In this document: piece by piece, positions 1 through 64,000 of the stretch | Numbering within the stretch: the first letter of the stretch is position 1 | Layout of the letters: every line of letters begins with the position of its first letter | Source of the DNA: Escherichia coli | GTDB lineage: Bacteria > Pseudomonadota > Gammaproteobacteria > Enterobacterales > Enterobacteriaceae | Assembly (NCBI RefSeq): GCF_048403405.1 | Contig: NZ_CP183136.1 | Direction: 5' to 3' (one strand) | DNA length: 64,000 nucleotides | Notes under the pieces: generated by a model | What the model was told of the DNA's origin: nothing | The model's input: only the letters and a program-made list of their open reading frames with translations | Database searches by the model: none | Made by a program: the position numbers and the translations under genes

Positions 1-1
1 A

Positions 2-223
2 CCTGAACAGATAATTACTCCCCGTCGTCGGGAAGACAAACAGAACGATCTCTGGACAACCTGGCAGCGGGTTCAGGAGAATATGATAAAAGGTGGATTA
101 TCGGGGCGAAGTGCCTCCGGGAAAAATACCAGGACAAGAGCCATTACAGGTATTGATGGTGATATAAGAATCAACAAGGCGTTATGGGTGATTGCCGAAC
201 AGTTCAGAAAGTGGAAGTCATGA
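2..223 (+). CDS. 3' end of a hypothetical ORF whose start lies outside the window
   Basis: Frame open from window edge to TGA at 221-223, followed by a hairpin terminator; no start codon in window. Confidence 0.4.
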   Translation, partial: PEQIITPRRREDKQNDLWTTWQRVQENMIKGGLSGRSASGKNTRTRAITGIDGDIRINKALWVIAEQFRKWKS

Positions 224-233
224 TAATATAAGT

Positions 234-261
234 AAAGCCCCGAAAAAATTTTCGGGGCTTT
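234..261. terminator. Rho-independent-type hairpin between two convergent genes
   Basis: Inverted repeat AAAGCCCCGAAAA / TTTTCGGGGCTTT with flanking A/T runs. Confidence 0.6.
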
Positions 262-418
262 ACTTATATTATCATTTTGCGGCATTGCTGTGTCGTCTGA
301 TATACCTCAATTTCATCAACCGGCTTTCCGGTTGTCTGTAAATATTGTGCCCGCGAAAAATGGTCTGGCAGGAGGCTGCACAGTTACCGGGTATATATAA
401 GATGGGTTCCCGCTTCGC

Positions 419-494
419 GGGGCTTCGGCCAGTCAGCATTATCACTCATATGATATTTTTGTGTGTGGCCTTCCATGCCGCTGTCGCGGCATAA
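419..494. repeat. Diverged copy of a short element (core CCTTCCATGCCGCTG.CGCGGCATAA) also found near 39.1 kb and 47.7 kb
   Basis: Shared core sequence read directly at three loci; boundaries approximate. Confidence 0.4.
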
Positions 495-584
495 CCGGTA
501 TTTGACAATGTCTATAAGATTAATTGTTCTGCACACTGTTAATTTGCGGAAAGTGATTTCTTCGTGGTCGGAAGCCGGATGCCT

Positions 585-1031
585 TTACTGCTTTTTATCC
601 CAGGTATAAATCCGGTAAACCTCTGATGCGTAGGCAAGACGTCTCTGGTTCTGGCGTTCGGTCTTCCTGAATCCGGCATTGTATGCACCAACGGCCTCCC
701 AGGTGACGCCCCATTTTTTAAAGGCTATTGCCAGATAATAAGCACCGGTATAAATGTTCATACAGGGATCTGTTGTCAGATGTTCCGGCTTAATTCCATA
801 GCGGGCCAGTTCGTTAAAATGCTGGGAATCTACCTGCATCAGTCCGCTGCCATATCCCGTTACCGGATTAATACCGATGGCATTAACCCGGTAACGGGAT
901 TCTTGCCATGATATCGCTCTCAGTAAATCCGGGTCTATTTTGTAATCCCGACCTGCAAGATCAAAGCAATCAGTGGCTTCGCAGATCTCATTTATAAACA
1001 TCAGGCAGATTGTTAACATCCATTTTTTCAT
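585..1031 (-). CDS. Lytic transglycosylase (F-plasmid gene X / orf169 family)
   Basis: Translation matches IncF orf169-type transglycosylase; likely start is the MKKWML methionine at 1031, the ORF-track start at 1124 runs into oriT. Confidence 0.85.
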
Positions 1032-1089
1032 TTTTCCACCTCTGGTGACTTTATCCGTAAATAATTTAACCCACTCCACAAAAAGGCTC

Positions 1090-1445
1090 AACAGGTTGGT
1101 GGTTCTCACCACCAAAAGCACCACACCCTACGCAAAAACAAGTTTTTGCTGATTTTTCTTTAATATCATAGAGTAGTATATGAAAAATTAGTATTGTCTT
1201 AACTCTCTTTATGATATTTAAAAAAGCGGTCGTCGACGCAGCTACAGCAACGCGCCGACACCGCTTTGTAGGGGTGGTACTGACTATTTTTATAAAAAAC
1301 ATTATTTTATATTAGGGGTGCTGCTAGCGGCGCGGTGTGTTTTTTTATAGGATACCGTCTAGGGGCGCTGCTAGCGGTGCGTCCCTGTTTGCACTATGAA
1401 TTCTAGTGTTTCGAAATTAACTTTGTTTTATGTTTAAAAAAGGTA
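1090..1445. other. oriT: Origin of transfer (oriT); predicted nic site on the minus strand near 1122/1123
   Basis: Minus strand reads GCGTAGGGTGT-GGTGCTTTT, the F/R100-type nic motif; sits between the transglycosylase gene and traM; AT-rich tracts. Confidence 0.8.
1310..1392. promoter_or_regulatory. Direct repeats consistent with TraM binding sites upstream of traM
   Basis: AGGGGTGCTGCTAGCGGCGCGGTG and AGGGGCGCTGCTAGCGGTGCG read as near-identical direct repeats. Confidence 0.5.
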
Positions 1446-1452
1446 ATATCTA

Positions 1453-1836
1453 ATGGCTAAGGTGAATCTGTATATCAGCAATGATGCTTATGAAAAAATA
1501 AACGCGATTATTGAAAAACGTCGACAGGAAGGGGCAAGAGAAAAAGATGTCAGTTTTTCAGCAACGGCTTCAATGCTTCTTGAACTGGGTCTTCGTGTAT
1601 ATGAGGCTCAGATGGAGCGCAAAGAGTCTGCATTTAATCAGGCCGAGTTTAATAAACTACTTCTTGAATGCGTTGTAAAAACACAGTCATCAGTAGCGAA
1701 AATTTTGGGTATTGAGTCTCTCAGTCCTCATGTCTCAGGAAATCCAAAGTTTGAATATGCCAATATGGTTGAAGATATCAGAGAGAAGGTGTCGGCTGAG
1801 ATGGAAAGGTTCTTTCCAAAAAATGATGATGAATAA
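1453..1836 (+). CDS. traM: TraM, oriT-binding relaxosome accessory protein
   Basis: 127-aa ORF whose sequence matches F-type TraM; immediately downstream of oriT. Confidence 0.95.
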   Translation: MAKVNLYISNDAYEKINAIIEKRRQEGAREKDVSFSATASMLLELGLRVYEAQMERKESAFNQAEFNKLLLECVVKTQSSVAKILGIESLSPHVSGNPKFEYANMVEDIREKVSAEMERFFPKNDDE

Positions 1837-1949
1837 AGGGAAATAAATTTTGACTTTGTTCAAATATCAGACTTTTTAATGGTTCAAACTGATGACAATA
1901 ATCGAGAGATAATTAGTATATTAATTACGTGGTTAATGCCACGTTAAAA

Positions 1950-2040
1950 TTTGAACTTGAAAATCGCCGATGCAGGGAGCTTGTCCCTCCCTGCATCGAC
2001 TGTCCATAGAATCCTTTGTGAGGAGGTTCCTATGTATCCG
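1950..2040 (-). ncRNA. finP: FinP antisense RNA region (approximate), complementary to the traJ leader
   Basis: Two inverted repeats (ACGTGG..CCACGT and GATGCAGGGA..TCCCTGCATC) just upstream of the traJ start; position conserved in F-like plasmids; ends not determined. Confidence 0.35.
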
Positions 2041-2726
2041 ATGGATCGTATTCAACAAAAACATGCTCGTCAAATCAGATCTGCTGGAAAATCTGACGGC
2101 AGTTATTCAGGATTATCCAAATCCAGCCTGTATCAGGGACGAAACTGGAAAATTTATTTTTTGCAATACGCTGTTTCATGAGTCATTTCTTACACATAGA
2201 TCAAAGTGCTGAAAAATGGCTTCTGTCGCAGAGAGATTTTTGTGAATTGATCTCTGTCACAGAGATGGAAGCATACAGGAATGAGCATACGCATCTTAAT
2301 CTTGTAGAGGATGTTTTTATTCAGAACAGATTCTGGACAATATCTGTCCAGTCATTTCTTAATGGACACAGAAATATTATTACTGGTGGCAATTTTATGA
2401 TGCTGCTCATGTTCGTCATAAAGACAGTTATAATCAAAAAACGATTGTCAGTGATGATATCAGAAATATAATCAGAAGAATGAGTGATGATTCTTCTGTA
2501 TCATCATATGTAAATGATGTCTTTTACTTATATAGCACCGGAATCAGTCATAATGCTATAGCAAGAATATTAAATATATCCATCTCCACATCAAAGATAA
2601 CACGCATCTCTGATATGCGACTACTTCTCTGTTTCTAATAAAGATGAGTTAATTATCTTACTCTACAATAAAAAGTTTATTTATTATTTATACGAGAAGG
2701 CTATGTGTATCATAAATACGCGTTAA
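2032..2726 (+). pseudogene. traJ: traJ (transfer activator), frame-disrupted as sequenced
   Basis: TraJ-like translation is spread over four reading frames (ORFs 1951-2181, 1970-2212, 2178-2471 and a further frame to 2726). Confidence 0.7.
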
Positions 2727-2824
2727 TAAGGTGTTGATAAAATATAGACTTTCCGTCTATTTACCTTTTCTGATTATTCTGTAAACATAAGTGGTAACCA
2801 GAAGATAAACAGCGGGAGGTGTTA

Positions 2825-3229
2825 TTGAAAAGATTTGGTACACGTTCTGCAACAGGTAAGATGGTAAAACTAAAATTACCTGTAGATGTGGAAAGTCTAT
2901 TAATTGAGGCAAGTAACAGAAGCGGAAGAAGTCGATCGTTTGAGGCAGTAATAAGACTTAAAGATCATCTTCACCGCTATCCAAAGTTTAACAGGGCAGG
3001 GAATATCTATGGTAAGTCGCTGGTTAAGTATCTGACAATGCGTCTGGATGATGAAACTAACCAGCTACTTACTTGCAGCCAAAAATCGTAGTGGATGGTG
3101 TAAAACAGATGAGGCATGCAGACAGAGTTATTGATCATTTGATCAAGTTATCCTGATTTTTATAACTCGGAGAAATATTCAGGGAGGCAGATAGAAGAGG
3201 AACGATATCAACATTTAAATACACTCTAG
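2825..3229 (+). pseudogene. traY: traY (F-type), frame-disrupted in the 3' half
   Basis: ORF 2819-3091 matches the TraY N-terminal part then stops early; the remaining TraY-like residues are in other frames. Confidence 0.65.
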
Positions 3230-3266
3230 TTTTATTCATTTATCCGTATTAATTAGAGGTAATCTT

Positions 3267-3637
3267 ATGAATGCTGTTTTAAGTGTTCAGGGTGCTTCTG
3301 CGCCCGTCGAAAAGAAGTCGTTTTTTTCTAAATTCACTCGTCTGAATATGCTTCGCCTGGCTCGCGCAGTGATCCCGGCTGCTGTTCTGATGATGTTCTT
3401 CCCTGCAGCTGGCGATGGCCGCTGGCAGCAATGGTCACGGACCTGATGGCTAAGCGGTCAGGACCACGGTTAAGGCGACCTTCGGTAAGGACTCCAGTAT
3501 CGTTAAATGGGTTGTTCTGGCTGAAGTTCTGGTCGGTGCAGTCATGTACATGATGACCAAAAACGTCAAGTTCCTGGTCGGCTTTGCCATACATCTCTGT
3601 ATTTATTGCTGTGGGTATGGCCGTCGTTGGCTTCTGA
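3267..3637 (+). pseudogene. traA: traA (propilin), frame-disrupted
   Basis: ATG at 3267 gives the pilin leader, then the frame breaks near 3400-3440; the pilin C-terminus appears in the frame of ORF 3544-3963. Confidence 0.7.
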
Positions 3638-3651
3638 CAGGAAATAAAACG

Positions 3652-3963
3652 ATGTCGGGAGACGAGAATAAACTTAAGAAATATCGTTTCCCGGAAACAC
3701 TGACCAACCAGAGCCGCTGGTTTGGCCTGCCACTGGATGAACTGATCCCCGCAGCAATCTGTATTGGCTGGGGTATCACAACATCGAAATATCTGTTCGG
3801 TATTGGTGCAGCGGTTCTGGTTTATTTCGGGATTAAAAAACTGAAAAAAGGGCGGGGCAGTTCCTGGTTACGTGACCTGATTTACTGGTATATGCCAACA
3901 GCCCTGCTGCGCGGTATTTTTCATAATGTTCCCGATTCGTGTTTCCGGCAGTGGATTAAATAG
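3652..3963 (+). CDS. traL: TraL, pilus assembly protein
   Basis: ATG at 3652 within ORF 3544-3963; translation [17 protein letters not shown]... matches TraL. Confidence 0.9.
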
Positions 3964-3984
3964 AACTGATACCAGGATTGTTAT

Positions 3985-4551
3985 ATGGAACACGGTGCCC
4001 GTTTAAGTACCAGTCGTGTAATGGCCATCGCCTTTATATTTATGTCAGTGCTTATTGTTCTCAGCCTCTCTGTTAACGTCATTCAGGGGGTGAATAACTA
4101 CCGTCTTCAGAATGAGCAACGCACTGCCGTGACGCCAATGGCATTTAATGCCCCCTTTGCCGTGTCACAGAACAGTGCCGACGCCTCTTATTTACAGCAG
4201 ATGGCGCTGTCATTTATTGCCCTCCGTCTGAATGTTTCATCAGAAACCGTCGATGCCTCACATCAGGCGCTTCTGCAATATATCCGCCCGGGCGCACAGA
4301 ACCAGATGAAAGTTATTCTGGCTGAAGAAGCGAAGCGTATTAAAAACGATAACGTGAACTCAGCCTTTTTCCAGACCAGTGTTCGTGTCTGGCCTCAGTA
4401 TGGCCGTGTGGAAATTCGAGGTGTGCTTAAAACCTGGATTGGTGATTCAAAACCTTTCACTGATATCAAACATTACATCCTTATTCTGAAGCGGGAAAAC
4501 GGGGTGACCTGGCTGGATAATTTCGGGGAAACAGACGATGAGAAAAAATAA
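3985..4551 (+). CDS. traE: TraE, pilus assembly protein
   Basis: 188-aa ORF with N-terminal membrane anchor; TraE family; conserved order. Confidence 0.9.
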
Positions 4552-5266
4552 TACGGCAATAATATTCGGCAGCCTGTTTTTTTCCTGCAGCGTGATGGCC
4601 GCAAACGGTACGCTGGCCCCCACCGTGGTGCCAATGGTGAACGGTGGTCAGGCCAGTATTGCCATCAGCAATACCAGCCCGAATCTGTTTACCGTTCCCG
4701 GTGACCGGATTATCGCCGTGAACAGTCTGGATGGTGCCCTGACCAATAATGAGCAGACCGCCTCCGGCGGTGTGGTGGTTGCCACCGTCAACAAAAAGCC
4801 CTTTACGTTCATTCTGGAAACAGAACGTGGTCTGAATCTTTCCATTCAGGCCGTTCCCCGTGAAGGCGCGGGGCGTACCATTCAGCTGGTCAGTGACCTG
4901 CGCGGAACCGGAGAAGAAGCCGGTGCGTGGGAAACGTCCACGCCTTACGAATCCCTGCTTGTGACCATCAGCCAGGCCGTCCGTGGCGGAAAATTACCCG
5001 CAGGCTGGTATCAGGTCCCAGTGACAAAGGAAACCCTGCAGGCCCCGGCGGGGCTGTCTTCAGTGGCAGATGCCGTATGGACGGGGAATCACCTGAAGAT
5101 GGTCCGCTTTGCCGTGGAAAATAAAACGCTGTCTGCCCTGAATATCCGGGAAAGTGACTTCTGGCAGCCGGGAACCCGTGCCGTGATGTTCAGCCAGCCT
5201 GCCAGCCAGTTACTGGCAGGTGCGCGCATGGATGTGTATGTCATCCGTGACGGGGAGGGCAACTGA
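4538..5266 (+). CDS. traK: TraK, secretin-like T4SS component
   Basis: 242-aa ORF with signal peptide; overlaps traE and traB as in F. Confidence 0.9.
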
Positions 5267-6693
5267 TGGCCAGTATCAATACCATTGTGAAACGCAAGCA
5301 GTACCTGTGGCTGGGGATTGTGGTTGTCGGTACAGCCTCCGCGATTGGTGGGGCACTGTATCTGTCTGATGTGGACATGTCCGGTAACGGTGAAACCGTG
5401 GCTGAACAGGAGCCTGTGCCGGATATGACCGGTGTGGTGGATACGACCTTTGATGACAAGGTGCGTCAGCATGCCACCACCGAGATGCAGGTGACGGCAG
5501 CGCAGATGCAGAAGCAGTATGAGGAAATCCGTCGTGAGCTGGATGTTCTGAACAAACAGCGCGGTGATGACCAGCGTCGTATTGAAAAGTTGGGACAGGA
5601 CAATGCCGCCCTGGCAGAGCAGGTAAAAGCCCTGGGTGCTAATCCCGTCACGGCGACCGGTGAGCCTGTACCGCAGATGCCTGCCTCACCGCCCGGCCCG
5701 GAAGGCGAACCACAGCCAGGAAACACCCCCGTATCCTTCCCGCCGCAGGGCAGCGTTGCTGTTCCACCGCCGACGGCGTTTTATCCCGGGAATGGTGTCA
5801 CGCCACCACCACAGGTGACGTACCAGTCTGTGCCGGTGCCTAACCGGATACAGCGTAAGGTGTTTACCCGTAATGAGGGAAAACAGGGACCATCACTGCC
5901 GTACATTCCGTCAGGAAGTTTTGCGAAAGCCATGCTGATTGAAGGGGCGGATGCCAATGCCTCTGTCACCGGTAATGAATCCACGGTGCCGATGCAGCTG
6001 CGTATCACCGGCCTGGTGGAAATGCCGAACAGCAAGACGTATGACGCAACGGGATGTTTTGTGGGTCTGGAAGCCTGGGGGGATGTGTCCAGTGAGCGTG
6101 CCATTGTACGCACCCGCAATATCAGTTGCCTGAAGGACGGCAAAACTATTGATATGCCGATTAAGGGGCATGTCAGCTTCCGGGGTAAAAACGGTATCAA
6201 GGGCGAAGTGGTGATGCGTAACGGCAAAATCCTCGGCTGGGCATGGGGCGCGGGATTTGTTGACGGTATCGGTCAGGGAATGGAGCGCGCCTCCCAGCCG
6301 GCTGTCGGGCTGGGTGCCACAGCCGCTTACGGGGCTGGTGATGTCCTGAAAATGGGTATCGGTGGCGGCGCATCGAAAGCCGCACAGACGCTCAGTGACT
6401 ACTACATCAAACGTGCCGAACAGTATCACCCGGTGATACCGATTGGTGCGGGCAACGAAGTGACCGTGGTGTTCCAGGACGGCTTCCAGCTGAAAACCGT
6501 GGAAGAGATGGCGCTGGAACGCACGCAGAGCAGAGCGGAAGAAGACAATCCGGAAAGTCCGGTTCCTGTTCCGCCATCGGCTGAAAGTCATCTTAACGGC
6601 TTTAATACTGACCAGATGCTGAAGCAGCTGGGCAACCTGAATCCGCAGCAGTTTATGTCCGGCAGCCAGGGAGGGGGCAACGATGGCAAATAA
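5266..6693 (+). CDS. traB: TraB, T4SS inner-membrane component (VirB10-like)
   Basis: 475-aa ORF with a proline-rich region and C-terminal conserved domain. Confidence 0.9.
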   Translation: MASINTIVKRKQYLWLGIVVVGTASAIGGALYLSDVDMSGNGETVAEQEPVPDMTGVVDTTFDDKVRQHATTEMQVTAAQMQKQYEEIRRELDVLNKQRGDDQRRIEKLGQDNAALAEQVKALGANPVTATGEPVPQMPASPPGPEGEPQPGNTPVSFPPQGSVAVPPPTAFYPGNGVTPPPQVTYQSVPVPNRIQRKVFTRNEGKQGPSLPYIPSGSFAKAMLIEGADANASVTGNESTVPMQLRITGLVEMPNSKTYDATGCFVGLEAWGDVSSERAIVRTRNISCLKDGKTIDMPIKGHVSFRGKNGIKGEVVMRNGKILGWAWGAGFVDGIGQGMERASQPAVGLGATAAYGAGDVLKMGIGGGASKAAQTLSDYYIKRAEQYHPVIPIGAGNEVTVVFQDGFQLKTVEEMALERTQSRAEEDNPESPVPVPPSAESHLNGFNTDQMLKQLGNLNPQQFMSGSQGGGNDGK

Positions 6694-7273
6694 TATGTCG
6701 TCCCGTCAGGCGTGCCATGCCGCCCGGTATGTTGTCGCCCGGGTTCTGCGAGGACTGTTCTGGTGTCTGAAGTACACCGTCATTCTGCCACTGGCCACAA
6801 TGGCCCTGATGGCTCTGTTTGTTTTATGGAAGGACAACACCACGCCGGGGAAATTACTGGTTAAGGAGATTAACTTCGTAAGACAAACAGCACCTGCCGG
6901 ACAGTTCCCGGTCAGTGAATGCTGGTTTTCTTCCTCTGATTCTTCAGGCAGATCAGAAATACAGGATATCTGCCATTACCGCGCGGCTGATGCTGCAGAT
7001 TATGTCAGGGAGACTGACCGGTCACTGATGCAACTGGTCACCGCATTATGGGCAACACTGGCACTGATGTATGTCTCGCTGGCAGCGATCACCGGGAAAT
7101 ATCCGGTGCGACCAGGAAAAATGAAATGTATCCGGGTGGTAACCGCAGATGAACATCTGAAGGAAGTTTATACGGAAGACGCTTCCCTGCCGGGAAAAAT
7201 CAGGAAATGCCCTGTTTATCTTCCTGATGACAGAACAAACAGAAACAACGGAGATAAAAATGAACATGCGTAA
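6683..7273 (+). CDS. traP: TraP
   Basis: 196-aa membrane protein ORF in the conserved position after traB. Confidence 0.85.
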   Translation: MANNMSSRQACHAARYVVARVLRGLFWCLKYTVILPLATMALMALFVLWKDNTTPGKLLVKEINFVRQTAPAGQFPVSECWFSSSDSSGRSEIQDICHYRAADAADYVRETDRSLMQLVTALWATLALMYVSLAAITGKYPVRPGKMKCIRVVTADEHLKEVYTEDASLPGKIRKCPVYLPDDRTNRNNGDKNEHA

Positions 7274-7457
7274 TATTAATGTTATTACAGCCCTCTCTGT
7301 GCCGGGTAAAACCGTGTCAGATGATTTTATGCATGCTGTTCTCAGTAACTGCGCCACAAGAATCGTACTTCCTGCACCGGAGAAATTCGGTTCTGAGTCA
7401 TTGCCGGACAATTTTAATATGACTGCTGTCGGTGTGATGAAGAATTCAGAAATATAA
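7260..7457 (+). CDS. trbD: TrbD
   Basis: Small ORF starting MNMRNINVIT... at the ATG at 7260 within ORF 7227-7457. Confidence 0.75.
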   Translation: MNMRNINVITALSVPGKTVSDDFMHAVLSNCATRIVLPAPEKFGSESLPDNFNMTAVGVMKNSEI

Positions 7458-7468
7458 GGAACCCTTCG

Positions 7469-7720
7469 ATGAATAAGCTGGTTTCTGATGGCAGCGTCAA
7501 AAAAATAAATTATCCGGTGCTGTATGAGTCCGGAATAACACCTCCGTTATGTGAAGTCAGTGCACCAGAACCTGATGCGGGTGGGAAACGCATTGTGGCA
7601 TATGTTTATAAATCATCACGGAGTACGGTTTTTGAAAATCCTGACATTGTAAAAACCTGTACGGTCAGGGATTTGAAGAAGGATTTTGTGAACTGCGATG
7701 AGAAAGGTGAGGGACAATGA
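7469..7720 (+). CDS. trbG: TrbG
   Basis: 83-aa ORF in conserved position between trbD and traV. Confidence 0.8.
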   Translation: MNKLVSDGSVKKINYPVLYESGITPPLCEVSAPEPDAGGKRIVAYVYKSSRSTVFENPDIVKTCTVRDLKKDFVNCDEKGEGQ

Positions 7721-8232
7721 AACAGATTTCTTTCTTTATTCCTCTGCTGGGGACCTTATTACTTTCCGGCTGTGCCGGAACCAGTACGGAATTTGAGTGT
7801 AACGCCACCACATCCGATACCTGTATGACGATGGAGCAGGCCAATGAGAAGGCCAAAAAACTGGAGCAGTCCTCAGAAGCAAAGCCGGTTGCGGCATCAC
7901 TGCCGCGCCTGGCTGAAGGGAACTTCCGGACAATGCCGGTGCAGACCGTCACCGCGACCACTCCGTCCGGCAGCAGACCTGCGGTGACAGCACATCCGGA
8001 GCAGAAACTGCTGGCACCTCGCCCGCTGTTTACCGCTGCCCGGGAAGTGAAAACGGTTGTTCCGGTCAGTTCAGTTACGCCGGTAACACCTCCTCGTCCG
8101 CTAAGAACGGGTGAGCAGACGGCAGCATTATGGATAGCGCCTTATATTGATAACCAGGATGTTTATCATCAGCCATCCAGCGTGTTTTTTGTTATTAAAC
8201 CGTCTGCGTGGGGAAAACCACGTATTAATTAA
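7717..8232 (+). CDS. traV: TraV, outer-membrane lipoprotein of the T4SS
   Basis: Lipobox LLSGCAG near the N-terminus; 171 aa. Confidence 0.9.
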   Translation: MKQISFFIPLLGTLLLSGCAGTSTEFECNATTSDTCMTMEQANEKAKKLEQSSEAKPVAASLPRLAEGNFRTMPVQTVTATTPSGSRPAVTAHPEQKLLAPRPLFTAAREVKTVVPVSSVTPVTPPRPLRTGEQTAALWIAPYIDNQDVYHQPSSVFFVIKPSAWGKPRIN

Positions 8233-8366
8233 CTGGCCCTGAAGTTGTATATCAGCCGGCAATGCCGGCGGGCTTTCTGTATTCAAAATCCGCCTGTAAA
8301 ACGAGTGCCCTGTGCGTGAAAAGGGATGGGCGGTAGCGTGTCAGAACATGTCGGGAGGAATATTCC

Positions 8367-8588
8367 GTGAGTGATGAAGCCGATGAAGCATATTCAGTGA
8401 CAGAACAACTGACCATGACAGGAATAAACCGGATACGCCAGAAAATAAATGCTCATGGTATTCCTGTTTATCTCTGTGAAGCATGCGGAAATCCTATTCC
8501 GGAAGCCCGGCGGAAAATATTTCCCGGTGTGACGTTGTGCGTTGAATGTCAGGCGTATCAGGAAAGACAGAGAAAACATTATGCATAA
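8367..8588 (+). CDS. traR: TraR, DksA/TraR-type zinc-finger protein
   Basis: 73-aa ORF with C4 motif CEACG...CVEC. Confidence 0.9.
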   Translation: MSDEADEAYSVTEQLTMTGINRIRQKINAHGIPVYLCEACGNPIPEARRKIFPGVTLCVECQAYQERQRKHYA

Positions 8589-8747
8589 GTCAGTCGCAGA
8601 ACATAGTGATTTAATTCCGGATGAACATGAGTGGATATTCAGAAAACAGAAATCTTTGTATATGCGCCGGGAAATGGCGCGTTAATTACAGGTATTCCCT
8701 TCATGGCTACCGCATTTCTCGCTTTATTTTTCAACTAAGGAATTCAT

Positions 8748-11375
8748 GTGAATAACCCACTTGAGGCCGTCACTCAGGCGGTTAACTCCCTCGTCACAGC
8801 ACTGAAACTGCCTGACGAATCCGCAAAGGCCAATGAAGTTCTGGGCGAAATGAGCTTCCCGCAGTTCAGCCGTCTGCTGCCGTACCGTGATTACAACCAG
8901 GAATCCGGTCTGTTCATGAATGACACCACGATGGGCTTTATGCTGGAAGCCATCCCCATCAATGGGGCGAATGAGTCCATTGTGGAGGCCCTCGATCACA
9001 TGCTGCGCACCAAACTGCCGCGCGGTATTCCGTTGTGTATCCATCTGATGTCCAGTCAGCTGGTTGGTGACAGGATTGAATACGGGCTGCGTGAGTTCTC
9101 CTGGTCAGGTGAACAGGCTGAACGGTTTAACGCCATTACCCGGGCCTATTATATGAAAGCGGCAGCGACACAGTTTCCGCTGCCGGAGGGGATGAATCTG
9201 CCCCTGACCCTGCGCCATTACCGGGTGTTTATCTCGTACTGTTCTCCTTCGAAGAAAAAAAGCCGGGCCGACATTCTGGAAATGGAAAACCTGGTGAAAA
9301 TCATCCGGGCGTCGTTACAGGGGGCCAGTATCACCACACAGACGGTGGATGCACAGGCCTTTATCGATATTGTCGGGGAGATGATTAACCATAACCCGGA
9401 CTCCCTGTACCCGAAAAGACGTCAGCTGGACCCGTATTCTGATCTGAATTATCAGTGTGTGGAGGACAGTTTTGATCTGAAAGTCCGGGCTGATTACCTG
9501 ACGCTGGGCCTGCGTGAGAACGGCAGGAACAGCACGGCCCGCATCCTGAATTTCCATCTGGCCCGTAACCCGGAAATCGCCTTCCTGTGGAACGTGGCCG
9601 ACAACTACAGCAACCTGCTGAACCCGGAACTGTCCATCTCCTGTCCGTTCATCCTGACGCTGACTCTGGTGGTGGAAGACCAGGTGAAAACCCACAGCGA
9701 AGCCAACCTGAAGTACATGGACCTGGAGAAAAAGTCGAAGACCTCCTATGCCAAATGGTTTCCGTCCGTGGAGAAAGAGGCGAAGGAGTGGGGGGAACTG
9801 CGTCAGCGGCTGGGCTCCGGTCAGTCCTCCGTGGTGTCCTACTTCCTCAACATCACAGCATTCTGCAAGGACAATAATGAAACGGCGCTGGAAGTGGAGC
9901 AGGACATCCTGAACAGCTTTCGTAAAAACGGTTTTGAGCTGATTTCACCGCGCTTTAACCACATGCGCAATTTCCTGACCTGCCTGCCCTTTATGGCCGG
10001 GAAAGGGCTGTTTAAACAGTTGAAAGAGGCCGGAGTGGTTCAGCGCGCAGAGAGCTTTAATGTTGCCAACCTGATGCCGTTAGTGGCGGATAACCCCCTG
10101 ACACCGGCAGGTCTGCTGGCACCCACCTACCGTAACCAGCTGGCGTTTATCGATATTTTCTTCCGGGGGATGAATAACACCAACTACAACATGGCGGTCT
10201 GTGGCACCTCCGGGGCCGGTAAAACCGGGCTGATACAGCCACTTATCCGCAGCGTGCTGGACTCCGGAGGCTTTGCCGTGGTGTTCGACATGGGGGATGG
10301 ATACAAGTCCCTGTGTGAGAACATGGGCGGGGTGTATCTGGACGGTGAAACCCTGCGTTTTAACCCGTTTGCGAACATCACCGATATTGACCAGTCAGCG
10401 GAGCGTGTCCGTGACCAGTTGTCAGTGATGGCCAGCCCCAACGGTAACCTGGATGAAGTGCATGAAGGTCTGCTGTTGCAGGCGGTCAGAGCCTCCTGGC
10501 TGGCCAAAGAGAACAGAGCACGTATTGATGACGTGGTGGATTTCCTGAAAAACGCCAGTGACAGCGAGCAGTATGCCGAGTCACCGACTATCCGCAGCCG
10601 TCTGGACGAAATGATTGTGCTGCTTGACCAGTACACTGCCAACGGCACTTACGGCCAGTATTTTAACTCTGATGAGCCGTCCCTGCGGGATGACGCAAAA
10701 ATGGTGGTGCTGGAGCTGGGCGGACTGGAAGACCGTCCGTCACTGCTGGTTGCGGTGATGTTCTCCCTGATTATCTACATCGAGAACAGGATGTACCGCA
10801 CGCCGCGTAACCTCAAGAAACTGAACGTTATTGATGAAGGCTGGCGTCTGCTGGACTTCAAAAATCACAAGGTCGGTGAATTTATTGAGAAAGGCTACCG
10901 TACGGCCCGCCGTCATACCGGTGCCTATATCACCATCACACAGAACATCGTCGACTTTGACTCTGATAAGGCCTCCAGTGCTGCCCGCGCGGCATGGGGT
11001 AACTCCTCCTACAAAATTATCCTCAAACAGAGTGCGAAGGAGTTCGCGAAATACAACCAACTGTATCCGGACCAGTTCCTGCCACTGCAGCGCGACATGA
11101 TTGGTAAGTTTGGTGCGGCCAAAGACCAGTGGTTCAGTTCCTTCCTGCTGCAGGTGGAAAACCATTCCTCCTGGCACCGTCTGTTTGTGGACCCGTTAAG
11201 CCGCGCCATGTACAGCTCTGACGGCCCGGATTTTGAGTTTGTGCAGCAGAAGCGTAAAGAGGGGCTGAGTATTCATGAGGCAGTGTGGCAGCTGGCGTGG
11301 AAGAAGTCAGGGCCGGAAATGGCTTCGCTGGAAGCCTGGCTGGAAGAACATGAGAAATACAGGAGTGTGGCATGA
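8748..11375 (+). CDS. traC: TraC, T4SS ATPase (VirB4-like)
   Basis: 875-aa ORF, GTG start, Walker A GTSGAGKT; matches F TraC along its length. Confidence 0.97.
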   Translation: MNNPLEAVTQAVNSLVTALKLPDESAKANEVLGEMSFPQFSRLLPYRDYNQESGLFMNDTTMGFMLEAIPINGANESIVEALDHMLRTKLPRGIPLCIHLMSSQLVGDRIEYGLREFSWSGEQAERFNAITRAYYMKAAATQFPLPEGMNLPLTLRHYRVFISYCSPSKKKSRADILEMENLVKIIRASLQGASITTQTVDAQAFIDIVGEMINHNPDSLYPKRRQLDPYSDLNYQCVEDSFDLKVRADYLTLGLRENGRNSTARILNFHLARNPEIAFLWNVADNYSNLLNPELSISCPFILTLTLVVEDQVKTHSEANLKYMDLEKKSKTSYAKWFPSVEKEAKEWGELRQRLGSGQSSVVSYFLNITAFCKDNNETALEVEQDILNSFRKNGFELISPRFNHMRNFLTCLPFMAGKGLFKQLKEAGVVQRAESFNVANLMPLVADNPLTPAGLLAPTYRNQLAFIDIFFRGMNNTNYNMAVCGTSGAGKTGLIQPLIRSVLDSGGFAVVFDMGDGYKSLCENMGGVYLDGETLRFNPFANITDIDQSAERVRDQLSVMASPNGNLDEVHEGLLLQAVRASWLAKENRARIDDVVDFLKNASDSEQYAESPTIRSRLDEMIVLLDQYTANGTYGQYFNSDEPSLRDDAKMVVLELGGLEDRPSLLVAVMFSLIIYIENRMYRTPRNLKKLNVIDEGWRLLDFKNHKVGEFIEKGYRTARRHTGAYITITQNIVDFDSDKASSAARAAWGNSSYKIILKQSAKEFAKYNQLYPDQFLPLQRDMIGKFGAAKDQWFSSFLLQVENHSSWHRLFVDPLSRAMYSSDGPDFEFVQQKRKEGLSIHEAVWQLAWKKSGPEMASLEAWLEEHEKYRSVA

Positions 11376-11758
11376 GTTCAACGCAGAAACCCGCCGACGT
11401 CATGGCAGAACGACGCAGCCACTGGTGGTGGACGGTGCCGGGATGCCTGGCAATGGTGTTACTGAACGCAGCCGTCAGTTACGGCATTGTCAGACTGAAC
11501 GCACCGGTGACTGTCGCCTTCAACATGAAACAGACCGTGGATGCGTTTTTTGACAGAGCCAGTCAGAAACAACTGTCAGAAGCGCAGTCAAAAGCCCTTT
11601 CAGCGCGTTTTAACACGGCACTGGAAGCCAGCCTGCAGGCGTGGCAGCAGAAACACCACGCGGTCATTCTGGTGTCGCCTGCTGTGGTACAGGGGGCACC
11701 GGATATCACCCGGGAAATCCAGCAGGATATTGCCCGGCGAATGAGGGCGGAACCATGA
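11372..11758 (+). CDS. trbI: TrbI
   Basis: 128-aa ORF overlapping the traC stop; conserved order. Confidence 0.85.
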   Translation: MSSTQKPADVMAERRSHWWWTVPGCLAMVLLNAAVSYGIVRLNAPVTVAFNMKQTVDAFFDRASQKQLSEAQSKALSARFNTALEASLQAWQQKHHAVILVSPAVVQGAPDITREIQQDIARRMRAEP

Positions 11759-12387
11759 GATGCCGGGGGCTGATTGCCCTGCTGATATGGGGGCAGAGTG
11801 TGGCCGCCGCCGATCTTGGTACCTGGGGCGATCTGTGGCCGGTAAAGGAGCCGGACATGCTGACGGTGATCATGCAGCGCCTGACGGCACTGGAGCAGTC
11901 CGGTGAGATGGGCCGGAAAATGGATGCCTTTAAGGAGCGGGTGATCCGCAACAGTCTGCGGCCCCCTGCCGTGCCCGGTATCGGACGCACGGAGAAATAC
12001 GGCAGCCGGTTGTTTGACCCGTCCGTCAGACTGGCTGCGGATATCCGGGATAACGAAGGGCGGGTGTTTGCCCGTCAGGGTGAAGTGATGAATCCGCTGC
12101 AGTATGTTCCTTTTAACCAGACGCTGTATTTCATCAATGGCGATGATCCGGCGCAGGTGGCCTGGATGAAACGCCAGACGCCGCCCACACTGGAGAGCAA
12201 AATTATCCTCGTGCAGGGCAGTATCCCGGAGATGCAGAAGTCTCTGGACAGCCGTGTTTACTTTGACCAGAACGGTGTGCTCTGCCAGCGCCTCGGCATT
12301 GATCAGGTCCCGGCACGGGTGAGCGCCGTTCCCGGCGATCGCTTCCTGAAGGTGGAATTTATTCCGGCAGAGGAGGGCAGAAAATGA
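11755..12387 (+). CDS. traW: TraW, pilus assembly protein
   Basis: ATG at 11755 within ORF 11641-12387 gives a signal peptide MRCRGLIALLIWGQSVAA. Confidence 0.85.
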   Translation: MRCRGLIALLIWGQSVAAADLGTWGDLWPVKEPDMLTVIMQRLTALEQSGEMGRKMDAFKERVIRNSLRPPAVPGIGRTEKYGSRLFDPSVRLAADIRDNEGRVFARQGEVMNPLQYVPFNQTLYFINGDDPAQVAWMKRQTPPTLESKIILVQGSIPEMQKSLDSRVYFDQNGVLCQRLGIDQVPARVSAVPGDRFLKVEFIPAEEGRK

Positions 12388-13376
12388 AGCGAAGGCTGTG
12401 GCTGCTGATGTTATTCCTTTTCGCCGGTCATGTCCCTGCGGCGTCTGCGGATTCTGCCTGTGAGGGGCGTTTTGTAAACCCGATCACAGATATCTGCTGG
12501 AGCTGTATTTTCCCGCTCTCGCTGGGCAGTATCAAAGTCAGTCAGGGGAAGGTCCCCGACACGGCGAACCCGTCGATGCCCATTCAGATTTGTCCGGCAC
12601 TGCCGCCGCTGTTCAGGCGTATCGGGCTGGCCATTGGTTACTGGGAGCCGATGGCGTTGACGGACGTCACCCGGTCACCGGGATGCATGGTGAACCTGGG
12701 CTTCAGCCTGCCGGCTTTTGGTAAAACGGCACAGGGAACGGCGAAAAAGGATGAGAAGCAGGTAAATGGGGCGTTCTATCACGTTCACTGGTACAAATAC
12801 CCGCTGACGTACTGGCTGAACATCATCACATCGCTGGGCTGTCTGGAAGGTGGTGACCTGGATATCGCTTATCTTTCTGAAATCGACCCCACCTGGACGG
12901 ACAGCAGCCTGACCACCATTCTCAATCCGGAAGCTGTCATCTTTGCCAATCCGATAGCACAGGGAGCCTGCGCAGCAGATGCGATTGCCAGCGCCTTTAA
13001 TATGCCTCTCGATGTTCTGTTCTGGTGTGCCGGTTCGCAGGGAAGTATGTACCCGTTCAATGGCTGGGTGAGTAATGAGTCCAGTCCGTTGCAGTCCTCC
13101 CTGCTGGTCAGTGAACGCATGGCGTTCAAGCTGCACCGTCAGGGCATGATTATGGAAACCATCGGGAAAAATAACGCCGTCTGTAATGAATATCCATCCC
13201 CAATCCTGCCCAAAGAACGCTGGCGTTACCAGATGGTGAATATGTACCCGGACAGCGGACAGTGCCACCCGTTCGGGCGCAGTGTGACCCGCTGGGAAAC
13301 CGGGAAAAATCCGCCCAATACAAAGAAAAACTTCGGCTACCTGATGTGGCGTAAACGTAACTGTGTCTTCCTGTGA
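12384..13376 (+). CDS. traU: TraU, pilus assembly / DNA transfer protein
   Basis: 330-aa ORF with signal peptide, conserved order. Confidence 0.9.
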   Translation: MKRRLWLLMLFLFAGHVPAASADSACEGRFVNPITDICWSCIFPLSLGSIKVSQGKVPDTANPSMPIQICPALPPLFRRIGLAIGYWEPMALTDVTRSPGCMVNLGFSLPAFGKTAQGTAKKDEKQVNGAFYHVHWYKYPLTYWLNIITSLGCLEGGDLDIAYLSEIDPTWTDSSLTTILNPEAVIFANPIAQGACAADAIASAFNMPLDVLFWCAGSQGSMYPFNGWVSNESSPLQSSLLVSERMAFKLHRQGMIMETIGKNNAVCNEYPSPILPKERWRYQMVNMYPDSGQCHPFGRSVTRWETGKNPPNTKKNFGYLMWRKRNCVFL

Positions 13377-13381
13377 GGTGA

Positions 13382-14023
13382 ATGATGAAGCTGAGTATGA
13401 AATCTCTGGCAGCACTGCTGATGATGCTGAACGGGGCGGTTATGGCGTCAGAAAACGTGAACACTCCTGAAAACCGCCAGTTCCTGAAGCAGCAGGAAAA
13501 TTTAAGCAGACAACTGCGTGAAAAACCTGACCATCAGCTGAAAGCCTGGGCGGAGAAGCAGGTGCTGGAAACCCCCCTTCAGCGTTCAGATAACCATTTC
13601 CTGGATGAGCTGGTTCGTAAACAGCAGGCTTCGCAGGACGGGAAACCCCGGCAGGGTGCCCTGTATTTTGTGTCGTTTTCCATTCCCGAAGAGGGGCTGA
13701 AACGAATGCTGGGCGAAACCCGGCACTACGGTATACCCGCCACACTGCGGGGCATGGTGAACAATGACCTGAAGACCACCGCTGAAGCCGTGCTGTCCCT
13801 GGTGAAAGACGGCGCGACTGATGGTGTTCAGATCGACCCGACGCTGTTTTCACAGTACGGCATTCGCAGTGTACCGGCACTGGTGGTGTTCTGCAGTCAG
13901 GGATACGACATCATCCGGGGAAACCTGCGGGTCGGCCAGGCGCTGGAGAAAGTGGCCGCCACGGGTGACTGCCGGCAGGTGGCTCATGATTTACTGGCAG
14001 GGAAAGGAGATTCCGGGAAATGA
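13382..14023 (+). CDS. trbC: TrbC, pilus assembly protein
   Basis: 213-aa ORF with signal peptide, conserved order. Confidence 0.85.
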   Translation: MMKLSMKSLAALLMMLNGAVMASENVNTPENRQFLKQQENLSRQLREKPDHQLKAWAEKQVLETPLQRSDNHFLDELVRKQQASQDGKPRQGALYFVSFSIPEEGLKRMLGETRHYGIPATLRGMVNNDLKTTAEAVLSLVKDGATDGVQIDPTLFSQYGIRSVPALVVFCSQGYDIIRGNLRVGQALEKVAATGDCRQVAHDLLAGKGDSGK

Positions 14024-15828
14024 AACGTATTTTACCTCTGATACTGGCTCTGGTTGCCGGCATGGCACAGGCTGACAGCAACAGTGATTACCGGGCCGGC
14101 TCTGATTTTGCTCACCAGATCAAAGGGCAGGGAAGCAGCAGTATTCAGGGCTTTAAGCCACAGGAGAGTATCCCCGGCTATAACGCGAATCCGGACGAGA
14201 CAAAATATTACGGTGGCGTGACTGCCGGCGGGGATGGCGGCCTGAAAAATGACGGCACCACGGAATGGGCGACCGGTGAAACCGGAAAAACCATCACAGA
14301 GTCATTCATGAACAAGCCGAAAGACATTCTTTCACCGGATGCACCGTTTATCCAGACCGGCAGGGATGTGGTGAACCGGGCTGACAGCATTGTGGGAAAC
14401 ACCGGGCAGCAGTGCAGTGCGCAGGAGATTAGCCGGAGTGAATACACGAATTACACCTGTGAGAGGGATTTACAGGTGGAGCAGTACTGCACACGAACTG
14501 CCCGTATGGAGCTGCAGGGGAGTACCACATGGGAAACCCGGACGCTGGAGTATGAAATGAGTCAGCTACCTGCACGTGAAGTGAATGGTCAGTATGTTGT
14601 CTCCATTACCTCTCCCGTTACCGGTGAAATTGTCGATGCGCATTACAGCTGGAGTCGTACTTACCTGCAGAAGAGTGTACCTATGACAATTACAGTACTG
14701 GGAACCCCACTGAGCTGGAATGCCAAATACTCAGCAGATGCCTCATTTACACCAGTACAGAAAACACTGACTGCCGGTGTTGCTTTTACGTCATCTCACC
14801 CCGTCCGGGTCGGGAATACAAAATTCAAACGTCATACGGCAATGAAGCTGCGTCTGGTTGTCAGGGTAAAAAAAGCCTCGTACACCCCGTATGTTGTCTG
14901 GTCTGAAAGCTGCCCGTTCAGCAAGGAGCTGGGGAAACTGACAAAAACAGAATGTACGGAGGCTGGCGGGAACAGGACGCTGGTGAAAGACGGTCAGTCA
15001 TACAGCATGTACCAGAGCTGCTGGGCATACCGGGACACGTATGTCACGCAGTCAGCAGACAAGGGAACCTGTCAGACCTACACCGACAATCCTGCCTGTA
15101 CCCTGGTGTCACACCAGTGTGCCTTTTACTCCGAAGAAGGTGCCTGTCTGCATGAATATGCCACGTACTCCTGTGAGTCAAAAACATCCGGGAAAGTGAT
15201 GGTCTGTGGGGGAGACGTCTTCTGTCTCGATGGCGAATGCGATAAGGCTCAGAGCGGGCAGAGTAATGATTTTGCCGAAGCCGTTTCTCAGCTGGCGGCA
15301 CTGGCCGCAGCAGGTAAGGATGTTGCGGCGCTGAACGGGGTGGATGTCCGTGCTTTCACCGGTCAGGCGAAATTTTGTAAGAAGGCTGCAGCCGGATACA
15401 GCAACTGCTGTAAGGACAGCGGCTGGGGACAGGATATCGGGCTGGCCAAATGCAGCAGTGATGAAAAGGCCCTGGCTAAAGCAAAATCAAACAAACTGAC
15501 CGTCAGCGTCGGGGAGTTCTGTTCGAAGAAAGTGCTGGGTGTCTGTCTGGAGAAAAAACGCAGCTACTGTCAGTTTGATTCGAAGCTGGCGCAGATAGTC
15601 CAGCAGCAGGGGCGCAACGGTCAGTTGCGTATCAGTTTTGGTAGTGCGAAGCATCCTGACTGTCGGGGGATTACGGTTGATGAGCTGCAGAAAATTCAGT
15701 TCAACAGACTGGATTTCACTAACTTCTACGAAGACCTGATGAATAACCAGAAAATCCCGGACAGTGGCGTTCTGACGCAGAAAGTGAAAGAGCAGATTGC
15801 TGACCAGCTGAAACAGGCAGGACAGTAA
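14020..15828 (+). CDS. traN: TraN, cysteine-rich outer-membrane mating-pair stabilisation protein
   Basis: 602-aa ORF with signal peptide and many Cys in the C-terminal half. Confidence 0.95.
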   Translation: MKRILPLILALVAGMAQADSNSDYRAGSDFAHQIKGQGSSSIQGFKPQESIPGYNANPDETKYYGGVTAGGDGGLKNDGTTEWATGETGKTITESFMNKPKDILSPDAPFIQTGRDVVNRADSIVGNTGQQCSAQEISRSEYTNYTCERDLQVEQYCTRTARMELQGSTTWETRTLEYEMSQLPAREVNGQYVVSITSPVTGEIVDAHYSWSRTYLQKSVPMTITVLGTPLSWNAKYSADASFTPVQKTLTAGVAFTSSHPVRVGNTKFKRHTAMKLRLVVRVKKASYTPYVVWSESCPFSKELGKLTKTECTEAGGNRTLVKDGQSYSMYQSCWAYRDTYVTQSADKGTCQTYTDNPACTLVSHQCAFYSEEGACLHEYATYSCESKTSGKVMVCGGDVFCLDGECDKAQSGQSNDFAEAVSQLAALAAAGKDVAALNGVDVRAFTGQAKFCKKAAAGYSNCCKDSGWGQDIGLAKCSSDEKALAKAKSNKLTVSVGEFCSKKVLGVCLEKKRSYCQFDSKLAQIVQQQGRNGQLRISFGSAKHPDCRGITVDELQKIQFNRLDFTNFYEDLMNNQKIPDSGVLTQKVKEQIADQLKQAGQ

Positions 15829-15851
15829 GGTATGGGAAATAACCGGGGGAA

Positions 15852-16112
15852 ATGATGAAAGTCATATTCACGTCGAACCGTTTTATTGATTTTCTTATCC
15901 GGCTTTTGATTACAGCGATTGTCATTTCTCTGGTAATTATCTGGTCGTGGGATACGGTAAAAGAAACCACGGCAGACGGGATGCTTGCCGCTGCTTTCGT
16001 TATCCTTTACTCCGGTGTGCTCCTGTTTATTCTGTATTTTTGTTTTTCTGCCCTGACTGACCTGCAGAAACCTGATGAAAGAAAAAGTGATGAAAGGAAT
16101 GAAGATGAATAA
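15852..16112 (+). CDS. trbE: TrbE
   Basis: 86-aa small membrane protein in conserved position. Confidence 0.8.
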   Translation: MMKVIFTSNRFIDFLIRLLITAIVISLVIIWSWDTVKETTADGMLAAAFVILYSGVLLFILYFCFSALTDLQKPDERKSDERNEDE

Positions 16113-16848
16113 AGCATTACTGCCACTGTTACTCTGCTGCTTTATTTTTCCGGCGTCAGGAAAAGATGCAGGCTGGCAGTGGTATAACGAGAAAATAAAT
16201 CCGAAGGAAAAAGAAAATAAACCTGTACCTGCAGCCCCCCGTCAGGAACCGGATATTATGCAGAAACTGGCCGCACTGCAGACGGCAACAAAGCGGGCGC
16301 TGTACGAAGCCATTCTGTATCCCGGCGTGGATAATTTTGTGAAATATTTCCGGCTGCAAAATTACTGGACTCAGCAGGCCGGGCTTTTCACCATGAGCGC
16401 CAGAAAGGCCATGCTGGCACATCCTGAACTGGACTATAACCTGCAGTACAGCCATTACAACGGCACGGTACGGAACCAGCTGGCAGCAGACCAGGCGCAG
16501 CAGCGACAGGCCATTGCGAAACTGGCTGAACACTACGGCATCATGTTTTTTTACCGGGGGCAGGACCCCATCGACGGGCAGCTGGCGCAGGTCATTAATG
16601 GCTTCCGGGATACCTATGGTCTGAGTGTTATTCCCGTTTCCGTGGATGGCGTGATTAATCCGCTGTTGCCGGATTCCCGGACTGACCAGGGGCAGGCGCA
16701 GCGCCTCGGCGTGAAATATTTCCCGGCCATGATGCTGGTTGACCCGAAACAGGGTAGTGTTCGTCCGTTATCATACGGTTTTATTTCGCAGGACGACCTG
16801 GCAAAACAGTTCCTGAATGTCTCTGAGGATTTTAAACCGAATTTTTAA
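16105..16848 (+). CDS. traF: TraF, thioredoxin-fold pilus assembly protein
   Basis: ATG at 16105 within ORF 16075-16848 gives a 247-aa protein with signal peptide MNKALLPLLLCCF. Confidence 0.9.
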   Translation: MNKALLPLLLCCFIFPASGKDAGWQWYNEKINPKEKENKPVPAAPRQEPDIMQKLAALQTATKRALYEAILYPGVDNFVKYFRLQNYWTQQAGLFTMSARKAMLAHPELDYNLQYSHYNGTVRNQLAADQAQQRQAIAKLAEHYGIMFFYRGQDPIDGQLAQVINGFRDTYGLSVIPVSVDGVINPLLPDSRTDQGQAQRLGVKYFPAMMLVDPKQGSVRPLSYGFISQDDLAKQFLNVSEDFKPNF

Positions 16849-16861
16849 CCAAAGGATATAT

Positions 16862-17203
16862 ATGCATACAGGGGATTTGTGTTTTTTTACAGGTGCCAGC
16901 CTGTTTATCGTGGGGGTTGTTGGTTATTTCTTTACAGGACTAAATAATAAAGGAGTTTATCTACTGAGCTCGTTTGTCTTCTTTGTAGTAAATGTCATAA
17001 GTGTATGTATGCTGCCAGATAATTTCTTGTTTCTTTGTGGTGCGGTTATGAATCAGTGTGCCGTACCGGTTGTTTCAATGGCAGTCAGCACCATGCCGAT
17101 TATCACGAAGTTTGACAGTTTCAGAAGGATGTTTATTTGTATTATGTTGTCAGCCATATGGTCTGGAGTGATGTGGTTTTTTATTATTTCATTAGTGAAA
17201 TGA
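16862..17203 (+). CDS. trbA: TrbA, small membrane protein
   Basis: ATG at 16862 (MHTGDLCFF...) within ORF 16817-17203; hydrophobic. Confidence 0.75.
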   Translation: MHTGDLCFFTGASLFIVGVVGYFFTGLNNKGVYLLSSFVFFVVNVISVCMLPDNFLFLCGAVMNQCAVPVVSMAVSTMPIITKFDSFRRMFICIMLSAIWSGVMWFFIISLVK

Positions 17204-17519
17204 CTGGTGCTAATTTGTCATAAATGCCAAATCCAATAGTGAGGTTGATTACCACAGACCAGAGGATAAACCAGACTGCTATCCAGTGACTTCTGAATAA
17301 ATCACAAAAATAAACATAGATGATTAGAAATAGCCATATCACAACAGCGATAATTGCTATAAATAACAGTATCGTCACAAATAAATCAGCAAAGGTTTTA
17401 ATGGGGAGAGTGTGCAATAATGAATACACCAGTAAAGCAAAAGCCGCATTACCTGATAATGACTCTCTTATGATGTTTCTCACTATTTCCAGTTTTTCTT
17501 TAAAAGATCGCTTTTCCAT
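17184..17519 (-). CDS. artA: ArtA-like antisense ORF
   Basis: 111-aa hydrophobic ORF on the opposite strand between trbA and traQ, as in F; expression not inferable. Confidence 0.45.
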   Translation of the reverse strand: MEKRSFKEKLEIVRNIIRESLSGNAAFALLVYSLLHTLPIKTFADLFVTILLFIAIIAVVIWLFLIIYVYFCDLFRSHWIAVWFILWSVVINLTIGFGIYDKLAPVISLMK

Positions 17520-17599
17520 TTGTACCTCTGACTAATATCACACAAACGCGAATATTACAGACATGAATACTCTCATGTAAATAATAACCGGAGTTTAAC

Positions 17600-17884
17600 A
17601 TGATAAGTAAACGCAGATTCTCTTTACCCCGGCTTGATATTACGGGAATGTGGGTATTTTCCCTGGGCGTCTGGTTTCATATCGTCGCCCGTCTTGTTCA
17701 CAGCAAACCCTGGATGGCTTTTTTTCTGGCGGAGCTGATTGCGGCCATCCTTGTGCTGTTCGGCGCATACCAGGTGCTGGATGCATGGATTGCCCGTGTC
17801 AGCCGGGAAGAGCGTGAGGCACTGGAAGCCAGGCAACAGGCCATGATGGCAGAGCAGCAGGAGGGCGGACATGTCTCTCACTAA
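17600..17884 (+). CDS. traQ: TraQ, pilin chaperone
   Basis: 94-aa membrane protein in conserved position. Confidence 0.9.
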   Translation: MISKRRFSLPRLDITGMWVFSLGVWFHIVARLVHSKPWMAFFLAELIAAILVLFGAYQVLDAWIARVSREEREALEARQQAMMAEQQEGGHVSH

Positions 17885-18425
17885 ATTACTGCCGGTTATT
17901 CTGTTGATGATGGCCACAGGTGTGCAGGCCTCCACCCGGGATGAAATTGAACGACTCTGGCATCCGCAGGGTATGGCTGCGCAGCCTGCACAACCGGCAG
18001 CAGACACGCCAGCCAGGACAGACAAGACAGAAAAGCCGGCTCCCCGCTGGTTCCGCCTCAGCAACGGCAGGCAGGTTAACCTGGCCGACTGGAAGGTGGT
18101 GCTGTTTATGCAGGGGCATTGCCCTTACTGTCACCAGTTTGACCCGGTACTGAAGCAGCTGGCACAGCAGTACGGCTTTTCCGTTTTTCCCTACACTCTG
18201 GATGGTCAGGGGGATATGGCCTTTCCGGAAGCATTACCGGTGCCACCGGACGTGATGCAGACCTTCTTCCCGAATATCCCGGTGGCCACACCGACCACCT
18301 TCCTGGTCAACGTCAACACGCTTGAGGCATTACCGCTTTTACAGGGGGCAACGGATGCCGCCGGTTTTATGGCGCGGATGGATACCGTTCTGCAGATGTA
18401 CGGAGGGAAAAAAGGTGCGAAATAA
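17871..18425 (+). CDS. trbB: TrbB, periplasmic thioredoxin-like disulfide isomerase
   Basis: Signal peptide and CPYC active-site motif. Confidence 0.9.
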   Translation: MSLTKLLPVILLMMATGVQASTRDEIERLWHPQGMAAQPAQPAADTPARTDKTEKPAPRWFRLSNGRQVNLADWKVVLFMQGHCPYCHQFDPVLKQLAQQYGFSVFPYTLDGQGDMAFPEALPVPPDVMQTFFPNIPVATPTTFLVNVNTLEALPLLQGATDAAGFMARMDTVLQMYGGKKGAK

Positions 18426-18729
18426 GCAGGTGGTGTTACTCATTGCCGGAATATCCGGCATCGCGACGGGAATAATCGTCAGCCTGAATATTCCCTTTAT
18501 CCGTCAGGGGCTTTTTTATCCCGCCAGTCCTGTAGAAATAGTCGTTTCGCTGTGTCTTACCTTTTCTGTTTCTGTTGTGTTTTTTGTGGGGGCAATTGTG
18601 GGATGGATTTCGGTGTCTGAAATATATTACAGCCGCATGACCGGTCTGAATGAATCATCAGTAATATCAGAGGAAACTTATAATGACAAAAAACAAAAAG
18701 AATCAGGAATTCAAAATCAGAAAAATTAG
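18415..18729 (+). CDS. trbJ: TrbJ
   Basis: GTG at 18415 within ORF 18322-18729 gives MRNKQVVLLIAG..., a small membrane protein. Confidence 0.7.
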   Translation: MRNKQVVLLIAGISGIATGIIVSLNIPFIRQGLFYPASPVEIVVSLCLTFSVSVVFFVGAIVGWISVSEIYYSRMTGLNESSVISEETYNDKKQKESGIQNQKN

Positions 18730-19075
18730 ACGGAATATTGAGTATAGTTTCAGAGGTTCTGACAGATATTTTTATTTGTTTATTGTTTTCCTTGTTGCCG
18801 GAATTGTTTTATGGGCTGTTATGCACGTTATTTTCGATGTCTGTATTGATTCGTGGATGGCCGACCCGAAATTACTTAATTTCCAGTATATGTGGAATGT
18901 TCTGATGAAAGTCATTCCGTTTACGTTATGGGCGCTGGCAGCAAGGTTTCTTGTTACATTTTTTCTGTCCCCAATGTGCGAATTAATATTCGGAAATATC
19001 ATGATATTCCTGCTGAAACGCCGTATGCGCCGGGAGAACACATTAAGGGAGGGCAAGAATGATGCCACGCATTAA
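18683..19075 (+). CDS. trbF: TrbF
   Basis: 130-aa membrane protein in conserved position. Confidence 0.8.
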   Translation: MTKNKKNQEFKIRKIRRNIEYSFRGSDRYFYLFIVFLVAGIVLWAVMHVIFDVCIDSWMADPKLLNFQYMWNVLMKVIPFTLWALAARFLVTFFLSPMCELIFGNIMIFLLKRRMRRENTLREGKNDATH

Positions 19076-20448
19076 ACCTCTTCTGGTTCTTTGTGCTGCT
19101 TTACTGACGGTCACACCCGCAGCGTCAGCGGATGTGAACAGCGACATGAATCAGTTCTTTAACAAGCTGGGCTTCGCCTCCAATACCACCCAGCCGGGCG
19201 TCTGGCAGGGGCAGGCCGCCGGCTATGCTTACGGTGGCTCCCTGTATGCCCGTACTCAGGTTAAAAATGTTCATCTGATTTCCATGACGCTGCCGGATAT
19301 CAATGCCGGATGTGGCGGCATCGACGCCTATCTCGGCTCGTTCAGCTTTATTAATAGCGAGCAGTTGCAGCGTTTTGTTAAGCAGATTATGAGCAATGCT
19401 GCCGGTTACTTCTTTGACCTTGCCCTGCAGACAACGGTGCCGGAAATCAAAACCGCAAAAGACTTCCTGCAGAAAATGGCAAGCGACATTAACAGTATGA
19501 ACCTCAGTTCCTGCCAGGCGGCACAGGGGATTATCGGCGGGCTTTTCCCCCGGACGCAGGTGTCCCAGCAGAAAGTCTGTCAGGACATTGCCGGTGAGAG
19601 CAATATTTTTGCTGACTGGGCTGCTTCCCGGCAGGGATGTACCGTTGGCGGGAAATCTCGACAGCGTCAGGGATAAAGCCAGCGACAAGGATAAGGAGCG
19701 GGTGACCGAAAAACATCAACATCATGTGGAATGCGCTTTCCAAAAACAGAATGTTTGACGGCAACAAAGAGCTGAAAGAGTTTGTGATGACGCTGACCGG
19801 CTCACTGGTGTTTGGTCCCAGACGGCGAAATCACACCGCTATCGGCGCAGAACCACTGACCGCTCATATTATCCGGGCCATGATGGAAGGCGGTACAGCA
19901 AAAATTTATCACTGCAACGATTCTGACAAATGCCTGAAAGTGGTGGCAGACACACCGGTGACCATCAGCCCGGGATAATGCACTGAAGTCTCAGATTACT
20001 AAACTTCTGGCCAGCATTCAGAACAAGGCTGTCAGTGACACGCCTCTGGATGACAAGGAAAAAGGCTTTATTTCCAGTACCACCATCCCCGTCTTCAAAT
20101 ACCTGGTTGACCCGCAGATGCTCGGTGTTTCCAACAGTATGATTTACCAGCTGACGGACTATATCGGTTACGACATCCTGCTGCAGTACATTCAGGAGCT
20201 GATACAGCAGGCCCGGGCGATGGTGGCCACCGGGAAATTATCGACGAAGCAGTTATCGAACAGTATTAACTGGACAATATGAATGATGCCACCGCGGCAG
20301 ATTGCGGCGTTTCCAGTCACAGGTACAGGTGCAGCAGGATGCGCTGCTGGTCGTCGACCGTCAGATGAGCTACATGCGTCAGCAGCTTTCCGCCCGCATG
20401 CTCAGTCGTTACCAGAACAACTATCACTTCGGAGGGAGCACGCTGTGA
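19059..20448 (+). pseudogene. traH: traH (pilus assembly), frame-disrupted
   Basis: ORF 19059-19676 matches the TraH N-terminal part with signal peptide; later TraH-like segments are in other frames (for example ORF 19724-19978); stop at 20446-20448. Confidence 0.75.
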
Positions 20449-23217
20449 ATGAAGTTTATGTGATTGCCGGTGGTGAATGGTTGCGGAATAACCTGAACGC
20501 CATTGCCGCCTTTATGGGAACCAGGACGTGGGATTCCATTGAAAAAATTGCTCTCACCCTGTCTGTTGTTGCGGTGGCCTTTATGTGGGTACAGCGGCAC
20601 AACGTGATGGATTTGCTGGGCTGGGCGGCGGTGTTTGTGCTTATCAGCCTGCTGGTTAATATCCGTACGTCGGTGCAGATTATTGATAACAGTGACCTGG
20701 TCAAAGTCCATCGGGTGGATAATGTGCCGGTCGGACTGGCGATGCCACTTTCACTGACGACCCGTATCGGGCATGCAATGGTGGCCAGTTACGAGATGAT
20801 CTACACGCAACCGGACAGTTTCACCTACAGCAAAACGGGGATGCTGTTTGGCGCAGAACCTGGTATGCAAAAAGCACCGACTTTTTGTCCCGCAATCCGG
20901 AAATCGCCAATCTTTTTCAGGATTATGTGCAGAACTGTGTGATGGGGGATATTTACCTGAACCACAAATACACGCTGGAGGAGCTGATGGCCTCCGCTGA
21001 TCCCTACACGCTGATTTTTTCCCGCCCCAGTCCGCTGCGGGGCGTTTATGACAGCAATAATAATTTCGTGACCTGTAAGGACGCGTCGGTTTCGCTGAAA
21101 GACAAGCTGAATCTGGACACACAGACGTGGCGGCAAAACCTGGCATTATTATGTGCAGCAGATATTTGGCGGTCAGCCCGGATCCGGACCTGTTATTCAG
21201 TGCAACTGGTTGAGTGACAGTTACCGTTATTTCTACGGCTCCAGCCAGTCTGCCAGTCAGATCATGCGCCAGAACGTCACCATGAATGCGCTGAAGGAGG
21301 GTATCACCAGTTATGCAGCCCGTAACGGTGACTACCGCCAGCCTGGTGAATCTGGCCACCACGTCATCGATGGAGAAGCAACGTCTGGCACATGTCTCCA
21401 TTGGTCATGTGGCTGATGCGAAACACTGCCGATGGCGCAGACCATTCTGGTGGGCATTACCATCGGTATTTTCCCGCTCCTGGTACTGGCGGCTGTCTTC
21501 AACAAACTGACGCTGTCTGTTCTGAGAGGCTATGTGTTTGCCCTGATGTGGTTGCAGTCATGGCCAATGTTGTATGCCATTCTGAACAGCGCCATGACAT
21601 TTTATGCGAAGCAGAATGGTGCACCGGTGGTGCTCTCGGAAATTTCACAGATACAGCTGAAATACTCCGATCTGGCTTCCACTGCCGGGTATCTTTCCAT
21701 GATGATACCCGCCATTATCCTGGATGATGGTCAGAGGCCTTGGCGCCGGTTTTTCCAGCGTGTACAGCCATTTCGCTTCCTCTGCTATCAGCCCGACTGC
21801 CAGTGCGGCAGGCAGTGTGGTTGACGGTAATTACTCCTACGGCAACATGCAGACGGAAAACGTGAACGGCTTCAGCTGGAGCACCAACAGCACCACGTCG
21901 TTTGGTCAGATGATGTACCAGACCGGCAGTGGCGCAACTGCCACACAGACCCGTGACGGTAATATGGTGATGGATGCAAGCGGAGCGATGTCCCGTTTAC
22001 CGGTTGGTATCAATGCAACGCGTCAGATTGCAGCGGCACAACAGGAAATGGCCCGGGAGGCGTCGAACAGAGCAGAAAGCGCCCTGCATGGTTTCAGCAG
22101 CAGTATTGCCAGTGCCTGGAACACGCTCAGTCAGTTTGGTTCTAACCGGGGGAGCAGTGATTCTGTCACCGGTGGCGCTGACAGCACCATGAGTGCACAG
22201 GACTCCATGATGGCCAGCCGTATGCGCAGTGCAGTGGAAAGCTATGCGAAGGCGCATAATATCAGTAATGAGCAGGCGACTCAGGAACTGGCATCAACAG
22301 GTTCTAGGTTCTCGTCTGGCGGAATGTATGCAGATGCTCATGCTGAATGGGGGATTAAACCTGAAATTCTTGGTGTTGGTGGTGGGGTTGGTGTCAGAGG
22401 CGGGTTTAAGGGAAGTCTTGGATGCGAACGGATGATGACTCACATTCTGCAAGTAGTGGCAGCAGAGCTACCCATGATGCTCGCCATGATATTGACGCTA
22501 AAGCCAGTACAGGACTTTAAAGAAGCCAGCGATTACTTTACCAGTCGCAAGGTCAGTGAGTCCGGCAGCCATACTGACAATAATGCTGACTCCCGGGTGG
22601 ACCAGTTGTCTGCAGCCCTGAACTCAGCGAAACAGAGTTACGACCAATACACGACGAATATGACCCGCAGCCATGAATATGCGGAAATGGCCTCCCGTAC
22701 TGAAAGCATGAGCGGGCAGATGAGTGAAGACCTGTCGCAACAGTTTGCACAGTATGTGATGAAACGCGCACCGCAGGATGCAGAAGCTATTCTGACAAAT
22801 ACCAGTTCGCCGGAGATTGCAGAACGTCGTCGGGCGATGGCATGGTCTTTTGTGCAGGAACAGGTACAGCCTGGTGTTGATAATGCCTGGCGGGAATCCC
22901 GTGGCGATATTGGTAAAGGAATGGAGAGCGTACCTTCGGGTGGTGGCAGTCAGGATATTATTGCTGACCATCAGGGACATCAGGCCATTATTGAGCAAAG
23001 AACGCAGAACAGTAATATCCGTAATGATGTAAAACATCAGGTTGATAATATGGTCACAGAATATCGTGGCAATATCGGAGATACTCAGAACAGTATCCGT
23101 GGCGAGGAAAATATTGTAAGACGGGCAGTATTCTGAACTGCAAAATCATCATAAAACAGGAGGCATTATCTACAGAATAATAAATATAATGAAGAGCAAG
23201 AAACGTCAGAAGATTAA
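20445..23217 (+). pseudogene. traG: traG (mating-pair stabilisation / entry exclusion), frame-disrupted in several places
   Basis: GTG at 20445 (MNEVYVIAGG...); TraG-like translation is split over ORFs 20283-20942, 20885-21217, 21153-21416, 21432-21824 and 21724-23136; 3' end approximate. Confidence 0.75.
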
Positions 23218-23290
23218 TACCTGACGCCATCAGAAGAGGCTGTGAAAACAGATGGTGGATGATAAGAAGGATACGACTGAAGGGGCCATT

Positions 23291-23699
23291 ATGATCACTC
23301 ACTATGATATAAAAACGGAGACACAGAAACTAAAGGATGTACTCTCTGTAGAGGGAGTTAATATTCCGCCATTATTACAAGTCATAAAGCCAGGGAACTG
23401 TATGTGTTTTTATGGGTTTTATTATGGCCAACTTTTCTGCGTTTAGCTATCAGTTAAAAGTTGATGTCCGGGATGCTGGCTTTGATATATGTGCTAGTGG
23501 CATGATGGGGTTCCTCCTTTTTGTGGCCATTACAAATGGAATGATGTTATACCTTGCGATTCCTGATAGTTTCAGAAATGAGTCGAAAATAATAACTTTT
23601 ATGTATGATAAGAACAAAACTTATATCTTGTCGTTTGTGATTGTTTTTTCTATGGTTTCCTTTGCTGCATACGTATCTTATTTGGGTTTTTGCATCTAA
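23291..23699 (+). pseudogene. traS: traS (entry exclusion), frame-disrupted
   Basis: ATG at 23291 (MITHYDIK...); hydrophobic translation is split between ORFs 23252-23446 and 23412-23699. Confidence 0.55.
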
Positions 23700-23824
23700 T
23701 GATTACTATTCGTAATTATTTCTCTTGGTGTATACCATAGATATAAATCGTTATAATCTCTCTGCAATAGTCTCAGTAATAGGTCTGTTCAAAAAAGAGT
23801 CTGTTAGTTAAAAGGATATTCTGG

Positions 23825-24556
23825 ATGAAAACAAAAAAATTGATGATGGTTGCACTGGTCAGTTCCACTCTGGCCCTTTCAGGGTGTGGTGCGATGAGCA
23901 CAGCAATCAAGAAGCGTAACCTTGAGGTGAAGACTCAGATGAGTGAGACCATCTGGCTTAAACCCGCCAGCGAACGCACGGTATTTCTGCAGATCAAAAA
24001 CACGTCTGATAAAGACATGAGTGGGCTGCAGGGCAAAATTGCTGATGCTGTGAAAGCAAAAGGATATCAGGTGGTGACTTCTCCGGATGCAGCCTACTAC
24101 TGGATTCAGGCGAATGTGCTGAAGGCCGATAAGATGGATCTGCGGGAGTCTCAGGGATGGCTGAACCGTGGTTATGAAGGCGCAGCTGTTGGTGCAGCGT
24201 TAGGTGCCGGTATTACCGGCTATAACTCAAATTCTGCCGGTGCCACACTCGGTGTAGGCCTTGCTGCTGGTCTGGTGGGTATGGCTGCAGATGCGATGGT
24301 GGAAGATGTGAACTATACCATGATCACGGATGTGCAGATTGCAGAGCGTACTAAGGCAACGGTGACAACGGATAATGTTGCCGCCCTGCGTCAGGGCACA
24401 TCAGGTGCGAAAATTCAGACCAGTACTGAAACAGGTAACCAGCATAAATACCAGACCCGTGTGGTCTCAAATGCGAACAAGGTTAACCTGAAATTTGAAG
24501 AGGCGAAGCCTGTTCTCGAAGACCAGCTGGCCAAATCAATCGCAAATATTCTCTGA
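23825..24556 (+). CDS. traT: TraT, surface-exclusion outer-membrane lipoprotein
   Basis: 243-aa ORF with lipobox LALSGCGAM; matches TraT. Confidence 0.95.
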
Positions 24557-24820
24557 TTATCTTCCGGAGGCTGGTCTGACCGGCCTCCTGACTGACGCCT
24601 CGCTTTGCTCGTTGTCCAACCCCGGAAAGAAATAAAATAAATTTTATTTCTCCCCGGCGTTTCCGAAATAAATATGAAAACACTGAGCGGTTGTGCAAAT
24701 TCTTTGTGCGACCGTGAAGTGTTGCCGGCGAAGCCCGGAATTCTGAACGTGATTATTGAATCTTATTGCGATACGATGTGAATAATCAGTCCGACTGACT
24801 TTTTTCTTCGGAATATCATC

Positions 24821-27155
24821 ATGAGTTTTAACGCAAAGGATATGACCCAGGGCGGTCAGATTGCGTCCATGCGTATCCGCATGTTCAGCCAGATCGCCAA
24901 TATCATGCTTTACTGCCTGTTTATTTTTTTCTGGATACTCGTTGGTCTGGTTTTATGGGTAAAAATAAGCTGGCAGACGTTTGTGAACGGCTGTATTTAC
25001 TGGTGGTGTACCACGCTGGAAGGCATGCGGGATTTAATCAAGTCCCAGCCGGTATATGAGATCCAGTATTACGGCAAAACCTTCCGGATGAACGCTGCTC
25101 AGGTACTGCATGATAAATATATGATTTGGTGCGGAGAGCAGCTATGGTCCGCATTCGTTCTGGCCACAGTTGTGGCACTGGTTATTTGCCTGATTACCTT
25201 CTTTGTTGTCTCCTGGATTCTGGGGCGTCAGGGTAAACAACAGAGCGAAAATGAAGTCACAGGTGGTCGTCAGCTGACAGACAATCCGAAAGACGTTGCC
25301 CGGATGCTGAAAAAAGACGGCAAGGACTCCGATATCCGGATTGGCGACCTGCCGATTATCCGGGATTCCGAAATCCAGAACTTCTGTCTGCACGGCACGG
25401 TCGGGGCCGGTAAGTCGGAGGTTATCCGTCGTCTGGCCAACTACGCCCGTCAGCGCGGTGATATGGTGGTGATTTATGACCGTTCAGGGGAATTTGTTAA
25501 AAGTTACTATGATCCCTCCATCGATAAAATCCTGAATCCGCTGGATGCCCGCTGTGCCGCATGGGATTTGTGGAAGGAGTGCCTGACACAGCCGGATTTT
25601 GATAATACCGCAAATACTCTGATCCCGATGGGTACAAAAGAGGACCCGTTCTGGCAGGGTTCAGGACGTACCATTTTTGCGGAAGCGGCGTACCTGATGC
25701 GTAATGACCCCAACCGCAGCTACAGCAAACTGGTGGACACACTGCTTTCCATCAAAATCGAAAAACTGCGTACCTTCCTGCGTAATTCACCGGCGGCCAA
25801 CCTGGTGGAAGAGAAAATCGAGAAAACGGCGATTTCCATCCGTGCTGTGCTGACCAACTACGTGAAAGCCATCCGTTACCTGCAGGGGATTGAGCATAAC
25901 GGTGAGCCCTTCACCATCCGTGACTGGATGCGTGGTGTCCGGGAAGATCAGAAAAACGGCTGGCTGTTTATCTCATCGAACGCCGACACCCATGCCTCCC
26001 TGAAGCCGGTGATCTCCATGTGGCTGTCCATTGCCATTCGTGGTCTGCTGGCAATGGGAGAAAACCGTAAACGTCGTGTGTGGTTTTTCTGTGACGAGTT
26101 ACCCACGTTACACAAACTGCCGGATCTGGTGGAGATCCTGCCGGAAGCCCGTAAGTTCGGTGGCTGTTATGTGTTTGGTATCCAGTCCTATGCCCAGCTG
26201 GAAGATATCTACGGTGAGAAAGCGGCGGCCACGCTGTTTGACGTCATGAACACCCGTGCTTTTTTCCGTTCTCCCGAGCCATAAGATTGCAGAGTTCGCT
26301 GCCGGTGAGATTGGTGAGAAAGAGCACCTGAAAGCCAGCGAGCAGTATTCCTACGGTGCTGATCCGGTACGTGACGGGGTATCGACCGGTAAGGATATGG
26401 AGCGTCAGACGCTGGTCAGTTATTCCGACATTCAGTCTCTGCCGGATCTGACCTGCTATGTCACTCTGCCCGGACCGTATCCGGCAGTAAAACTCTCTCT
26501 GAAATATCAGGCACGACCGAAGGTCGCTCCGGAGTTTATTCCGCGTGACATCAACCCGGAAATGGAGAACCGTCTGAGTGCCGTACTTGCCGCAAGGGAA
26601 GCAGAAGGTCGTCAGATGGCCAGCCTCTTCGAACCGGAGGTTGCCTCCGGAGAAGATGTGACTCAGGCTGAACAGCCACAACAGCCACAACAGCCACAAC
26701 AGCCACAACAGCCACAACAGTCACAACAGCCACAACAGCCACAACAGCCACAACAGCCACAACAGCCACAACAGCCACAACAGCCACAACAGCCACAACA
26801 GCCACAACAGCCACAACAGCCACAACAGCCACAACAGCCACAACAGCCACAACAGCCACAACAGCCACAACAGCCAGTGTCTCCTGCCATCAACGATAAG
26901 AAGTCAGATGCAGGTGTGAGTGTTCCGGCAGGGGGGATCGAGCAGGAGCTGAAAATGAAACCGGAAGAAGAGATGGAACAGCAACTGCCACCCGGGATCA
27001 GTGAATCCGGTGAAGTGGTGGATATGGCCGCTTATGAGGCATGGCAACAGGAAAATCATCCGGACACCCAGCAGCAGATGCAGCGTCGTGAAGAGGTGAA
27101 CATTAATGTGCACCGGGAGCGCGGGGAGGATGTTGAGCCGGGAGATGATTTCTGA
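24821..27155 (+). pseudogene. traD: traD (coupling protein), frameshifted near 26275 as sequenced
   Basis: ORF 24821-26284 has Walker A GTVGAGKS and ends [11 protein letters not shown]; the TraD C-terminal region with the QQP repeat continues in another frame (ORF 26256-27155). Confidence 0.85.
26673..26870 (+). repeat. Tandem 9-bp repeat (CAGCCACAA, about 22 units) encoding the TraD QQP tract
   Basis: Repeat units read directly; one variant unit CAGTCACAA. Confidence 0.9.
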
Positions 27156-30100
27156 TGTTGAGTTTCAGCGTTGGTTAAATCGGCAGGCAGTGCCGGAAAC
27201 TATTACACCGACAAGGATAATTACTATGTGCTGGGCAGCATGGGAGAACGCTGGGCTGGTCAGGGGGGCTGAACAGCTTGGGACTGCAGGGCAGCGTCGA
27301 TAAGGATGTTTTTACCCGTCTTCTGGAGGGCAGGCTGCCGGACGGAGCGGATTTAAGCCGCATGCAGGATGGCAGTAATAAGCATCGTCCCGGCTACGAC
27401 CTGACCTTCTCCGCCCCCAAAAGTGTCTCCATGATGGCCATGCTCGGGGGCGATAAACGCCTGATTGATGCACATAACCAGGCCGTGGATTTTGCTGTCC
27501 GTCAGGTGGAGGCGCTGGCTTCCACACGGGTGATGACGGACGGACAGTCAGAAACGGTGCTGACCGGTAATCTGGTGATGGCACTGTTTAACCATGACAC
27601 CAGTCGCGATCAGGACCCACAGTTACACACGCATGTAGTGGTGGCTAATGTCACGCAGCATAACGGCGAGTGGAAGACACTGAGCAGTGACAAAGTGGGG
27701 AAAACCGGATTTATCCGAGAACGTGCTACGCGAACCGGATTGCGTTCGGGAAGATCTATCAGAGTGAGTTACTGTCAGCGCAGGTTGAGGCGCTGGGTTA
27801 TGAAACCGAAGTGGTCGGTAAGCACGGTATGTGGGAGATGCCGGGCGTACCGGTGGAGGCCTTTTCCAGTCGTTCACAGGCTATCAGGGAGGCCGTCGGT
27901 GAAGACGCCTCGCTGAAATCCCGGGATGTGGCGGCACTGGATACGCGAAAATCCAAACAGCACGTCGATCCGGAAATCAGAATGGCTGAATGGATGCAGA
28001 CGCTGAAGGAAACCGGGTTCGACATCCGGGCATATCGTGACGCGGCGGATCAGCGTGCGGAGACCCGCACGCAGGCGCCCGGGGCTGTTTCACAGGAGGG
28101 GCCGGATGTGCAGCAGGCGGTGACACAGGCCATTGCCGGATTAAGTGAACGAAAAGTGCAGTTTACGTACACGGACGTGCTGGCCAGAACGGTCGGTATA
28201 CTGCCGCCGGAAAATGGTGTGATTGAACGGGCACGCGCCGGTATCGATGAGGCCATCAGTCGTGAGCAGCTTATCCCCCTCGACCGTGAGAAGGGGCTGT
28301 TCACATCAGGAATTCATGTGCTCGATGAGCTGTCCGTCCGGGCACTCAGTCGTGACATCATGAAACAGAACCGGGTGACCGTACATCCGGAGAAAAGTGT
28401 CCCCCGGACGGCTGGTTACAGCGATGCGGTCAGTGTTCTGGCACAGGACCGTCCGTCGCTGGCCATTGTGTCCGGGCAGGGCGGTGCAGCCGGGCAGCGT
28501 GAGCGGGTGGCTGAACTGGTCATGATGGCCCGGGAGCAGGGGCGGGAGGTGCAGATTATCGCTGCTGACCGTCGCTCGCAGATGAACCTGAAGCAGGATG
28601 AACGGCTGTCCGGTGAGCTGATAACCGGACGTCGTCAGCTGCAGGAGGGCATGGTCTTCACGCCGGGCAGTACTGTTATCGTCGACCAGGGCGAAAAACT
28701 CTCCCTGAAAGAGACGTTAACCCTGCTGGACGGTGCCGCACGTCATAACGTACAGGTCCTGATAACCGACAGCGGGCAGCGAACCGGTACAGGCAGTGCG
28801 CTGATGGCCATGAAGGATGCCGGGGTGAACACGTATCGCTGGCAGGGCGGAGAACAGCGACCGGCAACCATCATCAGTGAACCGGACCGGAATGTCCGCT
28901 ATGACCGGCTGGCCGGAGATTTTGCGGCCAGCGTGAAAGCCGGAGAAGAGAGCGTGGCACAGGTCAGCGGGGTACGGGAACAGGCCATACTGACACAGGC
29001 CATTCGCAGTGAGCTGAAAACACAGGGCGTGCTCGGACACCCGGAGGTGACCATGACCGCCCTGTCACCGGTCTGGCTGGACAGCCGGAGCCGTTATCTG
29101 CGGGATATGTACCGACCGGGGATGGTGATGGAGCAGTGGAACCCGGAGACACGCAGTCATGACCGCTATGTTATCGACCGGGTGACGGCGCAGAGTCACA
29201 GCCTGACCCTGCGGGATGCGCAGGGCGAAACGCAGGTGGTGCGTATTTCCTCCCTGGACAGCAGCTGGTCGCTGTTCCGGCCGGAAAAAATGCCGGTGGC
29301 AGACGGCGAGCGACTGAGGGTGACAGGGAAAATTCCCGGACTCCGCGTCTCCGGCGGTGACCGCCTGCAGGTGGCATCCGTCAGTGAAGATGCGATGACG
29401 GTTGTTGTGCCGGGGCGGGCTGAACCGGCCACCCTGCCTGTGGCTGATTCACCGTTCACGGCACTGAAGCTGGAGAACGGCTGGGTGGAAACGCCCGGGC
29501 ATTCCGTCAGTGACAGTGCGACGGTGTTTGCCTCCGTCACACAGATGGCAATGGACAACGCCACCCTGAACGGTCTGGCCCGCAGCGGTCGTGATGTCCG
29601 GCTGTATTCCTCACTGGATGAAACCCGTACTGCGGAAAAACTTGCCCGCCATCCCTCCTTTACGGTGGTTTCTGAGCAGATAAAGGCGCGGGCCGGTGAG
29701 ACATCGCTGGAAACCGCTATCAGTCTGCAGAAAACCGGGCTGCACACGCCGGCACAGCAGGCCATTCATCTGGCCCTTCCTGTGCTGGAAAGTAAAAACC
29801 TGGCCTTCAGCATGGTGGACCTGCTGACAGAGGCGAAGTCGTTTGCTGCAGAAGGAACCGGTTTTACTGAACTGGGAGGGGAAATCAATGCGCAGATAAA
29901 ACGCGGTGACTTACTGTATGTGGATGTGGCAAAAGGCTATGGCACAGGCCTGCTGGTTTCTCGTGCGTCGTATGAGGCAGAAAAAAGTATTCTTCGCCAT
30001 ATTCTCGAAGGTAAGGAGGCGGTCACGCCGCTGATGGAGAGAGTACCCGGCGAACTCATGGAGACGTTAACGTCGGGACAGCGTGCCGCCACCCGTATGA

Positions 30101-32433
30101 TACTGGAAACGTCCGACCGTTTCACGGTGGTACAGGGTTATGCCGGTGTGGGTAAGACCACACAGTTCCGGGCGGTGATGTCAGCCGTGAACATGCTGCC
30201 GGCGAGTGAGCGTCCCCGAGTTGTGGGGCTGGGGCCCACGCACCGTGCGGTCGGTGAGATGCGCAGCGCCGGCGTGGATGCACAGACGCTGGCGTCCTTT
30301 CTGCATGACACGCAGCTGCAGCAGCGCAGCGGAGAAACGCCGGATTTCAGCAACACGCTGTTCCTGCTCGATGAGAGCTCAATGGTGGGCAATACCGACA
30401 TGGCACGGGCATACGCCCTGATTGCGGCCGGTGGCGGTCGTGCCGTGGCCAGTGGTGACACGGACCAGCTGCAGGCCATCGCGCCCGGTCAGCCTTTCCG
30501 TCTCCAGCAGACGCGCAGTGCTGCCGATGTGGTCATCATGAAGGAGATTGTGCGTCAGACGCCGGAACTGCGGGAGGCGGTATACAGCCTGATTAACCGG
30601 GATGTGGAAAAGGCACTGTCCGGGCTTGAGAGTGTGAAACCGTCTCAGGTGCCACGTCTGGAGGGCGCATGGGCACCGGAGCACTCCGTGACGGAGTTCA
30701 GTCACAGCCAGGAAGCGAAACTGGCAGAAGCGCAGCAGAAGGCGATGCTGAAAGGTGAGACTTTTCCGGATGTCCCCATGACACTGTATGAAGCCATTGT
30801 CCGCGACTATACCGGCAGGACACCGGAAGCACGGGAGCAGACGCTGATTGTCACGCACCTGAATGAGGACCGGCGCGTACTGAACAGCATGATTCATGAT
30901 GCACGGGAAAAGGCCGGTGAGCTGGGGCAGGAGCAGGTCATGGTGCCTGTCCTGAACACAGCGAATATACGTGACGGGGAGCTGCGTCGTCTCTCCACCT
31001 GGGAGAATAACCCGGATGCCCTTGCCCTGGTGGATAGTGTGTATCACCGGATTGCCGGTATCAGCAAGGATGACGGGCTGATAACCCTGGAGGATGCGGA
31101 AGGTAACACGCGGCTGATTTCGCCCCGGGAGGCGGTGGCTGAAGGTGTCACACTGTACACCCCGGACAAAATCCGGGTGGGGACCGGCGACCGGATGCGC
31201 TTCACGAAGAGTGACCGGGAGCGCGGTTATGTGGCCAACAGCGTCTGGACGGTGACAGCGGTTTCCGGTGACAGTGTCACGCTGTCAGACGGACAGCAGA
31301 CCCGGGTGATTCGCCCCGGCCAGGAGCGGGCAGAGCAACATATTGACCTGGCTTATGCCATCACCGCCCACGGTGCGCAGGGGGCGAGTGAAACCTTTGC
31401 CATCGCGCTTGAAGGCACGGAAGGTAACCGGAAACTGATGGCCGGCTTTGAGTCAGCCTACGTGGCCCTGTCGCGTATGAAGCAGCATGTGCAGGTGTAC
31501 ACCGATAACCGTCAGGGCTGGACGGATGCCATTAACAATGCCGTACAGAAAGGAACTGCCCACGATGTGCTGGAGCCGAAACCGGACCGGGAGGTCATGA
31601 ATGCGCAGCGGCTGTTCAGTACGGCACGGGAACTGCGGGACGTGGCGGCAGGCCGTGCCGTTCTCCGTCAGGCAGGGCTGGCCGGGGGAGACAGCCCTGC
31701 ACGGTTTATTGCACCGGGACGTAAATATCCGCAGCCGTATGTGGCACTGCCGGCGTTTGACCGTAACGGCAAGTCAGCTGGTATCTGGCTGAACCCACTG
31801 ACCACGGATGACGGAAACGGGCTGCGGGGATTCAGTGGTGAAGGACGGGTGAAAGGCAGCGGGGATGCGCAGTTCGTGGCCCTGCAGGGCAGCCGTAACG
31901 GAGAGAGCCTGCTGGCTGATAATATGCAGGATGGCGTCCGGATTGCCCGTGATAATCCTGACAGCGGTGTGGTGGTGAGAATTGCCGGTGAAGGTCGTCC
32001 GTGGAATCCCGGTGCCATCACCGGTGGCCGCGTGTGGGGGGATATCCCGGATAACAGCGTCCAGCCGGGGGCCGGAAATGGCGAACCGGTCACGGCAGAG
32101 GTACTGGCACAGCGGCAGGCTGAAGAGGCCATCCGCCGTGAAACGGAACGCCGCGCAGATGAAATTGTCAGGAAAATGGCAGAGAACAAACCTGACTTGC
32201 CGGACGGCAAAACAGAGCTGGCTGTCAGGGATATTGCCGGGCAGGAACGTGACCGGACTGCCACTTCTGAACGGGAAACCGCACTGCCGGAGAGTGTGCT
32301 GCGTGAATCACAACGGGAGCGGGAAGCGGTCCGGGAGGTTGCCCGGGAAAATCTGCTGCAGGAGCGTCTGCAGCAGATGGAGCGGGATATGGTTCGTGAC
32401 CTGCAGAAAGAGAAAACCCTGGGCGGAGACTGA
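27155..32433 (+). pseudogene. traI: traI (relaxase-helicase), N-terminal roughly 650 nt frame-disrupted; remainder intact
   Basis: ATG at 27155 overlaps the traD stop but hits TAA after 7 codons; relaxase-domain residues are spread over three frames (ORFs 27106-27303, 27278-27916); ORF 27811-32433 (1540 aa) has helicase motif GYAGVGKT. Confidence 0.85.
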
Positions 32434-32452
32434 TACAGGAAGACAAACACTG

Positions 32453-33199
32453 ATGACAACGGATAACACGAACACGACACGTAACGATTCACTGGCTGCA
32501 CGGACCGATACCTGGTTGCAGTCGTTTCTGGTCTGGTCACCCGGACAGCGGGATATCATCAAAACGGTGGCGCTGGTGCTGATGGTACTGGACCACATCA
32601 ATCTGATATTCCAGCTGAAGCAGGAATGGATGTTTCTGGCCGGGCGAGGAGCCTTTCCGCTGTTTGCCCTGGTGTGGGGGCTGAATCTGTCCCGTCATGC
32701 GCATATCCGGCAACCGGCCATTAACCGGCTGTGGGGATGGGGAATTATTGCCCAGTTCGCATATTATCTGGCCGGCTTTCCCTGGCATGAGGGGAATATC
32801 CTGTTTGCCTTTGCAGTGGCGGCACAGGTGCTGACGTGGTGTGAAACGCGCAGTGGGTGGCGTACAGCAGCGGCCATTCTTCTGATGGCCCTGTGGGGGC
32901 CTTTGTCCGGCACCAGTTACGGCATTGCCGGGCTGCTGATGCTGGCGGTCAGTTACCGACTGTACCGGGCGGAAGACAGAGCGGAACGTCTGGCGCTGCT
33001 TGCATGCCTGCTGGCCGTTATTCCGGCACTTAACCTTGCCTCCAGTGATGCAGCGGCGGTGGCCGGTCTTGTAATGACGGTGCTGACCGTTGGTCTGGTG
33101 TCGTGTGCAGGAAAATCATTACCCCGTTTCTGGCCCGGGGATTTTTTCCCGGTATTCTACGCCTGTCATCTGGCTGTGCTGGGCGTTCTGGCGTTGTGA
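32453..33199 (+). CDS. traX: TraX, F-pilin acetyltransferase
   Basis: ATG at 32453 gives a 248-aa polytopic membrane protein; conserved position after traI. Confidence 0.9.
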   Translation: MTTDNTNTTRNDSLAARTDTWLQSFLVWSPGQRDIIKTVALVLMVLDHINLIFQLKQEWMFLAGRGAFPLFALVWGLNLSRHAHIRQPAINRLWGWGIIAQFAYYLAGFPWHEGNILFAFAVAAQVLTWCETRSGWRTAAAILLMALWGPLSGTSYGIAGLLMLAVSYRLYRAEDRAERLALLACLLAVIPALNLASSDAAAVAGLVMTVLTVGLVSCAGKSLPRFWPGDFFPVFYACHLAVLGVLAL

Positions 33200-33257
33200 C
33201 TGGTATGATACTGACGCTGATTCTGATTATTAATAAACAACATAACACAGGATATTT

Positions 33258-34118
33258 ATGAAAATTACGGATCACAAACTCTCTGAAGGTATTGCCCTGA
33301 CATTTCGTGTTCCTGAAGGAAATATAAAACATCCTTTGATTATCTTATGCCATGGGTTTTGCGGTATCAGGAATGTTCTGCTCCCTTGCTTTGCGAATGC
33401 CTTCACAGAAGCAGGATTCGCAACGATTACTTTTGATTATCGAGGATTCGGTGAGAGTGATGGAGAACGAGGGCGTCTGGTTCCTGCAATGCAGACCGAA
33501 GATATTATTTCAGTTATCAATTGGGCAGAAAAGCAGGAATGTATTGATAATCAGCGTATTGGGTTATGGGGAACATCGCTGGGAGGGGGGCATGTCTTCA
33601 GTGCAGCTGCGCAGGACCAACGCGTAAAATGTATTGTCAGCCAGCTGGCTTTTGCTGACGGTGATGTTCTGGTTACCGGAGAGATGAATGAATCGGAGAG
33701 AGCGTCTTTTCTGTCCACGCTGAATAAAATGGCAGAGAAGAAGAAAAACACCGGGAAAGAGATGTTTGTGGGGGTTACCCGGGTACTGAGTGATAATGAA
33801 TCAAAGGTATTCTTCGAGAAGGTAAAAGGTCAGTATCCTGAAATGGATATAAAAATACCTTTCCTTACGGTTATGGAGACGTTGCAATATAAACCGGCAG
33901 AGAGCGCAGCCAAAGTACAGTGCCCAGTTTTGATTGTTATTGCCGGCCAGGATAGTGTTAATCCACCAGAACAGGGAAAAGCCTTATATGATGCTGTTGC
34001 TTCTGGTACTAAGGAATTATACGAGGAAGCTGACGCATGCCATTATGATATTTATGAAGGCGCGTTTTTTGAACGTGTGGCGGCAGTACAGACGCAATGG
34101 TTTAAAAAACATCTTTAA
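33258..34118 (+). CDS. Alpha/beta-fold hydrolase
   Basis: 286-aa ORF with GTSLGG nucleophile-elbow motif; a hydrolase is common between traX and finO in IncF backbones. Confidence 0.75.
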   Translation: MKITDHKLSEGIALTFRVPEGNIKHPLIILCHGFCGIRNVLLPCFANAFTEAGFATITFDYRGFGESDGERGRLVPAMQTEDIISVINWAEKQECIDNQRIGLWGTSLGGGHVFSAAAQDQRVKCIVSQLAFADGDVLVTGEMNESERASFLSTLNKMAEKKKNTGKEMFVGVTRVLSDNESKVFFEKVKGQYPEMDIKIPFLTVMETLQYKPAESAAKVQCPVLIVIAGQDSVNPPEQGKALYDAVASGTKELYEEADACHYDIYEGAFFERVAAVQTQWFKKHL

Positions 34119-34220
34119 TTGTCGGTATTAATATGTCAGAGGTCGTTGAGGTCAGCTTAATATCATAGTGAGTAGTTTCAACGACCTGGAGGACATATTT
34201 TCACAAAGGTCAGGGCAATC

Positions 34221-34781
34221 ATGACAGAGCAGAAACGACCGGTACTGACACTGAAACGGAAAACGGAAGGGGAAACACCGACCCGGAGCCGGAAAACCAT
34301 CATCAATGTCACCACGCCACCAAAATGGAAGGTGAAAAAGCAGAAACTGGCGGAGAAGGCTGCCCGGGAAGCAGAGCTGACAGCAAAAAAAGCGCAGGCC
34401 AGACAGGCGCTGTCCATTTATCTGAACCTGCCCTCGCTGGATGAGGCCGTGAACACCCTGAAACCCTGGTGGCCGGGATTATTTGACGGTGACACACCCC
34501 GACTTCTGGCCTGCGGTATCCGGGACGTGTTACTGGAAGACGTGGCGCAGCGGAATATCCCGCTCTCGCATAAAAAACTGCGCAGGGCGCTGAAGGCCAT
34601 CACCCGTTCAGAAAGCTATCTGTGTGCCATGAAAGCCGGTGCCTGCCGGTATGACACGGAAGGGTATGTGACGGAGCATATTTCTCAGGAGGAAGAAGTG
34701 TATGCGGCAGAGCGTCTGGATAAAATCCGCCGCCAGAACCGGATAAAGGCAGAACTTCAGGCCGTGCTTGATGAACAATAA
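34221..34781 (+). CDS. finO: FinO, fertility-inhibition RNA chaperone
   Basis: 186-aa basic protein matching FinO; appears intact. Confidence 0.95.
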
Positions 34782-35353
34782 AAAAGCCTCCTTCACACTA
34801 AAGGAGGCGGAAAAATAAGGCTTCTCTGAAACCTTCTTCCATACCCGGCAGAAGAAGGTTATAAAAATTTATAACACATTCACCGGCCTGGATTAAAGGG
34901 GGAAGGAAAATGAACGGAACAGGGCGTGATTCGCAAAACTCCGGGGTATGGCGCTACCGGCAGGTCGGACGCCGGGCTGTCCGGCTGGAAGTCAGGGGGA
35001 CTGGCCGGGAGCCGCTGAGGCATGGCTACGGGCTGCGCAGTCTGCTCCCCGGACAGACTGGCAGCAGTTTGCCCGAAAAAGGGCTGAACACTGCCACCGG
35101 CGCTGCCGGGGAAGGGTGTAACGAAAAAGCAGCCTTCATTACTCCAGGGATTCAGAAGGCTGAATAATGCATGAGATTTGCTTTTTTTAATATCCGGTCG
35201 GAAAGTATGACCGGACAGTTCTGAGTAGCACAGAGTTTTTTCCATATTAAGTCGTGATTTTATATTTTGTGATTAATTTCACAAAATAAGGTGTTATTCA
35301 GTGTGTGCTGCGATATTCAGGATTACCTGAAATACAGGTGCCATTTATCTGAT

Positions 35354-35827
35354 ATGGAGAATAACATGAGGAAATATATTCCACTGGTATTATTTATCTT
35401 TTCATGGCCGGTATTGTGTGCAGATATTCATGGACGGGTTGTTCGTGTACTGGACGGTGATACCATCGAGGTCATGGACTCACGGAAGGCAGTGCGGATC
35501 AGGCTGATAAATATTGATGCACCGGAAAAGAAACAGGATTATGGCCGGTGGTCAACGGACATGATGAAATCACTGGTTGCAGGAAAAACGGTTACCGTCA
35601 CATATTTTCAGCGAGATCGTTATGGTCGTATTCTCGGGCAGGTTTATGCACCAGACGGAATGAATGTTAATCAGTTTATGGTCCGGGCCGGGGCTGCCTG
35701 GGTATATGAGCAGTACAACACAGATCCCGTGCTGCCTGTCCTTCAGAACGAAGCCAGACAACAAAAACGTGGGCTCTGGTCAGATGCTGATCCGGTTCCC
35801 CCCTGGATATGGAGACACCGTAAATAA
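35354..35827 (+). CDS. Secreted thermonuclease (SNase-like) family nuclease
   Basis: Signal peptide plus RLINIDAPE motif typical of staphylococcal-nuclease homologues; start at 35354 or 35366. Confidence 0.8.
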   Translation: MENNMRKYIPLVLFIFSWPVLCADIHGRVVRVLDGDTIEVMDSRKAVRIRLINIDAPEKKQDYGRWSTDMMKSLVAGKTVTVTYFQRDRYGRILGQVYAPDGMNVNQFMVRAGAAWVYEQYNTDPVLPVLQNEARQQKRGLWSDADPVPPWIWRHRK

Positions 35828-35872
35828 AGCGATGGCAATCTTATCATTCATCTGTTCTCAGCGGGAATAAAA

Positions 35873-36082
35873 ATGGCGAAAACAAAACAGGAATGGCTGT
35901 ATCAGTTACGGCGATGTTCATCAGTCAATACGCTGGAAAAAATTATTCATAAAAACAGAGACAGTTTATTAAACAGTGAACGTGAATCATTTAATTCAGC
36001 AGCAGACCACCGGTTAGCGGAATTAATCACCGGAAAGTTATATGACAGGATACCAAAAGAGATATGGAAATATGTAAGGTAA
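35873..36082 (+). CDS. Hypothetical small protein
   Basis: 69-aa ORF with upstream purine-rich stretch; no recognised domain. Confidence 0.45.
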   Translation: MAKTKQEWLYQLRRCSSVNTLEKIIHKNRDSLLNSERESFNSAADHRLAELITGKLYDRIPKEIWKYVR

Positions 36083-36119
36083 TAATTCAGAATAATTAAT
36101 TACCAGGAGCAGATAAACA

Positions 36120-36710
36120 ATGAAGCTGATTATTTTTATTCTCATTGTTCTGATTATTGCAGCGTTACTTATCCGGATTATCCTCAAAAGTGTAAATCAG
36201 CATTCTCCTTTGCTGATGCAGTTGCATGCGGCAGGTATACGGACCGGTGATGCAGAGCGAATACTGTCCGGCGGTGAATACTGGCAACGTCAGAAGACGC
36301 TGCTGACAGAAAGGGAAGTCAGTTTTATGAAAGGACTGTTCAGAATTGTGGATATGAAGCGGTGGTATCTGTGTCCGCAGGTACGGGTCGCGGATATCGT
36401 CCAGCTGAACGGGAATATCCGGCCACGATCACGCCAGTGGTGGCAGTTATTCAGGATGGTGTCTCAGTGGCATGTTGATGTGGTTATCGTTGAGCGGCGT
36501 TCGTTCAGTATTGTTGCAGCAGTAGAGCTGGATGATGCCAGCCATTTACGACCGGAACGCAGACGCCGGGATATTCTTCTGGAAGAGGTTCTGAGGCAGG
36601 CTGGTATTCCGTTGCTCAGAAGCCACGATGCCAGAAAACTGCTGCAGATGACCGGAGAATGGCTGAATACAACAGGAACTGATCAGCAATCACCGGAACA
36701 TCGTAGCTGA
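36120..36710 (+). CDS. Membrane-anchored hypothetical protein, possibly DUF2726 / nuclease-fold-like
   Basis: N-terminal TM helix; C-terminal region with D..E-type acidic motifs (VDVVIVERR); family assignment from recall only. Confidence 0.55.
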   Translation: MKLIIFILIVLIIAALLIRIILKSVNQHSPLLMQLHAAGIRTGDAERILSGGEYWQRQKTLLTEREVSFMKGLFRIVDMKRWYLCPQVRVADIVQLNGNIRPRSRQWWQLFRMVSQWHVDVVIVERRSFSIVAAVELDDASHLRPERRRRDILLEEVLRQAGIPLLRSHDARKLLQMTGEWLNTTGTDQQSPEHRS

Positions 36711-36949
36711 CGCCTTCGCGTTGCTCAGTTGTCCAACCCCGGAAACGGGAAAAAGCAAGTTTTCCCCGCTCCCGGCGTTTCCATAACTGAAAACCATACT
36801 ATTTCACAGTTTAAATCACATTAAACGACAGTAATCCCCGTTGATTTGTGCGCCAACACAGATCTTCGTCACAATTCTCAAGTCGCTGATTTCAAAAAAC
36901 TGTAGTATCCTCTGCGAAACGATCCCTGTTTGAGTATTGAGGAGGCGAG

Positions 36950-37207
36950 ATGTCGCAGACAGAAAATGCAGTGACTTCCTCATCTGGCGCAAAACGAGCA
37001 TACAGAAAGGGTAAACCTTTGAGTGAAGCAGAACGACAGAGAGCAGCTTCTGCGCGCAAACGATCTGTATGTAAAGAGATCAAGGTTTTCGTCAGACCAG
37101 AACTGAAAAACTACCTTACCAGTCTGTGTGCAGAGGAAGGGGTAACTCAGGCAGAGTTGATAGAAAGGCTTATCGAGAAAGAGGCCTGTCACAGGAACAT
37201 GATGTGA
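36950..37207 (+). CDS. copB: CopB (RepA2), transcriptional repressor of repA1
   Basis: 85-aa ORF starting MSQTENAVTSSSGAKRAYRKG..., characteristic of the IncFII replicon. Confidence 0.9.
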   Translation: MSQTENAVTSSSGAKRAYRKGKPLSEAERQRAASARKRSVCKEIKVFVRPELKNYLTSLCAEEGVTQAELIERLIEKEACHRNMM

Positions 37208-37269
37208 TGGGATCACATTCTTGCTAGTTTTTTCTGTCAGTGCTAGATTACTGATCGTTTAAGGAATTT

Positions 37270-37390
37270 TGTGGCTGGCCACGCCGTAAGGTGGCAGGGA
37301 ACTGGTTCTGATGTGGATTTACAGGAGCCAGAAAAGTGAAAACCCCGATAATCTTCAGCAAGTTTGGCGACTAAGAAGAAGATTAACGGG
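37270..37390 (-). ncRNA. copA: CopA antisense RNA region (approximate)
   Basis: Position between copB and tap on the opposite strand as in R1/R100; ends not determined. Confidence 0.35.
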
Positions 37391-37442
37391 GCTAACAAGA
37401 AACCGCATAGAAGCTGTTGCTCTATGCGGGGAGTATAGTTAT

Positions 37443-37517
37443 ATGCCCGGAAAAGTTCAAGACTTCTTTCTGTGCTCACTCCTTCTGTGCAACATAAGTG
37501 CAGGATGGTGTGACTGA
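37443..37517 (+). CDS. tap: Tap (RepA6) leader peptide, translationally coupled to repA1
   Basis: 24-codon [27 protein letters not shown] whose stop overlaps the repA1 GTG start. Confidence 0.7.
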
Positions 37518-38367
37518 TCTTCACCAAACGTATTACCGCCAGGTAAAGAACCCGAATCCGGTGTTTACACCCCGTAAAGGTGCCGGAACGCTGAAGTTCT
37601 GCGAAAAACTGATGGAAAAGGCGGTGGGCTTCACCTCCCGTTTTGACTTCGCCATTCATGTGGCGCATGCCCGTTCGCGTGGTCTGCGTCGACGCATGCC
37701 ACCGGTGCTGCGTCGACGGGCAATTGATGCGCTGCTGCAGGGGCTGTGTTTCCACTATGACCCGCTGGCCAACCGCGTCCAGTGCTCCATCACCACACTG
37801 GCCATTGAGTGCGGACTGGCGACAGAGTCCGGTGCAGGAAAACTCTCCATCACCCGTGCCACCCGGGCCCTGACGTTCCTGTCAGAGCTGGGACTGATTA
37901 CCTACCAGACGGAATATGACCCGCTTATCGGGTGCTACATTCCGACCGACATCACGTTCACACCGGCACTGTTTGCCGCTCTCGATGTGTCTGAGGTGGC
38001 GGTGGCTTCCGCACGCCGCAGTCGTGTGGAATGGGAAAACAGACAGCGCAAGAAGCAGGGACTGGATGCACTGGGCATGGATGAACTGATAGCGAAAGCC
38101 TGGCGTTTTGTTCGTGAGCGTTTTCGCAGTTATCAGACAGAGCTTAAGTCCCGGGGAATAAAGCGTGCCCGTGCGCGTCGTGATGCGGACAGGGAACGTC
38201 AGGATATTGTCACCCTGGTGAAACGGCAGCTGACGCGCGAAATCGCGGAAGGGCGCTTCACTGCCAATCGTGAGGCGGTAAAACGCGAAGTTGAGCGTCG
38301 TGTGAAGGAGCGCATGATTCTGTCACGTAACCGTAATTACAGCCGGCTGGCCACAGCTTCCCCCTGA
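37510..38367 (+). CDS. repA1: RepA1, IncFII replication initiator
   Basis: GTG at 37510 gives [19 protein letters not shown]..., matching IncFII RepA1 along its length. Confidence 0.95.
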
Positions 38368-38399
38368 AAGTGACCTCCTCTGAATAATCCGGCCCGCGC

Positions 38400-38700
38400 T
38401 GGAGGCATTCGCACGCCTGAAGCCCGTCGATGCACAAAAAAACAGCACCACATACAAAAAACAACCTCATCATCCAGCTTCTGGTGCATCCGGCCCCCCC
38501 TGTTTTCGATACAAAACACGCCTCACAGACGGGGAATTTTGCTTATCCACATTAAACTGCAAGGGACTTCCCCATAAGGTTACAACCGTTCATGTCATAA
38601 AGCGCCAGCCGCCAGTCTTACAGGGTGCAATGTATCTTTTAAACACCTGTTTATATCTCCTTTAAACTACTTAATTACATTCATTTAAAAAGAAAACCTA
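38400..38700. other. oriR, vegetative replication origin region (approximate)
   Basis: Perfect DnaA box TTATCCACA at 38543-38551 and AT-rich tract downstream of repA1. Confidence 0.6.
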
Positions 38701-39083
38701 TTCACTGCCTGTCCTGTGGACAGACAGATATGCACCTCCCACCGCAAGCGGCGGGCCCCGACCGGAGCCATTTTAGTTACAACACTCAAATACAAGCACC
38801 GGGAAAACCCCAGTCCAGCGCAGAACTGAAACCACAAAGCCCCTCCTCATAACTGAAAAGCGGCCCCGCCCCGGCCCGAAGGGCCGGAACAGAGTCGCTT
38901 TTAATTATGAATGTTGTAACTACATCATCATCGCTGTCAGTCTTCTGGCTGGAAGTTCTCAGTACACGCTCGTAAGCGGCCCTGACGGCCCGCTAACGCG
39001 GAGATACGCCCCGACTTCGGGTAAACCCTCGTCGGGACCACTCCGACCGCGCACAGAAGCTCTCTCATAGCTGAAAACGGGTA

Positions 39084-39217
39084 TAGTCTGGCAGGGCAAG
39101 GGATGGGTAAGGTGAAATCTATCAATCAGTACCGGCTTACGCCGGGCTTCGGCGGTTTTACTCCGGTATCACATGTAACCACAGCGTGCCGCCTTCCATG
39201 CCGCTGGCGCGGCATAA
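39084..39217. repeat. Copy of a short element (GGTAAGGTGAAA..CAGTACCGGCTTACGCCGG..GCCGCCTTCCATGCCGCTGGCGCGGCATAA) repeated near 47.7 kb in the same orientation
   Basis: Near-identical stretch at 47724-47815 and a diverged copy at 419-494; contains hairpin CCGGCTTACGCCGG. Confidence 0.6.
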
Positions 39218-39433
39218 GCATATGTTGGTGGCTGTGTCTGAAAGGTTATATACTCTGCATAAAACCTGACAACACGCAGATTGCCAGGCAAATGAGCATT
39301 ATGCATCCGGTTATCGCCTGCCTGTGAAACAATATCACCGGGGCGAATATCGATACTCTGACTCGTTATACCCATGCGTGCGGCATCAAAAAACCTGCAA
39401 TTGCCCTTTATTGAATGAAAGGGGGAGTCAATT

Positions 39434-39697
39434 ATGAATAGCACCACACATTACGAAAACGCCAATTTCCTGCGCGAGCTGGCCGAAAGCCTGCCTCGTA
39501 TTTTTCCAGAAGGCAGTACAGACAAGTCTGCACTATTGCAACGCCTCGCTAATGAAGAACTGGCACGGGCGGAATACGACGAACAGATCCGAGCGAAAGT
39601 TGCCGCTGCCCGCGCCGATAAGCGGCCGGGAATGAGTTCCGCGCAACTGCGCCAGCAACTACAGGGACGTTATCAGGAACTGCGCAATGAGTTATGA
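39434..39697 (+). CDS. Type II antitoxin (ParD/RelB-like)
   Basis: 87-aa ORF overlapping by 11 nt the downstream toxin ORF. Confidence 0.65.
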   Translation: MNSTTHYENANFLRELAESLPRIFPEGSTDKSALLQRLANEELARAEYDEQIRAKVAAARADKRPGMSSAQLRQQLQGRYQELRNEL

Positions 39698-39986
39698 AAT
39701 AGAATGGCGACCAGGTGCGATTGAGGATATAACGGCGTTGTTTGAATATCTGGTCGAGAATGCATCTCTTTGGGATGCAAGGAACGTGACAGAGCGTCTG
39801 ATCACTGCAACCGATCGCCTGGCTGATTACCCCAGGCTGTATGAAACGGATGAACGCTATGGTGAAGGGGTTCGCCGTATTAGCTTACTTGGACAGCATG
39901 TACTTTATGAAGTGAATGATGAGGCCAGTCGTGTCAATATCCTGGCGGTTGTAGGCCAGCGTCAGAATCCCCGATTCATTCTTTGA
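39687..39986 (+). CDS. Type II toxin of the RelE/ParE superfamily
   Basis: 99-aa ORF with RelE/ParE-like character, overlapping the upstream antitoxin. Confidence 0.7.
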   Translation: MSYEIEWRPGAIEDITALFEYLVENASLWDARNVTERLITATDRLADYPRLYETDERYGEGVRRISLLGQHVLYEVNDEASRVNILAVVGQRQNPRFIL

Positions 39987-40021
39987 GTGTCCGGCTTGGA
40001 ACTCCATCTTCAGAGAATCGA

Positions 40022-40687
40022 TCAACGTTCTTTAGCTCCTTCCACTAACAGCCGACCTATCTCAAACACCGCAGCTGACCGTCCCGACTTCACCGCTTCG
40101 GCTTTCTGTCCCTCAACAAACCAGTTATTACCGTCCGTTCGGACCAACTCAAACATCCATGACATATCGTAAACGTGTTCCGGGATCAGCGACCCTTCTC
40201 CGGCCAGAATACCCGCCGTTATGGAGTGGTTGCCCCCGTGCACAAAGCCAATACGCCAGGGCAACCACAGGTCAACATAGTGGTTGTTTTTATCTTGCTT
40301 CCACGGCTTCCCCTTATGGGTTCCAATGCGTGAAACGTTATCGATATAGCGTGGTAGGCTCCAAGGCCACGGCAGCACTATGTCGCTTGCCAGCGACAAC
40401 GGATAATCAGCGCCGTTCATCTCACACTCTTTCATCTTTTCGTAAGATTGTATTTGGGTAAGTCCCTTAAAGAAGAACTCCTGCGGGGTCATATCCGGGC
40501 GGGCATCTGTTCCCTCCTCAGCTACCGCCAGCAAGAAATCACTCTGTACTGGCCGCACGATAGCGCGAATGAGATCTGGTAGCGCCTTAACGGGTAGTTT
40601 CTCTGCCACAGAAAGCAGATGATTGAAGCGTTTTTTTTCATTGGCTATAGTTGCTTTATCTTTCTTGTTTCGGTTCCAGAACATCAC
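40022..40687 (-). CDS. Hypothetical protein, 221 aa, no recognised domain
   Basis: Clean ORF convergent with the TA pair, same strand as the mcb operon, separated from mcbG by about 570 bp without ORFs. Confidence 0.5.
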   Translation of the reverse strand: MMFWNRNKKDKATIANEKKRFNHLLSVAEKLPVKALPDLIRAIVRPVQSDFLLAVAEEGTDARPDMTPQEFFFKGLTQIQSYEKMKECEMNGADYPLSLASDIVLPWPWSLPRYIDNVSRIGTHKGKPWKQDKNNHYVDLWLPWRIGFVHGGNHSITAGILAGEGSLIPEHVYDMSWMFELVRTDGNNWFVEGQKAEAVKSGRSAAVFEIGRLLVEGAKER

Positions 40688-41256
40688 TGTCTGTAGCCCT
40701 CCTTATCGTGATCAGGATGATGGTTTTCATTCTAATGGTGTAGTAGTTTCACGTCACGCGCACGTGCATATTCTTCGAAAGCTTCGGCGTTAGCCGGTCA
40801 ACCAGGGGGTTGAGGCCCAACCGTACGAGATCGTACGCTAAGTTCATTTTTTGAGCAGAAGAGGTGAGTAAAGAAAACGAGGGTTTTGTTTACTCTTCCC
40901 GTCAATGCCAGTAGCCATGCGGTTTCAGGGACTTTCAGTGTTAATAAACTCGGTAATCAAATCAACGTAAACCTGCCTAACAACGCCACGACTTTATTGA
41001 CTTAAAATCATATAGTTAGCTTCTTAGCGTACGTTTCCGCTCCATTGGGCTTCAAACCCCACACCCAATGACATGAGAAAAGCTGGATCTGATTCTCAAA
41101 ATGCTGGGATACCCATCGAGATGGAGAACTCAGTCAATGTTCCATTCTTTCTGAAATATGTGTGGGGACACTGATCTGTCGGGAGCCGGATGCGGTAGTT
41201 CCGCAGGTCCGGTTCTGAGGAGGGGCCCGTCCGGGCAACCGGCGGGTCTACTCACC

Positions 41257-41820
41257 TCATCCCCCTACAACCACTCCCATTCGTTTAAGTATTTTTAAAC
41301 CTGCTTCCTGTGGTATCTTTATAGATAAGATCCTGTTTATCTCAGGATTTATATCGAGACCTTCTGTCATTGAAAAATCACAGTGAGACAAATCAGAATG
41401 TCTGAACTCTGTATTATTAAACTCCGAACCAGTAAAATCAGATTTACGAAGGTCTGTTTCCTCAAATAAACAATCACGGAAGCGACTGGATAAAAAAATA
41501 GATTTCTGTAACCGTAAACTAATAAAATCAACAAATCTCAAATCACAATTTACAAGAGAAAAAGTACAGGGAAACATAATGTCTGCTGCATTTACTCCTT
41601 GTAATAAACAATCTTTGAATTCACAGTCAATAAGTTTAAAAAAATTAAGTTTTAAATTCTTTATTGAGCAGTTTACGAAGCGACATTTTTCGAACTCACA
41701 ATCGCGAAAGTTAAAGTTGTCAAGCTGTATTCGTTCAAATATACAATTGTAATAATTTACACCTGATAATTCACTTTCACTGAGGTGTCGTTTTGTGATT
41801 CTTTTTTCTATTATATCCAT
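41257..41820 (-). CDS. mcbG: McbG, pentapeptide-repeat microcin B17 immunity protein
   Basis: 187-aa ORF made of pentapeptide-like repeats; last gene of the operon. Confidence 0.9.
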   Translation of the reverse strand: MDIIEKRITKRHLSESELSGVNYYNCIFERIQLDNFNFRDCEFEKCRFVNCSIKNLKLNFFKLIDCEFKDCLLQGVNAADIMFPCTFSLVNCDLRFVDFISLRLQKSIFLSSRFRDCLFEETDLRKSDFTGSEFNNTEFRHSDLSHCDFSMTEGLDINPEINRILSIKIPQEAGLKILKRMGVVVGG

Positions 41821-41823
41821 GTG

Positions 41824-42555
41824 TCAGTCTCCTGTTCCCATAACTTCTTTAATAAATGCCTTTTCTGGAGTTGTTTCATTATTGGATTGAATAAAATCAC
41901 TCATATCAGAATAACGATTTATACTATTTTTTGAAAGCATATAGAAGGGGATTTTATCTCTTGTTAATTCATCAAAAATATGAGTTGAGAAAAATACAGT
42001 TTTCCCGTCAGCGGTGATCTTATTTATCAGTTCCCATAACATCATTCTGTACTGAATATCAATGCCTACAGTTGGTTCATCCAGTAAAAATAAACGGGCA
42101 TTTTTGCAAAGCGTTAGCATCAAAGATATGATAAGCCAACGCTTCTCTCCATAACTTACCGTGTAAGTCCTTTTACGTCTTATTTTATCATAGCGAATGA
42201 AAAAATTATCATTCCATTTATGATTAAGCTCTGTCCATGCCTGTTTTTTAGTTAACTTATTGAAGCAGCAAATCAAATCAAGAACCTCCTCATTCCTTAG
42301 TGTACCTGAAAGATTTATGACTTGAGGTAGACTTACTAATTCTCCATCAGAGAAATTTCGCTTGAGGGTCCCTTCATAATTACTGACTCCGCCCCTGATA
42401 AGGTTAAAAAGAGTGGTCTTCCCGGCTCCATTTTCTCCAAGCAGACCTATCAACTCTCCCTGCTCAATCTTAAGCGACAGATTATTGAAAACAGGGGGTA
42501 AATTTACTTTATATGAAAAGCTCAGAGAGTTGATTTCTAAAAGAGGTATGGTCAT
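41824..42555 (-). CDS. mcbF: McbF, ABC transporter ATP-binding protein (microcin B17 export/immunity)
   Basis: Walker A GENGAGKTT; overlaps mcbE. Confidence 0.9.
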   Translation of the reverse strand: MTIPLLEINSLSFSYKVNLPPVFNNLSLKIEQGELIGLLGENGAGKTTLFNLIRGGVSNYEGTLKRNFSDGELVSLPQVINLSGTLRNEEVLDLICCFNKLTKKQAWTELNHKWNDNFFIRYDKIRRKRTYTVSYGEKRWLIISLMLTLCKNARLFLLDEPTVGIDIQYRMMLWELINKITADGKTVFFSTHIFDELTRDKIPFYMLSKNSINRYSDMSDFIQSNNETTPEKAFIKEVMGTGD

Positions 42556-43277
42556 TGAGAACTCCAGACTGGCTCAGTTTTGAAGGTTAGTGCTGAAATA
42601 ATACTTATGATTAACATTATACTATAGAAAAATATCGTCATCAGAGACAACTCCTGATCTGACTGGAGTATTGTAGAATAGATGGCGATAGGATTAACCT
42701 GATTTATCCAGTAAACGATCCCCTCATTATATTTTAATGATACAATTCCTGATACCATACAGACAGTTATTAATACAGAATAGATAGTGCTGGCTGTTTG
42801 GAATGTGACTCTGAACGATGCCATGAAAGTGAGTGAAACCATCATAAATGCATTTATGTATATCGATTTTAAAATAATCATTACTATTTGATAATCTGGA
42901 CTTGCCTGGAATCCTGTTAGTACGACTAAAATGAAAAAAAACACATACAAAATAGACATGATAAGTGAGGCTATTAATTGAGAACGAATAAATAATAGTC
43001 GACCATCCATATTATGCACGAAGGTAGCAATAAAACCACTTTCTCTTCTTCCGACCAGATACAGACAGTAATTAAACAGAACAACAGAAAAAGAAATGTA
43101 GCCTACAAACCATGATATTTGTTTTCCGAGCCATGCTGTATCACCATAATGAAGTTCAATTTCATTGAAATGAAGGAAAAAGAACAACACTGTAGGTGAC
43201 ATAATTGTCCATATTAAGCTGAAAGGGGTTCTGATTTGTTCCATCAGAAAAATTATCGCCATTTTTAATGTAACCAT
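42552..43277 (-). CDS. mcbE: McbE, ABC transporter permease (microcin B17 export/immunity)
   Basis: 241-aa polytopic membrane protein directly upstream of mcbF. Confidence 0.9.
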   Translation of the reverse strand: MVTLKMAIIFLMEQIRTPFSLIWTIMSPTVLFFFLHFNEIELHYGDTAWLGKQISWFVGYISFSVVLFNYCLYLVGRRESGFIATFVHNMDGRLLFIRSQLIASLIMSILYVFFFILVVLTGFQASPDYQIVMIILKSIYINAFMMVSLTFMASFRVTFQTASTIYSVLITVCMVSGIVSLKYNEGIVYWINQVNPIAIYSTILQSDQELSLMTIFFYSIMLIISIISALTFKTEPVWSSQ

Positions 43278-43286
43278 TTGTTATCC

Positions 43287-44477
43287 TTATGGGAATGGTA
43301 CCATCTTTGATTCTCTGACTTTAATACCGTCCCCGGTATGGTAAATTTTATTATTAATGTTTATTGCACCTGAGTTATTCATATGAAGGAAAAAATCAGG
43401 GCTTACTATTTTTGTGTACCAGACAAGGCTGTTACTTACTCTTTCCCTGGCATAGTAAACAAAAATATTATCAGAAATTTGTTGAAGATAGTTTAATAAA
43501 TTTGTGTCTGACGTAATATTTTCCTCAAGCGTTAACTTGACATCATCAGACAGTAGTACCGTATTTTCACACAAATCCGTAAACGACTCGTACTTGTTGC
43601 ATGACATAAAGTGACGCTGGTAACTATCAATGATGTCATCATCAGTATAACCGCCAATAAGAAAGTTGTGCAGGCATATATACGATTGCCACAATTCCAC
43701 TACGGATTTACAAAGTGCTTTTTTCAGACTATTAGCATAGGATAATCCGGTACTGTATTTTATTCGACTGATTTTGTTTTTTGTGCCATACAGGGTTAGT
43801 ACTGCGTGTCCAGGAGCTCCGGGCAGGGTGATATCGAAAATCCTGATATCTCCTTCTGACCTGAGAGCCAGTAAAATCTCATCTATATGATTTATGCCTG
43901 TTACTATTTCACTGGATATTTCAGTATTGGCTTTTCCCTGTAACCAGTAAAGAAGGAGGGACTGTCTCTCCATAAATTCACACAAGGAACCTTCTATGGC
44001 ATCGTTCAAACTACCATGAAAGCTACATCCGCATGTATCTCTGTCAGGATAAAATTTCAGATCATCTGCAGCGGTTATATTGTCGAGTGCAATTATGACT
44101 GCAGGTATTTCTTGTTGTTCAAGGCTAAACAGATTAAAGGCTCTGACCGTTTTAAATTTATGGGTTATGATTTCATCGCGGGTCAGTGATGAGATCTGAA
44201 AAAATGCTTCGGTAAAAGCCTTTGCAGCAGATGGAGGCATCATCTCATATAATGTTTTCTGACCACCGGTGACTATCTCATTAAAAAAATGACGGCGTTC
44301 AAAATATTCACCTATTGCCCCCTGAATTGACTTCAGAGTTTCACCGGCCGCGCTGGCTGGTGTAATACGCTCATAGTCCCATATCTGAGAAAACGTTGGC
44401 ATATTTCTGTTCAGTTTTGGACTCATGGCCATTGTGGCCGGCCATGCGGACATAAGGTTACTGTAGACATTTATCAT
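43287..44477 (-). CDS. mcbD: McbD, YcaO-type cyclodehydratase of microcin B17 synthetase
   Basis: 396-aa ORF in operon position; matches McbD. Confidence 0.9.
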   Translation of the reverse strand: MINVYSNLMSAWPATMAMSPKLNRNMPTFSQIWDYERITPASAAGETLKSIQGAIGEYFERRHFFNEIVTGGQKTLYEMMPPSAAKAFTEAFFQISSLTRDEIITHKFKTVRAFNLFSLEQQEIPAVIIALDNITAADDLKFYPDRDTCGCSFHGSLNDAIEGSLCEFMERQSLLLYWLQGKANTEISSEIVTGINHIDEILLALRSEGDIRIFDITLPGAPGHAVLTLYGTKNKISRIKYSTGLSYANSLKKALCKSVVELWQSYICLHNFLIGGYTDDDIIDSYQRHFMSCNKYESFTDLCENTVLLSDDVKLTLEENITSDTNLLNYLQQISDNIFVYYARERVSNSLVWYTKIVSPDFFLHMNNSGAININNKIYHTGDGIKVRESKMVPFP

Positions 44478-45276
44478 CGTTTACATCTCCAAAAAACTGA
44501 ACGATCAGTGGCGCTACAGTCCTCTGATCCAGATTCATTGTTTTTGCTACGTATGAATCGGTATATCCCGCCCATACCCGGTTTTTCAGTCCTATTTGAT
44601 CTGCAACCAATACTGCGTTCTGATACATCGAACCTGTTTCCATTAAGGCCATCCGGTATCCTCTGTAGCGATATTTGAACAAAGCTTTTTCAAAAATAAT
44701 GCAATAGACGAGAGCAAAATGGGGTTTACCAAGACGTTCCGAATCCCCACCGGACAGGCTTCGGTAGAGTGACTGAGTATTACATGTAGCAACAGGTTCC
44801 AGTGCCTGACTTAGCGGCAGGTAGTGATAAACATTAGTTCCTGCCTGCCAGTTTTCTGTATTTTCAGATAATCTGCATAAAAAAACTTCAATCGGGTACA
44901 ATGCCCCCCCAGAAGGATAAGGTCTTCTTACAGAGCCAGGATCAGGTGAGCTGAATGCATTGACTAATAACTTTTCAATAGTACGAATGGAAAGTTTATT
45001 TTTGTCGCAAAAGTTTATTCCTGATGGGAGCCTTTCACGACTAAAATTATGTGATGAGGATATGTTTATTACGGAGCTGAAACCTGGCCTGAAGAGAACT
45101 TCTTTATTTTCAAATTTCTCCAGATGGGCAAGAGGTACCGCGGACACGAAAGTTCGTTCAGCAAATTCGGGGAGGGAAGCAAAGTTACCTCTGACATGAA
45201 AATCTTTAACAATGGCCAGAACTTCAGGATCTGTGTAATGCGTTACTTCCACTAAAGAGAGTTCGTGTTTTGACAT
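44458..45276 (-). CDS. mcbC: McbC, FMN-dependent dehydrogenase of microcin B17 synthetase
   Basis: 272-aa ORF in operon position; matches McbC. Confidence 0.9.
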   Translation of the reverse strand: MSKHELSLVEVTHYTDPEVLAIVKDFHVRGNFASLPEFAERTFVSAVPLAHLEKFENKEVLFRPGFSSVINISSSHNFSRERLPSGINFCDKNKLSIRTIEKLLVNAFSSPDPGSVRRPYPSGGALYPIEVFLCRLSENTENWQAGTNVYHYLPLSQALEPVATCNTQSLYRSLSGGDSERLGKPHFALVYCIIFEKALFKYRYRGYRMALMETGSMYQNAVLVADQIGLKNRVWAGYTDSYVAKTMNLDQRTVAPLIVQFFGDVNDDKCLQ

Positions 45277-46065
45277 GTTATCTCTCCAGACAGCTGCAAG
45301 CCTGCCAGTGAATTACCGGCTCTTTACATAAAATACAGGTGATTAAATCAGCGCTAACAGATGACATAAAGTTATCGACATGACTTTTAACCAGTGAAGT
45401 ACCTGTCAACTCCTGAAGTCGCCGTTTTATTAAATGATAGCTGAATCCTCTTTCTGATTCGCCTAAAGCCAATGCTGGTAGTGTCATTTGGTATTTTTTC
45501 AGTAACTGAAGTAAGTTTGCCCAGGACATTTCGTTACGTCTGAAGCTTTTTTCTTCCCTGCTCAGCCATCTATCTATATGACAAAAATGGCAGGGAGTAC
45601 CAAGATCAGGTGAATATACTCCATCTATCCTGAATGACTCCTTTAGGTAGTAGCTTTGGATGAAGGCAACACCAGGGTTACTTTCAAATTTTGAATAGAT
45701 TCTTTTTACAATGTCTGAATGATAGTTTTCGAGATGTAACCAGATTAGTGTTGAATCGCTCACATTAATATTATTATCTTTTATATCAATGATATGAGAA
45801 ACAAAAACACCATCAGATTTCCATTGTTCCCGGGCATTACTGAAAAGATGTGGAACATCGCTTATTATGACTGAGTTTACCCAGAGAGGTGATGTTTTCG
45901 TTTTATTTATCACGCCTGTGGTAATAAGAAACTCTTTGCCCTTGTCTTTATCAATAAGCGATTCGTCCAGTAGTTTATCAAGGAGGTATTCAGAAATAAT
46001 ACCCTGTTTGGATCGTAGGCTTTCGAGTACTTTTTTCATTCCCTCATGTGTAATGTCTACTGAAG

Positions 46066-46074
46066 AAATGTAGG
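46066..46074. repeat. Target-site duplication AAATGTAGG, left copy
   Basis: Identical 9 bp directly flank both IS ends. Confidence 0.9.
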
Positions 46075-47131
46075 GGCTTTGTTGAATAAATCGAACTTTT
46101 GCTGAGTTGAAGGATCAGATCACGCATCTTCCCGACAACGCAGACCGTTCCGTGGCAAAGCAAAAGTTCAAAATAACCAACTGGCCCACCTACAATAAAG
46201 CCCTCATCAACCGTGGCTCCATAACTTTCTGGCTGGATGATGAAGCTATTCAGGCCTGGTATGAGTCAGCAACACCTTCTTCACGAGGCAGACCTCAGCG
46301 CTATTCTGACCTTGCCATCACGACTGTGCTGGTCATTAAACGCGTATTCAGGCTGACCCTGCGCGCTGCGCAGGGCTTTATTGATTCCATTTTTTCTCTG
46401 ATGAACGTTCCGCTACGCTGCCCGGATTACAGCTGTGTCAGCAGGCGGGCAAAGTCGGTTAATATCAGTTTCAAAACGCCCACCCGGGGTGAAATCGCAC
46501 ACCTGGTAATTGATTCCACCGGGCTGAAGGTCTTCGGTGAAGGCGAGTGGAAAGTCAAAAAGCATGGTCAGGAACGCCGCCGTATCTGGCGTAAGCTGCA
46601 TCTGGCAGTTGACAGCAACACACATGAAATCATCTGTGCAGACCTGTCGCTGAACAATGTGACGGACTCAGAAGCCTTCCCGGGTCTTATCCGGCAGACT
46701 CACAGAAAAATCAGGGCAGCATCGGCAGACGGCGCTTACGACACCCGGCTCTGTCACGATGAACTGCGGCGTAAGAAAATCAGCGCGCTTATCCCACCCC
46801 GAAAAGGCGCGGGTTACTGGCCCGGTGAATATGCAGACCGTAACCGTGCTGTTGCGAATCAGCGAATGACCGGGAGTAATGCGCGGTGGAAATGGACAAC
46901 AGATTACAACCGTCGCTCGATAGCGGAAACGGCGATGTACCGGGTAAAACAGCTGTTCGGGGGTTCACTGACGCTGCGTGACTACGATGGTCAGGTTGCG
47001 GAGGCTATGGCCCTGGTACGAGCGCTGAACAAAATGACGAAAGCAGGTATGCCTGAAAGCGTGCGTATTGCCTGAAAACACAACCCGCTACGGGGGAGAC
47101 TTACCCGAAATCTGATTTATTCAACAAAGCC
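46075..47131 (+). mobile_element. IS903-type insertion sequence (IS5 family), 1057 bp
   Basis: 18-bp terminal inverted repeats GGCTTTGTTGAATAAATC at both ends, single transposase ORF, 9-bp direct duplication. Confidence 0.9.
46152..47075 (+). CDS. IS903 transposase (DDE)
   Basis: GTG at 46152 within ORF 46107-47075 gives 307 aa; fills the IS. Confidence 0.85.
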   Translation: MAKQKFKITNWPTYNKALINRGSITFWLDDEAIQAWYESATPSSRGRPQRYSDLAITTVLVIKRVFRLTLRAAQGFIDSIFSLMNVPLRCPDYSCVSRRAKSVNISFKTPTRGEIAHLVIDSTGLKVFGEGEWKVKKHGQERRRIWRKLHLAVDSNTHEIICADLSLNNVTDSEAFPGLIRQTHRKIRAASADGAYDTRLCHDELRRKKISALIPPRKGAGYWPGEYADRNRAVANQRMTGSNARWKWTTDYNRRSIAETAMYRVKQLFGGSLTLRDYDGQVAEAMALVRALNKMTKAGMPESVRIA

Positions 47132-47140
47132 AAATGTAGG
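47132..47140. repeat. Target-site duplication AAATGTAGG, right copy
   Basis: Identical 9 bp directly flank both IS ends. Confidence 0.9.
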
Positions 47141-47257
47141 TAATAAGCAGGGTCTTTGTATTTCTGGAAATTATCTCAAACGGCAGAATATTGATCATAT
47201 CTTTTCCTTTTTTAATATCAGGGAGCACCATGCTCCCTGAACGGTTAATTCAACGTA

Positions 47258-47467
47258 TCAGATATGTGAACCACTTCCGCCGCTGCCACCGTTTCCACCA
47301 CTACAACCGTTGCTGCAACCACCACAACCGCCACCTTGACCACCGCAGCTACCGCCGCCGCCGCCGCCGCCACCACCACCAATGCCAACACCTAATGGAG
47401 ACTGGCGTGATAATTTAAGAGCATCAACGGACAAAACTACACCAAATTCACTCGCTTTTAATTCCAT
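47258..47467 (-). CDS. mcbA: McbA, microcin B17 precursor peptide
   Basis: 69-aa ORF with leader then Gly/Ser/Cys-rich core (GGGGGGGGGGSCGGQGGGCGGCSNGCSGGNGGSGGSGSHI). Confidence 0.95.
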   Translation of the reverse strand: MELKASEFGVVLSVDALKLSRQSPLGVGIGGGGGGGGGGSCGGQGGGCGGCSNGCSGGNGGSGGSGSHI

Positions 47468-47620
47468 AAGGACTCCTTTTTTAAGGGAAATTAATGCTTA
47501 TGACATCTGAATAGTATGTTGGCCAACACTAGTTACTTGCCGTAATTAACTATATTTTGCAATGATAATTTGAACTAAATTTGTACGCTTGTTAAATATT
47601 TAATAATAATATCAGTTGGT
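47468..47620 (-). promoter_or_regulatory. Probable mcb operon promoter region
   Basis: AT-rich sequence immediately upstream of mcbA; individual promoter elements not resolved. Confidence 0.35.
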
Positions 47621-47723
47621 TATGTTTATGCTGTTATTGTTTTTTTACAAAAATTAATATTGTGTTTACATTTTGCTTTCAGTTGCTGTCAGGATGTCAC
47701 ACTACCCCTTTAAGCCCCCACTG

Positions 47724-47815
47724 GTCTGGCAGGGCCGGGGGTGGGTAAGGTGAAACCTGTCAATCAGTACCGGCTTACGCCGGTATCATATGCAACAACT
47801 GAGTGCCGCCTTCCA
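47724..47815. repeat. Second copy of the element at 39084-39217, shorter by an internal gap
   Basis: Shares GGTAAGGTGAAA..CAGTACCGGCTTACGCCGG..GCCGCCTTCCAT in the same orientation. Confidence 0.6.
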
Positions 47816-47996
47816 TATCATATCATTTGCCCGTTTCCCGCCGTGCAGATCCGGTTTCCGGCTGAAGTGGATCCAGACCTGATTTGTTGCTGAGTATCGG
47901 TAAAAGAGCGGCTTATAATCTATTCTGAAACATGGCAAGTGAATCTGGGCTGTATAATTCCGGCAAGTGTCATCTGTATTTAAAGGTCGTGTGAGT

Positions 47997-48449
47997 ATGA
48001 AATTTATGGAATGTGCTGTCCGGGATGTGATTTATGGGACCAATGTCCGTATTGTCAAACCGGTCAACATTTATGAATGTGAACTCAGGGACAATGTGTT
48101 TGTCGGCCCCTTCGTTGAGATACAGAAAGGCTGTGTCATTGGTAGTGGAAGCCGGATACAGTCGCACACGTTTATTTGTGAGAACGTAACACTGGGGGAG
48201 AACTGCTTCATTGGTCATAACGTGACGTTCGCCAACGATCTGTTTCGTTCAGGAGCACCAGATCCGTCACCGGATAACTGGATCAGCATTACCCTGGGGG
48301 ATTCGGTTACTGTTGGCAGTGGAGCCATTATTCTGTCTCCGTATATATGCAGCGGAGCTGTTATTGGTGCGGGGGCAGTTGTAGTAAAACCGATTGAGAA
48401 CAAAGGCATTTATGCAGGAAACCCGGCAAGACTGATCAGAATATTATGA
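47997..48449 (+). CDS. Hexapeptide-repeat (left-handed beta-helix) acyltransferase
   Basis: Tandem imperfect hexapeptide repeats (IGSGSRIQSHTFICENVTLGENCFIGHNVTF...); ATG at 47997 within ORF 47967-48449. Confidence 0.7.
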   Translation: MKFMECAVRDVIYGTNVRIVKPVNIYECELRDNVFVGPFVEIQKGCVIGSGSRIQSHTFICENVTLGENCFIGHNVTFANDLFRSGAPDPSPDNWISITLGDSVTVGSGAIILSPYICSGAVIGAGAVVVKPIENKGIYAGNPARLIRIL

Positions 48450-48454
48450 AAAAG

Positions 48455-48480
48455 AAAAGGGCCGTTACTGGCCCTTTTTA
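48455..48480. terminator. Hairpin terminator after the acyltransferase gene
   Basis: AAGGGCC-GTTACT-GGCCCTT followed by a T-run. Confidence 0.6.
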
Positions 48481-48851
48481 TCAGAGGTAGGTCTGTGAAT
48501 ACGGCAGGTGTACAGAAATCGACTGCCGGGGATCGATTTCCAGGGCCGCCCGGTATTCTGCGTCAGTGATATCACCTTTTTTCAGTAAATAACCGAGAGC
48601 ATCGTTTCCCAGCCCTGACAGTATGCGTATTCTGGCGATCCGGACTGGCAAATAACCCATCAAAAACGTTATTGCCAGACATTGCGAACTCACCAATTTT
48701 GATTATTGGAGCCACTTTTTCATAAGTTCCGTGAAATTATTTCATAATAACGACCCTGTTTATTTTATGTAATGACTGGCAATAAAATAACTTGATTAAG
48801 TTCCCTTTATCCAGCCTGATAGTGGATAAAGGAAACTCAATCATAATTTAA

Positions 48852-49205
48852 TTAGTTTATTAACTTCATCGCATTCTTTTTTGTCTCCTCATCACTTTTT
48901 TGCTCCGATTGTGAAGAGGACTGAATGATTGTTGAAGAATTTAAATCGGCCATCTCTTTTGGAAATAGCGATCTCAATATATTCACGATATCTGAAAATG
49001 TGGTTTCTTTCGTCAGCAGTTCACATAAAAGGAAAGGGGCCCTGGGATCTTGTCTGTATAAGGCCAGACCTGCCGTCAGTGCAGCCCGGTTAAGGCGGCT
49101 GCGTTCCCCTTGCGGGATACTGTCCAGTGTATCACAAACAATTTTATCTGTTTGATTTACATCTGGATTTAGCTTAAAGGCAATGGTTCTGCGCTTGTCC
49201 ATCAT
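48852..49205 (-). CDS. parR: ParR (StbB), partition adaptor/repressor
   Basis: 117-aa ORF matching R1-type ParR; directly downstream of parM. Confidence 0.9.
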   Translation of the reverse strand: MMDKRRTIAFKLNPDVNQTDKIVCDTLDSIPQGERSRLNRAALTAGLALYRQDPRAPFLLCELLTKETTFSDIVNILRSLFPKEMADLNSSTIIQSSSQSEQKSDEETKKNAMKLIN

Positions 49206-50167
49206 TAATTACCTATGAGATACATACCGTTAACTAAATCATATTGAGAGTTATTGGTTTTAAAAAAACGTTCATCACGAATCTGTGTGTGTTTTTTTAC
49301 TGCATCGCATATTAATTCTGCGCCACCACCTATAACCATAACATGAGTATAACCAGAAAATTCATTGAGTGTATTTAATACACGTTGCTCAAGTTTACGA
49401 AGTGCTTCATTCATTGCTTCGGTGACTATTGATATTTTGTTCTCATCATTAATTCGTTGCTTCAGATAGTTATTATCTTTTCTGTGAATAATTATATCAT
49501 CAGCAAGATAGCTACTTCCTTTTGTTCTCGCAAGAGAAAGGGCATCTTTTACTGCAGATGTGACCAGAGATACACCAAGAGATGAGTCTCCGTATATTTT
49601 ACTGATCCCCGATAATTTCCCCATTACCTGAGAAATATCTAATGTGGTGCCCCCGAGATCTATAATTAATAAAGAATCTAACTCATCCAGTTCTTGTAGA
49701 ACTTCATAACCTGCCGGTATAGATTCAGGCATGACTTTTACATCTTTTATTGTGAATGTATCCCCACCATTTAATGTAATTTTTTTCCGGAAGTTTGCTT
49801 TCTTACGCTCAATATTTTCCGTATTGGGTTGGTTATTCCTGTCGTAATACTCTGTCAGAGGAAGTGTGCAAACAATATCCACTTCGCTTACCGGCAGACC
49901 ACTGGTCAGTAAGGCGTGGTGCACCGCAACGACATTAACGTCGCTGTATTGCCATGCGATATTGGTTGTGACTACAGCATCCGGGCTGATTGGATCAAAT
50001 GAATACTGTTCGCCGTTCAGTGTGTAGTTAAAGACCTTTTTATCACCAAAAGAAACTGCCCACTCGCGTTTGAAGCTGTTCGGGCTAATGTGCTGTTTAA
50101 TTGTTCCGTCGCTTTCCTGCCACTGTAGTTTGATGTTTGTTGAACCGTCATCAATGAATACCAACAT
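49205..50167 (-). CDS. parM: ParM (StbA), actin-like partition ATPase
   Basis: 320-aa ORF matching R1-type ParM. Confidence 0.95.
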
Positions 50168-50335
50168 TTATAAAACTCCTTATGGTGTTTTTTTGGTGTT
50201 TGTTTGGGTGTGTTTTGGGCTTTAAATGGGTTTATTTGTCAAGTTTACCCCATTTTAACTATCAATCAATGATTATTTGTCTTGTTTTGGTGTTTTGTTG
50301 GGCTTGGTATGGGTTGTTTTTGGGTTTTGTTTGGC
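50168..50335. promoter_or_regulatory. parC: parC-like centromere/promoter region
   Basis: Clustered short direct repeats (GGTGTTTT/GGGTGTGTTTTGG-type) upstream of parM; boundaries approximate. Confidence 0.55.
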
Positions 50336-50347
50336 GGATAACAAAAG

Positions 50348-50660
50348 ATGTCGCCGGGCTCCTCTTTTTACTGCGCCGGCTGACGCGGCGCGGCATAAAC
50401 GCTGCCTGTGGTCAGTGTCCCGCGTCCGGTGGGCACGGGACGGGCGCTTTTACCGCTCCCGGCTGGCGTCGGTGACAGTGTACGCCAGCCTGTCGCCCTT
50501 TTCTGATGAACGCCCTTCAAGCCGCTTTCGCGGCATAGCCTTGCCGTCAGAAAGACGACGGCTGCGGTATTCCACGGTCGGCCTGACCCGTTACCGGACG
50601 CGGTGAACAGCCCACAGGCAGCGGGGAACGGGCGCCACAGGGGCGCCCTCCCGATGCTCC
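50348..50660 (+). repeat. Large repeat, family A copy 1 (about 315 bp, GC-rich, structured); candidate Frpo-type single-strand promoter
   Basis: Near-identical to 51652-51970; ORF-track entries 50277-50606 and 51567-51911 are the same sequence translated. Confidence 0.7.
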
Positions 50661-50661
50661 T

Positions 50662-51603
50662 GTGAGGATAATTCCCATGCCAAACTGGTGCTCGAATCGT
50701 ATGTATTTTTCTGGTGAACCGGCACAGATCGCTGAGATTAAACGACTGGCCAGCGGTGCAGTCACACCGCTTTATCGCCGCGCCACAAATGAAGGTATTC
50801 AGCTGTTTCTGGCCGGAAGTGCCGGACTTCTGCAGATCACTGAAAATATCCGCTCTGAGCAGTGCCCCGGAGTGACGGCTGCCGGACGTGGTGCTGTATC
50901 ACTGGAAAATATCGCGTTCACCCGCTGGCTGACACACCTGCAGAACGGTGTACTGCTGGATGAGCAAAACTGCCTGATGCTGCATGAACTCTGGCTGCAG
51001 AGCGGTACTGGACAGCGTCGCTGGGAAGGGTTACCGGATGATGTCAGGGAAACTATCACTGTGCATTTCACCGCAAAAAGAGGTGACTGGTGTGACATCT
51101 GGGGTAACGAGGATGTATCGGTGTGGTGGAACCGTCTGTGTGACAACGTACTGCCGGAAAAAACCATGCCGTTTGACCTGCTGACGGTTTTGCCGACCCG
51201 CCTGGATATTGAAGTGAATGGCTTTAACGGCGGTGTTCTGAACGGTGTTCCTTCTGCATATCACTGGTATACAGAACGGTATGGCGTGAAGTGGCCTTGT
51301 GGGTATGACCTGAATATCAGCAGTCAGGGGGAAAACTTCATTCAGGTGGATTTCGACACGCCGTGGTGTCAGCCGGAAAGCGACGTTGTTGCAGAATTAA
51401 GCCGCCGTTTCGGCTGCACGCTGGAGCACTGGTACGCCGAACAGGGCTGCAATTTCTGTGGCTGGCAGTTGTATGAGCGCGGAGAGCTTGTTGATGTGCT
51501 GTGGGGGGAACTGGAATGGTCTTCCCCGACAGATGACGATGAGCTGCCGGAAGTCACCGGACCTGCGTGGATAGTCGACAATGTGACGCATTATGGCGGA
51601 TGA
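50662..51603 (+). CDS. Hypothetical leading-region protein, 313 aa (possibly DUF1281-like)
   Basis: Clean ORF between the two family-A repeat copies; family name from recall only. Confidence 0.55.
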   Translation: MRIIPMPNWCSNRMYFSGEPAQIAEIKRLASGAVTPLYRRATNEGIQLFLAGSAGLLQITENIRSEQCPGVTAAGRGAVSLENIAFTRWLTHLQNGVLLDEQNCLMLHELWLQSGTGQRRWEGLPDDVRETITVHFTAKRGDWCDIWGNEDVSVWWNRLCDNVLPEKTMPFDLLTVLPTRLDIEVNGFNGGVLNGVPSAYHWYTERYGVKWPCGYDLNISSQGENFIQVDFDTPWCQPESDVVAELSRRFGCTLEHWYAEQGCNFCGWQLYERGELVDVLWGELEWSSPTDDDELPEVTGPAWIVDNVTHYGG

Positions 51604-51651
51604 AGTATGACGGAGACGGGCGGGCAACCGCCCGTTTCTTTTCCGACAAAG

Positions 51652-51970
51652 GATGTCGCCGTGCTCCTCTTTTTACTGCGCCGGCTGACGCGGCGCGGCA
51701 TAAACGCTGCCTGTGGTCAGTGTCCCGCGTCCGGCGGGCACGGGGCGGGCGCTTTTACCGCTCCCGGCTGGCGTCGGTGACAGTGTACGCCAGCCCGTCG
51801 CCCTTTTCTGATGAACGCCCTTCAAGCCGCTTTCGCGGCATAACCTTGCCGTCAAAAAGACGACGGCTGCGGTATTCCACGGTCGGCCTGACCCGTTACC
51901 GGACGCGGTGAACAGCCCACAGGCAGCGGGGAACGGGCACCACAGGGGTGCCCTCCCGGTGCCCTCTGTA
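51652..51970 (+). repeat. Large repeat, family A copy 2; candidate single-strand promoter upstream of the methyltransferase operon
   Basis: Near-identical to 50348-50660. Confidence 0.7.
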
Positions 51971-51986
51971 AGAGAAGGAGTTTCGT

Positions 51987-52670
51987 ATGTCCCGTTTTGT
52001 CCTCGGTAACTGCATCGATGTTATGGCCCGTATTCCTGATAACGCCATTGATTTCATCCTCACCGACCCGCCATATCTCGTCGGTTTCCGTGACCGTTCC
52101 GGGCGCACCATCGCCGGCGATAAAACCGATGAGTGGCTGCAACCGGCCTGTAATGAAATGTTCCGCGTGCTGAAAAAAGACGCGTTAATGGTGAGCTTCT
52201 ACGGCTGGAACCGCGTCGATCGCTTTATGGCCGCCTGGAAAAATGCGGGATTCAGCGTTGTTGGTCACCTGGTCTTCACCAAAAACTATACATCGAAGGC
52301 CGCATATGTGGGCTATCGCCACGAATGCGCCTACATCCTGGCAAAAGGCCGTCCACGTCTGCCACAAAACCCGCTGCCGGACGTGCTGGGCTGGAAATAT
52401 TCGGGCAATCGCCATCACCCGACGGAAAAGCCCGTTACCAGCCTGCAACCGCTGATTGAGAGCTTCACACACCCGAACGCAATTGTGCTGGACCCGTTTG
52501 CAGGCAGCGGCTCAACCTGCGTCGCCGCCCTCCAGTCCGGACGCCGGTATATCGGTATCGAGCTGCTTGAGCAGTATCACCGTGCCGGGCAGCAACGCCT
52601 TGCCGCCGTGCAACGGGCCATGCAGCAGGGGGCCGCGAATGATAACTGGTTTATGCCGGAGGCTGCGTAA
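51987..52670 (+). CDS. Orphan DNA amino-methyltransferase (N6-adenine or N4-cytosine)
   Basis: DPPY catalytic motif followed by FAGSGST AdoMet motif; no adjacent restriction endonuclease ORF. Confidence 0.85.
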   Translation: MSRFVLGNCIDVMARIPDNAIDFILTDPPYLVGFRDRSGRTIAGDKTDEWLQPACNEMFRVLKKDALMVSFYGWNRVDRFMAAWKNAGFSVVGHLVFTKNYTSKAAYVGYRHECAYILAKGRPRLPQNPLPDVLGWKYSGNRHHPTEKPVTSLQPLIESFTHPNAIVLDPFAGSGSTCVAALQSGRRYIGIELLEQYHRAGQQRLAAVQRAMQQGAANDNWFMPEAA

Positions 52671-52892
52671 ATGAACTATGCAGGACACGAAAAACTGCGC
52701 GCCGAAGTGGCGGAGGTGGCCAATGCCATGTGCGACCTGCGTACAACCATGAATGAGATGGAGCAGCGGTACAGCTTTAATGCCGACACCCTGCCGGAAC
52801 GTCTGGTGCGTCAGACGCTGTTTCGCGCAAACCGCCTCCTGATGGAGGCATATACCGAAATTCTGGAACTGGATGCGTGCTTTAAAGATTGA
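52671..52892 (+). CDS. Hypothetical small protein
   Basis: 73-aa ORF immediately after the methyltransferase gene. Confidence 0.5.
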   Translation: MNYAGHEKLRAEVAEVANAMCDLRTTMNEMEQRYSFNADTLPERLVRQTLFRANRLLMEAYTEILELDACFKD

Positions 52893-52905
52893 GAAGGAGA
52901 CGAGA

Positions 52906-53340
52906 ATGTACGGAACATGCGAAACGCTATGCCGGGAGCTGGCAGTAAAGTATCCGGGAGACATGCCGCTGATGCTGGTTATCTGGTCCCCGGAAGAGAT
53001 TCAGGCCCTCGCTGACGGAATGGATATTTCCCTGTCCGATCATGAAATCAGAACCGTCCTGGCGCGCCTGGAGGACATCCCGGAAGACCAGCGGACTGAA
53101 TCCGGTATTTCTTCCGGCGTGGCGATGGAGATCATCAATAACGTGAGCGAAAACCGCCAGGTGACCGTCCCTGCTGAACTGCTGGCGTCCCTGATTCAGA
53201 CCGCTGAACAGGCATTGTGGAAACGTGAATGGGCCGCCCGGGATCATGGCCTCGCCGTCCCGGAATGCGTCACCCGCCGTCAGGCGGTGATTAATCAGGC
53301 CCGCACCCTGCTGAAAAACAACAGACACGAAAACGACTGA
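52906..53340 (+). CDS. Hypothetical protein (DUF1380-like), paralogue of 55048-55467
   Basis: Shares MY.T..E...E and RQVTVPA motifs with the paralogue; start chosen at the MYGTCETL methionine. Confidence 0.55.
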   Translation: MYGTCETLCRELAVKYPGDMPLMLVIWSPEEIQALADGMDISLSDHEIRTVLARLEDIPEDQRTESGISSGVAMEIINNVSENRQVTVPAELLASLIQTAEQALWKREWAARDHGLAVPECVTRRQAVINQARTLLKNNRHEND

Positions 53341-53385
53341 TGTTATCGCCGCCTCCGGGCGGCGATTCAGGGAGAACGATTAATC

Positions 53386-54162
53386 ATGAACGAAAACACA
53401 ACGCTGAACGCACTGATTTGTCGCCACGCCCGTAACCTGCTGCTGGCGCAGGGCTGGCCGGAAGAGACGGATGTTGACCAGCGAAATCCGAACCATCCGG
53501 GCTGGATCAGCATTTACGTGCGGCTGGATGCGCCCCGGCTGGCGACGTTACTTATCAACCGTCACGGCGGCGTACTGCCGCCGGTCCTGGCGTCTGCCAT
53601 GCAAAAACTGACCGGAACCGTGGCGGAACTTGTACTGTCCGGCAGCCAGTGGCAGGCGCTGCCGGTACTTCCGGCAGACGGAACGCAGGTGTTTTTCCCG
53701 TATGCCGGTGAATGGCTGACGGAGGAAGAAATCAGGGCAGTTCTTGATGCGGTGCGCAATGCAGTACGAAGCATCTGTTACCAGGTGGCAGACGATGCGC
53801 GGCGTATCCGGGCGGCGCTGACCACCACCGGTCAGACGTTGCTGACCCGGCAGACGCGCCGCTTTCGTCTGGTTGTGAAGGAAAGCGATTACCCCTGCTG
53901 GCTTGATGAAGATGACGAAAATCTGCCCGTGGTGCTCGATGCCATTCTGAACCGTGGCGCCCGTTTTTCCTCTGTGGAAATGTACCTGGTCTGTGAGTGT
54001 GTGGAGCATATCCTGGCCAGTGGTCTGGTCTGTGATGTGCTGCGTATACCGGATGAACCGTCCCGTCGCTGGTTTGACAGGGATATTCTGCGGGAGGTTG
54101 TTCTGGAGGCACGGGATGAAATCCGCAGCATGGCGGATGCACTGGCGAAAATCAGGGGCTGA
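53386..54162 (+). CDS. Hypothetical leading-region protein, 258 aa
   Basis: Clean ORF in the same-strand array. Confidence 0.5.
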
Positions 54163-54575
54163 TGATGGCGGGGAAAATCCCCGCCTTTTTCCTGCCGGTC
54201 CCCGGACAGAGCACAAAGGAAGTCGCCGCCGGCTCCGCTTTACCCGGCCATGCGGGGCATGGCCTTGTGGGGGTTCAGTTATGTGGCCTCAGCGTCGTGT
54301 GCGGGCTGTGCCGTGCCTCCATCGTAGCCGGGCTTCTGCGGGCGGGTTGCAAGGTAAGGTGAACCGCTGCGGTCACCCGGTCCCTCCTTCCCGTCTGCCG
54401 TGATTTTCCGGTCGTTCACCCGCTCAGATTTCGCGGTCTCACCCTCCAACTCCCGCCAGCCGTGTGCGTCAGGCTGCGGCTTCCCTTGCGCCCTTGCAAC
54501 CCTGCAGGCCCGGCAAAGATGGAGGCACGGCACCGCCCGGTGTCGCGGAATATGTGAACAACGGAGGAAAACATC

Positions 54576-55001
54576 ATGCAATATGCGAAACCTGTCACTC
54601 TGAACGTTGAAGAGTGTGACCGTCTCTCCTTTCTGCCTTACCTGTTTGGCAACGATTTTCTGTATGCCGAGGCGTATGTGTACGCGCTGGCGCAAAAAAT
54701 GATGCCGGAATATCAGGGAGGCTTCTGGCATTTCATCCGCCTGCCGGACGGTGGCGGTTACATGATGCCGGATGGCGACCGTTTTCATCTGGTCAACGGT
54801 GAAAACTGGTTTGACCGCACTGTGAGTGCTGATGCCGCAGGTATCATCCTGACTTCCCTTGTGATTAACCGCCAGTTGTGGCTGTACCACGACAGCGGGG
54901 ATGCGGGACTGACACACCTTTACCGGATGCGCGATGCGCAGTTGTGGCGTCACATCGAATTTCACCCCGAATGCAATGCGATTTACGCGGCACTGGACTG
55001 A
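54576..55001 (+). CDS. Antirestriction protein of the ArdB/KlcA family (likely)
   Basis: 141-aa ORF with size and sequence character of KlcA-type proteins; family from recall only. Confidence 0.6.
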
Positions 55002-55047
55002 TTAACGGACGGGGCGGCGATGCCGCCCCTGTAAAGGAGACGAGAAC

Positions 55048-55467
55048 ATGTACTGTACTGTTAAAGAAATTATCCGCGAAGTGCTGGATACAGACGTGCC
55101 GGACAGTGAATGCGTTTTTGCCGTGGTGCTGACCCGTGGGGATGTGCGTCACATAGCCCAGGACTGGAGTCTGACAGACGATGAGCTGGAAACCGTCATG
55201 CAGCGGCTGGACGATGCCTTTGAGCATGGTGCTGATGTCAGCATTGTTCACGACGTTGTTTGTGAACTGATGGAAGAAAAGCGCGCCAGCCGTCAGGTGA
55301 CAGTCCCGGCGGTGATGCTGGAAAAAGTGATGGCGCTGGCAGGCAGTGAAATGAAGCGCCTGTATGCCGTCGGGAGTGAGAACGGGGGCGACGGTGACGC
55401 ATTTGTCAGGGAAGAACGTGAGATTATGCGGGTGATGCGTCAGGCGCTGGACGGGGAGAATGGGTAA
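55048..55467 (+). CDS. Hypothetical protein (DUF1380-like), paralogue of 52906-53340
   Basis: 139-aa ORF sharing motifs with the paralogue. Confidence 0.55.
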   Translation: MYCTVKEIIREVLDTDVPDSECVFAVVLTRGDVRHIAQDWSLTDDELETVMQRLDDAFEHGADVSIVHDVVCELMEEKRASRQVTVPAVMLEKVMALAGSEMKRLYAVGSENGGDGDAFVREEREIMRVMRQALDGENG

Positions 55468-55658
55468 TGAATATCAGCAAGGAAACCCGCGAAATTCTGC
55501 GTAATTACAGGGCCGTGATTAATGCGCGGCGTCGTGAAATGGGGCAGAAACCGCTCACCACCGCGCAGATTGTTGATGAAATATGTGATTTTGTGGTGAA
55601 TCAGCAGGCTGTTTTCCTCGGTGGTCACTACATCCTTCAGGGCAGCAGGCACAGGTGA
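55467..55658 (+). CDS. Hypothetical small protein
   Basis: 63-aa ORF overlapping the upstream stop codon. Confidence 0.4.
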   Translation: MNISKETREILRNYRAVINARRREMGQKPLTTAQIVDEICDFVVNQQAVFLGGHYILQGSRHR

Positions 55659-55789
55659 TACAGGGCAGGCGGTGGAGGCCGCCTGTCAGCCCGCGCGAAA
55701 ACCCCTGGCAGGCTGGCGCCTGCCGGAAGGGAAGCGGGCCACGCTGGCGCGTCGCCCGTTACCCTTCCCGTTTGTGATGTGTCCGGAAT

Positions 55790-56395
55790 GTTTTTTCCTG
55801 ATGTTATGTTTCTGTGGTTACTGTTCTTCTTCTTCCTCTTCTTTCCGTTCCTCTCCTGTTTATGCCTTTTCCGGGCGTCCCCCTGGCGGGGCGGGCTGTC
55901 GTGAACGGAGCCAGCGGAGCTGTCTCCGCCCTGGCGGGCTTCCATCCCTGACGCAAAACCCCGGGTTTGCAGCGACCGGAACGGTCGCGCCACCCCTGTC
56001 GCGCCGTGGCCTGCGCTCCCGGCATCCCGGCAAAAAGACGCCGGGATGTAAGGAGCAACGCCGTTTCGCAAACCGCGCTTCACGTCGTTGCAGCGGGTCC
56101 CTGCTCATTGCCTGCCGGGTGCCACACACCCGTATGAGTCCCTGTCGCCGGGGGCTGATACAGCCACAACCTGCCGCACTGACTGTCCAGGGTAAATGAA
56201 CAGCCCACAAAATTTTTTACCCAAAACCCGGTAAAAAATTTTGCGTTCTGCCCAGGACAGGTGCGTCAGGCCGTGGCAGTGATGCCCCTTGCGGCGAAGG
56301 TTCTCAAACGGGTGAAGTTCATACCACAGGGAATACAGCAGCAGGTTCCCGCGAAACGTCAAAACCGCGGCTCCCGAAACTCAACGGGTGATGTT
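55790..56395 (+). repeat. Large repeat, family B copy 1 (about 600 bp); Frpo-type single-strand promoter candidate
   Basis: Long near-identity with 59040-59695, including hairpin CAAAATTTTTTACCC..GGGTAAAAAATTTTG. Confidence 0.7.
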
Positions 56396-56625
56396 CTTTA
56401 AAAATCAGGATTTATTTCAGGCTCCGGCAATACGCATTTATGTGTTCTGTCAGTCATCCGGCTGGCAGGTAATGAAAACGCAGGAACAGAAGGAGGAAAA
56501 CACCGGAAAGCGTCAGATGCAGATATGAAAAAAAGCAGGTCAGGGACCTGCTTAATCCACGCCGTAAGAATTGTGCGACCAATTTTGACGGCATTGTTAA
56601 CCAATTTGTCATAAGGAATCCATTT

Positions 56626-56856
56626 ATGACTGTAAGCATTGTTTCACCTTCCGCAGCGGCTGTAAAGCCCCGCCGTCATCCCCGTTTCAGACGCGAAGAC
56701 ATCCCCGCGCCGGAACTTGACCCCGTGCTGAAAGCCTTCGGGCGACACATTGCCCGGAGTTTTCGCCGGGGGCGTGGTGTACACATCCCCGCCATGAAAA
56801 ACACGGCCTTCGGGCAGGTGCTCCGCACACTCGAACTGAAACGCGCTTTTAACTGA
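56626..56856 (+). CDS. Hypothetical small basic protein
   Basis: 76-aa ORF, first after the family-B repeat. Confidence 0.4.
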   Translation: MTVSIVSPSAAAVKPRRHPRFRREDIPAPELDPVLKAFGRHIARSFRRGRGVHIPAMKNTAFGQVLRTLELKRAFN

Positions 56857-56907
56857 TGAGGTGAGCCGCCCCGCGAGGGGCGGCAACAGACGGAAGGAGA
56901 ACATTTT

Positions 56908-58269
56908 ATGACATTAGCAGCAATCACCATGACCGCCCCGGAAGCCGCCAGCCCGGTGCAGATGTACCGCGCGACCTACTCACCGGATGACAACAAACTG
57001 CGCCTGTATGCCGTGTCACGTCTTGACCCGGAGACGTATAAAAAAGTGCATGATGCCGGTTTTCGCTGGGCACCAGAACAGGCGCTGTTTGTGGCTCCAG
57101 CCTGGACACCGGGCCGGGAAGACGTGCTCCTCTCACTTGCCGGAGAGATTGAGGATGAAGACAGCACGCTCGCTGAACGTCAGGAAGCACGGGCGGAGCG
57201 GTTTACCGGATACAGCGGAAAGCGGGCCAGTGAATCCGCACAGGCACTTGATGAAGTGGAAAGACTGGCCGCGATGATCCCGCCCGGTCAGCCCATTCTT
57301 GTGGGGCATCACAGCGAACGCCGCGCCCGTCGTGATGCGCAGCGTATTGAAAACGGCATGAAACGTGCCGTGATGCTCTTTGAACGTGCGGAATACTGGG
57401 AAGAACGTGCGCGGTCGGCACTGCTTCACGCGAAGTATAAAGAACGTCCGGACGTTCGCTGGCGTCGTATCAAAAAAATCGAAGCTGATTTGCGCAAGGC
57501 TGAAAAGACCATCGCACAGTCGCAGAAATATCTGACGATGTGGCGGGCTGAATCGCTGGATCTGAATATGGCAAAACTCATCAGCAGTCATGACCATATC
57601 AGCGCCTGTTTCCCGCTGGATACGTATCCGCGCCCGGCAGAAAAAAGCCAGTATGAAGGAAGTCGATCGTTATGGTCGGCCCTGGATGATGACATCATCA
57701 CCACGGAGCAGGCCCGCGAAATTGCGATCCGCTGTCATGAACGGCAGATTCAGCATCAGCAACGCTGGGTTAACCACTATCAGAACCGCCTGATCTATGA
57801 GCGTGCCATGCTGGACGAAAGCGGCGGCGTGGTTACCCGGACACAGGATTTTGAGCCGGGCGGACAGGTTTTCAGCCGGGGCGAGTGGCTGACCATCATC
57901 CGCGTGAACAAAAGCAACGGGGCGGTGAGTTCAGTCACAACGCCGAATTACAGTTTTCTCGGGTACAGCGGCACGATGAAAGTGACGCCCGATCGCATCA
58001 CGGACTACAAAGCACCATCGGCAGAAGAGGCTGCCGTCGCCAGCCAGGCCGCGAAGCGTCCGCCGGTAGTCAACTATCCGGGGGAAGGTTTCCGGGAAAT
58101 GACAAAGGCGCAGTGGGCCGCCCTGCCCCGGGACTGTAAGGCCGTGCGCAGTGTGGCAGAGACAGAAGACCACGGGGCATACCGCTACCGCCGCACAATG
58201 GACAATAATTTCCGCCTGGTGAATGTGTATATCACCGACATGAAAATCACGGAAATCCCGCAGAAATAA
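56908..58269 (+). CDS. Hypothetical leading-region protein, 453 aa
   Basis: Clean ORF with coiled-coil-like central region; no domain recognised. Confidence 0.55.
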   Translation: MTLAAITMTAPEAASPVQMYRATYSPDDNKLRLYAVSRLDPETYKKVHDAGFRWAPEQALFVAPAWTPGREDVLLSLAGEIEDEDSTLAERQEARAERFTGYSGKRASESAQALDEVERLAAMIPPGQPILVGHHSERRARRDAQRIENGMKRAVMLFERAEYWEERARSALLHAKYKERPDVRWRRIKKIEADLRKAEKTIAQSQKYLTMWRAESLDLNMAKLISSHDHISACFPLDTYPRPAEKSQYEGSRSLWSALDDDIITTEQAREIAIRCHERQIQHQQRWVNHYQNRLIYERAMLDESGGVVTRTQDFEPGGQVFSRGEWLTIIRVNKSNGAVSSVTTPNYSFLGYSGTMKVTPDRITDYKAPSAEEAAVASQAAKRPPVVNYPGEGFREMTKAQWAALPRDCKAVRSVAETEDHGAYRYRRTMDNNFRLVNVYITDMKITEIPQK

Positions 58270-58315
58270 GGTATATCCCCCCGGGAAATCCCCGGGGGAT
58301 GACGGAGATAATGAT

Positions 58316-58879
58316 ATGCACAGTCAGTTAAAAGAACGTATCCGGCTGATGCGCGCAAGGCTGGATAACGCCGCGCCGGTTGCTGAAATCCGGGCTGAAT
58401 CTCAGCTTTTTGTGACTCCTGCCCCGGTCTGTGATCGCCTGGTGACGCTGGCGGAGATCAGCAACCGTGATCACATTCTGGAACCCTCTGCCGGCACCGG
58501 GGCCATACTGCGGGCGATTCGTCATGTCGCGCCGGGGGCCATGTGTGATGCGGTGGAGATTAACAGCGGGCTGGTCCGGTATCTGCGGGATAATTTTAAC
58601 GGTGTCAGGGTTCAGTGTGGCGACTTCATGGAATGGCAGCCGGTGCAGTATTACAGCCGGATTATCATGAATCCGCCGTTCAGTCACGGGCAGGATATCC
58701 GGCATATCCTGCGGGCTTTTTCCCTGTTGCGTCCGGGTGGTGTGCTGGTTGCCGTCTGTCTGAACGGGCCGCGCCAGCAGGAGAAGCTGTTACCGTTTTC
58801 TGATGTCCGCGAGGTGCTGCCGTGCGGCACATTTGCTTATACCCGTGTTCCGACGATGATTATTCGTCTGCGTGCCTGA
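58316..58879 (+). CDS. Small orphan AdoMet-dependent methyltransferase (probable DNA amino-methyltransferase)
   Basis: EPSAGTG AdoMet motif and NPPF catalytic motif; no adjacent endonuclease. Confidence 0.75.
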   Translation: MHSQLKERIRLMRARLDNAAPVAEIRAESQLFVTPAPVCDRLVTLAEISNRDHILEPSAGTGAILRAIRHVAPGAMCDAVEINSGLVRYLRDNFNGVRVQCGDFMEWQPVQYYSRIIMNPPFSHGQDIRHILRAFSLLRPGGVLVAVCLNGPRQQEKLLPFSDVREVLPCGTFAYTRVPTMIIRLRA

Positions 58880-59039
58880 TGACTCCGGGCAGGCGGGAGG
58901 ATAAATGCCCGTCTGCCCGCGCCGGGAAAAGACCGCGCGCCGGTGGCGCTGAAAGGGGCCGCGCTTACGCGCCGCCCCTTTCATTACGCGGACGTTCTGC
59001 TGTGGGCTTCTGTCTTTTCAGACCTGTCATTTGCTTGTT

Positions 59040-59695
59040 ACTGATGATGTTGTTGTTCCTGCTACTGCTACTGCTACTGCTACTGCTACTGCTACTGCTA
59101 CTGCTACTGCTACTGTTCTTCTTTTTTCTGCTGCTCTGATTACTGTCTGTTTTGTTGTTCTCCTGCTTATGCCTTTTCCGGGCGTCCCCCTGGCGGGGCG
59201 GGCTGTCGTGAACGGAGCCAGCGGAGCTGTCTCCGCCCTGGCGGGCTTCCATCCCTGACGCAAAAACCCGGGTTTGCAGCGACCGGAACGGTCGCGCCAC
59301 CCTTGTCGCGCCGTGGCCTGCGCTCCCGGCATCCCGGCAAAAGACGCCGGGATGTAAGGAGCAACGCCGTTTCGCAAACCGCGCTTCACGTCGTTGCGGC
59401 GGGTCCCTGCCCGTTGTTCTGTCCGGTGCCATTCACCTGTTTAAGCCCCTGTCGCCGGGGGCATAGACAGCCACAACCTGCCGCACTGACTGTCCAGGGT
59501 AAATGAACAGCCCACAAAATTTTTTACCCAAAACCCGGTAAAAAATTTTGCGTTCTGCCCAGGACAGGTGCGTCAGGCCGTGGCAGTGATGCCCCATGCG
59601 GCGAAGGTTCTCAAACAGGTGATGGTGAATACCGGAGGGAACAAAAGGCAGGTCCCCGCAAAACGTCAAAACCGCGGCTCCCGAAACTCAACAGA
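59040..59695 (+). repeat. Large repeat, family B copy 2, upstream of ssb; Frpo-type single-strand promoter candidate
   Basis: Near-identical to 55790-56395 apart from the hexanucleotide tract and a short variable segment. Confidence 0.7.
59059..59115 (+). repeat. Hexanucleotide microsatellite (CTGCTA), about 9.5 units
   Basis: Read directly; absent from the paralogous repeat copy, which has an irregular pyrimidine tract instead. Confidence 0.9.
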
Positions 59696-59733
59696 TGATG
59701 GGGGCTGAAAACATCAACAGAAGGAGACACATC

Positions 59734-60261
59734 ATGGCAGTTCGTGGCATTAACAAGGTCATTCTTGTCGGTCGTCTGGGAAAAGATCCGGAAGTCCGTT
59801 ACATCCCCAACGGGGGCGCAGTGGCAAACCTGCAGGTGGCCACGTCAGAAACCTGGCGCGACAAACAGACGGGGGAAATGAAGGAGCAGACGGAATGGCA
59901 CCGCGTGGTGCTGTTCGGCAAGCTCGCGGAAGTGGCAGGTGAATATCTGCGTAAGGGGGCGCAGGTCTACATTGAAGGCCAGCTTCGCACCCGTAGCTGG
60001 GAAGATAACGGTATTACCCGTTACGTCACCGAAATCCTTGTTAAAACCACGGGCACCATGCAGATGCTGGGGAGTGCACCACAGCAGAACGCTCAGGTGC
60101 AACCGCAGCCTCAGCAGAATGGTCAGTCACAGAGTGCTGACGCGACGAAAAAAGGGAGCGCGAAAACGAAAGGCCGTGGACGTAAGGCTGCGCAGCCGGA
60201 GCCTCAGCCGCAACCACCGGAGGGGGAGGATTACGGGTTTTCAGACGATATCCCGTTCTGA
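59734..60261 (+). CDS. ssb: Plasmid single-stranded DNA-binding protein
   Basis: 175-aa ORF with SSB fold sequence and acidic C-terminal tail DDIPF; ATG at 59734 within ORF 59695-60261. Confidence 0.95.
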
Positions 60262-60279
60262 CTGGCCTGACTGTGATAA

Positions 60280-60552
<273 letters not shown>

Positions 60553-60612
60553 GAGAGGTGCCGGACGGGGATCACGTCCGGCAGACATTAACTACACAAT
60601 AAGGGGATAGTC

Positions 60613-62577
60613 ATGTCAGTAACAAAGTCTGAACCAAAATCTACCCGTAAAGCAAGCCGTAAACCTGCAAAAACGCAGGAAACTGTCCTGTCTGCCCTGC
60701 TGGCGCAGACGGAGGAAGTGAGCGTGCCGCTGGCCTCGCTGATTAAGTCACCACTGAATGTGCGCACGGTGCCGTATTCTGCGGAGTCCGTCAGCGAACT
60801 GGCTGATTCCATTAAGGGGGTCGGCCTGCTGCAGAATCTGGTTGTTCATGCCCTGCCAGGTGACCGCCACGGTGTCGCCGCAGGTGGTCGCCGACTGGCA
60901 GCACTCAACATGCTGGCAGAGCGTGGCATCATTCCGGCTGACTGGCCTGTCCGCGTGAAAATTATTCCGCAGGAACTGGCGACGGCCGCATCGATGACCG
61001 AGAACGGTCATCGTCGGGATATGCACCCAGCCGAACAGATTGCCGGATTCTGTGCAATGGCGCAGGAAGGCAAAACACCTGCACAAATCGGTGATTTGCT
61101 GGGCTATTCACCCCGCCACGTTCAGCGAATGCTGAAACTGGCTGACCTTGCGCCTGTCATCCTCGATGCGCTGGCAGAAGACCTCATCACCACCGAGCAC
61201 TGTCAGGCGCTGGCGCTGGAGAACGACACCGCGCGTCAGGTGCAGGTGTTTGAAGCCGCCTGTCAGTCGGGATGGGGCGGTAAACCGGAAGTACAGACCA
61301 TTCGTCGTCTGGTGACCGAAAGTGAAGTGGCGGTGGCAGGGAACAGTAAATTCCGCTTCGTGGGGGCTGATGCCTTCTCGCCAGATGAACTGCGCACTGA
61401 CCTGTTCAGCGACGACGAGGGTGGCTATGTGGACTGCGTGGCGCTCGATGCCGCCCTGCTGGAAAAACTCCAGGCTGTTGCTGAACACCTTCGGGAAGCC
61501 GAAGGCTGGGGATGGTGCGCCGGACGCATGGAGCCTGTCGGTGAGTGCCGTGAGGATGCCGGAACATACCGCTGTCTGCCGGAGCCGGAAGCGGTGCTGA
61601 CGGAGGCGGAAGAAGAACGTCTGAACGAACTGATGACGCGTTACGACGCGCTGGAAAACCAGTGTGAGGAATCTGACCTGCTGGAAGCAGAAATGAAGCT
61701 GATGCGCTGCATGGCGAAGGTCAGGGCGTGGACGCCGGAGATGCGTGCCGGAAGCGGTGTGGTGGTGTCCTGGCGTTATGGCAACGTGTGTGTCCAGCGT
61801 GGTGTGCAGTTGCGCAGCGAGGATGATGCGGCTGACGACGCTGACCGCACGGAACAGGTGCAGGAGAAAGCGCCCGTGGAGGAAATCAGTCTGCCACTGC
61901 TGACGAAAATGTCTTCCGAACGCACGCTGGCAGTCCAGGCAGCACTGATGCAGCAACCGGACAAATCTCTGTCACTGCTGGCATGGACGCTCTGCCTGAA
62001 TGTGTTTGGCAGCGGAGCGTACAGTAAACCAGCACAAATCAGCCTGGAATGTAAACATTATTCGCTGACCAGCGATGCGCCATCGGGGAAGGACGGTGCC
62101 GCATTCCTGGCGCTGATGGCAGAAAAAGCCCGTCTTGCAGCCCTGTTACCGGAGGGATGGTCACGGGATATGACGACATTCCTGTCACTCAGCCAGGAGG
62201 TACTGTTATCCCTGCTCAGTTTCTGCACCGCGTGCAGCATCCACGGCGTTCAGACCCGCGAGCATGGTCACACGTCACGCAGTCCGCTGGACTCGCTGGA
62301 GAGCGCTATCGGATTCCACATGCGCGACTGGTGGCAGCCGACGAAAGCAAACTTCTTCGGACACCTGCAAAAGCCGCAGATTATCGATGCCCTGAATGAT
62401 GCCGGACTGTCCGGTGCTGCGCGGGACGCGGAGAAAATGAAGAAAGGCGATGCCGCTGAACATGCAGAGTTCCACATGAAAGACAACCGCTGGGTGCCTG
62501 GCTGGATGTGTACACCACGTCCACAGGCAGAGACGGAAACCACGGAGTACCGTGACGACCAGGCAGAAGCCGCCTGA
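60613..62577 (+). CDS. ParB-like nuclease-domain protein of the leading region
   Basis: 654-aa ORF with N-terminal ParB/Srx-like region; conserved position between ssb and psiB. Confidence 0.8.
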
Positions 62578-62645
62578 CCGCCAGTCATAAACCATTTATC
62601 ACGCCGCCCTGCCGGAGACGGGGCGGCAGCAAGGGAGATACCGTG

Positions 62646-63080
62646 ATGAAAACTGAACTGACCCTGAATGTATTACAGACCATGAGCGCACAGGAATATG
62701 AAGATATCCGGGCTGCCGGAAGTGATGAACGTCGTGAACTCACACATGCCGTGATGCGGGAGCTGGATGCGCCGGATAACTGGACGATGAACGGCGAGTA
62801 TGGCAGCGAGTTCGGCGGCTTTTTCCCCGTCCAGGTCCGTTTCACGCCTGCCCACGAACGTTTTCACCTGGCGTTATGTTCACCGGGCGATGTCTCTCAG
62901 GTCTGGGTGCTGGTTCTGGTGAATGCCGGTGGTGAGCCGTTTGCGGTGGTTCAGGTACAGCGGCGGTTTGCACCGGAAGCCGTCAGCCATTCACTGGCAC
63001 TGGCGGCGTCACTGGACGCGCAGGGGTACAGCGTCAGTGACATCATCCATATCCTGATGGCGGAAGGAGGTCAGGCATGA
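62646..63080 (+). CDS. psiB: PsiB, plasmid SOS-inhibition protein
   Basis: Translation [12 protein letters not shown]... matches PsiB; ATG at 62646. Confidence 0.95.
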
Positions 63081-63796
63081 GCGCACGTTCACAGGCACTG
63101 GTTCCCCTCAGCGCAGAGCAACAGGCCGCATGGCGGGCGGTGGCGGAGACAGAAAAACGCCGCCACCAGGGAAACACGCTGGCGGAATATCCGTATGCGG
63201 GGGCGTTTTTCCGCTGTCTGAACGGAAGCCGCAGGATATCGCTGTCTGACCTGCGATTTTTCATGCCGTCCCTGACCGCAGAAGAACTGCGCGGCAACCG
63301 TTCTCAGTGGCTGTATGCCGTCGATGTGCTGATTGAAACTCAGGGCGAGGTCTGCCTTCTTCCCCTTCCCGGCGATGCAGCAGAGCGGCTGTTCCCGTCG
63401 GTGCGGTTCCGTGTCAGGGAGCGCAGTCGCCACAAATCCGCACTGGTCATGCAAAAGTACAGCCGCCAGCAGGCGAGGGAGGCAGAGCAGAAAGCCCGTG
63501 CGTACCAGGCGCTGGTCGCTCAGGCTGAAATCGAACTGGCATTCCATTCGCCGGAAACAGTCGGAAGCTGGCATGCCCGCTGGAGTGACCGGGTGGCAGA
63601 GCATGACCTGGAAACCCTGTTCTGGCAGTGGGGTGAGCGTTTTCCGTCACTGGCCGGAATGGAACGCTGGCAGTGGCAGGATATGCCGTTCTGGCAGGTT
63701 ATTGCGGAAGCCAGTCTTGCAGCAAGAGAGGCCGGTCACGCTGTCCGTGAGATGGAGCGGTGGATGGTGCCGAACAAACTCCGGGAGGCGGCGTGA
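63077..63796 (+). CDS. psiA: PsiA
   Basis: 239-aa ORF overlapping the psiB stop; matches PsiA. Confidence 0.95.
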
Positions 63797-63799
63797 TGC

Positions 63800-64000
63800 G
63801 GCAACAATCACACAGATTACCCGTAAACAGCCTGAATGAGCGGGTTATTTTCAGGAAAAGTGAGTGTGGTCAGCGTGCAGGTATATGGGCTATGATGTGC
63901 CCGGCGCTTGAGGCTTTCTGCCTCATGACGTGAAGGTGGTTTGTTACCGTGTTGTGTGGCAGAAAGAAGATAGCCCCGTAGTAAGTTAATTTTCATTAAC
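63800..64000. other. 5' part of a hok/sok-type (flm) post-segregational killing locus, cut by the window end
   Basis: Sequence after psiA matches the upstream/leader part of hok/sok loci from recall (GTGCAGGTATATGGGCTATGATGTGCCCGGCGCTTGAGGCTTTCTGCCTCATGACGTGAAGG); the hok ORF lies beyond the window. Confidence 0.6.

Follow-up and report, generated by a model that had tools for sequence, protein, structure and literature searches.

An orphan hexapeptide-repeat acyltransferase at a recombination scar between the microcin B17 and partition loci of an IncF plasmid

The segment between mcbA and the partition locus

The window analyzed here, a stretch of 64,000 nucleotides from Escherichia coli, belongs to a microcin B17-type IncF plasmid. 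An open reading frame (ORF) for an acyltransferase occupies positions 47997-48449 on the plus strand and is flanked by mcbA and the partition gene parR/stbB, with no further intact gene between these neighbors in the ORF listing. The initial annotation had described a 150-aa hexapeptide-repeat acyltransferase standing alone between mcb and the partition locus, and both parts of that description agree with the ORF listing and with a match to the Pfam Hexapep family. The features of the segment, including the 3' end of a lost FAD-dependent oxidoreductase gene (FMO), are as follows.

47258-47467, minus strand: mcbA (ORF listing)
47722-47815, no strand: left flank, an IncFII backbone-like fragment that ends at the start of the imported module
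47816-48644, plus strand: 829-bp module assigned by alignment to plasmid L003 to a six-gene kanosamine-type cluster (acyltransferase, upstream DNA, terminator and FMO 3' end)
47816-47996, plus strand: inherited upstream region of the acyltransferase, 181 bp, with TATAAT hexamers read from the sequence
47997-48449, plus strand: intact hexapeptide-repeat (predicted left-handed beta-helix, LbH) acyltransferase of 150 aa, probably an amino-sugar N-acetyltransferase
48454-48479, both strands: G+C-rich hairpin between an A-run and a T-run, a putative bidirectional intrinsic terminator (fold and consensus scan)
48481-48642, minus strand: final 53 codons and stop of the FMO gene, left as a 3' remnant (translation against L003)
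48481-48660, minus strand: 59-codon ORF, WP_002430946.1, annotated as a hypothetical protein (plasmid annotations L001 and L002; translation)
48572-48680, minus strand: chimeric ORF of 36 codons that runs from the anti-CRISPR start into FMO-derived DNA out of frame (translation; no family match)
48644-48645, no strand: junction of the cluster fragment with the IncF backbone (three-way alignment)
48645-48680, minus strand: 5' remnant of an IncF backbone gene (AcrIF11-family anti-CRISPR), with its ATG at 48680 and its first 12 codons in backbone DNA
48852-49205, minus strand: parR/stbB, IncF backbone partition gene (ORF listing and plasmid annotations)
49205-50167, minus strand: parM/stbA, IncF backbone partition gene (ORF listing and plasmid annotations)

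For the DNA to the left of the module (47722-47816), matches at 75-95% identity occur in thousands of IncF plasmids, where the sequence lies ~0.7 kb downstream of repA, between repA and pemI. Because this flank resembles IncFII DNA downstream of repA, the module is placed in the plasmid's cargo slot, with the replicon on one side and the partition locus on the other. The arrangement is shared, with 47500-48900 found at 99.9-100% identity in about 88 PLSDB plasmids. An Rfam scan of 47000-49300 returned no known RNA element and only two sub-threshold chance matches.

Two gene ends joined at a recombination junction

The module and the DNA to its right have different sources. Positions 47816-48644 correspond to 7377-8206 of the IncK2/Z plasmid pSTEC2018_166-c (L003) at 98.2% identity, and positions 48635-49300 correspond to the IncF backbone of plasmids L004 and L005 at about 94% identity. 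In a sensitive search with 48440-48860 the homology divides near 48635-48644, such that most IncF plasmids match the right side only and pSTEC2018_166-c matches only the left side, beneath a gene annotated “FAD-dependent oxidoreductase”. The module differs from L003 at 15 positions, 10 of which fall within the upstream stretch 47816-47996.

The short overlapping minus-strand frames that the initial annotation noticed in 48481-48730 are present in the ORF listing at 48481-48696 (71 aa), 48572-48715 (47 aa) and 48465-48575 (36 aa). Scanned against family models, these frames gave nothing above threshold, the best being a weak SHOCT match (E 0.019), as would be expected if they are no genuine small gene. 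A gene remnant is indeed present, as had been proposed, but it is not one decayed small gene; two genes with no relation to each other contribute one end apiece, the ends meeting at 48644|48645, and alignment to related plasmids recovers an intact ancestor for each. On the left, the minus-strand translation of 48481-48642 is identical to the C-terminal 53 residues of the 510-aa oxidoreductase of L003 (53/53). The stub and the intact L003 copy show 0 differences in 164 bp, and this lack of substitutions identifies the stub as the product of a recent clean truncation and not of decay. On the right, the ATG at 48680 opens MSGNNVFDGLFASPDR, compared with MSGNNVFDGLFASPER at the N-terminus of a 136-aa protein that is encoded intact downstream of stbB on L004; the similarity reaches codon 16, extended through microhomology. 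The 136-aa protein scores 93.8 bits (1.8e-26; cutoff 50) against NCBIfam model NF052490, an AcrIF11-family anti-CRISPR ADP-ribosyltransferase, and for this reason the deletion must also have removed an anti-CRISPR gene, one that the IncF relatives of this plasmid carry.

An imperfect microhomology of ~9 bp (GCGATCCGG) lies at 48636-48644, immediately left of the junction, and the BLAST ranges of the two sources overlap at 48635-48644. The FMO and anti-CRISPR pieces join out of frame, and the 36-codon chimeric ORF that results is most likely meaningless. The 59-codon ORF amounts to the FMO tail preceded by six junk codons with a spurious start, so that the downstream “hypothetical protein” of some annotation pipelines derives from a truncated monooxygenase gene. 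The idea that 48481-48730 is a single small gene decayed by frameshifts draws on the overlapping frames and carries a negligible probability: each half has its own intact counterpart, a different gene on a different plasmid, the homology switches sharply at the junction, and the FMO-derived half is free of mutations. We are all but certain, from these alignments, that 47816-48644 is a fragment of an amino-sugar cluster and that the anatomy of the scar is as described. The locus is an ordinary recombination scar that retains an intact member of an uncharacterized LbH family of predicted N-acetyltransferases.

The hairpin between the two genes belongs to the same fragment. It folds at -16.0 kcal/mol on the plus strand and -14.4 kcal/mol on the minus strand (both z about -3.5), no shuffled sequence among 200 folded as well, and the consensus scan gave a terminator call for the minus strand only. 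The initial annotation had credited the acyltransferase with its own terminator. A stable hairpin is present, but the minus-strand call together with stable folds on both strands points to a bidirectional, shared element that is not private to the acyltransferase, and we read it as the predicted terminator common to the acyltransferase and the lost convergent FMO gene. It would now also be expected to stop transcription that runs from parMR through the anti-CRISPR stub.

The acyltransferase and its predicted chemistry

The acyltransferase gene is intact. It encodes 150 aa from its ATG (an alternative GTG at 47967 would give 160 aa), differs from the cluster-linked L003 copy by 2 aa and retains all 53 residues that are invariant in a 39-sequence family alignment. 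Comparison of the window copy with three solo copies (Brenneria, Klebsiella sp. and Enterobacter) and with three cluster-linked or cluster-derived copies gives dN/dS values of 0.04-0.09. The low dN/dS and the retained invariant residues mark the gene as functional as a family, as judged from sequence conservation. Upstream, two perfect TATAAT hexamers can be made out by eye only, at 47914-47919 and 47953-47958, with poor -35 elements, and a sigma-70 consensus scan of the upstream region called no promoter.

The initial annotation had proposed a profile and structure search, and the acyltransferase matches Pfam Hexapep (PF00132; 1.1e-15, 57 bits, cutoff 27) in three stretches, but it reaches no curated NCBIfam cutoff. 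The best NCBIfam match, NeuD/PglB/VioB (TIGR03570), scores 59.9 bits where 160.8 are required, and its alignment is confined to the last 50 positions at the C-terminal end of the model; the N-terminal domain of the model is unmatched, and membership in that subfamily was rejected. LpxD was rejected at 48.7-50.8 bits (cutoffs 207-242.5), with a length of 150 aa against about 340 aa and matches confined to repeats at 26-81. The Vat/CatB xenobiotic acetyltransferases were rejected at 26-29 bits (cutoffs 300-450), and DapD on both score and length. Since the LpxD, DapD and Vat/CatB scores fall far below their cutoffs and no curated model is reached, the labels “LpxD” and “fdtC” found in public records are over-specific; on pMccB17-type plasmids, the names “fdtC” and “LpxD-like” are misleading. 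An AlphaFold2 model built on the 39-sequence alignment is poor (mean pLDDT 65.5); in it, residues 8-80 form short, regularly spaced strands, and a Foldseek search of this poor model against the PDB returned nothing at E below 0.09 and unrelated beta-solenoids only.

The chemistry was predicted from sequence and profile searches. A profile of the acyltransferase family places QdtC, FdtD (4mzu), the 7s43 N-acetyltransferase, WlbB (3mqg) and VioB within its top seven solved relatives, and a single-sequence search likewise gives these five as the best. Four of these five enzymes transfer acetyl to an amino group at C-3; kanosamine is 3-amino-3-deoxyglucose. Similarity to the characterized N-acetyltransferases is low (E about 1e-10 to 1e-13), with LpxD and DapD scoring similarly on repeat content; because the LpxD entry 4e75 attains an equal E-value solely through its repeats, the N-acetyltransferase assignment is suggestive and not secure. 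The acyltransferase and its amino-sugar N-acetyltransferase relatives have the motif FIGxNVTFxND in common. Moreover, a manual count from the pairwise alignment places E62, N80 and D81 opposite E141, N159 and D160 of QdtC, which we take to be its sugar-amine binding residues (Glu141, Asn159 and Asp160), with numbering and roles after Thoden et al. 2009. N80 and D81 are invariant across the 39 homologues, and E62 is replaced by Gln or Gly in four of them. On this evidence the enzyme is probably an amino-sugar N-acetyltransferase. A kanosamine-type substrate is a more tentative proposal, which we regard as plausible. The initial annotation had listed the substrate as unknown; the likeness to amino-sugar N-acetyltransferases and the conserved convergent partner described below narrow the choice.

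The parent cluster, its distribution and the role of the surviving gene

The six-gene cluster of pSTEC2018_166-c lies at 16920-22261 of NZ_CP075634.1. In L003 the acyltransferase faces a five-gene operon that encodes a DegT-family aminotransferase, an HAD-IIB hydrolase, a Gfo/Idh/MocA oxidoreductase, a SemiSWEET transporter and the 510-aa FAD-dependent oxidoreductase; none of these biosynthetic genes is left in the window. The aminotransferase matches NtdA of Bacillus subtilis (4k2b) at 4.6e-88 and entry 7kz3 at 1.6e-90, and the HAD-IIB phosphatase matches NtdB (3gyg) at 7e-47. The Gfo/Idh/MocA oxidoreductase holds the position of NtdC, its best PDB matches being generic. NtdC is said, following work by Vetter et al. 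in 2013, to belong to the same family, and on family and gene order the two proteins may be equivalent. The transporter is essentially the crystallized E. coli SemiSWEET (4x5m; 1.6e-51), and the FMO matches the Pfam FMO-like family at 1.9e-44, with 8odw as its best solved relative (6.1e-63), an entry for which a literature search found no describing paper. When the cluster proteins were scanned against NCBIfam, the cutoffs reached were the generic ones for the HAD-IIB and SemiSWEET subfamilies, with no curated equivalog for a kanosamine pathway. The authors of the EcSemiSWEET structure noted that sucrose is possibly not its physiological substrate (PMC4309421). The literature search on the cluster found a passing mention of ntdABC annotated on an E. 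coli pAA plasmid (PMC5320562) and nothing beyond it. Kanosamine itself is an antibiotic, and kanosamine 6-phosphate inhibits GlcN-6-P synthase (PMC9272926); the same search turned up no description of an N-acetylkanosamine-forming enzyme or of kanosamine resistance.

A convergent acyltransferase lies beside the cluster in five Enterobacterales lineages, namely Escherichia/Salmonella plasmids, Erwinia (Erwinia sp. E602), Rahnella (Rahnella aceris), Pectobacterium (Pectobacterium brasiliense) and Cedecea (Cedecea sulfonylureivorans). The linked acyltransferases are 75-94% identical at the amino acid level, and FMO identity goes down to about 62-63%. No acyltransferase adjoins the cluster of Edaphovirga cremea, between speG and purN, or lies within 8 kb of it. 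Outside the cluster, each of the seven homologues checked (Brenneria, Photobacterium, Edwardsiella, Mixta, Enterobacter, Klebsiella sp. and Yersinia), at 68-87% identity, is a solo gene in an unrelated setting, and the family's substrate may therefore be unrelated to the cluster. This raises the alternative of a stand-alone xenobiotic or antibiotic acetyltransferase whose target has nothing to do with the kanosamine-type cluster, the adjacency being a historical accident. Single-gene insertion at unrelated loci is a pattern typical of resistance genes, and the Vat and CatB models give weak matches in its favor, but those scores are a small fraction of the cutoffs, and a convergent adjacency that persists across five lineages at such FMO divergence is hard to explain without functional linkage. 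We consider this alternative quite improbable.

An even less probable alternative makes the acyltransferase a nucleotide-sugar 3-N-acetyltransferase (FdtC/QdtC type) for the precursor of a surface glycan, O-antigen for example. QdtC and FdtD are top solved relatives, and the gene is so named in the published pMccB17 annotation and in one PLSDB record. Against this stand the weakness of that similarity, with no curated family cutoff reached, and the gene neighborhoods: neither the plasmid segment nor the surroundings of the homologues examined contain genes for making a dTDP-3-amino sugar. The conserved partner is instead an ntdABC-like operon, and the NtdABC route reportedly (Vetter et al. 2013) uses free or phosphorylated sugars and not nucleotide sugars. 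We judge a role of the FdtC/QdtC type highly improbable.

The reading that we favor, and consider likely from the sequence comparisons, is that the locus is the scar of a cluster deletion with a surviving orphan acetyl-CoA-dependent N-acetyltransferase for a kanosamine-type amino sugar. An ancestral plasmid would have carried a six-gene unit made up of the NtdA-like/NtdB-like/Gfo-Idh-MocA/SemiSWEET/FMO operon and a facing, separately transcribed acyltransferase. Illegitimate recombination at the ~9-bp microhomology would then have joined FMO codon 457/458 to codons 12-16 of the AcrIF11-type gene, removing the biosynthetic genes and the anti-CRISPR and leaving the acyltransferase, its 181 bp of upstream DNA and the terminator. 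The enzyme would be trimeric and acetyl-CoA-dependent and would N-acetylate the 3-amino group of kanosamine or of an FMO-modified derivative, serving in producers for self-protection or as a tailoring enzyme. Because no biosynthetic partner remains on this plasmid, the acyltransferase could act here only on an amino sugar from other cells, and it may be a protective enzyme left as an orphan, or else a passenger that does nothing. Counting against the favored reading are the Edaphovirga cluster, the lack of a promoter call upstream, and a difference in substrates, since the closest solved relatives use nucleotide-linked sugars and the NtdABC route free or phosphorylated ones.

How can these two roles be weighed? 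On PLSDB plasmids the acyltransferase (at least 80% coverage) is found 344 times, compared with 60 for the ntdA-like gene and 70 for the FMO, and the module is present at 80% or more in 201 of 5,426 complete E. coli genomes. The acetyltransferase gene has a far wider distribution than the cluster to which it is accessory. At least four different truncations have left the acyltransferase in place: the mcb type, the ColV/ColIa plasmid of the type strain ATCC 11775, an IS-flanked chromosomal copy and Salmonella pLG24p2. The reverse remnant also occurs, in ColV plasmids that hold SemiSWEET and FMO residues 1-321 cut by IS66 and lack the acyltransferase. That the gene is intact but idle, a neutral passenger on the retained side of the breakpoint with no role in this plasmid, would fit this decay in both directions, the recent truncation, which has left no time for decay, and the absence of a promoter call upstream. 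It is disfavored by the excess of the acyltransferase over the biosynthetic genes, by the several truncation types that retain it, and by the strong purifying selection on solo chromosomal homologues, and on balance we find an idle passenger doubtful. Returning to the orphan N-acetyltransferase, self-protection fits at least as well as tailoring, given that the gene appears to be transcribed separately, has spread on its own and outnumbers the biosynthetic genes.

A further and more speculative lead is one that we rate as unlikely. The acyltransferase may be a stand-alone protection against a kanosamine-derived antibiotic that the plasmid cluster of competing Enterobacterales would make and export through EcSemiSWEET, and may be kept as an orphan immunity gene on pMccB17-type plasmids and many chromosomes, part of a “competition island” that recurs beside microcin and colicin operons. 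This lead concerns mostly DNA outside the window. If it were true, it would imply an uncharacterized small-molecule warfare system in E. coli and a physiological substrate for EcSemiSWEET; and if the acyltransferase detoxifies the cluster product, it would be a case of orphan self-resistance spreading on plasmids beside bacteriocin operons. The trace left at this locus leads to an uncharacterized kanosamine-type cluster on about 60 sequenced enterobacterial plasmids, one that includes the structurally characterized EcSemiSWEET.

The same gene occupies the same position between mcbA and stbB in pMccB17 (GenBank ON989342), where the published description gives the automated name “fdtC” only and offers no comment on origin (PMC10912980). 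That paper also reports no transposable elements, whereas mcbB in the window is interrupted by an IS903-like insertion.

Among characterized enzymes, QdtC, FdtD and WlbB (PDB 3fs8, 4mzu and 3mqg) share with the acyltransferase the hexapeptide repeats, the motif and the aligned E/N/D residues, and the predicted chemistry is likewise acetyl-CoA transfer to a C-3 amino group. The acyltransferase differs in its length (150 aa compared with 165-312) and in having Gln at the position of QdtC His134. The neighborhoods differ from those of QdtC, FdtC and WlbB as well, in that ntdABC-like or unrelated genes are found in place of dTDP-/UDP-sugar aminotransferase or isomerase genes. The B. subtilis ntdABC operon resembles the ancestral cluster in its NtdA-like, NtdB-like and Gfo/Idh/MocA genes in A-B-C order, and the enterobacterial cluster has in addition the SemiSWEET, the FMO and the convergent acyltransferase. 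Finally, the acyltransferase recalls the orphan immunity and self-resistance genes of bacteriocin and antibiotic clusters: it appears to be separately transcribed beside a biosynthetic operon, and, like such genes, it outnumbers the biosynthetic genes by about 5:1 on plasmids and stands solo in many genomes.

Backbone sequence at the edges of the imported module

The gene that lies directly downstream of parR/stbB in the IncF backbone scores as a member of the AcrIF11 family of anti-CRISPR ADP-ribosyltransferases (93.8 bits on NF052490; cutoff 50). It is intact on the plasmid at L004, and in the window's plasmid lineage it is gone apart from its first 12-16 codons:

L004 3638-4048, minus strand: intact AcrIF11-family gene
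Window 48645-48680, minus strand: AcrIF11-family gene remnant (first 12-16 codons)

A 95-bp stretch (window 47722-47816) resembles, at 75-95% identity, sequence that thousands of IncF plasmids carry ~0.7 kb downstream of repA, and it stops exactly at the left boundary of the imported module, which holds the hexapeptide acyltransferase gene and the 3' end of an FMO gene. A weak copy is also observed at L003 4329-4370, on the IncK2/Z plasmid bearing the intact kanosamine-type cluster, and the 95-bp stretch may represent a recurrent recombination site.

Interruption of mcbB and the bacteriocin neighborhood

Inspection of mcbB reveals an insertion with the terminal repeat GGCTTTGTTGAATAAATC, flanked by the 9-bp target-site duplication AAATGTAGG (46066-46074 and 47132-47140):

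Window 46075-47131: IS903-like (IS5-family) element, 1057 bp, within mcbB, ~30 codons in

This element is absent from both the reference pMccB17 and plasmid L001, so its presence within mcbB probably disrupts the production of microcin B17 by the window plasmid.

On different plasmids, the kanosamine-type cluster, intact or as a remnant, directly adjoins bacteriocin operons, namely mcb, cvi-cvaC, colicin Ia and a tRNase colicin:

L019 4231-6939
L020 399-6687
L006 1377-10283
Window 45278-48449

This repeated adjacency suggests a recurrent "competition" cargo region.

The cluster and acyltransferase in other genomes

In Edaphovirga cremea (L025 3669-10316), a five-gene ntdABC-SemiSWEET-FMO operon is inserted between speG and purN, and no hexapeptide acyltransferase was found within 8 kb of it, which makes this the single exception to the conserved convergent pairing of cluster and acyltransferase. 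Pantoea soli (L008 6650-8360) encodes a 154-aa acyltransferase homologue (~68% DNA identity), and its neighbors, a ROK regulator, a sugar ABC transporter and a carbohydrate kinase, hint that in this genome it may help to take up or metabolize amino sugars. The cluster also turns up on two contigs from metagenome-assembled genomes, filed under Lachnospiraceae and Clostridiales (L022 and L023, whole loci); its proteins there are 97-100% identical to the E. coli plasmid copy, and binning contamination by an enterobacterial plasmid is most likely.

One member of the plasmid operon has a structural counterpart:

L003 9572-9841, minus strand: SemiSWEET gene of the kanosamine-type operon

Its product is practically the same protein as the E. 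coli SemiSWEET of the crystal structure PDB 4x5m (1.6e-51), and the neighboring genes suggest that its physiological substrate is a 3-amino sugar rather than sucrose.

Follow-up and report, generated by a model that had tools for sequence, protein, structure and literature searches.

Hairpins in the leading region of an F-like plasmid as probable single-strand promoters of five gene modules

The window, as we call the whole 64,000-nt stretch of DNA analyzed here, ends in a long run of genes on one strand that is punctuated by large GC-rich repeats. The question raised by this locus is whether the repeats act as promoters on single-stranded DNA; a first-pass annotation had posed it, and an experimental answer is in print for near-identical elements. 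We put at about 0.9 the probability that the leading-region hairpins are single-strand promoters driving early expression of five modules. The observations made here in favor of this reading are homology, polarity, folding of the transferred (T) strand, compensatory stem changes, and a mismatched -10 hexamer (TAnnnT) in class 2 elements.

The window represents almost an entire circular plasmid, with approximately 2.2 kb of the circle missing from it, and 50340-63800 very probably constitutes most of the leading region of an F-like (IncFII/IncFIA) conjugative plasmid of ~66 kb. A motif search in which no match was expected by chance returned a single oriT nick motif, having one mismatch to the R100-type motif. 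The features marking this end of the window are:

1109-1131, minus strand: F-type oriT nick motif, GTAGGGTGT/GGTGCTTTTGGTGG
1927-2038: traJ 5' UTR and FinP
337-525: ssiE, the second F ssi signal, by homology to F

The nick motif lies on the same strand (minus) in F and in the relative L001, and its placement identifies the minus strand as the T strand, as had been predicted from nic polarity; all plus-strand leading genes accordingly have the minus strand as their template. The relaxase would cut the minus strand at ~1122/1123, and the 5' end would enter the recipient first. The T strand would then follow toward coordinate 1, re-enter the window at 64000 after the remainder of the circle, and proceed to 50340, such that the leading region would arrive early and single-stranded. 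The genes had been described as transcribed toward an oriT beyond 63800. Their direction was correct, but the motif is found within the window, which covers nearly the whole circle.

The repeats are real and far above chance level. Four modules and two repeat families had been proposed; the repeats were confirmed, but the counts rise to five modules and three element classes in the window. The overlooked element, which we designate C (54212-54546), divides what had been taken as the second block in two. The elements and the genes that follow them are:

50341-50660, minus strand: A1, class 3 (ssp3 or M.EcoGIX-type) hairpin, an extra copy directly upstream of yccB
50677-51603, plus strand: yccB, module 1, DUF1281 with a ferredoxin-like C-terminal domain (PF06924, E 4.2e-45; PF18406, E 1.3e-14)
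51646-51986, minus strand: A2, class 3 (ssp3) hairpin at the canonical site upstream of the M.EcoGIX-like methylase
51987-52670, plus strand: M.EcoGIX-like ssDNA methyltransferase, module 2 (NCBIfam NF010253, E 1e-150)
52671-52892, plus strand: 73-aa ORF, module 2 (annotation of relatives)
~52906-53340, plus strand: DUF1380 protein, module 2 (annotation of relatives)
53386-54162, plus strand: ycfA-like 258-aa protein, module 2 (annotation of relatives)
54167-54185: terminator-like hairpin closing module 2, before element C
54212-54546, minus strand: C, class 2 (ssp2, also 'Frpo3') hairpin upstream of the KlcA/ArdB gene
54576-55001, plus strand: KlcA/ArdB antirestriction protein, module 3 (Pfam PF03230, E 2.8e-26)
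55048-55467, plus strand: second DUF1380 protein, module 3 (annotation of relatives)
55467-55658, plus strand: 63-aa ORF, module 3 (annotation of relatives)
55807-56393, minus strand: B1, class 1 (Frpo/ssiD/ssi-type) element, an extra copy
56530-56631, minus strand: AS-pc01 antisense RNA gene (Rfam RF02875, score 79.4 bits, gathering threshold 79)
56626-56856, plus strand: DUF4496 protein, module 4 (annotation of relatives)
56908-58269, plus strand: DUF3560 protein ydbA, module 4 (Pfam PF12083, E 1.1e-36)
58316-58879, plus strand: class I SAM methyltransferase, module 4 (weak Erm/KsgA-type methyltransferase matches)
59114-59700, minus strand: B2, class 1 element upstream of ssb, counterpart of F Frpo2 (ssp1b)
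59734-60261, plus strand: ssb, module 5 (NCBIfam NF010292, E 2e-116, match from ORF residue 14)
~60319-60552, plus strand: DUF905 protein, module 5
60613-62577, plus strand: ParB-like protein, module 5 (TIGR00180, E 6e-15)
62643-63080, plus strand: psiB, module 5 (NF010255, E 1.7e-83)
63077-63796, plus strand: psiA, module 5 (NF010258, E 5.6e-126)

All homology-supported genes from 50677 to 63796 lie on the plus strand, as had been claimed for 50662-63796; relatives have a few annotated minus-strand ORFs, which lie within the hairpins and are probably spurious. Profile matches likewise bore out the gene content first proposed (methyltransferases, a KlcA/ArdB-like protein, ssb, a ParB-like protein, and psiB/psiA). 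The family A starts had been placed correctly to within 7 nt, but those of family B ~20-70 nt too early, 59040 being the beginning of a (CTGCTA)9.5 microsatellite (59059-59115) and not of the repeat. A sixth module lies in the ~2.2 kb outside the window, and in 98.7%-identical relatives a third family B copy is found just beyond the window edge (20490-21083 in L001).

By sequence, the five elements are close homologues of elements published as tested single-strand promoters. The two family A copies (50341-50640 and 51646-51945) share 97% identity over 300 nt, and BLAST extends the match to ~50660 and 51986. A2 is 98% identical to pESBL 4443-4775 and 96% identical to F 7826-8160, and the methylase it precedes has 95% amino-acid identity to pESBL M.EcoGIX. 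The pESBL segment upstream of M.EcoGIX is reported to be an ssDNA promoter of class 3, its start mapped by 5' RACE (Wen et al. 2025, PMC12672017); A1 is 98% identical to this segment. The main stems pair 50400-50430 with 50593-50623 in A1 and 51705-51734 with 51899-51928 in A2, with one compensatory double change between the copies. Class 3 elements of at least 95% identity were found in at least 5000 plasmids from several genera, and the A1-yccB junction in at least 365 PLSDB plasmids. BLAST gave no match to a second family A copy in pESBL or F. Read from the sequence, the yccB start (ATG 50677) has GAGGA 8 nt upstream, and the gene is followed at ~51618-51643 by a terminator-like hairpin, GGGCGGGCAACCGCCCG, with a T-run. 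A1 precedes yccB, a gene upstream of which the fold scan detected no such hairpin in pESBL, and this was counted against the main reading.

Family B consists of collinear blocks (55807-56035, 56033-56110, 56112-56315, and 56341-56393) that match 59114-59700 at 90-96%. B1, which carries a conserved 240-nt segment at 55807-56048, aligns with F ssiD over 340 nt at 80% identity (E 6e-78) and shares 93% identity with F Frpo2; B2 is 88% identical to ssiD over 355 nt (E 1.6e-123). The resemblance to Frpo/ssi single-strand promoters pointed out in the first-pass annotation thus holds for family B with F ssiD/Frpo and for family A with the pESBL M.EcoGIX element. In the core hairpins, 56072 pairs with 56371 (B1) and 59369 with 59687 (B2). 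Four compensatory double changes distinguish B1 from B2, and across homologues such changes occur at 11 of 90 pairs in class 1 stems. AAGGAG precedes the ssb ATG at 59734. Module 4 opens with a gene whose start codon and 5' UTR are overlapped by AS-pc01, which has its own promoter-like site (56666 to 56638) and a terminator-like site (56553 to 56533). The module 4 cassette is absent from F and pESBL, where the klcA block runs straight into ssb. Both extra copies, A1 and B1, may be active promoters.

Element C is ~90% identical to the klcA elements of F and pESBL, 87% identical to the pESBL ardA element, and 79% identical to the 'Frpo' 4' of Samuel et al.; the KlcA/ArdB protein encoded after it is 99% identical to F YfgB. 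Its inverted-repeat arms of 32 nt (54302-54333 and 54508-54539) are 91% complementary, with 54303 pairing with 54538. An alignment of seven class 2 sequences revealed compensatory changes at 18 of 62 stem pairs and a -10, TAnnnT, whose A and two outer Ts never vary and whose middle bases are unpaired. We place putative hexamers on the T-strand 3' arm of C, with TTGCAA (54352 to 54347) as the -35 and TACGAT (54326 to 54321) as the -10, which would put the transcription start at ~54525-54528 on the plus strand. In the same alignment, the duplex equivalent of the -10 in F and pESBL is TTTTAT, without the key A. That of C is AAAGAT, with the key A and T kept, and C may therefore be less strictly single-strand-specific.

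Folding was scanned with a 300-nt sliding window over 47000-64000. T-strand folds below -75 kcal/mol occurred at the five elements only, with minima of -87 to -103 kcal/mol against a scan mean of -48.6 (sd 13.8). The fold energies were -97.3 (A1, z -7.0), -102.9 (A2, z -7.4), -96.0 (C, z -4.5), -99.2 (B1 core, z -8.3), and -110.2 kcal/mol (B2 core, z -11.0), and none of 100 shuffles folded as well. The folding check that had been suggested at first pass gave, accordingly, T-strand z-scores of -4.5 to -11. As a positive control, the identical scan of pESBL returned exactly six loci, the number in Wen et al. 2025; five are the BLAST-mapped homologues of family A, class 2, and ColIb ssi2, and the sixth (18540-18939) is a further ssi2 homologue. 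The search for -35/-10-like elements in stems, also suggested, yielded the putative class 2 hexamers, but a linear T-strand scan of the elements found none with a canonical TTGACA-17-TATAAT pair. Class 1 and class 3 hexamers in the window are candidates, and the exact start sites on this plasmid are those predicted by homology.

The above considerations suggest that five GC-rich stretches, each 300-350 nt long, would fold on the strand entering the recipient into long imperfect hairpins whose stems mimic double-stranded promoter DNA. Host sigma-70 RNA polymerase would initiate there and read the plus-strand genes before a complementary strand exists; synthesis of that strand would flatten the hairpins and turn the promoters off, leaving a brief burst of expression ('zygotic induction'). 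Class 3 elements would serve yccB (module 1) and the M.EcoGIX-like ssDNA methylase block (module 2), class 2 the KlcA/ArdB block (module 3), and class 1 both the DUF4496/DUF3560/methyltransferase cassette (module 4) and ssb, the ParB-like gene, psiB, and psiA (module 5). Promoter activity on ssDNA, inactivity on dsDNA, and start sites are expected by analogy with near-identical published elements, for which classes 1-3, along with RNA-seq and 5' RACE in recipients, have been described (Wen 2025, PMC12672017). Anti-defence islands with Frpo have been described, and a Frpo-driven anti-CRISPR gene was effective only when carried in the leading region and on its T strand (Samuel 2024, PMC11541004).

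The hairpins might instead function mainly in DNA processing, as ssi priming signals or replication roadblocks with transcription a by-product, which we regard as improbable. In its favor, the F homologue of family B, ssiD, was originally recovered as a priming signal (Masai and Arai 1997, cited in PMC7736820), and ssiE, the second F ssi signal, is present at 337-525. Priming from ssp1/Frpo transcripts is reported to occur in vivo, and complementary synthesis to stall at the ssp2 stem, a roadblock resolved by UvrD (bioRxiv 10.64898/2026.01.09.698686). By analogy, class 1 transcripts may prime complementary-strand synthesis here and class 2 may act as a roadblock, but such roles complement that of a promoter and do not replace it. 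Every hairpin directly precedes a ribosome-binding site and co-oriented operon, the conserved TAnnnT of class 2 is a promoter feature, and deletion of Frpo1 or Frpo2 abolishes early expression and protein production (Couturier 2023, PMC9849209).

It is very unlikely that the structures act in mRNA, as long 5' leaders of duplex promoters controlling translation or stability. The plus strand, having the mRNA sense, also folds strongly, and family A folds equally on both strands (-93.2 plus versus -93.5 minus), so that folding alone is uninformative on the relevant strand for class 3; AS-pc01 further indicates RNA-level control in module 4. However, we found no consensus duplex sigma-70 promoter on the plus strand of 50340-63800, and none upstream of any element. 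The T strand folds better than the plus strand by 4-12 kcal/mol in classes 1 and 2 (7-12 kcal/mol for B2), the class 2 elements of F and pESBL have a good -10 only on the folded T strand, and published starts lie inside the hairpins, whose activity ends with conversion to dsDNA (PMC12672017, PMC9849209). A view of the repeats as inert scars of recombination, or as mobile-element remnants, marking cassette swaps is equally hard to credit, for although cassettes between Frpo copies come and go (pO26-CRL125 has such a module of 9.7 kb; PMC3817090) and module 4 is missing from F and pESBL, the class 3 element is conserved across genera, stem pairing is maintained through compensatory changes, and element orientation is constant relative to oriT and the downstream genes.

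With the single-strand promoter reading preferred, the elements can be compared to known systems. B1 and B2 are 80-93% identical to F Frpo/ssiD (Frpo1 and Frpo2, or ssp1a and ssp1b) and share its ~330-nt hairpin with an A/T-rich tip and its T-strand orientation; B2 also shares the position of Frpo2 before ssb. Among the class 1 elements ssi1-3 of ColIb-P9, even ssi2 and ssi3 are ~80% identical to the B1/B2 tip region. The present lineage has three class 1 copies, the third just outside the window, versus two in F, and B1 leads the module 4 cassette, missing from both F and pESBL. At ~590 nt, the repeat unit common to B1 and B2 exceeds the ssiD reference used (351 nt).

C, like the class 2 elements of F and pESBL klcA, precedes a KlcA/ArdB gene and has the same hairpin, in which a mismatched TAnnnT lies close to the base. 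Compared with F and pESBL, C has a replaced -35 and spacer segment on both arms, which still pair; its linear spacer is 20 nt versus 15 nt, and its -10, TACGAT, has two mismatches where TAAGAT of F and pESBL has three. A2 stands before a methylase as in pESBL M.EcoGIX and its F homologue; A1 adds another class 3 copy, placed ahead of yccB/DUF1281 and adjoining parC, where pESBL and F each match one copy. Local peculiarities are limited to this second class 3 copy and the extra Frpo-led cassette.

The leading region is otherwise ordinary for a common F-like resistance plasmid, its biology being already in print (1997-2026). It has in common with the islands of Samuel et al. 2024 the same-strand genes near oriT with Frpo-type elements upstream, and antirestriction proteins, orphan methyltransferases, SSB, and PsiB/PsiA; DUF905, DUF1380, DUF1281, and DUF3560 are all among the most prevalent leading-region-enriched families of that study. 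The early-expressed anti-defence island proposed at first pass is supported, and the present leading region is a typical member of that group, without material difference from the islands of Samuel et al. 2024.

The F/R100-type nick motif GTAGGGTGT/GGTGCTTTTGGTGG (nick at the slash) was found at 1109-1131 on the minus strand of the window, with 0 expected by chance, and its strand is the same in F and the close relative plasmid L001. The minus strand is therefore the transferred (T) strand, as the first-pass annotation had predicted. Transfer starts at its 5' end, at about 1122, and it serves as template for every plus-strand gene of the leading region. The following landmarks, most of them from an Rfam search, lie on the plasmid backbone.

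Backbone landmarks
1927-2038, traJ 5' UTR with FinP (Rfam)
21167-21255, AS-traG antisense RNA (Rfam)
30012-30088, AS-traI antisense RNA (Rfam)
35018-35201, AS-pc02 antisense RNA (Rfam)
37334-37425, CopA of the IncFII replicon (Rfam)
49205-50167, minus strand, parM, to the left of repeat A1

The presence of traJ 5' UTR/FinP, CopA and three tra antisense RNAs indicates that the window is nearly the whole of a circular plasmid. By comparison with L001, the window lacks about 2.2 kb of the circle, between 64000 and 1; the L001 counterpart contains, besides the remainder of hok/mok, ygeA and the beginning of a DUF932/945 gene, a third copy of repeat family B (L001 20490-21083). At least 5000 plasmids in PLSDB, mostly conjugative, match the 14-kb leading stretch, and among the matches listed the hosts are mostly Escherichia, Klebsiella, Salmonella and Shigella. 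Identity reaches 98.7-98.9% at full length in the best of them, and the two examined were typed as IncFIA/IncFII, MOBF. A 94% match to F ssiE, which represents a second kind of single-strand initiation signal in F, lies at 337-525 on the minus strand, about 600 nt from the nick and inside the leading end, where it adjoins a lytic transglycosylase gene (ORF 585-1124, minus strand). At the other end of the region, 11-bp GT-rich iterons form two arrays (50184-50219 and 50282-50334) in the stretch between parM and A1 (50174-50338), and these fit the parC centromere of an R1/R100-type parMRC system. A1, the first single-strand promoter copy, abuts these parC-like iterons, and in relatives the microcin B17 operon lies just before parMR.

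Two families of large repeats heading four gene modules had been described in the first-pass annotation. Both families were confirmed, and the count was corrected to five elements of three classes. The two family A copies (50341-50640 and 51646-51945, termed A1 and A2) are 97% identical across 300 nt in the repeat search and were extended by BLAST to about 50660 and 51986. Each contains an inverted repeat with arms of 30-31 nt that are 83-84% complementary and 162-164 nt apart. Family B consists of four collinear blocks, 90-96% identical in the repeat search, across 55807-56393 (B1) and 59114-59700 (B2), with an A/T-rich 21-nt inverted repeat at the center of both copies. The element missing from the earlier list, C, has 32-nt arms (54302-54333 and 54508-54539) of 91% complementarity with 174 nt between them, and the antirestriction gene at 54576 follows directly. 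The plus-strand genes behind the five elements are arranged as follows.

Elements and the plus-strand modules behind them
A1, module 1: yccB (DUF1281)
A2, module 2: methylase NF010253, 95% to M.EcoGIX; 73-aa ORF; DUF1380; ycfA-like gene; terminator-like hairpin at 54167-54185
C (class 2), module 3: KlcA/ArdB (PF03230; 99% to F YfgB); DUF1380; 63-aa ORF
B1, module 4: DUF4496; DUF3560; class I SAM methyltransferase
B2, module 5: ssb (true start 59734); DUF905; ParB-like gene; psiB; psiA

Several smaller features accompany the repeats. A perfect (CTGCTA)9.5 microsatellite occupies 59059-59115 immediately before B2, and a polypyrimidine tract (55827-55854) takes the equivalent position before B1. 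Across the 14-kb match, the window exceeds L001 and a second close relative, L002, by 24-36 nt; gene coordinates suggest that this difference lies before ssb, so the (CTGCTA) array may be variable in length. 'Hypothetical protein' ORFs annotated by PGAP in the relatives overlap family A on the plus strand (about 50295-50606 and 51600-51911), and the relatives' annotations also place minus-strand ORFs inside elements C and B2. Because they lie within structured non-coding repeats, we judged these ORFs probably spurious, the likely product of automatic annotation running over GC-rich hairpins.

To assign the elements, we compared the window with the reference Frpo/ssi sequences in Supplementary Table 2 of Samuel et al. 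2024, and directly with the plasmids pESBL-EA11 (pESBL) and F (NC_002483.1). Identity to F ssiD (D90178) was 88% across 355 nt for B2 (E 1.6e-123) and 80% across 340 nt for B1 (E 6e-78), and B1 was 93% identical to F Frpo2. The candidate 'Frpo' 4' matched 54212-54546 at 79% (E 9e-77), whereas family A had no match among these references. The direct comparison supplied the counterpart of family A: pESBL 4443-4775, which stops 8 nt short of the 227-aa methylase gene M.EcoGIX, is 98.2% identical to A2 over 333 nt and 98.4% identical to A1 over 314 nt, and the counterpart segment of F is 96% identical to family A. Likewise, the element at 54200-54575 is about 90% identical to the klcA-upstream segments of F (10380-10755) and pESBL (6998-7371), and 87% identical to the pESBL ardA-upstream segment. 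Rfam has no model for these DNA elements, and its sole hit in the region was the antisense RNA AS-pc01.

Wen et al. 2025 (PMC12672017) report that six operons are strongly induced in fresh pESBL transconjugants and that every one of them follows a large T-strand hairpin with a start mapped by 5' RACE. The authors distinguish class 1 (ssi1-3, Frpo1-2), class 2 (before klcA and ardA) and class 3 (before M.EcoGIX), and describe classes 2 and 3 as conserved in F. By homology to these classes, family B is class 1, with its elements on the T strand of the leading region upstream of plus-strand genes; C is class 2 and family A is class 3. The proposal that the repeats resemble Frpo/ssi elements thus held for both families, B through F ssiD/Frpo and A through class 3. 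A2 is directly upstream of the M.EcoGIX-type methylase gene (51987-52670), and A1 stands instead before yccB/DUF1281, where it represents the class 3 element duplicated and displaced, not a different element.

We then folded the region as single-stranded DNA. A 300-nt sliding scan of 47000-64000 with DNA parameters gave a minus-strand mean of -48.6 kcal/mol (sd 13.8), and the threshold of -75 kcal/mol used by Wen et al. (PMC12672017) was passed on that strand at the five elements only, with minima of -93.5, -92.4, -87.0, -94.3 and -102.6 kcal/mol. The same scan of pESBL, as a positive control, returned exactly six loci, the number of hairpins in Wen et al.; their best windows start at 4460, 7040, 8840, 13980, 15220 and 18600 and coincide with the homologues mapped by BLAST, and no hairpin was found before yccB in that plasmid. 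Individual T-strand folds were compared with 100 dinucleotide shuffles each, and for every element 0/100 shuffles were as stable, so that the folding proposed for the repeats was borne out with z-scores of -4.5 to -11.0.

T-strand folds against dinucleotide shuffles
A1: -97.3 kcal/mol, z -7.0
A2: -102.9 kcal/mol, z -7.4
C (class 2): -96.0 kcal/mol, z -4.5
B1 core: -99.2 kcal/mol, z -8.3
B2 core: -110.2 kcal/mol, z -11.0

The T strand was 4-12 kcal/mol more stable than its complement in classes 1 and 2, whereas both strands of class 3 folded equally. Beyond the 351-nt ssiD reference, family B has an extra segment of about 240 nt (55807-56048 and 59114-59354) with moderate structure only (z -3.1). 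This extra part shares 28-29 nt, at about 93% identity, with the end of ColIb-P9 ssi3; at the same relative position pESBL has a structured stretch (8440-8819). Among seven class 2 homologues with 77% mean column identity, 18 of the 62 consensus pairs were compensatory, as were 11/90 pairs among eight class 1 homologues. Within the window, four compensatory double changes were counted between B1 and B2 and one between A1 and A2; the class 3 search returned at least 5000 records, all at least 95% identical and too uniform for covariation. At the level of sequence, these compensatory changes provide evidence for selection on the structure of the elements.

The seven-sequence alignment of class 2 also revealed promoter anatomy. 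The motif GCCCGGC-TAnnnT lies on the T-strand 3' arm near the base of the stem, with its T, A and final T invariant and the three central bases of the -10 unpaired in the consensus. The -10 variants are TAAGAT, TAAGGT and TACAGT, and the window has TACGAT (54326->54321); the upstream TTGnnn is TTGCAT in F and pESBL and TTGCAA in the window (54352->54347). Read as duplex, the -10 position in F and pESBL gives TTTTAT, lacking the essential A, which explains the single-strand specificity of class 2 in these plasmids. The duplex equivalent in the window is AAAGAT. The -35/spacer segment of the window differs from that of F on both arms with pairing kept, and the linear -35/-10 spacer is 20 nt with five bases bulged in the window versus 15 in F and pESBL. 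When 54290-54550 is set against F 10470-10730, CTGCAGGGTTGCA replaces GATAAGGCGGGGATGCA on the 5' arm, and the 3' arm changes to match. The 3' arm would act as the non-template strand while polymerase copied the 5' arm outward, with a predicted start at about 54525-54528 and a leader of about 50 nt ending in GGAGGAAAACATC-ATG (klcA, 54576).

The -35/-10-like elements expected within the stems were thus located in class 2 (TTGCAA/TACGAT), and classes 1 and 3 yielded candidates only. For class 1 the candidate is TTGAGA-17-CATCAC on the 5' arm (59614->59586 and 56307->56279), with its -10 in an interior loop; this -10 is not kept in more distant homologues. A class 1 side hairpin on the 5' arm (GGGAAC...GTTCCC), considered as a means of shortening the 32-nt TTGACG-TATnnn gap, was rejected, as the residual of about 11 nt misfits. 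Class 3 has two candidate hexamers: TACACT (51787->51782), which falls in the 12-nt loop of a sub-hairpin, and GACACT (51724->51719), which belongs to the imperfect main stem; the database copies found were all at least 95% identical, so conservation is uninformative between the two. A linear T-strand scan of each element for TTGACA and TATAAT separated by 15-19 nt gave weak hits only (7-9/12 matches) and missed the class 2 promoter, which emerged only from the seven-sequence alignment. A duplex promoter scan of 49000-64000 returned 3 sites versus 6.4 expected, none before any plus-strand module, and is a weak negative.

The modules also fit the proposed early-expressed anti-defence island, as judged from their gene content, co-orientation and proximity to oriT. 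From nick to parC the island extends over roughly 1.1 + 2.2 + 13.7 kb. It lies near oriT on the entering side, its genes are co-oriented for transcription from the T strand, and they include anti-defence, methyltransferase, SSB and SOS-inhibitor genes. DUF905, DUF1380, DUF1281 and DUF3560 are all listed among the most prevalent of the families that are enriched in leading regions (Samuel et al. 2024, PMC11541004).

The best-supported mechanism for these modules is the published account, carried over from elements that are 80-98% identical. Each element would fold on the incoming T strand, sigma-70 polymerase would initiate at the pseudo-duplex stem, the block downstream would be expressed, and synthesis of the complementary strand would then erase the promoter. 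Transcription by sigma-70 polymerase from single-stranded but not double-stranded DNA is reported for the F and ColIb-P9 homologues (Masai and Arai 1997 and Nasim 2004, cited in PMC9849209 and PMC12672017), as is early transcription in recipients from the class 2 element of F, ssp2 (PMC12672017; bioRxiv 10.64898/2026.01.09.698686). Deletion of Frpo1 and Frpo2 abolished early expression in F (PMC9849209), and an anti-CRISPR gene under Frpo was protective only on the leading-region T strand (PMC11541004). Class 1 transcripts also prime complementary synthesis, and the class 2 stem in F stalls that synthesis until UvrD acts, prolonging the burst (bioRxiv 10.64898/2026.01.09.698686). The interpretation of the repeats as single-strand promoters is supported, and its biology is already known. 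Such promoters allow anti-restriction, methylase, SSB and SOS-inhibitor genes to be expressed before the host attacks or reacts, which helps explain the efficient establishment of resistance plasmids.

Two features set this lineage apart from F and pESBL. The extra class 3 copy, A1, lies before yccB and next to parC, and the A1-yccB junction was found in at least 365 PLSDB plasmids. The second is the cassette of module 4, which faces an antisense RNA gene.

56530-56631, minus strand, AS-pc01 antisense RNA gene (Rfam RF02875, 79.4 bits versus a gathering score of 79)

The gene opposed by AS-pc01 is the DUF4496 gene that opens module 4, and the overlap takes in its 5' UTR and start codon. AS-pc01 has its own promoter-like site (56666->56638) and a terminator-like sequence (56553->56533). 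Its template is the complement of the T strand, so it can be made only after conversion to double-stranded DNA, a timing that would suit shut-off after establishment. A 2013 study (PMC3817090) described how cassettes are gained and lost when Frpo copies recombine. We give roughly even odds (about 0.5) to a reading in which both extra promoters, the class 3 duplicate before yccB and the third Frpo copy before the cassette opposed by AS-pc01, are active. In that case yccB and the cassette would be new recruits to the early-expressed establishment or anti-defence genes, and AS-pc01 would provide a second, RNA-level shut-off following conversion to double-stranded DNA.

Work on F and pESBL has already described and tested the mechanism and all three classes, so the window adds no new principle. 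Its value is as a clean, fully annotated example of a very common backbone (at least 5000 PLSDB matches), which offers two modest leads: the additional class 3 copy before yccB, and the additional cassette headed by an Frpo copy and accompanied by an antisense RNA. Compared with the known systems, this lineage has two class 3 copies where pESBL and F have one match each, and it carries module 4 with its own Frpo copy, which is in neither F nor pESBL.

What the first reader, a model, noticed from the sequence alone, without database searches (positions are those of the whole stretch)
50348..51970. 313-aa gene of unknown function sandwiched between two near-identical repeat copies
The ORF at 50662-51603 is flanked on both sides by the roughly 315-bp family-A repeat. 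The arrangement could reflect a duplication of the promoter element or a cassette inserted by recombination between repeats. The protein has no motif I can assign with confidence.
Basis: seen in the sequence. Interest (0 to 1): 0.5.

Follow-up and report, generated by a model that had tools for sequence, protein, structure and literature searches.

The report
Duplicated single-strand promoter flanking DUF1281 gene
The two repeats are copies of a known promoter type that works only on the single-stranded plasmid DNA entering a new cell. One copy drives a DNA methylase and the extra copy most likely drives an uncharacterised early gene, so this is an ordinary plasmid feature in a less common arrangement.

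Summary
Two direct repeats of about 320 bp (50341-50660 and 51646-51965, 97% identical) flank an intact gene. Its real start is most likely the ATG at 50677, giving 308 aa rather than 313.

The repeat is not a new element. It is 97-98% identical to the pESBL sequence upstream of M.EcoGIX. Wen et al. (NAR 2025) characterised that sequence, with 5' RACE, as the "class 3" single-stranded-DNA promoter, later called ssp3.

Each copy folds into a large branched stem-loop. Covariation across 24 Enterobacterales copies supports the fold, and G·T wobbles favour the transferred (window minus) strand.

The gene encodes a DUF1281/Api92-like protein. This family is uncharacterised and was already listed as enriched in leading regions. 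Fold and profile searches gave no function.

Most plasmids have only one copy, between DUF1281 and the methylase. About 363 PLSDB records have the sandwich. Roughly 1,150-1,270 have the product expected from recombination between the repeats, with DUF1281 missing. Distant Klebsiella and Citrobacter plasmids also place a class-3 element upstream of DUF1281.

Verdict: promoter duplication or replacement in the leading region, a new instance of a known kind. Interest is low to moderate.

The parts
50341..50660 (-). Copy 1 of the class-3 (ssp3 / M.EcoGIX-type) single-stranded-DNA promoter element. It folds on the transferred (minus) strand and directs transcription rightwards into DUF1281. The -35-like GGGACA is at 50421->50416 and the -10-like T(T)ATGC(C) at 50398->50392, both on the minus strand. 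These two boxes are my inference.
   Evidence: Repeat. ssDNA fold -97 kcal/mol, z -7.0. Core is 100% identical to the pESBL element. Covariation.
50664..50668 (+). Shine-Dalgarno GAGGA of the DUF1281 gene. It is retained from the gene's native leader, and the repeat homology ends just upstream of it.
   Evidence: the junction compared with F-type L001 and with L003.
50677..51603 (+). DUF1281 / Api92-like gene (yubA, yccB, yfdA in various annotations). 308 aa, acidic (pI 4.5), 16 Trp. Function unknown.
51612..51645 (+). Intrinsic-terminator-like hairpin (GGAGACGGGCGG-GCAA-CCGCCCGUUUCU, then a U-rich tail) immediately after the DUF1281 stop. It would make DUF1281 a monocistronic unit.
   Evidence: RNA fold -24.4 kcal/mol, z -4.0. 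Conserved in pESBL and F-type. Not reported by the simple terminator scan.
51646..51965 (-). Copy 2 of the class-3 ssDNA promoter element, in the position found in F-type and pESBL plasmids, upstream of the methylase. The -35-like box is at 51726->51721 and the -10-like box at 51703->51697, on the minus strand (inferred).
   Evidence: 97-98% identical to pESBL L005:4435-4774.
51987..52670 (+). Orphan DNA methyltransferase, homologue of M.EcoGIX / YubD and first gene of the downstream early operon.
   Evidence: NCBIfam NF010253, E 1e-150. PADLOC MTase_II. Synteny with pESBL.

Best explanation
The window covers the leading region of an IncF-type conjugative plasmid. This is the DNA that enters a recipient first, as a single strand.

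Each repeat is a copy of the class-3 single-stranded-DNA promoter (ssp3, the M.EcoGIX promoter of pESBL). On the transferred strand (window minus strand) about 250 nt of the element fold into a long, branched, imperfect stem-loop that host RNA polymerase can use as a promoter. Transcription runs rightwards with the transferred strand as template. Once the complementary strand is made, the hairpin no longer forms and expression stops.

Copy 2 drives the methylase operon, as in F and pESBL. Copy 1 has replaced the different hairpin that precedes DUF1281 in F and pESBL. DUF1281, with its own ribosome-binding site and terminator, therefore becomes a separate early ('zygotically induced') unit under the same type of promoter.

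The DUF1281 product is an acidic protein of unknown activity. Its most likely role is in plasmid establishment or anti-defence in the new host, and it is dispensable.

Because the two copies are 97% identical direct repeats, they are also a substrate for homologous recombination that deletes DUF1281.

Shown here: repeat identity, homology to the characterised element, the fold and its covariation, the strand bias, and the population variants. Taken from the literature: promoter activity on ssDNA. Inferred: that copy 1 is active, the positions of the -35 and -10 boxes, and the role of DUF1281.
For: - **Homology to the characterised promoter.** Both copies are 97-98% identical to the pESBL sequence directly upstream of M.EcoGIX. 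Wen et al. (PMC12672017) define that sequence as the class-3 ssDNA promoter, with a transcription start mapped by 5' RACE and conservation in F. [quoted passage not shown]
- **Fold.** Both copies fold strongly as ssDNA (-97 and -100 kcal/mol; z -7.0 and -5.4).
- **Covariation.** In 24 elements from Enterobacterales, 95% of cells are paired. 17 of 64 pairs show compensatory changes, against 8.6 +/- 1.5 in shuffles (0/500). Slid controls give at most 45% paired.
- **Strand bias.** G·T wobbles number 109 on the minus strand, against 19 A·C cells. This fits a structure selected on the transferred strand.
- **Context.** Orientation and synteny (DUF1281-methylase-yubE-DUF1380-...-klcA-ssb-psiB-psiA-sok) match the F and pESBL leading regions.
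- **Recurrence.** Class-3 elements sit directly upstream of DUF1281 in Klebsiella (L008/L009), Citrobacter (L012, L034) and Escherichia sp. (L032), and upstream of other small ORFs.
- **Alternative hairpin.** In F and pESBL, DUF1281 is preceded by another long hairpin with class-2-like blocks.
- **Protein family.** DUF1281 is family 27 in Samuel et al. 2024 (1,949 members), in that paper's supplementary table of leading-region protein families.
- **Deletion variant.** It is documented.
Against: - No transcription data exist for copy 1 or for DUF1281 in this plasmid.
- Wen et al. report six induced operons in pESBL and do not name DUF1281 among them. There, however, it has a different upstream hairpin.
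- A consensus sigma-70 scan finds no promoter in 50100-52100. My -35 and -10 assignment (GGGACA-17/18-T(T)ATGC(C)) is weak, and the -10 is poorly conserved across lineages.
- The wobble asymmetry is partly biased, because the structure was predicted on the minus-strand alignment.
- The function of DUF1281 is not supported by any profile, fold or defence-database match.
Confidence: 0.8

Rival explanations
1. The repeats are the ends of a mobile cassette (a transposon, MITE or integron-like unit) that carried the DUF1281 gene in.
For: The gene plus one repeat is present or absent between identical flanks in different plasmids. An IS110-family element has targeted the repeat in Salmonella plasmids.
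Against: The repeats are direct, not inverted. There is no transposase or integrase in the unit and no target-site duplication. The left and right junctions differ between lineages. The same element stands alone upstream of the methylase in thousands of plasmids. The presence/absence pattern is explained by ordinary homologous recombination between 320-bp direct repeats.
Confidence: 0.04
2. The repeat is protein-coding: it is the 'YubC' / hypothetical protein of about 100 aa annotated inside it in many records.
For: Many GenBank/RefSeq records annotate a CDS over the repeat. ORFs of 109 and 114 aa exist in the window.
Against: Six of the seven differences between the two copies that fall within the ORF change the amino acid. 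In Klebsiella no gene is called over the element. Changes between lineages are compensatory for base pairing rather than for coding.
Confidence: 0.03
3. The structure acts in the mRNA, as a 5' leader or riboregulator transcribed from an ordinary double-strand promoter further upstream, and not in the transferred DNA strand.
For: The plus strand also folds well (-95 kcal/mol, z -6.5), because a hairpin is nearly symmetric. A small hairpin with a compensatory change between the two copies lies just before the RBS.
Against: No Rfam family matches above threshold. No consensus promoter lies upstream. Non-Watson-Crick cells are overwhelmingly G·T on the minus strand, which would be A·C mismatches in the mRNA. 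Published work shows the orthologous element drives transient, ssDNA-dependent expression that lasts longer in uvrD mutants.
Confidence: 0.07
4. The copies serve mainly as single-strand initiation (priming) sites, or as structural pauses for complementary-strand synthesis, rather than as promoters for the downstream genes.
For: Class-1 Frpo transcripts prime DNA synthesis, and the class-2 element ssp2 acts as a replication roadblock (Masai & Arai 1997 as cited). A second copy would add a priming site.
Against: ssp3 is reported to have no roadblock activity. The elements always sit immediately upstream of a plus-strand gene with an RBS. Priming and promoter roles are not exclusive.
Confidence: 0.1

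Closest known systems
Class-3 ssDNA promoter (ssp3) upstream of M.EcoGIX in IncI1 plasmid pESBL and of its homologue in F (Wen et al., NAR 2025, PMC12672017)
   Same: Sequence is 97-98% identical, and the copy-1 core is 100% identical. Position upstream of the methylase, orientation relative to the transferred strand, and the large stem-loop are all the same.
   Different: Here there are two copies. The extra one stands in front of DUF1281, and I found no description of that in the papers I could read. Activity of this extra copy is untested.
Frpo / ssi class-1 ssDNA promoters (F Frpo1/Frpo2, ColIb-P9 ssi1-3; Masai & Arai 1997; Couturier et al. 2023)
   Same: Same principle: a hairpin in the transferred strand mimics a duplex promoter and gives early, transient expression. 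These also occur as dispersed direct repeats in the leading region. Two copies lie in this window at 55807-56315 and 59114-59622.
   Different: No detectable sequence similarity to the family-A repeat beyond a 13-mer. The fold architecture differs: class 3 is branched and lacks the A/T-rich apical stem of Frpo.
DUF1281 / Api92 (PDB 2IJR, Yersinia pseudotuberculosis pathogenicity-island protein)
   Different: Api92 comes from a chromosomal island and this protein from a plasmid leading region. Neither has a known function.
Repeat-mediated deletion between Frpo1 and Frpo2 discussed for F (Couturier et al. 2023)
   Same: Direct repeats of an ssDNA promoter are a substrate for homologous recombination that would remove the intervening genes.
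   Different: In F the intervening segment is protected by flmAB (hok/sok). Here nothing protects DUF1281, and the deletion product is common in databases.

Membership tests
Class-3 ssDNA promoter (ssp3 / M.EcoGIX promoter) | Sequence homology to the pESBL element upstream of M.EcoGIX | tested here: met
   both copies are 97-98% identical over about 320 nt; the copy-1 core is 100% identical to pESBL.
Class-3 ssDNA promoter (ssp3 / M.EcoGIX promoter) | Lies in the leading region immediately upstream of a gene whose template is the transferred strand | tested here: met
   Gene order and orientation match pESBL and F. oriT itself lies beyond the window end, so the strand assignment rests on synteny.
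Class-3 ssDNA promoter (ssp3 / M.EcoGIX promoter) | The transferred strand folds into a large stable stem-loop | tested here: met
   (z -7.0 and -5.4). Covariation in 24 homologues. G·T asymmetry.
Class-3 ssDNA promoter (ssp3 / M.EcoGIX promoter) | -35 and -10 boxes reconstituted in the stem | tested here: inconclusive
   The consensus scan finds none. By eye there is a conserved G(G/A)(G/C)ACACTG, then 17-18 nt, then T(T)ATGC(C) at the stem base, opposite the non-complementary CCGTTCCC. The -10 is weakly conserved.
Class-3 ssDNA promoter (ssp3 / M.EcoGIX promoter) | Initiates transcription on ssDNA in the recipient and is silent as dsDNA | not testable with these tools
   Shown for the pESBL orthologue by RNA-seq and 5' RACE. 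Not shown for either copy here.
Frpo / ssi class 1 | Sequence similarity to F ssiD / ColIb-P9 ssi1-3 | tested here: not met
   blastn of the repeat against the window, which contains two class-1 copies, finds only a 13-nt match.
DUF1281 / Api92-like proteins | Pfam PF06924 plus PF18406 domains, and the Api92 fold | tested here: met
Known anti-defence proteins (ArdA, KlcA/ArdB, PsiB, Acr and others) | Profile or fold match to a characterised anti-defence family | tested here: not met
Transposon / insertion-sequence cassette | Terminal inverted repeats, a transposase, and a target-site duplication | tested here: not met
   The repeats are direct. The only ORF between them is DUF1281. The flanks show no duplication.

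The most novel reading that the evidence does not exclude
DUF1281 is an unrecognised anti-defence or establishment factor. Plasmids have repeatedly placed it under ssDNA promoters of different classes: class 3 here and in Klebsiella and Citrobacter, and a class-2-like hairpin in F and pESBL. The flanking promoter repeats act as a built-in gain/loss switch, letting plasmid lineages shed or regain the gene by homologous recombination according to the hosts they meet.
Probability: 0.25. Interest if true: 0.55.

Novelty: new member of a known kind. Interest (0 to 1): 0.3.

Why it matters
The result accounts for a puzzling pair of repeats with a mechanism already shown by experiment, and it corrects the many database records that annotate a 'YubC' protein inside the element.

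What is modestly new is that class-3 single-strand promoters behave as portable modules. They stand in front of DUF1281 and other small genes in several Enterobacterales lineages, and their repetition produces a common presence/absence polymorphism of DUF1281.

This marks DUF1281, one of the larger uncharacterised leading-region families, as a reasonable candidate for early-expression and anti-defence assays. It does not open a new kind of biology.

Tried and rejected
- **Rfam**: no family at gathering score over the repeats. There is only a weak sub-threshold 'Erse' hit on the minus strand.
- **Similarity to Frpo class 1**: none, so the initial idea that the repeat is simply another Frpo copy was dropped.
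- **Consensus promoter and terminator scan**: no sigma-70 promoter, and it also missed the terminator-like hairpin seen by folding.
- **Literature** on DUF1281, yubA and Api92: nothing functional.
- **An invariant N-terminal Pro** (MPNWC) suggested a tautomerase-like catalytic Pro-1. No tautomerase appears among the structural matches, so this was not pursued.
- **Transcription start of the pESBL class-3 promoter**: I could not obtain the coordinates. The figures and supplements of PMC12672017 are not held as text, so my -35/-10/TSS placement is unverified.
- **First count of the DUF1281-less variant** (1,520 records): this included sandwich records joined from two pieces. It was corrected to about 1,150-1,270.

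Full report
**Observation.** The window holds a two-copy direct repeat, 50341-50640 and 51646-51945, at 97% identity. Alignment and per-base comparison extend it to about 320 nt (50341-50660 and 51646-51965), with 11 differences before the copies diverge. Between the copies lies an intact ORF. The longest mechanical ORF is 50662-51603 (GTG start, 313 aa). All 25 aligned homologues begin MPNWC, and a GAGGA box lies 8 nt before the ATG at 50677. The gene is therefore most likely 50677-51603, 308 aa.

**Context.** To the left, on the minus strand, are parM and parR (48852-50167) and a parC-like iteron region. To the right, all on the plus strand, are:
- an orphan DNA methylase (51987-52670; NCBIfam NF010253, E 1e-150);
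- yubE-like, DUF1380 and klcA-like genes, then ssb, a parB-like gene, psiB and psiA;
- a sok RNA at the window end.

This is the leading region of an F-like conjugative plasmid. The nearest record, CP088620.1, is 99.2% identical over the 2-kb query (window 50100-52100) and is typed IncFIA/MOBF. The same gene order occurs in F-type plasmids and in the IncI1 plasmid pESBL, where all these genes point towards oriT. By that synteny the transferred strand is the window's minus strand, which is the template for these genes.

**What the repeat is.** It has no similarity to the classical Frpo/ssi elements. Two of those are present elsewhere in the window (55807-56315 and 59114-59622), and the published reference sequences are.

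It is, however, 97-98% identical to the pESBL sequence immediately upstream of M.EcoGIX and to the F-type sequence upstream of yubD. Wen et al. (NAR 2025, PMC12672017) showed that M.EcoGIX is one of six pESBL operons induced up to about 500-fold within 15 min of transfer. They also showed that:
- the intergenic hairpin upstream of it has no homology to Frpo and defines a "class 3" ssDNA promoter;
- its transcription start was mapped by 5' RACE;
- the element is conserved in F;
- induction lasts longer in uvrD recipients.

A 2026 preprint calls the element ssp3 and uses it as a promoter of equivalent strength to ssp2 but without roadblock activity. Copy 2 is therefore an orthologue of a known, experimentally supported element, and copy 1 is an extra copy.

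**Structure.** As single-stranded DNA the minus strand of copy 1 folds at -97.3 kcal/mol (z -7.0), and copy 2 at -100.2 kcal/mol (z -5.4). A scan of one genome per species with a 20-nt invariant core found 26 loci, mostly Enterobacterales.

I aligned 24 elements from Escherichia, Klebsiella, Citrobacter, Raoultella, Edwardsiella, Cedecea, Serratia, Buttiauxella, Erwinia and others, in transferred-strand orientation. The consensus fold has 64 pairs: a long outer stem carrying two inner branches. The evidence for it:

| Measure | Observed | Control |
|---|---|---|
| Cells paired | 95% | at most 45% when partners are slid |
| Pairs with compensatory double changes | 17 | 8.6 +/- 1.5 in shuffles; 0 of 500 reach the observed value |

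Non-Watson-Crick cells are mostly G·T on the minus strand (109), against 19 A·C. This is as expected if the transferred strand is the one selected to fold. The test is partly biased, because the structure was derived on that strand.

The 3' arm carries a conserved G(G/A)(G/C)ACACTG. After 17-18 nt comes T(T)ATGC(C), just beyond the base of the stem and opposite a conserved, non-complementary CCGTTCCC. I read this as a -35-like box in duplex and a -10-like box in a permanently open bubble. This is inference: the consensus scan finds no promoter and the -10 varies between lineages.

**The ORF annotated inside the repeat.** Many records annotate a 'YubC' or hypothetical protein over the repeat. 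It is probably spurious. Six of the seven differences between the copies that fall within that ORF are non-synonymous. No gene is called over the Klebsiella element. Sequence change between lineages preserves pairing, not coding.

**The gene.**
- Pfam assigns DUF1281 (E 4e-45) and DUF1281_C (E 1e-14).
- The only solved relative is Api92 of Yersinia pseudotuberculosis (2IJR; E 4e-47).
- AFDB50 returns almost only uncharacterised or DUF1281-annotated proteins.
- NCBIfam and PADLOC give nothing, and the PHROGs families matched have no known function.
- The protein is acidic (pI 4.5; 43 D+E against 21 K+R) and rich in Trp (16).
- Samuel et al. 2024 list the family (their number 27; 1,949 members; 'Uncharacterized; DUF1281') in their supplementary table of leading-region protein families.
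- I found no functional paper.
- A strong hairpin followed by a U-rich tract (51612-51645; -24.4 kcal/mol) follows the stop codon. The gene therefore looks like a self-contained unit: promoter element, RBS, CDS, terminator.

**Comparison across plasmids.** Three arrangements exist.

| Arrangement | Examples | Approximate count in PLSDB |
|---|---|---|
| (a) different hairpin - DUF1281 - class 3 - methylase | F-type, pESBL | most of the records carrying the gene, among the 5,000 best hits |
| (b) parM/parC - class 3 - DUF1281 - class 3 - methylase | this window | 363 records contain the repeat-to-DUF1281 junction |
| (c) parM/parC - class 3 - methylase, no DUF1281 | Salmonella Kentucky pN17S1545-2 | about 1,150-1,270 records |

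- In (a), DUF1281 is preceded by a different 196-nt hairpin that is 100% identical between the IncF and IncI1 records. There is a single class-3 copy between DUF1281 and the methylase.
- The count for (b) comes.
- In (c), the left flank matches that of copy 1 and the right flank matches that of copy 2. The count is the 1,520 records minus the sandwich records that the tool joins from two pieces.

Form (c) is the product expected from homologous recombination between the two direct repeats of form (b). It could in principle be the ancestor instead.

The junction of copy 1 with the DUF1281 leader lies about 15 nt before the ATG. It differs slightly between two sandwich plasmids, by 15 extra nt in L003.

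**Recurrence in distant lineages.** In Klebsiella (L008/L009) and Citrobacter (L012, L034) plasmids, DUF1281 is only 45-48% identical to this one. There too a class-3-type element stands upstream of both DUF1281 and the methylase. Other copies precede a 155-aa and an 82-aa ORF.

Pairwise identities show that the window's copy 1 has the pESBL-type core (100%). This suggests a recent copy. The two Citrobacter copies belong to different sub-lineages (83% to each other against 92-95% to copies elsewhere), so the association with DUF1281 is old or recurrent.

**Interpretation.** The repeats are two copies of a known single-strand promoter. The extra copy has replaced DUF1281's usual hairpin, which is class-2-like. 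DUF1281 is thus most likely expressed immediately and transiently on entry into a recipient, in parallel with the methylase operon.

"Cassette inserted by recombination" is supported only in the sense that the repeats mediate loss, and possibly exchange, of the gene. The function of DUF1281 remains unknown. Its constant placement behind ssDNA-promoter-type hairpins in the leading region makes an establishment or anti-defence role the best guess. Its absence from more than a thousand otherwise similar plasmids shows it is dispensable.

**Novelty and score.** The element, its mechanism and the protein family are all already described. What I could not find in the papers I read is the second copy upstream of DUF1281, its recurrence in other genera, and the deletion polymorphism it produces. 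I rate this a new member of a known kind, with interest 0.3.

Noticed in passing
L001:2820-3016 and L005:3275-3470 (no counterpart in the window): In F-type and pESBL plasmids, DUF1281 is preceded by a 196-nt hairpin element (ssDNA fold z -5.6). It is 100% identical between the IncF and IncI1 records. It shares sequence blocks with the class-2 element upstream of klcA and with 'Frpo' 4' of Samuel et al. 2024. It looks like a shortened class-2-type ssDNA promoter and is not among the six reported for pESBL.
   Followed up: partly
window 54163-54575; 55807-56315; 59114-59622: Other single-strand promoter elements lie in the window. A class-2 (ssp2-like) giant hairpin sits upstream of the klcA-like gene (z -5.9). 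Two class-1 Frpo-type copies, 90-96% identical and 3.3 kb apart, sit upstream of a 76-aa/453-aa gene pair and of ssb.
   Followed up: partly
window 50348-50365, 51653-51670 and about 54218-54236: A box GATGTCGCC(G/-)NGCTCC (on the transferred strand, GGAGC-N3/4-GCGACATC) marks the gene-distal end of class-3 and class-2 elements. It also occurs in Frpo'4 and Frpo*3 of Samuel et al. It is absent from the Klebsiella-type class-3 copies. Its function is unknown.
   Followed up: no
L006:5512-7400 and L007:4895-6783: An IS110-family insertion splits the class-3 element upstream of the methylase in Salmonella plasmids, at about element position 197. That is next to the GCCGCTTTCGCGGC mini-hairpin, whose sequence was the (therefore invariant) core used to collect the copies.
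   Followed up: partly
window 50277-50606 and 51567-51911: ORFs inside the repeats correspond to the widely annotated 'YubC' / hypothetical protein. Six of the seven differences between the copies in this ORF are non-synonymous, so the annotation is probably spurious.
   Followed up: yes
L038 (CP082623.1) and about 1,150-1,270 other PLSDB records: parM-parC-class 3-methylase with no DUF1281. This is the arrangement expected from recombination between the two repeats, and it is more common than the sandwich itself.
   Followed up: yes
window 56530-56631 (minus strand): An Rfam AS-pc01 hit ('Antisense to pHK01_035') at 79.4 bits, just above the gathering score of 79. It lies a short way downstream of the first class-1 Frpo copy.
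   Followed up: no
window 47258-47467 (minus strand); 26619-26921: A microcin B17 precursor (McbA-like, Gly/Ser/Cys-rich) lies just left of the partition genes. The 9-bp tandem array is the QQP repeat near the C-terminus of a TraD-like ORF.
   Followed up: partly

Follow-up and report, generated by a model that had tools for sequence, protein, structure and literature searches.

Our main reading, held at a probability of about 0.6, is that the leading region of this Escherichia coli IncFII plasmid encodes an orthologue of M.EcoGIX (here MTase1) together with the catalytic subunit (here MTase2) of a second entry-phase methyltransferase. By sequence comparison, MTase2 is the C-terminal half of a DUF3560-methyltransferase, which in this plasmid is split into two adjacent cistrons.

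The window analyzed is a 64,000-nucleotide stretch of contig NZ_CP183136.1. Its leading region, within 50-64 kb, is the part transferred first and is ordinary for an IncFII conjugative plasmid, and the larger ORFs checked in the rest of the window include tra genes, FinO, IncFII RepA and an IS5 transposase. This leading region is collinear with those of F and pESBL and is common to more than 4000 sequenced plasmids, and at least 5000 plasmids in PLSDB carry its 10-kb region at identities above 90%. Judging from close relatives, an mcb operon probably lies upstream of parM. The arrangement of the methyltransferases is also common, previously described and not unusual, and orphan methyltransferases have been reported among the major leading-region families, as a leading functional class (PMC11541004, 2024). 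The leading-region genes all face oriT and can therefore be transcribed from the incoming T-strand, here the minus strand. The first part of the region contains the following features.

50341-50640, minus strand: 300-nt repeat copy 1, predicted class-3 ssDNA promoter, upstream of the DUF1281 (yccB) gene
50662-51603, plus strand: DUF1281 / YccB-type leading-region protein (annotation of a 98%-identical plasmid; syntenic in pESBL)
51646-51945, minus strand: 300-nt repeat copy 2, predicted class-3 ssDNA promoter, ending 42 nt before the MTase1 start codon
51987-52670, plus strand: MTase1, beta-class N6-adenine DNA methyltransferase, orthologue of M.EcoGIX, YfeA (F) and YfbB (R64)
52671-54162, plus strand: rest of the MTase1 operon, with a 73-aa ORF, a DUF1380 protein (52873-53340) and a YchA-type 258-aa protein (53386-54162), in the same order as in pESBL and F
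54167-54185, plus strand: terminator-like structure (GC hairpin, then a T run) closing the MTase1 operon
54576-55001, plus strand: KlcA/ArdB-type antirestriction gene, in the operon after that of MTase1

MTase1 is 227 aa long and carries DPPY at residue 27 and FAGSG at residue 171; motif IV thus precedes motif I, which is the beta-class order. It matches NCBIfam PRK13699 over its full length with 499.6 bits (cutoff 244) and Pfam N6_N4_Mtase with an E value of 1.8e-38. M.EcoGIX (pESBL ORF 54782-55465) is 95% identical across all 227 residues, and together with YfbB of R64, YfeA of F and M.BceJIII it forms a family of plasmid-encoded, single-strand-specific beta-class m6A methyltransferases (Yamaichi et al., 2015, PMC4288162; Fomenkov et al., 2020, PMC7736820). 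MTase1 shares with M.EcoGIX the DPPY and FxGxG motifs, the orientation towards oriT, and the neighbors, i.e., DUF1281 upstream and the 73-aa ORF, DUF1380 and YchA downstream. It differs at 12 residues, and the activity of this allele is a prediction. M.EcoGIX methylates promiscuously and incompletely, placing m6A at SAY in single-stranded DNA only. It shields the incoming strand from EcoGIII and EcoRI, and also during transfer to Klebsiella (PMC7736820, PMC4288162). The 95% identity and the identical context suggest that MTase1 has the same anti-restriction function as shown for M.EcoGIX. Therefore, while a sequence-only reading of this DNA had called the specificity of MTase1 unknown, it is known from M.EcoGIX and is broad rather than fitted to one restriction system.

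The 300-nt repeats upstream of DUF1281 and MTase1 are 97% identical to each other and, by sequence, are the published "class 3" ssDNA promoter. Copy 1 is 99% identical to the pESBL sequence directly upstream of M.EcoGIX (L003:4443-4740), while copy 2 is 98% identical to the pESBL hairpin and 96% identical to the F sequence upstream of yfeA. For the homologous hairpin of pESBL, a transcription start site is known from 5' RACE (PMC12672017). On the template (minus) strand, copy 2 folds as ssDNA at -102.9 kcal/mol (z -7.4 against shuffled sequence); the structure of copy 1 would likewise form in this strand and drive the plus-strand genes. Among the segments compared, an extra copy of the class-3 hairpin before DUF1281 is found only in this plasmid and not in pESBL or F. 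The klcA/ArdB-type gene is likewise preceded by an intergenic sequence, 54186-54575, that folds as ssDNA (z -4.2). Between 50.0 and 60.4 kb, the plus strand showed no sigma-70-like promoter. The second methyltransferase gene follows a different repeat, in the part of the region listed below.

55807-56315, minus strand: Frpo-type (class 1) repeat copy A, putative ssDNA promoter, upstream of the ydaB-ydbA-MTase2 operon
56530-56631, minus strand: AS-pc01 antisense RNA (Rfam; 79.4 bits, gathering score 79), opposite the leader and start of the MTase2 operon
56626-56856, plus strand: ydaB, 76-aa ORF, first cistron of the MTase2 operon (pMccB17 gene table)
56908-58269, plus strand: YdbA, 453-aa DUF3560 protein (PF12083, E 1.1e-36), partner half of the split DUF3560-methyltransferase
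58316-58879, plus strand: MTase2, class I methyltransferase core (NPPF) whose motifs follow the gamma-type order; no target-recognition domain
59059-59115, no strand assigned: (CTGCTA) x 9.5, a perfect hexanucleotide array at the 5' edge of Frpo copy B
59114-59622, minus strand: Frpo-type (class 1) repeat copy B, putative ssDNA promoter, upstream of ssb
59695-60261, plus strand: plasmid ssb, first gene of the ssb-yfjA-yfjB-psiB operon, where the leading region continues towards oriT

Single-strand promoters of the Frpo / ssi type have been described in F and ColIb-P9 (Masai and Arai, 1997) and are divided into classes 1-3 (PMC12672017). The two ~510-nt copies in the window, before the MTase2 operon and before ssb, are 90-96% identical to each other and share 92-95% identity with the sequence that precedes ssb in F. 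For copy A, identity is 95.5% to this F segment and 85% to the second F copy, and the template (minus) strand of copy A folds at -141.4 kcal/mol (z -9.1 against shuffled sequence). Unlike in F, an additional Frpo copy, a putative promoter, precedes the ydaB-ydbA-MTase2 module. Near AS-pc01, the minus strand also has a promoter-like site at 56666-56638 and a terminator-like site at 56553-56533. The sequence-only reading had placed two methyltransferase genes of the leading region in separate repeat-driven operons. This holds, as the 300-nt and ~510-nt repeats lie before the respective operons and both fold strongly; both genes also face oriT.

MTase2 is 187 aa long with QLFVTP at residues 30-35, EPSAGTG at 56 and NPPF at 119. 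The two enzymes thus have distinct amino-methyltransferase architectures, as the same reading had proposed, with beta-class order in MTase1 and an NPPF core in gamma-type order in MTase2. Residues Q30, F32, P35, E56, P57, G60, T61, G62, N119, P121 and F122 are invariant among 24 homologues, down to 51% identity. Pfam gives only weak generic class I methyltransferase matches (MTS, E 4.9e-6). The best PDB match, both by sequence and by Foldseek, is M.TaqI, which like other gamma-class N6-adenine enzymes has the order FxTP, AdoMet loop and NPP(F/Y) and a Rossmann-fold catalytic domain. However, the identity to M.TaqI is just 26-31%, MTase2 falls below every Pfam DNA-methylase family threshold, and it stops right after the catalytic core where M.TaqI has a C-terminal DNA-recognition domain of ~180 aa. 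The strongest named profile match is Mad2 of the MADS defence system (E 3.5e-20, residues 28-186), which is required for DNA m6A at TCAGNNNNTCC (bioRxiv 10.1101/2023.03.30.534895). While Mad2 has 492 aa with extra N-terminal sequence and belongs to an eight-gene defence operon, MTase2 has no other mad genes nearby, and its role would be counter-defence rather than defence. No experimental characterization of MTase2 was found in the literature.

The genes ydbA and MTase2 are linked as a pair. The ydbA gene is found in 4149 plasmids and the MTase2 gene in 4039. In 66 of 112 distant representatives (59%) the two parts form a single protein with DUF3560 N-terminal to the methyltransferase, and this order is never reversed. 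When YdbA is joined to MTase2 and aligned with one such fusion (P0151), the match is a single collinear segment with 43.7% identity (E 6e-164), and the split point falls in the disordered Pro/Ala interdomain linker. The AF2 model of YdbA (pLDDT 91.4) shows a small domain at the N-terminus, long hairpins of basic helices, and beta domains at the C-terminus. A fused form on a Pseudomonas plasmid adjoins ssb, DUF932, a cytosine methyltransferase, kleA and radC, and another in a metagenomic element adjoins radC, an integrase and a resolvase. The description of MTase2 as a self-contained orphan DNA methylase is therefore not retained, as it is half of a split enzyme and has no target-recognition domain.

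A DNA adenine substrate is likely for MTase2, although neither its sequence nor its fold discriminates between DNA and RNA. Alone or together with YdbA, MTase2 might instead methylate rRNA, tRNA, or glutamine or lysine of a protein in the new host, and thereby reprogram translation or a host factor during establishment. We consider this unlikely. Matches to RNA methyltransferase families are far under the cutoffs (Erm 34 bits against 212; KsgA 26.9 against 171), and the strongest named relatives, M.TaqI and Mad2, are DNA enzymes. An FxTP motif before motif I, as in MTase2, is typical of gamma-class DNA N6-adenine enzymes. Furthermore, the gene neighborhood concerns DNA entry and anti-restriction, phage homologues carry DNA-methylase annotations, and a DNA polymerase III beta-clamp domain is present in one DUF3560-methyltransferase fusion.

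It is distinctly improbable that the two are orphan methylases with defined sequence specificities, each imitating the modification made by a separate restriction system that recipients commonly carry. Such protective orphan methylases exist in phages (PMC11541004), and the architectures of MTase1 and MTase2 do differ. An endonuclease partner is also missing, as had been claimed from sequence, since the neighboring ORFs on both strands of 50-62 kb gave no match to nuclease or restriction-enzyme models (NCBIfam, PADLOC). However, the near-identical M.EcoGIX is promiscuous and acts on single strands, so the idea of a separate methylase for each restriction system of the recipients does not apply; protection during entry remains as the accepted function for such genes. 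In addition, a protein that ends at residue 187 without a target-recognition domain is unlikely to have a defined multi-base specificity unless YdbA provides it.

YdbA itself might be a hydrolase or nuclease, which would make the pair a fused restriction-modification-like or Type IIG-like module instead of an orphan methylase. In its layout (N-terminal domain, helical spacer, gamma-type methyltransferase) the pair resembles Type IIG enzymes, UniProt-derived family names include 'hydrolase' and 'HD superfamily hydrolase', and a G-H-H-S motif at residues 133-136 is nearly invariant, yet we regard this as very improbable. That MTase2 is an inactive remnant of a fused gene broken by a frameshift or stop is scarcely credible: the two genes are in different reading frames 46 nt apart and the module is absent from F and pESBL, but the split form persists as intact 187-aa ORFs with 51-67% identity and unchanged catalytic motifs throughout Escherichia, Salmonella, Serratia, Erwinia, Pantoea and Cedecea examples, MTase2 has its own GGAG Shine-Dalgarno sequence 8 nt before the ATG, the break lies exactly within the interdomain linker, and 3986 of the 4039 matching plasmids keep at least 80% of the gene.

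In our preferred reading of two entry-phase methyltransferases, hairpin promoters would form in the incoming T-strand (minus strand), and the class-3 hairpin would allow MTase1 to be transcribed immediately upon strand entry into the recipient. MTase1 would then place m6A at many SAY sites of the single strand, so that the duplex made later is partly resistant to a wide variety of restriction enzymes. Likewise, ydaB, ydbA and MTase2 would be co-transcribed from the extra F-type Frpo copy. The ancestral and commonest form of this enzyme is a single DUF3560-methyltransferase polypeptide. YdbA and MTase2 may act as a complex, in which YdbA could provide tethering to nucleic acid or the replisome. 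This complex would methylate adenines of the incoming DNA with low sequence specificity and would represent a second, mechanistically independent anti-restriction layer.

The leading-region families 8 (K07319), 26 (K07317/K00561) and 28 (DUF3560) of Samuel et al. (2024, PMC11541004) appear to be the genes of this window, with matching strand and matching positions relative to oriT. Families 26 and 28 have median ORF positions of 11 and 12 and 1957 and 1913 members, respectively. MTase2 probably corresponds to family 26, as assigned from annotations, position and size rather than from sequences. The passages of that study which list these families note that DUF3560 matches a 'methyltransferase domain protein' in structure, and they neither name DUF3560 and the small methyltransferase as halves of a fusion nor test the two. 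The DUF3560 link is the only new point here, the rest being already described.

Judged from its homologues, MTase2 is half of a larger protein: together with YdbA, encoded directly upstream on the same strand, it makes up the split form of a DUF3560-methyltransferase fusion family. The sole new element of this analysis is that it explicitly links MTase2 to the DUF3560 gene in front of it. The leading-region features referred to are:

50341-50640, 300-nt repeat (class 3), first copy
51646-51945, 300-nt repeat (class 3), second copy, 97% identical to the first
51987-52670, MTase1 (227 aa)
54167-54185, terminator-like hairpin that closes the MTase1 operon
55807-56315, repeat of about 510 nt, Frpo-type (class 1), first copy
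56908-58269 (+), ydbA, encoding the DUF3560 protein YdbA
58316-58879, MTase2 (187 aa)
59114-59622, repeat of about 510 nt, Frpo-type (class 1), second copy

YdbA is matched by PF12083 (DUF3560) with an E-value of 1.1e-36, and gave no match in NCBIfam or PADLOC, nor among PDB sequences up to E 1. A search of 1.84 billion representative proteins yielded 9908 relatives of MTase2, and a YdbA-like (DUF3560) region was found in 66 of 112 representatives (<60% identity), with E-values down to 1e-142. All 66 fusions have DUF3560 at the N-terminus and the methyltransferase after it, at a median length of 619 aa. When YdbA and MTase2 are concatenated, they align with the fusion P0151 (670 aa) as a single collinear segment (43.7% identity, E 6e-164), and the split point corresponds to the Pro/Ala-rich linker of the fusions. 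The split form is stable, since MTase2 has a ribosome-binding site of its own (GGAG), Salmonella, Serratia, Erwinia, Pantoea and Cedecea carry intact homologues of 187 aa whose catalytic residues do not vary, and ydbA (4149 plasmids) and MTase2 (4039 plasmids) co-occur. Adjacent DUF3560/methyltransferase gene pairs were detected in at least 5000 plasmids by tblastn with a fusion as query, 2549 of them from Klebsiella among the matches listed. The comparison plasmids F and pESBL-EA11 (IncI1; hereafter pESBL) do not carry the ydaB-ydbA-MTase2 module, which in this plasmid is flanked by both Frpo copies. The explanation of the split as a decaying pseudogene is rejected, given the conservation, the Shine-Dalgarno sequence and the position of the break within the linker.

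The motifs of MTase2 follow the gamma-class order X, I, IV (QLFVTP at residues 30-35, EPSAGTG at 56 and NPPF at 119), and all are invariant in the family. Its AlphaFold model (pLDDT 88) is a bare Rossmann-fold catalytic core with one helix in front. The top Foldseek match is M.TaqI, which shares the motif order X (FxTP)-I-IV on a Rossmann core. However, enzymes of the M.TaqI type have a C-terminal target-recognition domain, whereas MTase2 stops at residue 187 after the last core strand, and the alignment is confined to the catalytic domain of M.TaqI (residues 22-122). Because a recognition domain is absent, the specificity of MTase2 would be either minimal or supplied by YdbA.

Matches to DNA methyltransferases, the surroundings of the fusions and the phage homologues all favor DNA as the substrate. 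In PADLOC, MTase2 matches mad2 best (E 3.5e-20), and several Type II methyltransferase models come next. The mad2 protein is required for DNA m6A in the MADS defence system; here only the catalytic domain matches mad2, and the mad1-mad8 operon is absent, as none of the neighbouring ORFs compared with PADLOC matches a model. A fused form on a Pseudomonas plasmid adjoins ssb, DUF932, a cytosine methyltransferase, kleA and radC. P0151 adjoins radC, an integrase and a resolvase; it was the only informative case among four metagenomic fusions, as the other three lie on short contigs with unannotated neighbours. Another metagenomic fusion joins the methyltransferase to a beta-clamp domain, and the MTase2-type domain is encoded in 230 phage genomes. 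An RNA or protein substrate is a possible but less likely alternative. It is suggested by the models ranked highest for MTase2 in Pfam and NCBIfam (MTS, RrnaAD, Erm, KsgA and PrmC) and by the mixed list obtained when the family profile was compared with PDB sequences. All of these models score far below their cutoffs: the Pfam hits are weak and generic to class I (MTS, E 4.9e-6; RrnaAD, E 3.5e-4), and in NCBIfam MTase2 reaches 34 bits of the 212 set for Erm and 26.9 of the 171 set for KsgA. The Pfam N6_Mtase model was not significant either (E 0.65), and none of 41 fusion relatives matched N6_Mtase or Eco57I at E 0.001. We conclude that MTase2 is a putative exocyclic-amino methyltransferase of nucleic acid, with DNA adenine as its most likely target.

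The fusion with the beta-clamp, P0214 (1018 aa), combines a DNA polymerase III beta-clamp C-terminal domain (Pfam E 2e-6) with DUF3560 and the methyltransferase. It hints at a replisome link, reminiscent of the association of M.EcoGIX, the single-stranded DNA methyltransferase of pESBL, with DNA polymerase I. In phages, the MTase2-type catalytic domain occurs in gene 1 of Shewanella phage X14 (L013, 8223 nt) and in gp43 of Salisaeta phage SSIP-1 (L014, 6960 nt, annotated 'structural protein'), i.e., as part of giant proteins (about 2300-2700 aa), and one Pseudomonas phage match carries the annotation PLxRFG-domain protein. These cases suggest that the methyltransferase module may be delivered with phage DNA, in parallel to early expression from plasmid leading regions.

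With a probability of roughly 35%, we propose that YdbA and MTase2 form a two-subunit adenine methyltransferase that lacks a recognition domain and acts on entering DNA. Through the coiled-coil DUF3560 subunit, the catalytic core would be held at the entering strand or the replisome, resulting in promiscuous methylation. The pair would then represent a second entry-coupled class, independent of M.EcoGIX, whose module is also found in DUF3560 fusions of plasmids and integrative elements and in giant phage virion proteins that are perhaps ejected with the genome.

MTase1 is of a different kind. Its motifs appear in beta-class order, with motif IV N-terminal to motif I (DPPY at residue 27, FAGSG at 171), and it matches PF01555 (N6_N4_Mtase) over the full length (E 1.8e-38, model positions 1-219 of 221) and NCBIfam PRK13699 with 499.6 bits (cutoff 244). 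The sequence-only reading was thus accurate in the extent of both ORFs, in their motifs and in assigning them to distinct amino-methyltransferase architectures. MTase1 is 95% identical, without gaps, to pESBL ORF 54782-55465, which is the sole DNA methylase of pESBL-EA11 and is named M.EcoGIX in the gene table of Yamaichi et al. (PMC4288162). Fomenkov et al. (PMC7736820) characterised M.EcoGIX and M.BceJIII as beta-class enzymes with a catalytic DPPY that produce promiscuous, incomplete m6A in SAY context and exclusively on single-stranded DNA. In donor cells the enzymes are silent, expression coming from the entering strand, and pESBL was protected against EcoGIII and EcoRI and in transfer into Klebsiella (PMC7736820). 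Homologues are reported to be abundant on IncI1 and IncF plasmids, F YfeA being given as 91% identical (PMC7736820). By homology, MTase1 is a member of this M.EcoGIX/PRK13699 family of plasmid ssDNA methyltransferases. The 95% identity to a characterised enzyme therefore indicates a specificity that is known and predicted to be broad, with no tuning to one restriction system. The earlier proposal of two unknown specificities, each suited to a separate restriction system, consequently fails for MTase1. The locus adds nothing new for MTase1, because the M.EcoGIX-type role is already established. In some database proteins (P0021, P0112 and P0113), an MTase1-type N6_N4_Mtase part is joined to the C-terminal half of MTase2; these look like deletion chimeras between both methyltransferase genes in some plasmids.

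Each methyltransferase operon follows a different hairpin repeat. Both 300-nt copies share 98-99% identity with the pESBL segment directly in front of M.EcoGIX and 96% with the F segment preceding yfeA. In pESBL, this hairpin has been described as a "class 3" single-strand promoter, its start site having been mapped by 5' RACE (PMC12672017, 2025), and the template strand of a copy in the window folds at -102.9 kcal/mol (z -7.4). The two copies of about 510 nt share 95.5% and 92.5% identity with the F segment preceding ssb, and 85-87% with a second F copy near hok; the transferred strand folds at -141.4 kcal/mol (z -9.1). Through this homology and their stable hairpins, they correspond to putative Frpo-type class 1 single-strand promoters, so that both repeats would fall into ssDNA promoter classes that have been published. 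The coding strand showed no sigma-70-like promoter between 50.0 and 60.4 kb. Therefore, the hairpin repeats, the lack of such promoters and the terminator-like hairpin at 54167-54185 bear out the view that the two genes sit in separate repeat-driven operons.

Other elements of the region also resemble single-strand promoters. The intergenic region upstream of klcA (54186-54575 (-)) folds as ssDNA at -101.1 kcal/mol (z -4.2), which agrees with the class-2 ssDNA promoter published for klcA and ardA. The class 3 hairpin at 50341-50640 precedes DUF1281/yccB and is an extra copy, as the compared pESBL and F segments have the methylase-side copy only; in this plasmid, entry may therefore trigger expression of DUF1281 as well. 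ORFs of about 105-115 aa cross both class 3 copies, in the window (50277-50606 and 51567-51911) as well as in the comparison segment L001 (6096-6407 and 7401-7712). RefSeq labels the ORFs over these hairpins 'hypothetical protein' in related plasmids, and they are probably annotation artefacts on a structured non-coding promoter. The second Frpo copy has a perfect hexanucleotide array, (CTGCTA) x 9.5, at its 5' edge (59059-59115), and (TTC) x 6.7 occupies the equivalent place in the first (55824-55843). The hexanucleotide array may be a length-variable tract next to an ssDNA promoter.

Rfam holds no family for ssDNA promoter repeats, and its sole match was AS-pc01 ('antisense to pHK01_035') at 56530-56631 (-), with 79.4 bits against a gathering score of 79. 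On the same strand, it is bracketed by a sigma-70-like promoter (56666-56638) and a terminator-like hairpin (56553-56533). AS-pc01 faces the leader and start codon of ydaB, with which the MTase2 operon begins, and could silence this operon once the plasmid is double-stranded.

The gene order is parM/stbA, DUF1281, the MTase1 operon, klcA/ardB, ydaB, ydbA, MTase2, ssb, DUF905, the ParB-like yfjB and psiB, and it is collinear with F and IncI1 pESBL. In F, oriT and traM lie downstream of psiB. MTase1 is accordingly placed as a leading-region gene, toward oriT and behind a single-strand promoter hairpin. The 10 kb from 50200 to 60300 match at least 5000 PLSDB plasmids at >90% identity, and 2095 among the matches listed cover at least 80%; the arrangement is very common and well annotated. 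Between 50 and 62 kb, no sense ORF matches a NCBIfam or PADLOC model for nucleases or restriction. Ten long antisense ORFs (133-282 aa) in the same interval were considered as a hidden endonuclease and rejected; they are probably chance ORFs in GC-rich DNA, because none matched a defence or nuclease model. As had been observed, no endonuclease neighbours either gene: both methyltransferases are orphans in the sense of having no restriction partner, and neither qualifies as part of a Type II restriction-modification system. Elsewhere in the window, the larger ORFs checked include F-type tra genes, finO, IncFII repA and an IS5 transposase, and a microcin B17 operon is predicted from the closest relatives. 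Between traX and finO lies an ORF (33258-34118) that matches a model of UilS-family quorum-quenching N-acyl-homoserine lactonases (508.9 bits, cutoff 400).

Two orphan methyltransferases of differing architecture are a documented general feature of leading regions, according to Samuel et al. (PMC11541004). The supplementary table there lists family 26 with 1957 members (K07317 or K00561) and family 28 with 1913 members (DUF3560), at median ORF positions 11 and 12 from oriT. Based on annotation, position and size, we take family 26 to be MTase2 and family 28 to be YdbA. The table also matches DUF3560 structurally to a "methyltransferase domain protein", without interpretation. The main text calls family 14 a 'putative DNA methyltransferase'; we rejected this family as MTase2, as the table names YcjA/YcgC, apparently of the DUF1380 type, and family 26 fits instead.

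Overall, the earlier observation is confirmed and its interpretation partly supported. Leading regions decide the survival of an antibiotic-resistance plasmid in the first minutes inside a new host, and the link between MTase2 and DUF3560 provides a testable hypothesis for two abundant leading-region families. The predicted early-expressed second methyltransferase is present on about 4000 sequenced IncF plasmids, and on at least 5000 if more divergent Klebsiella-type copies are included. MTase2 is better studied jointly with its DUF3560 partner than alone. If the pair is indeed a second promiscuous entry methylase, DUF3560 would gain a function, and the pair would help explain the weak restriction barrier to the spread of IncF plasmids.
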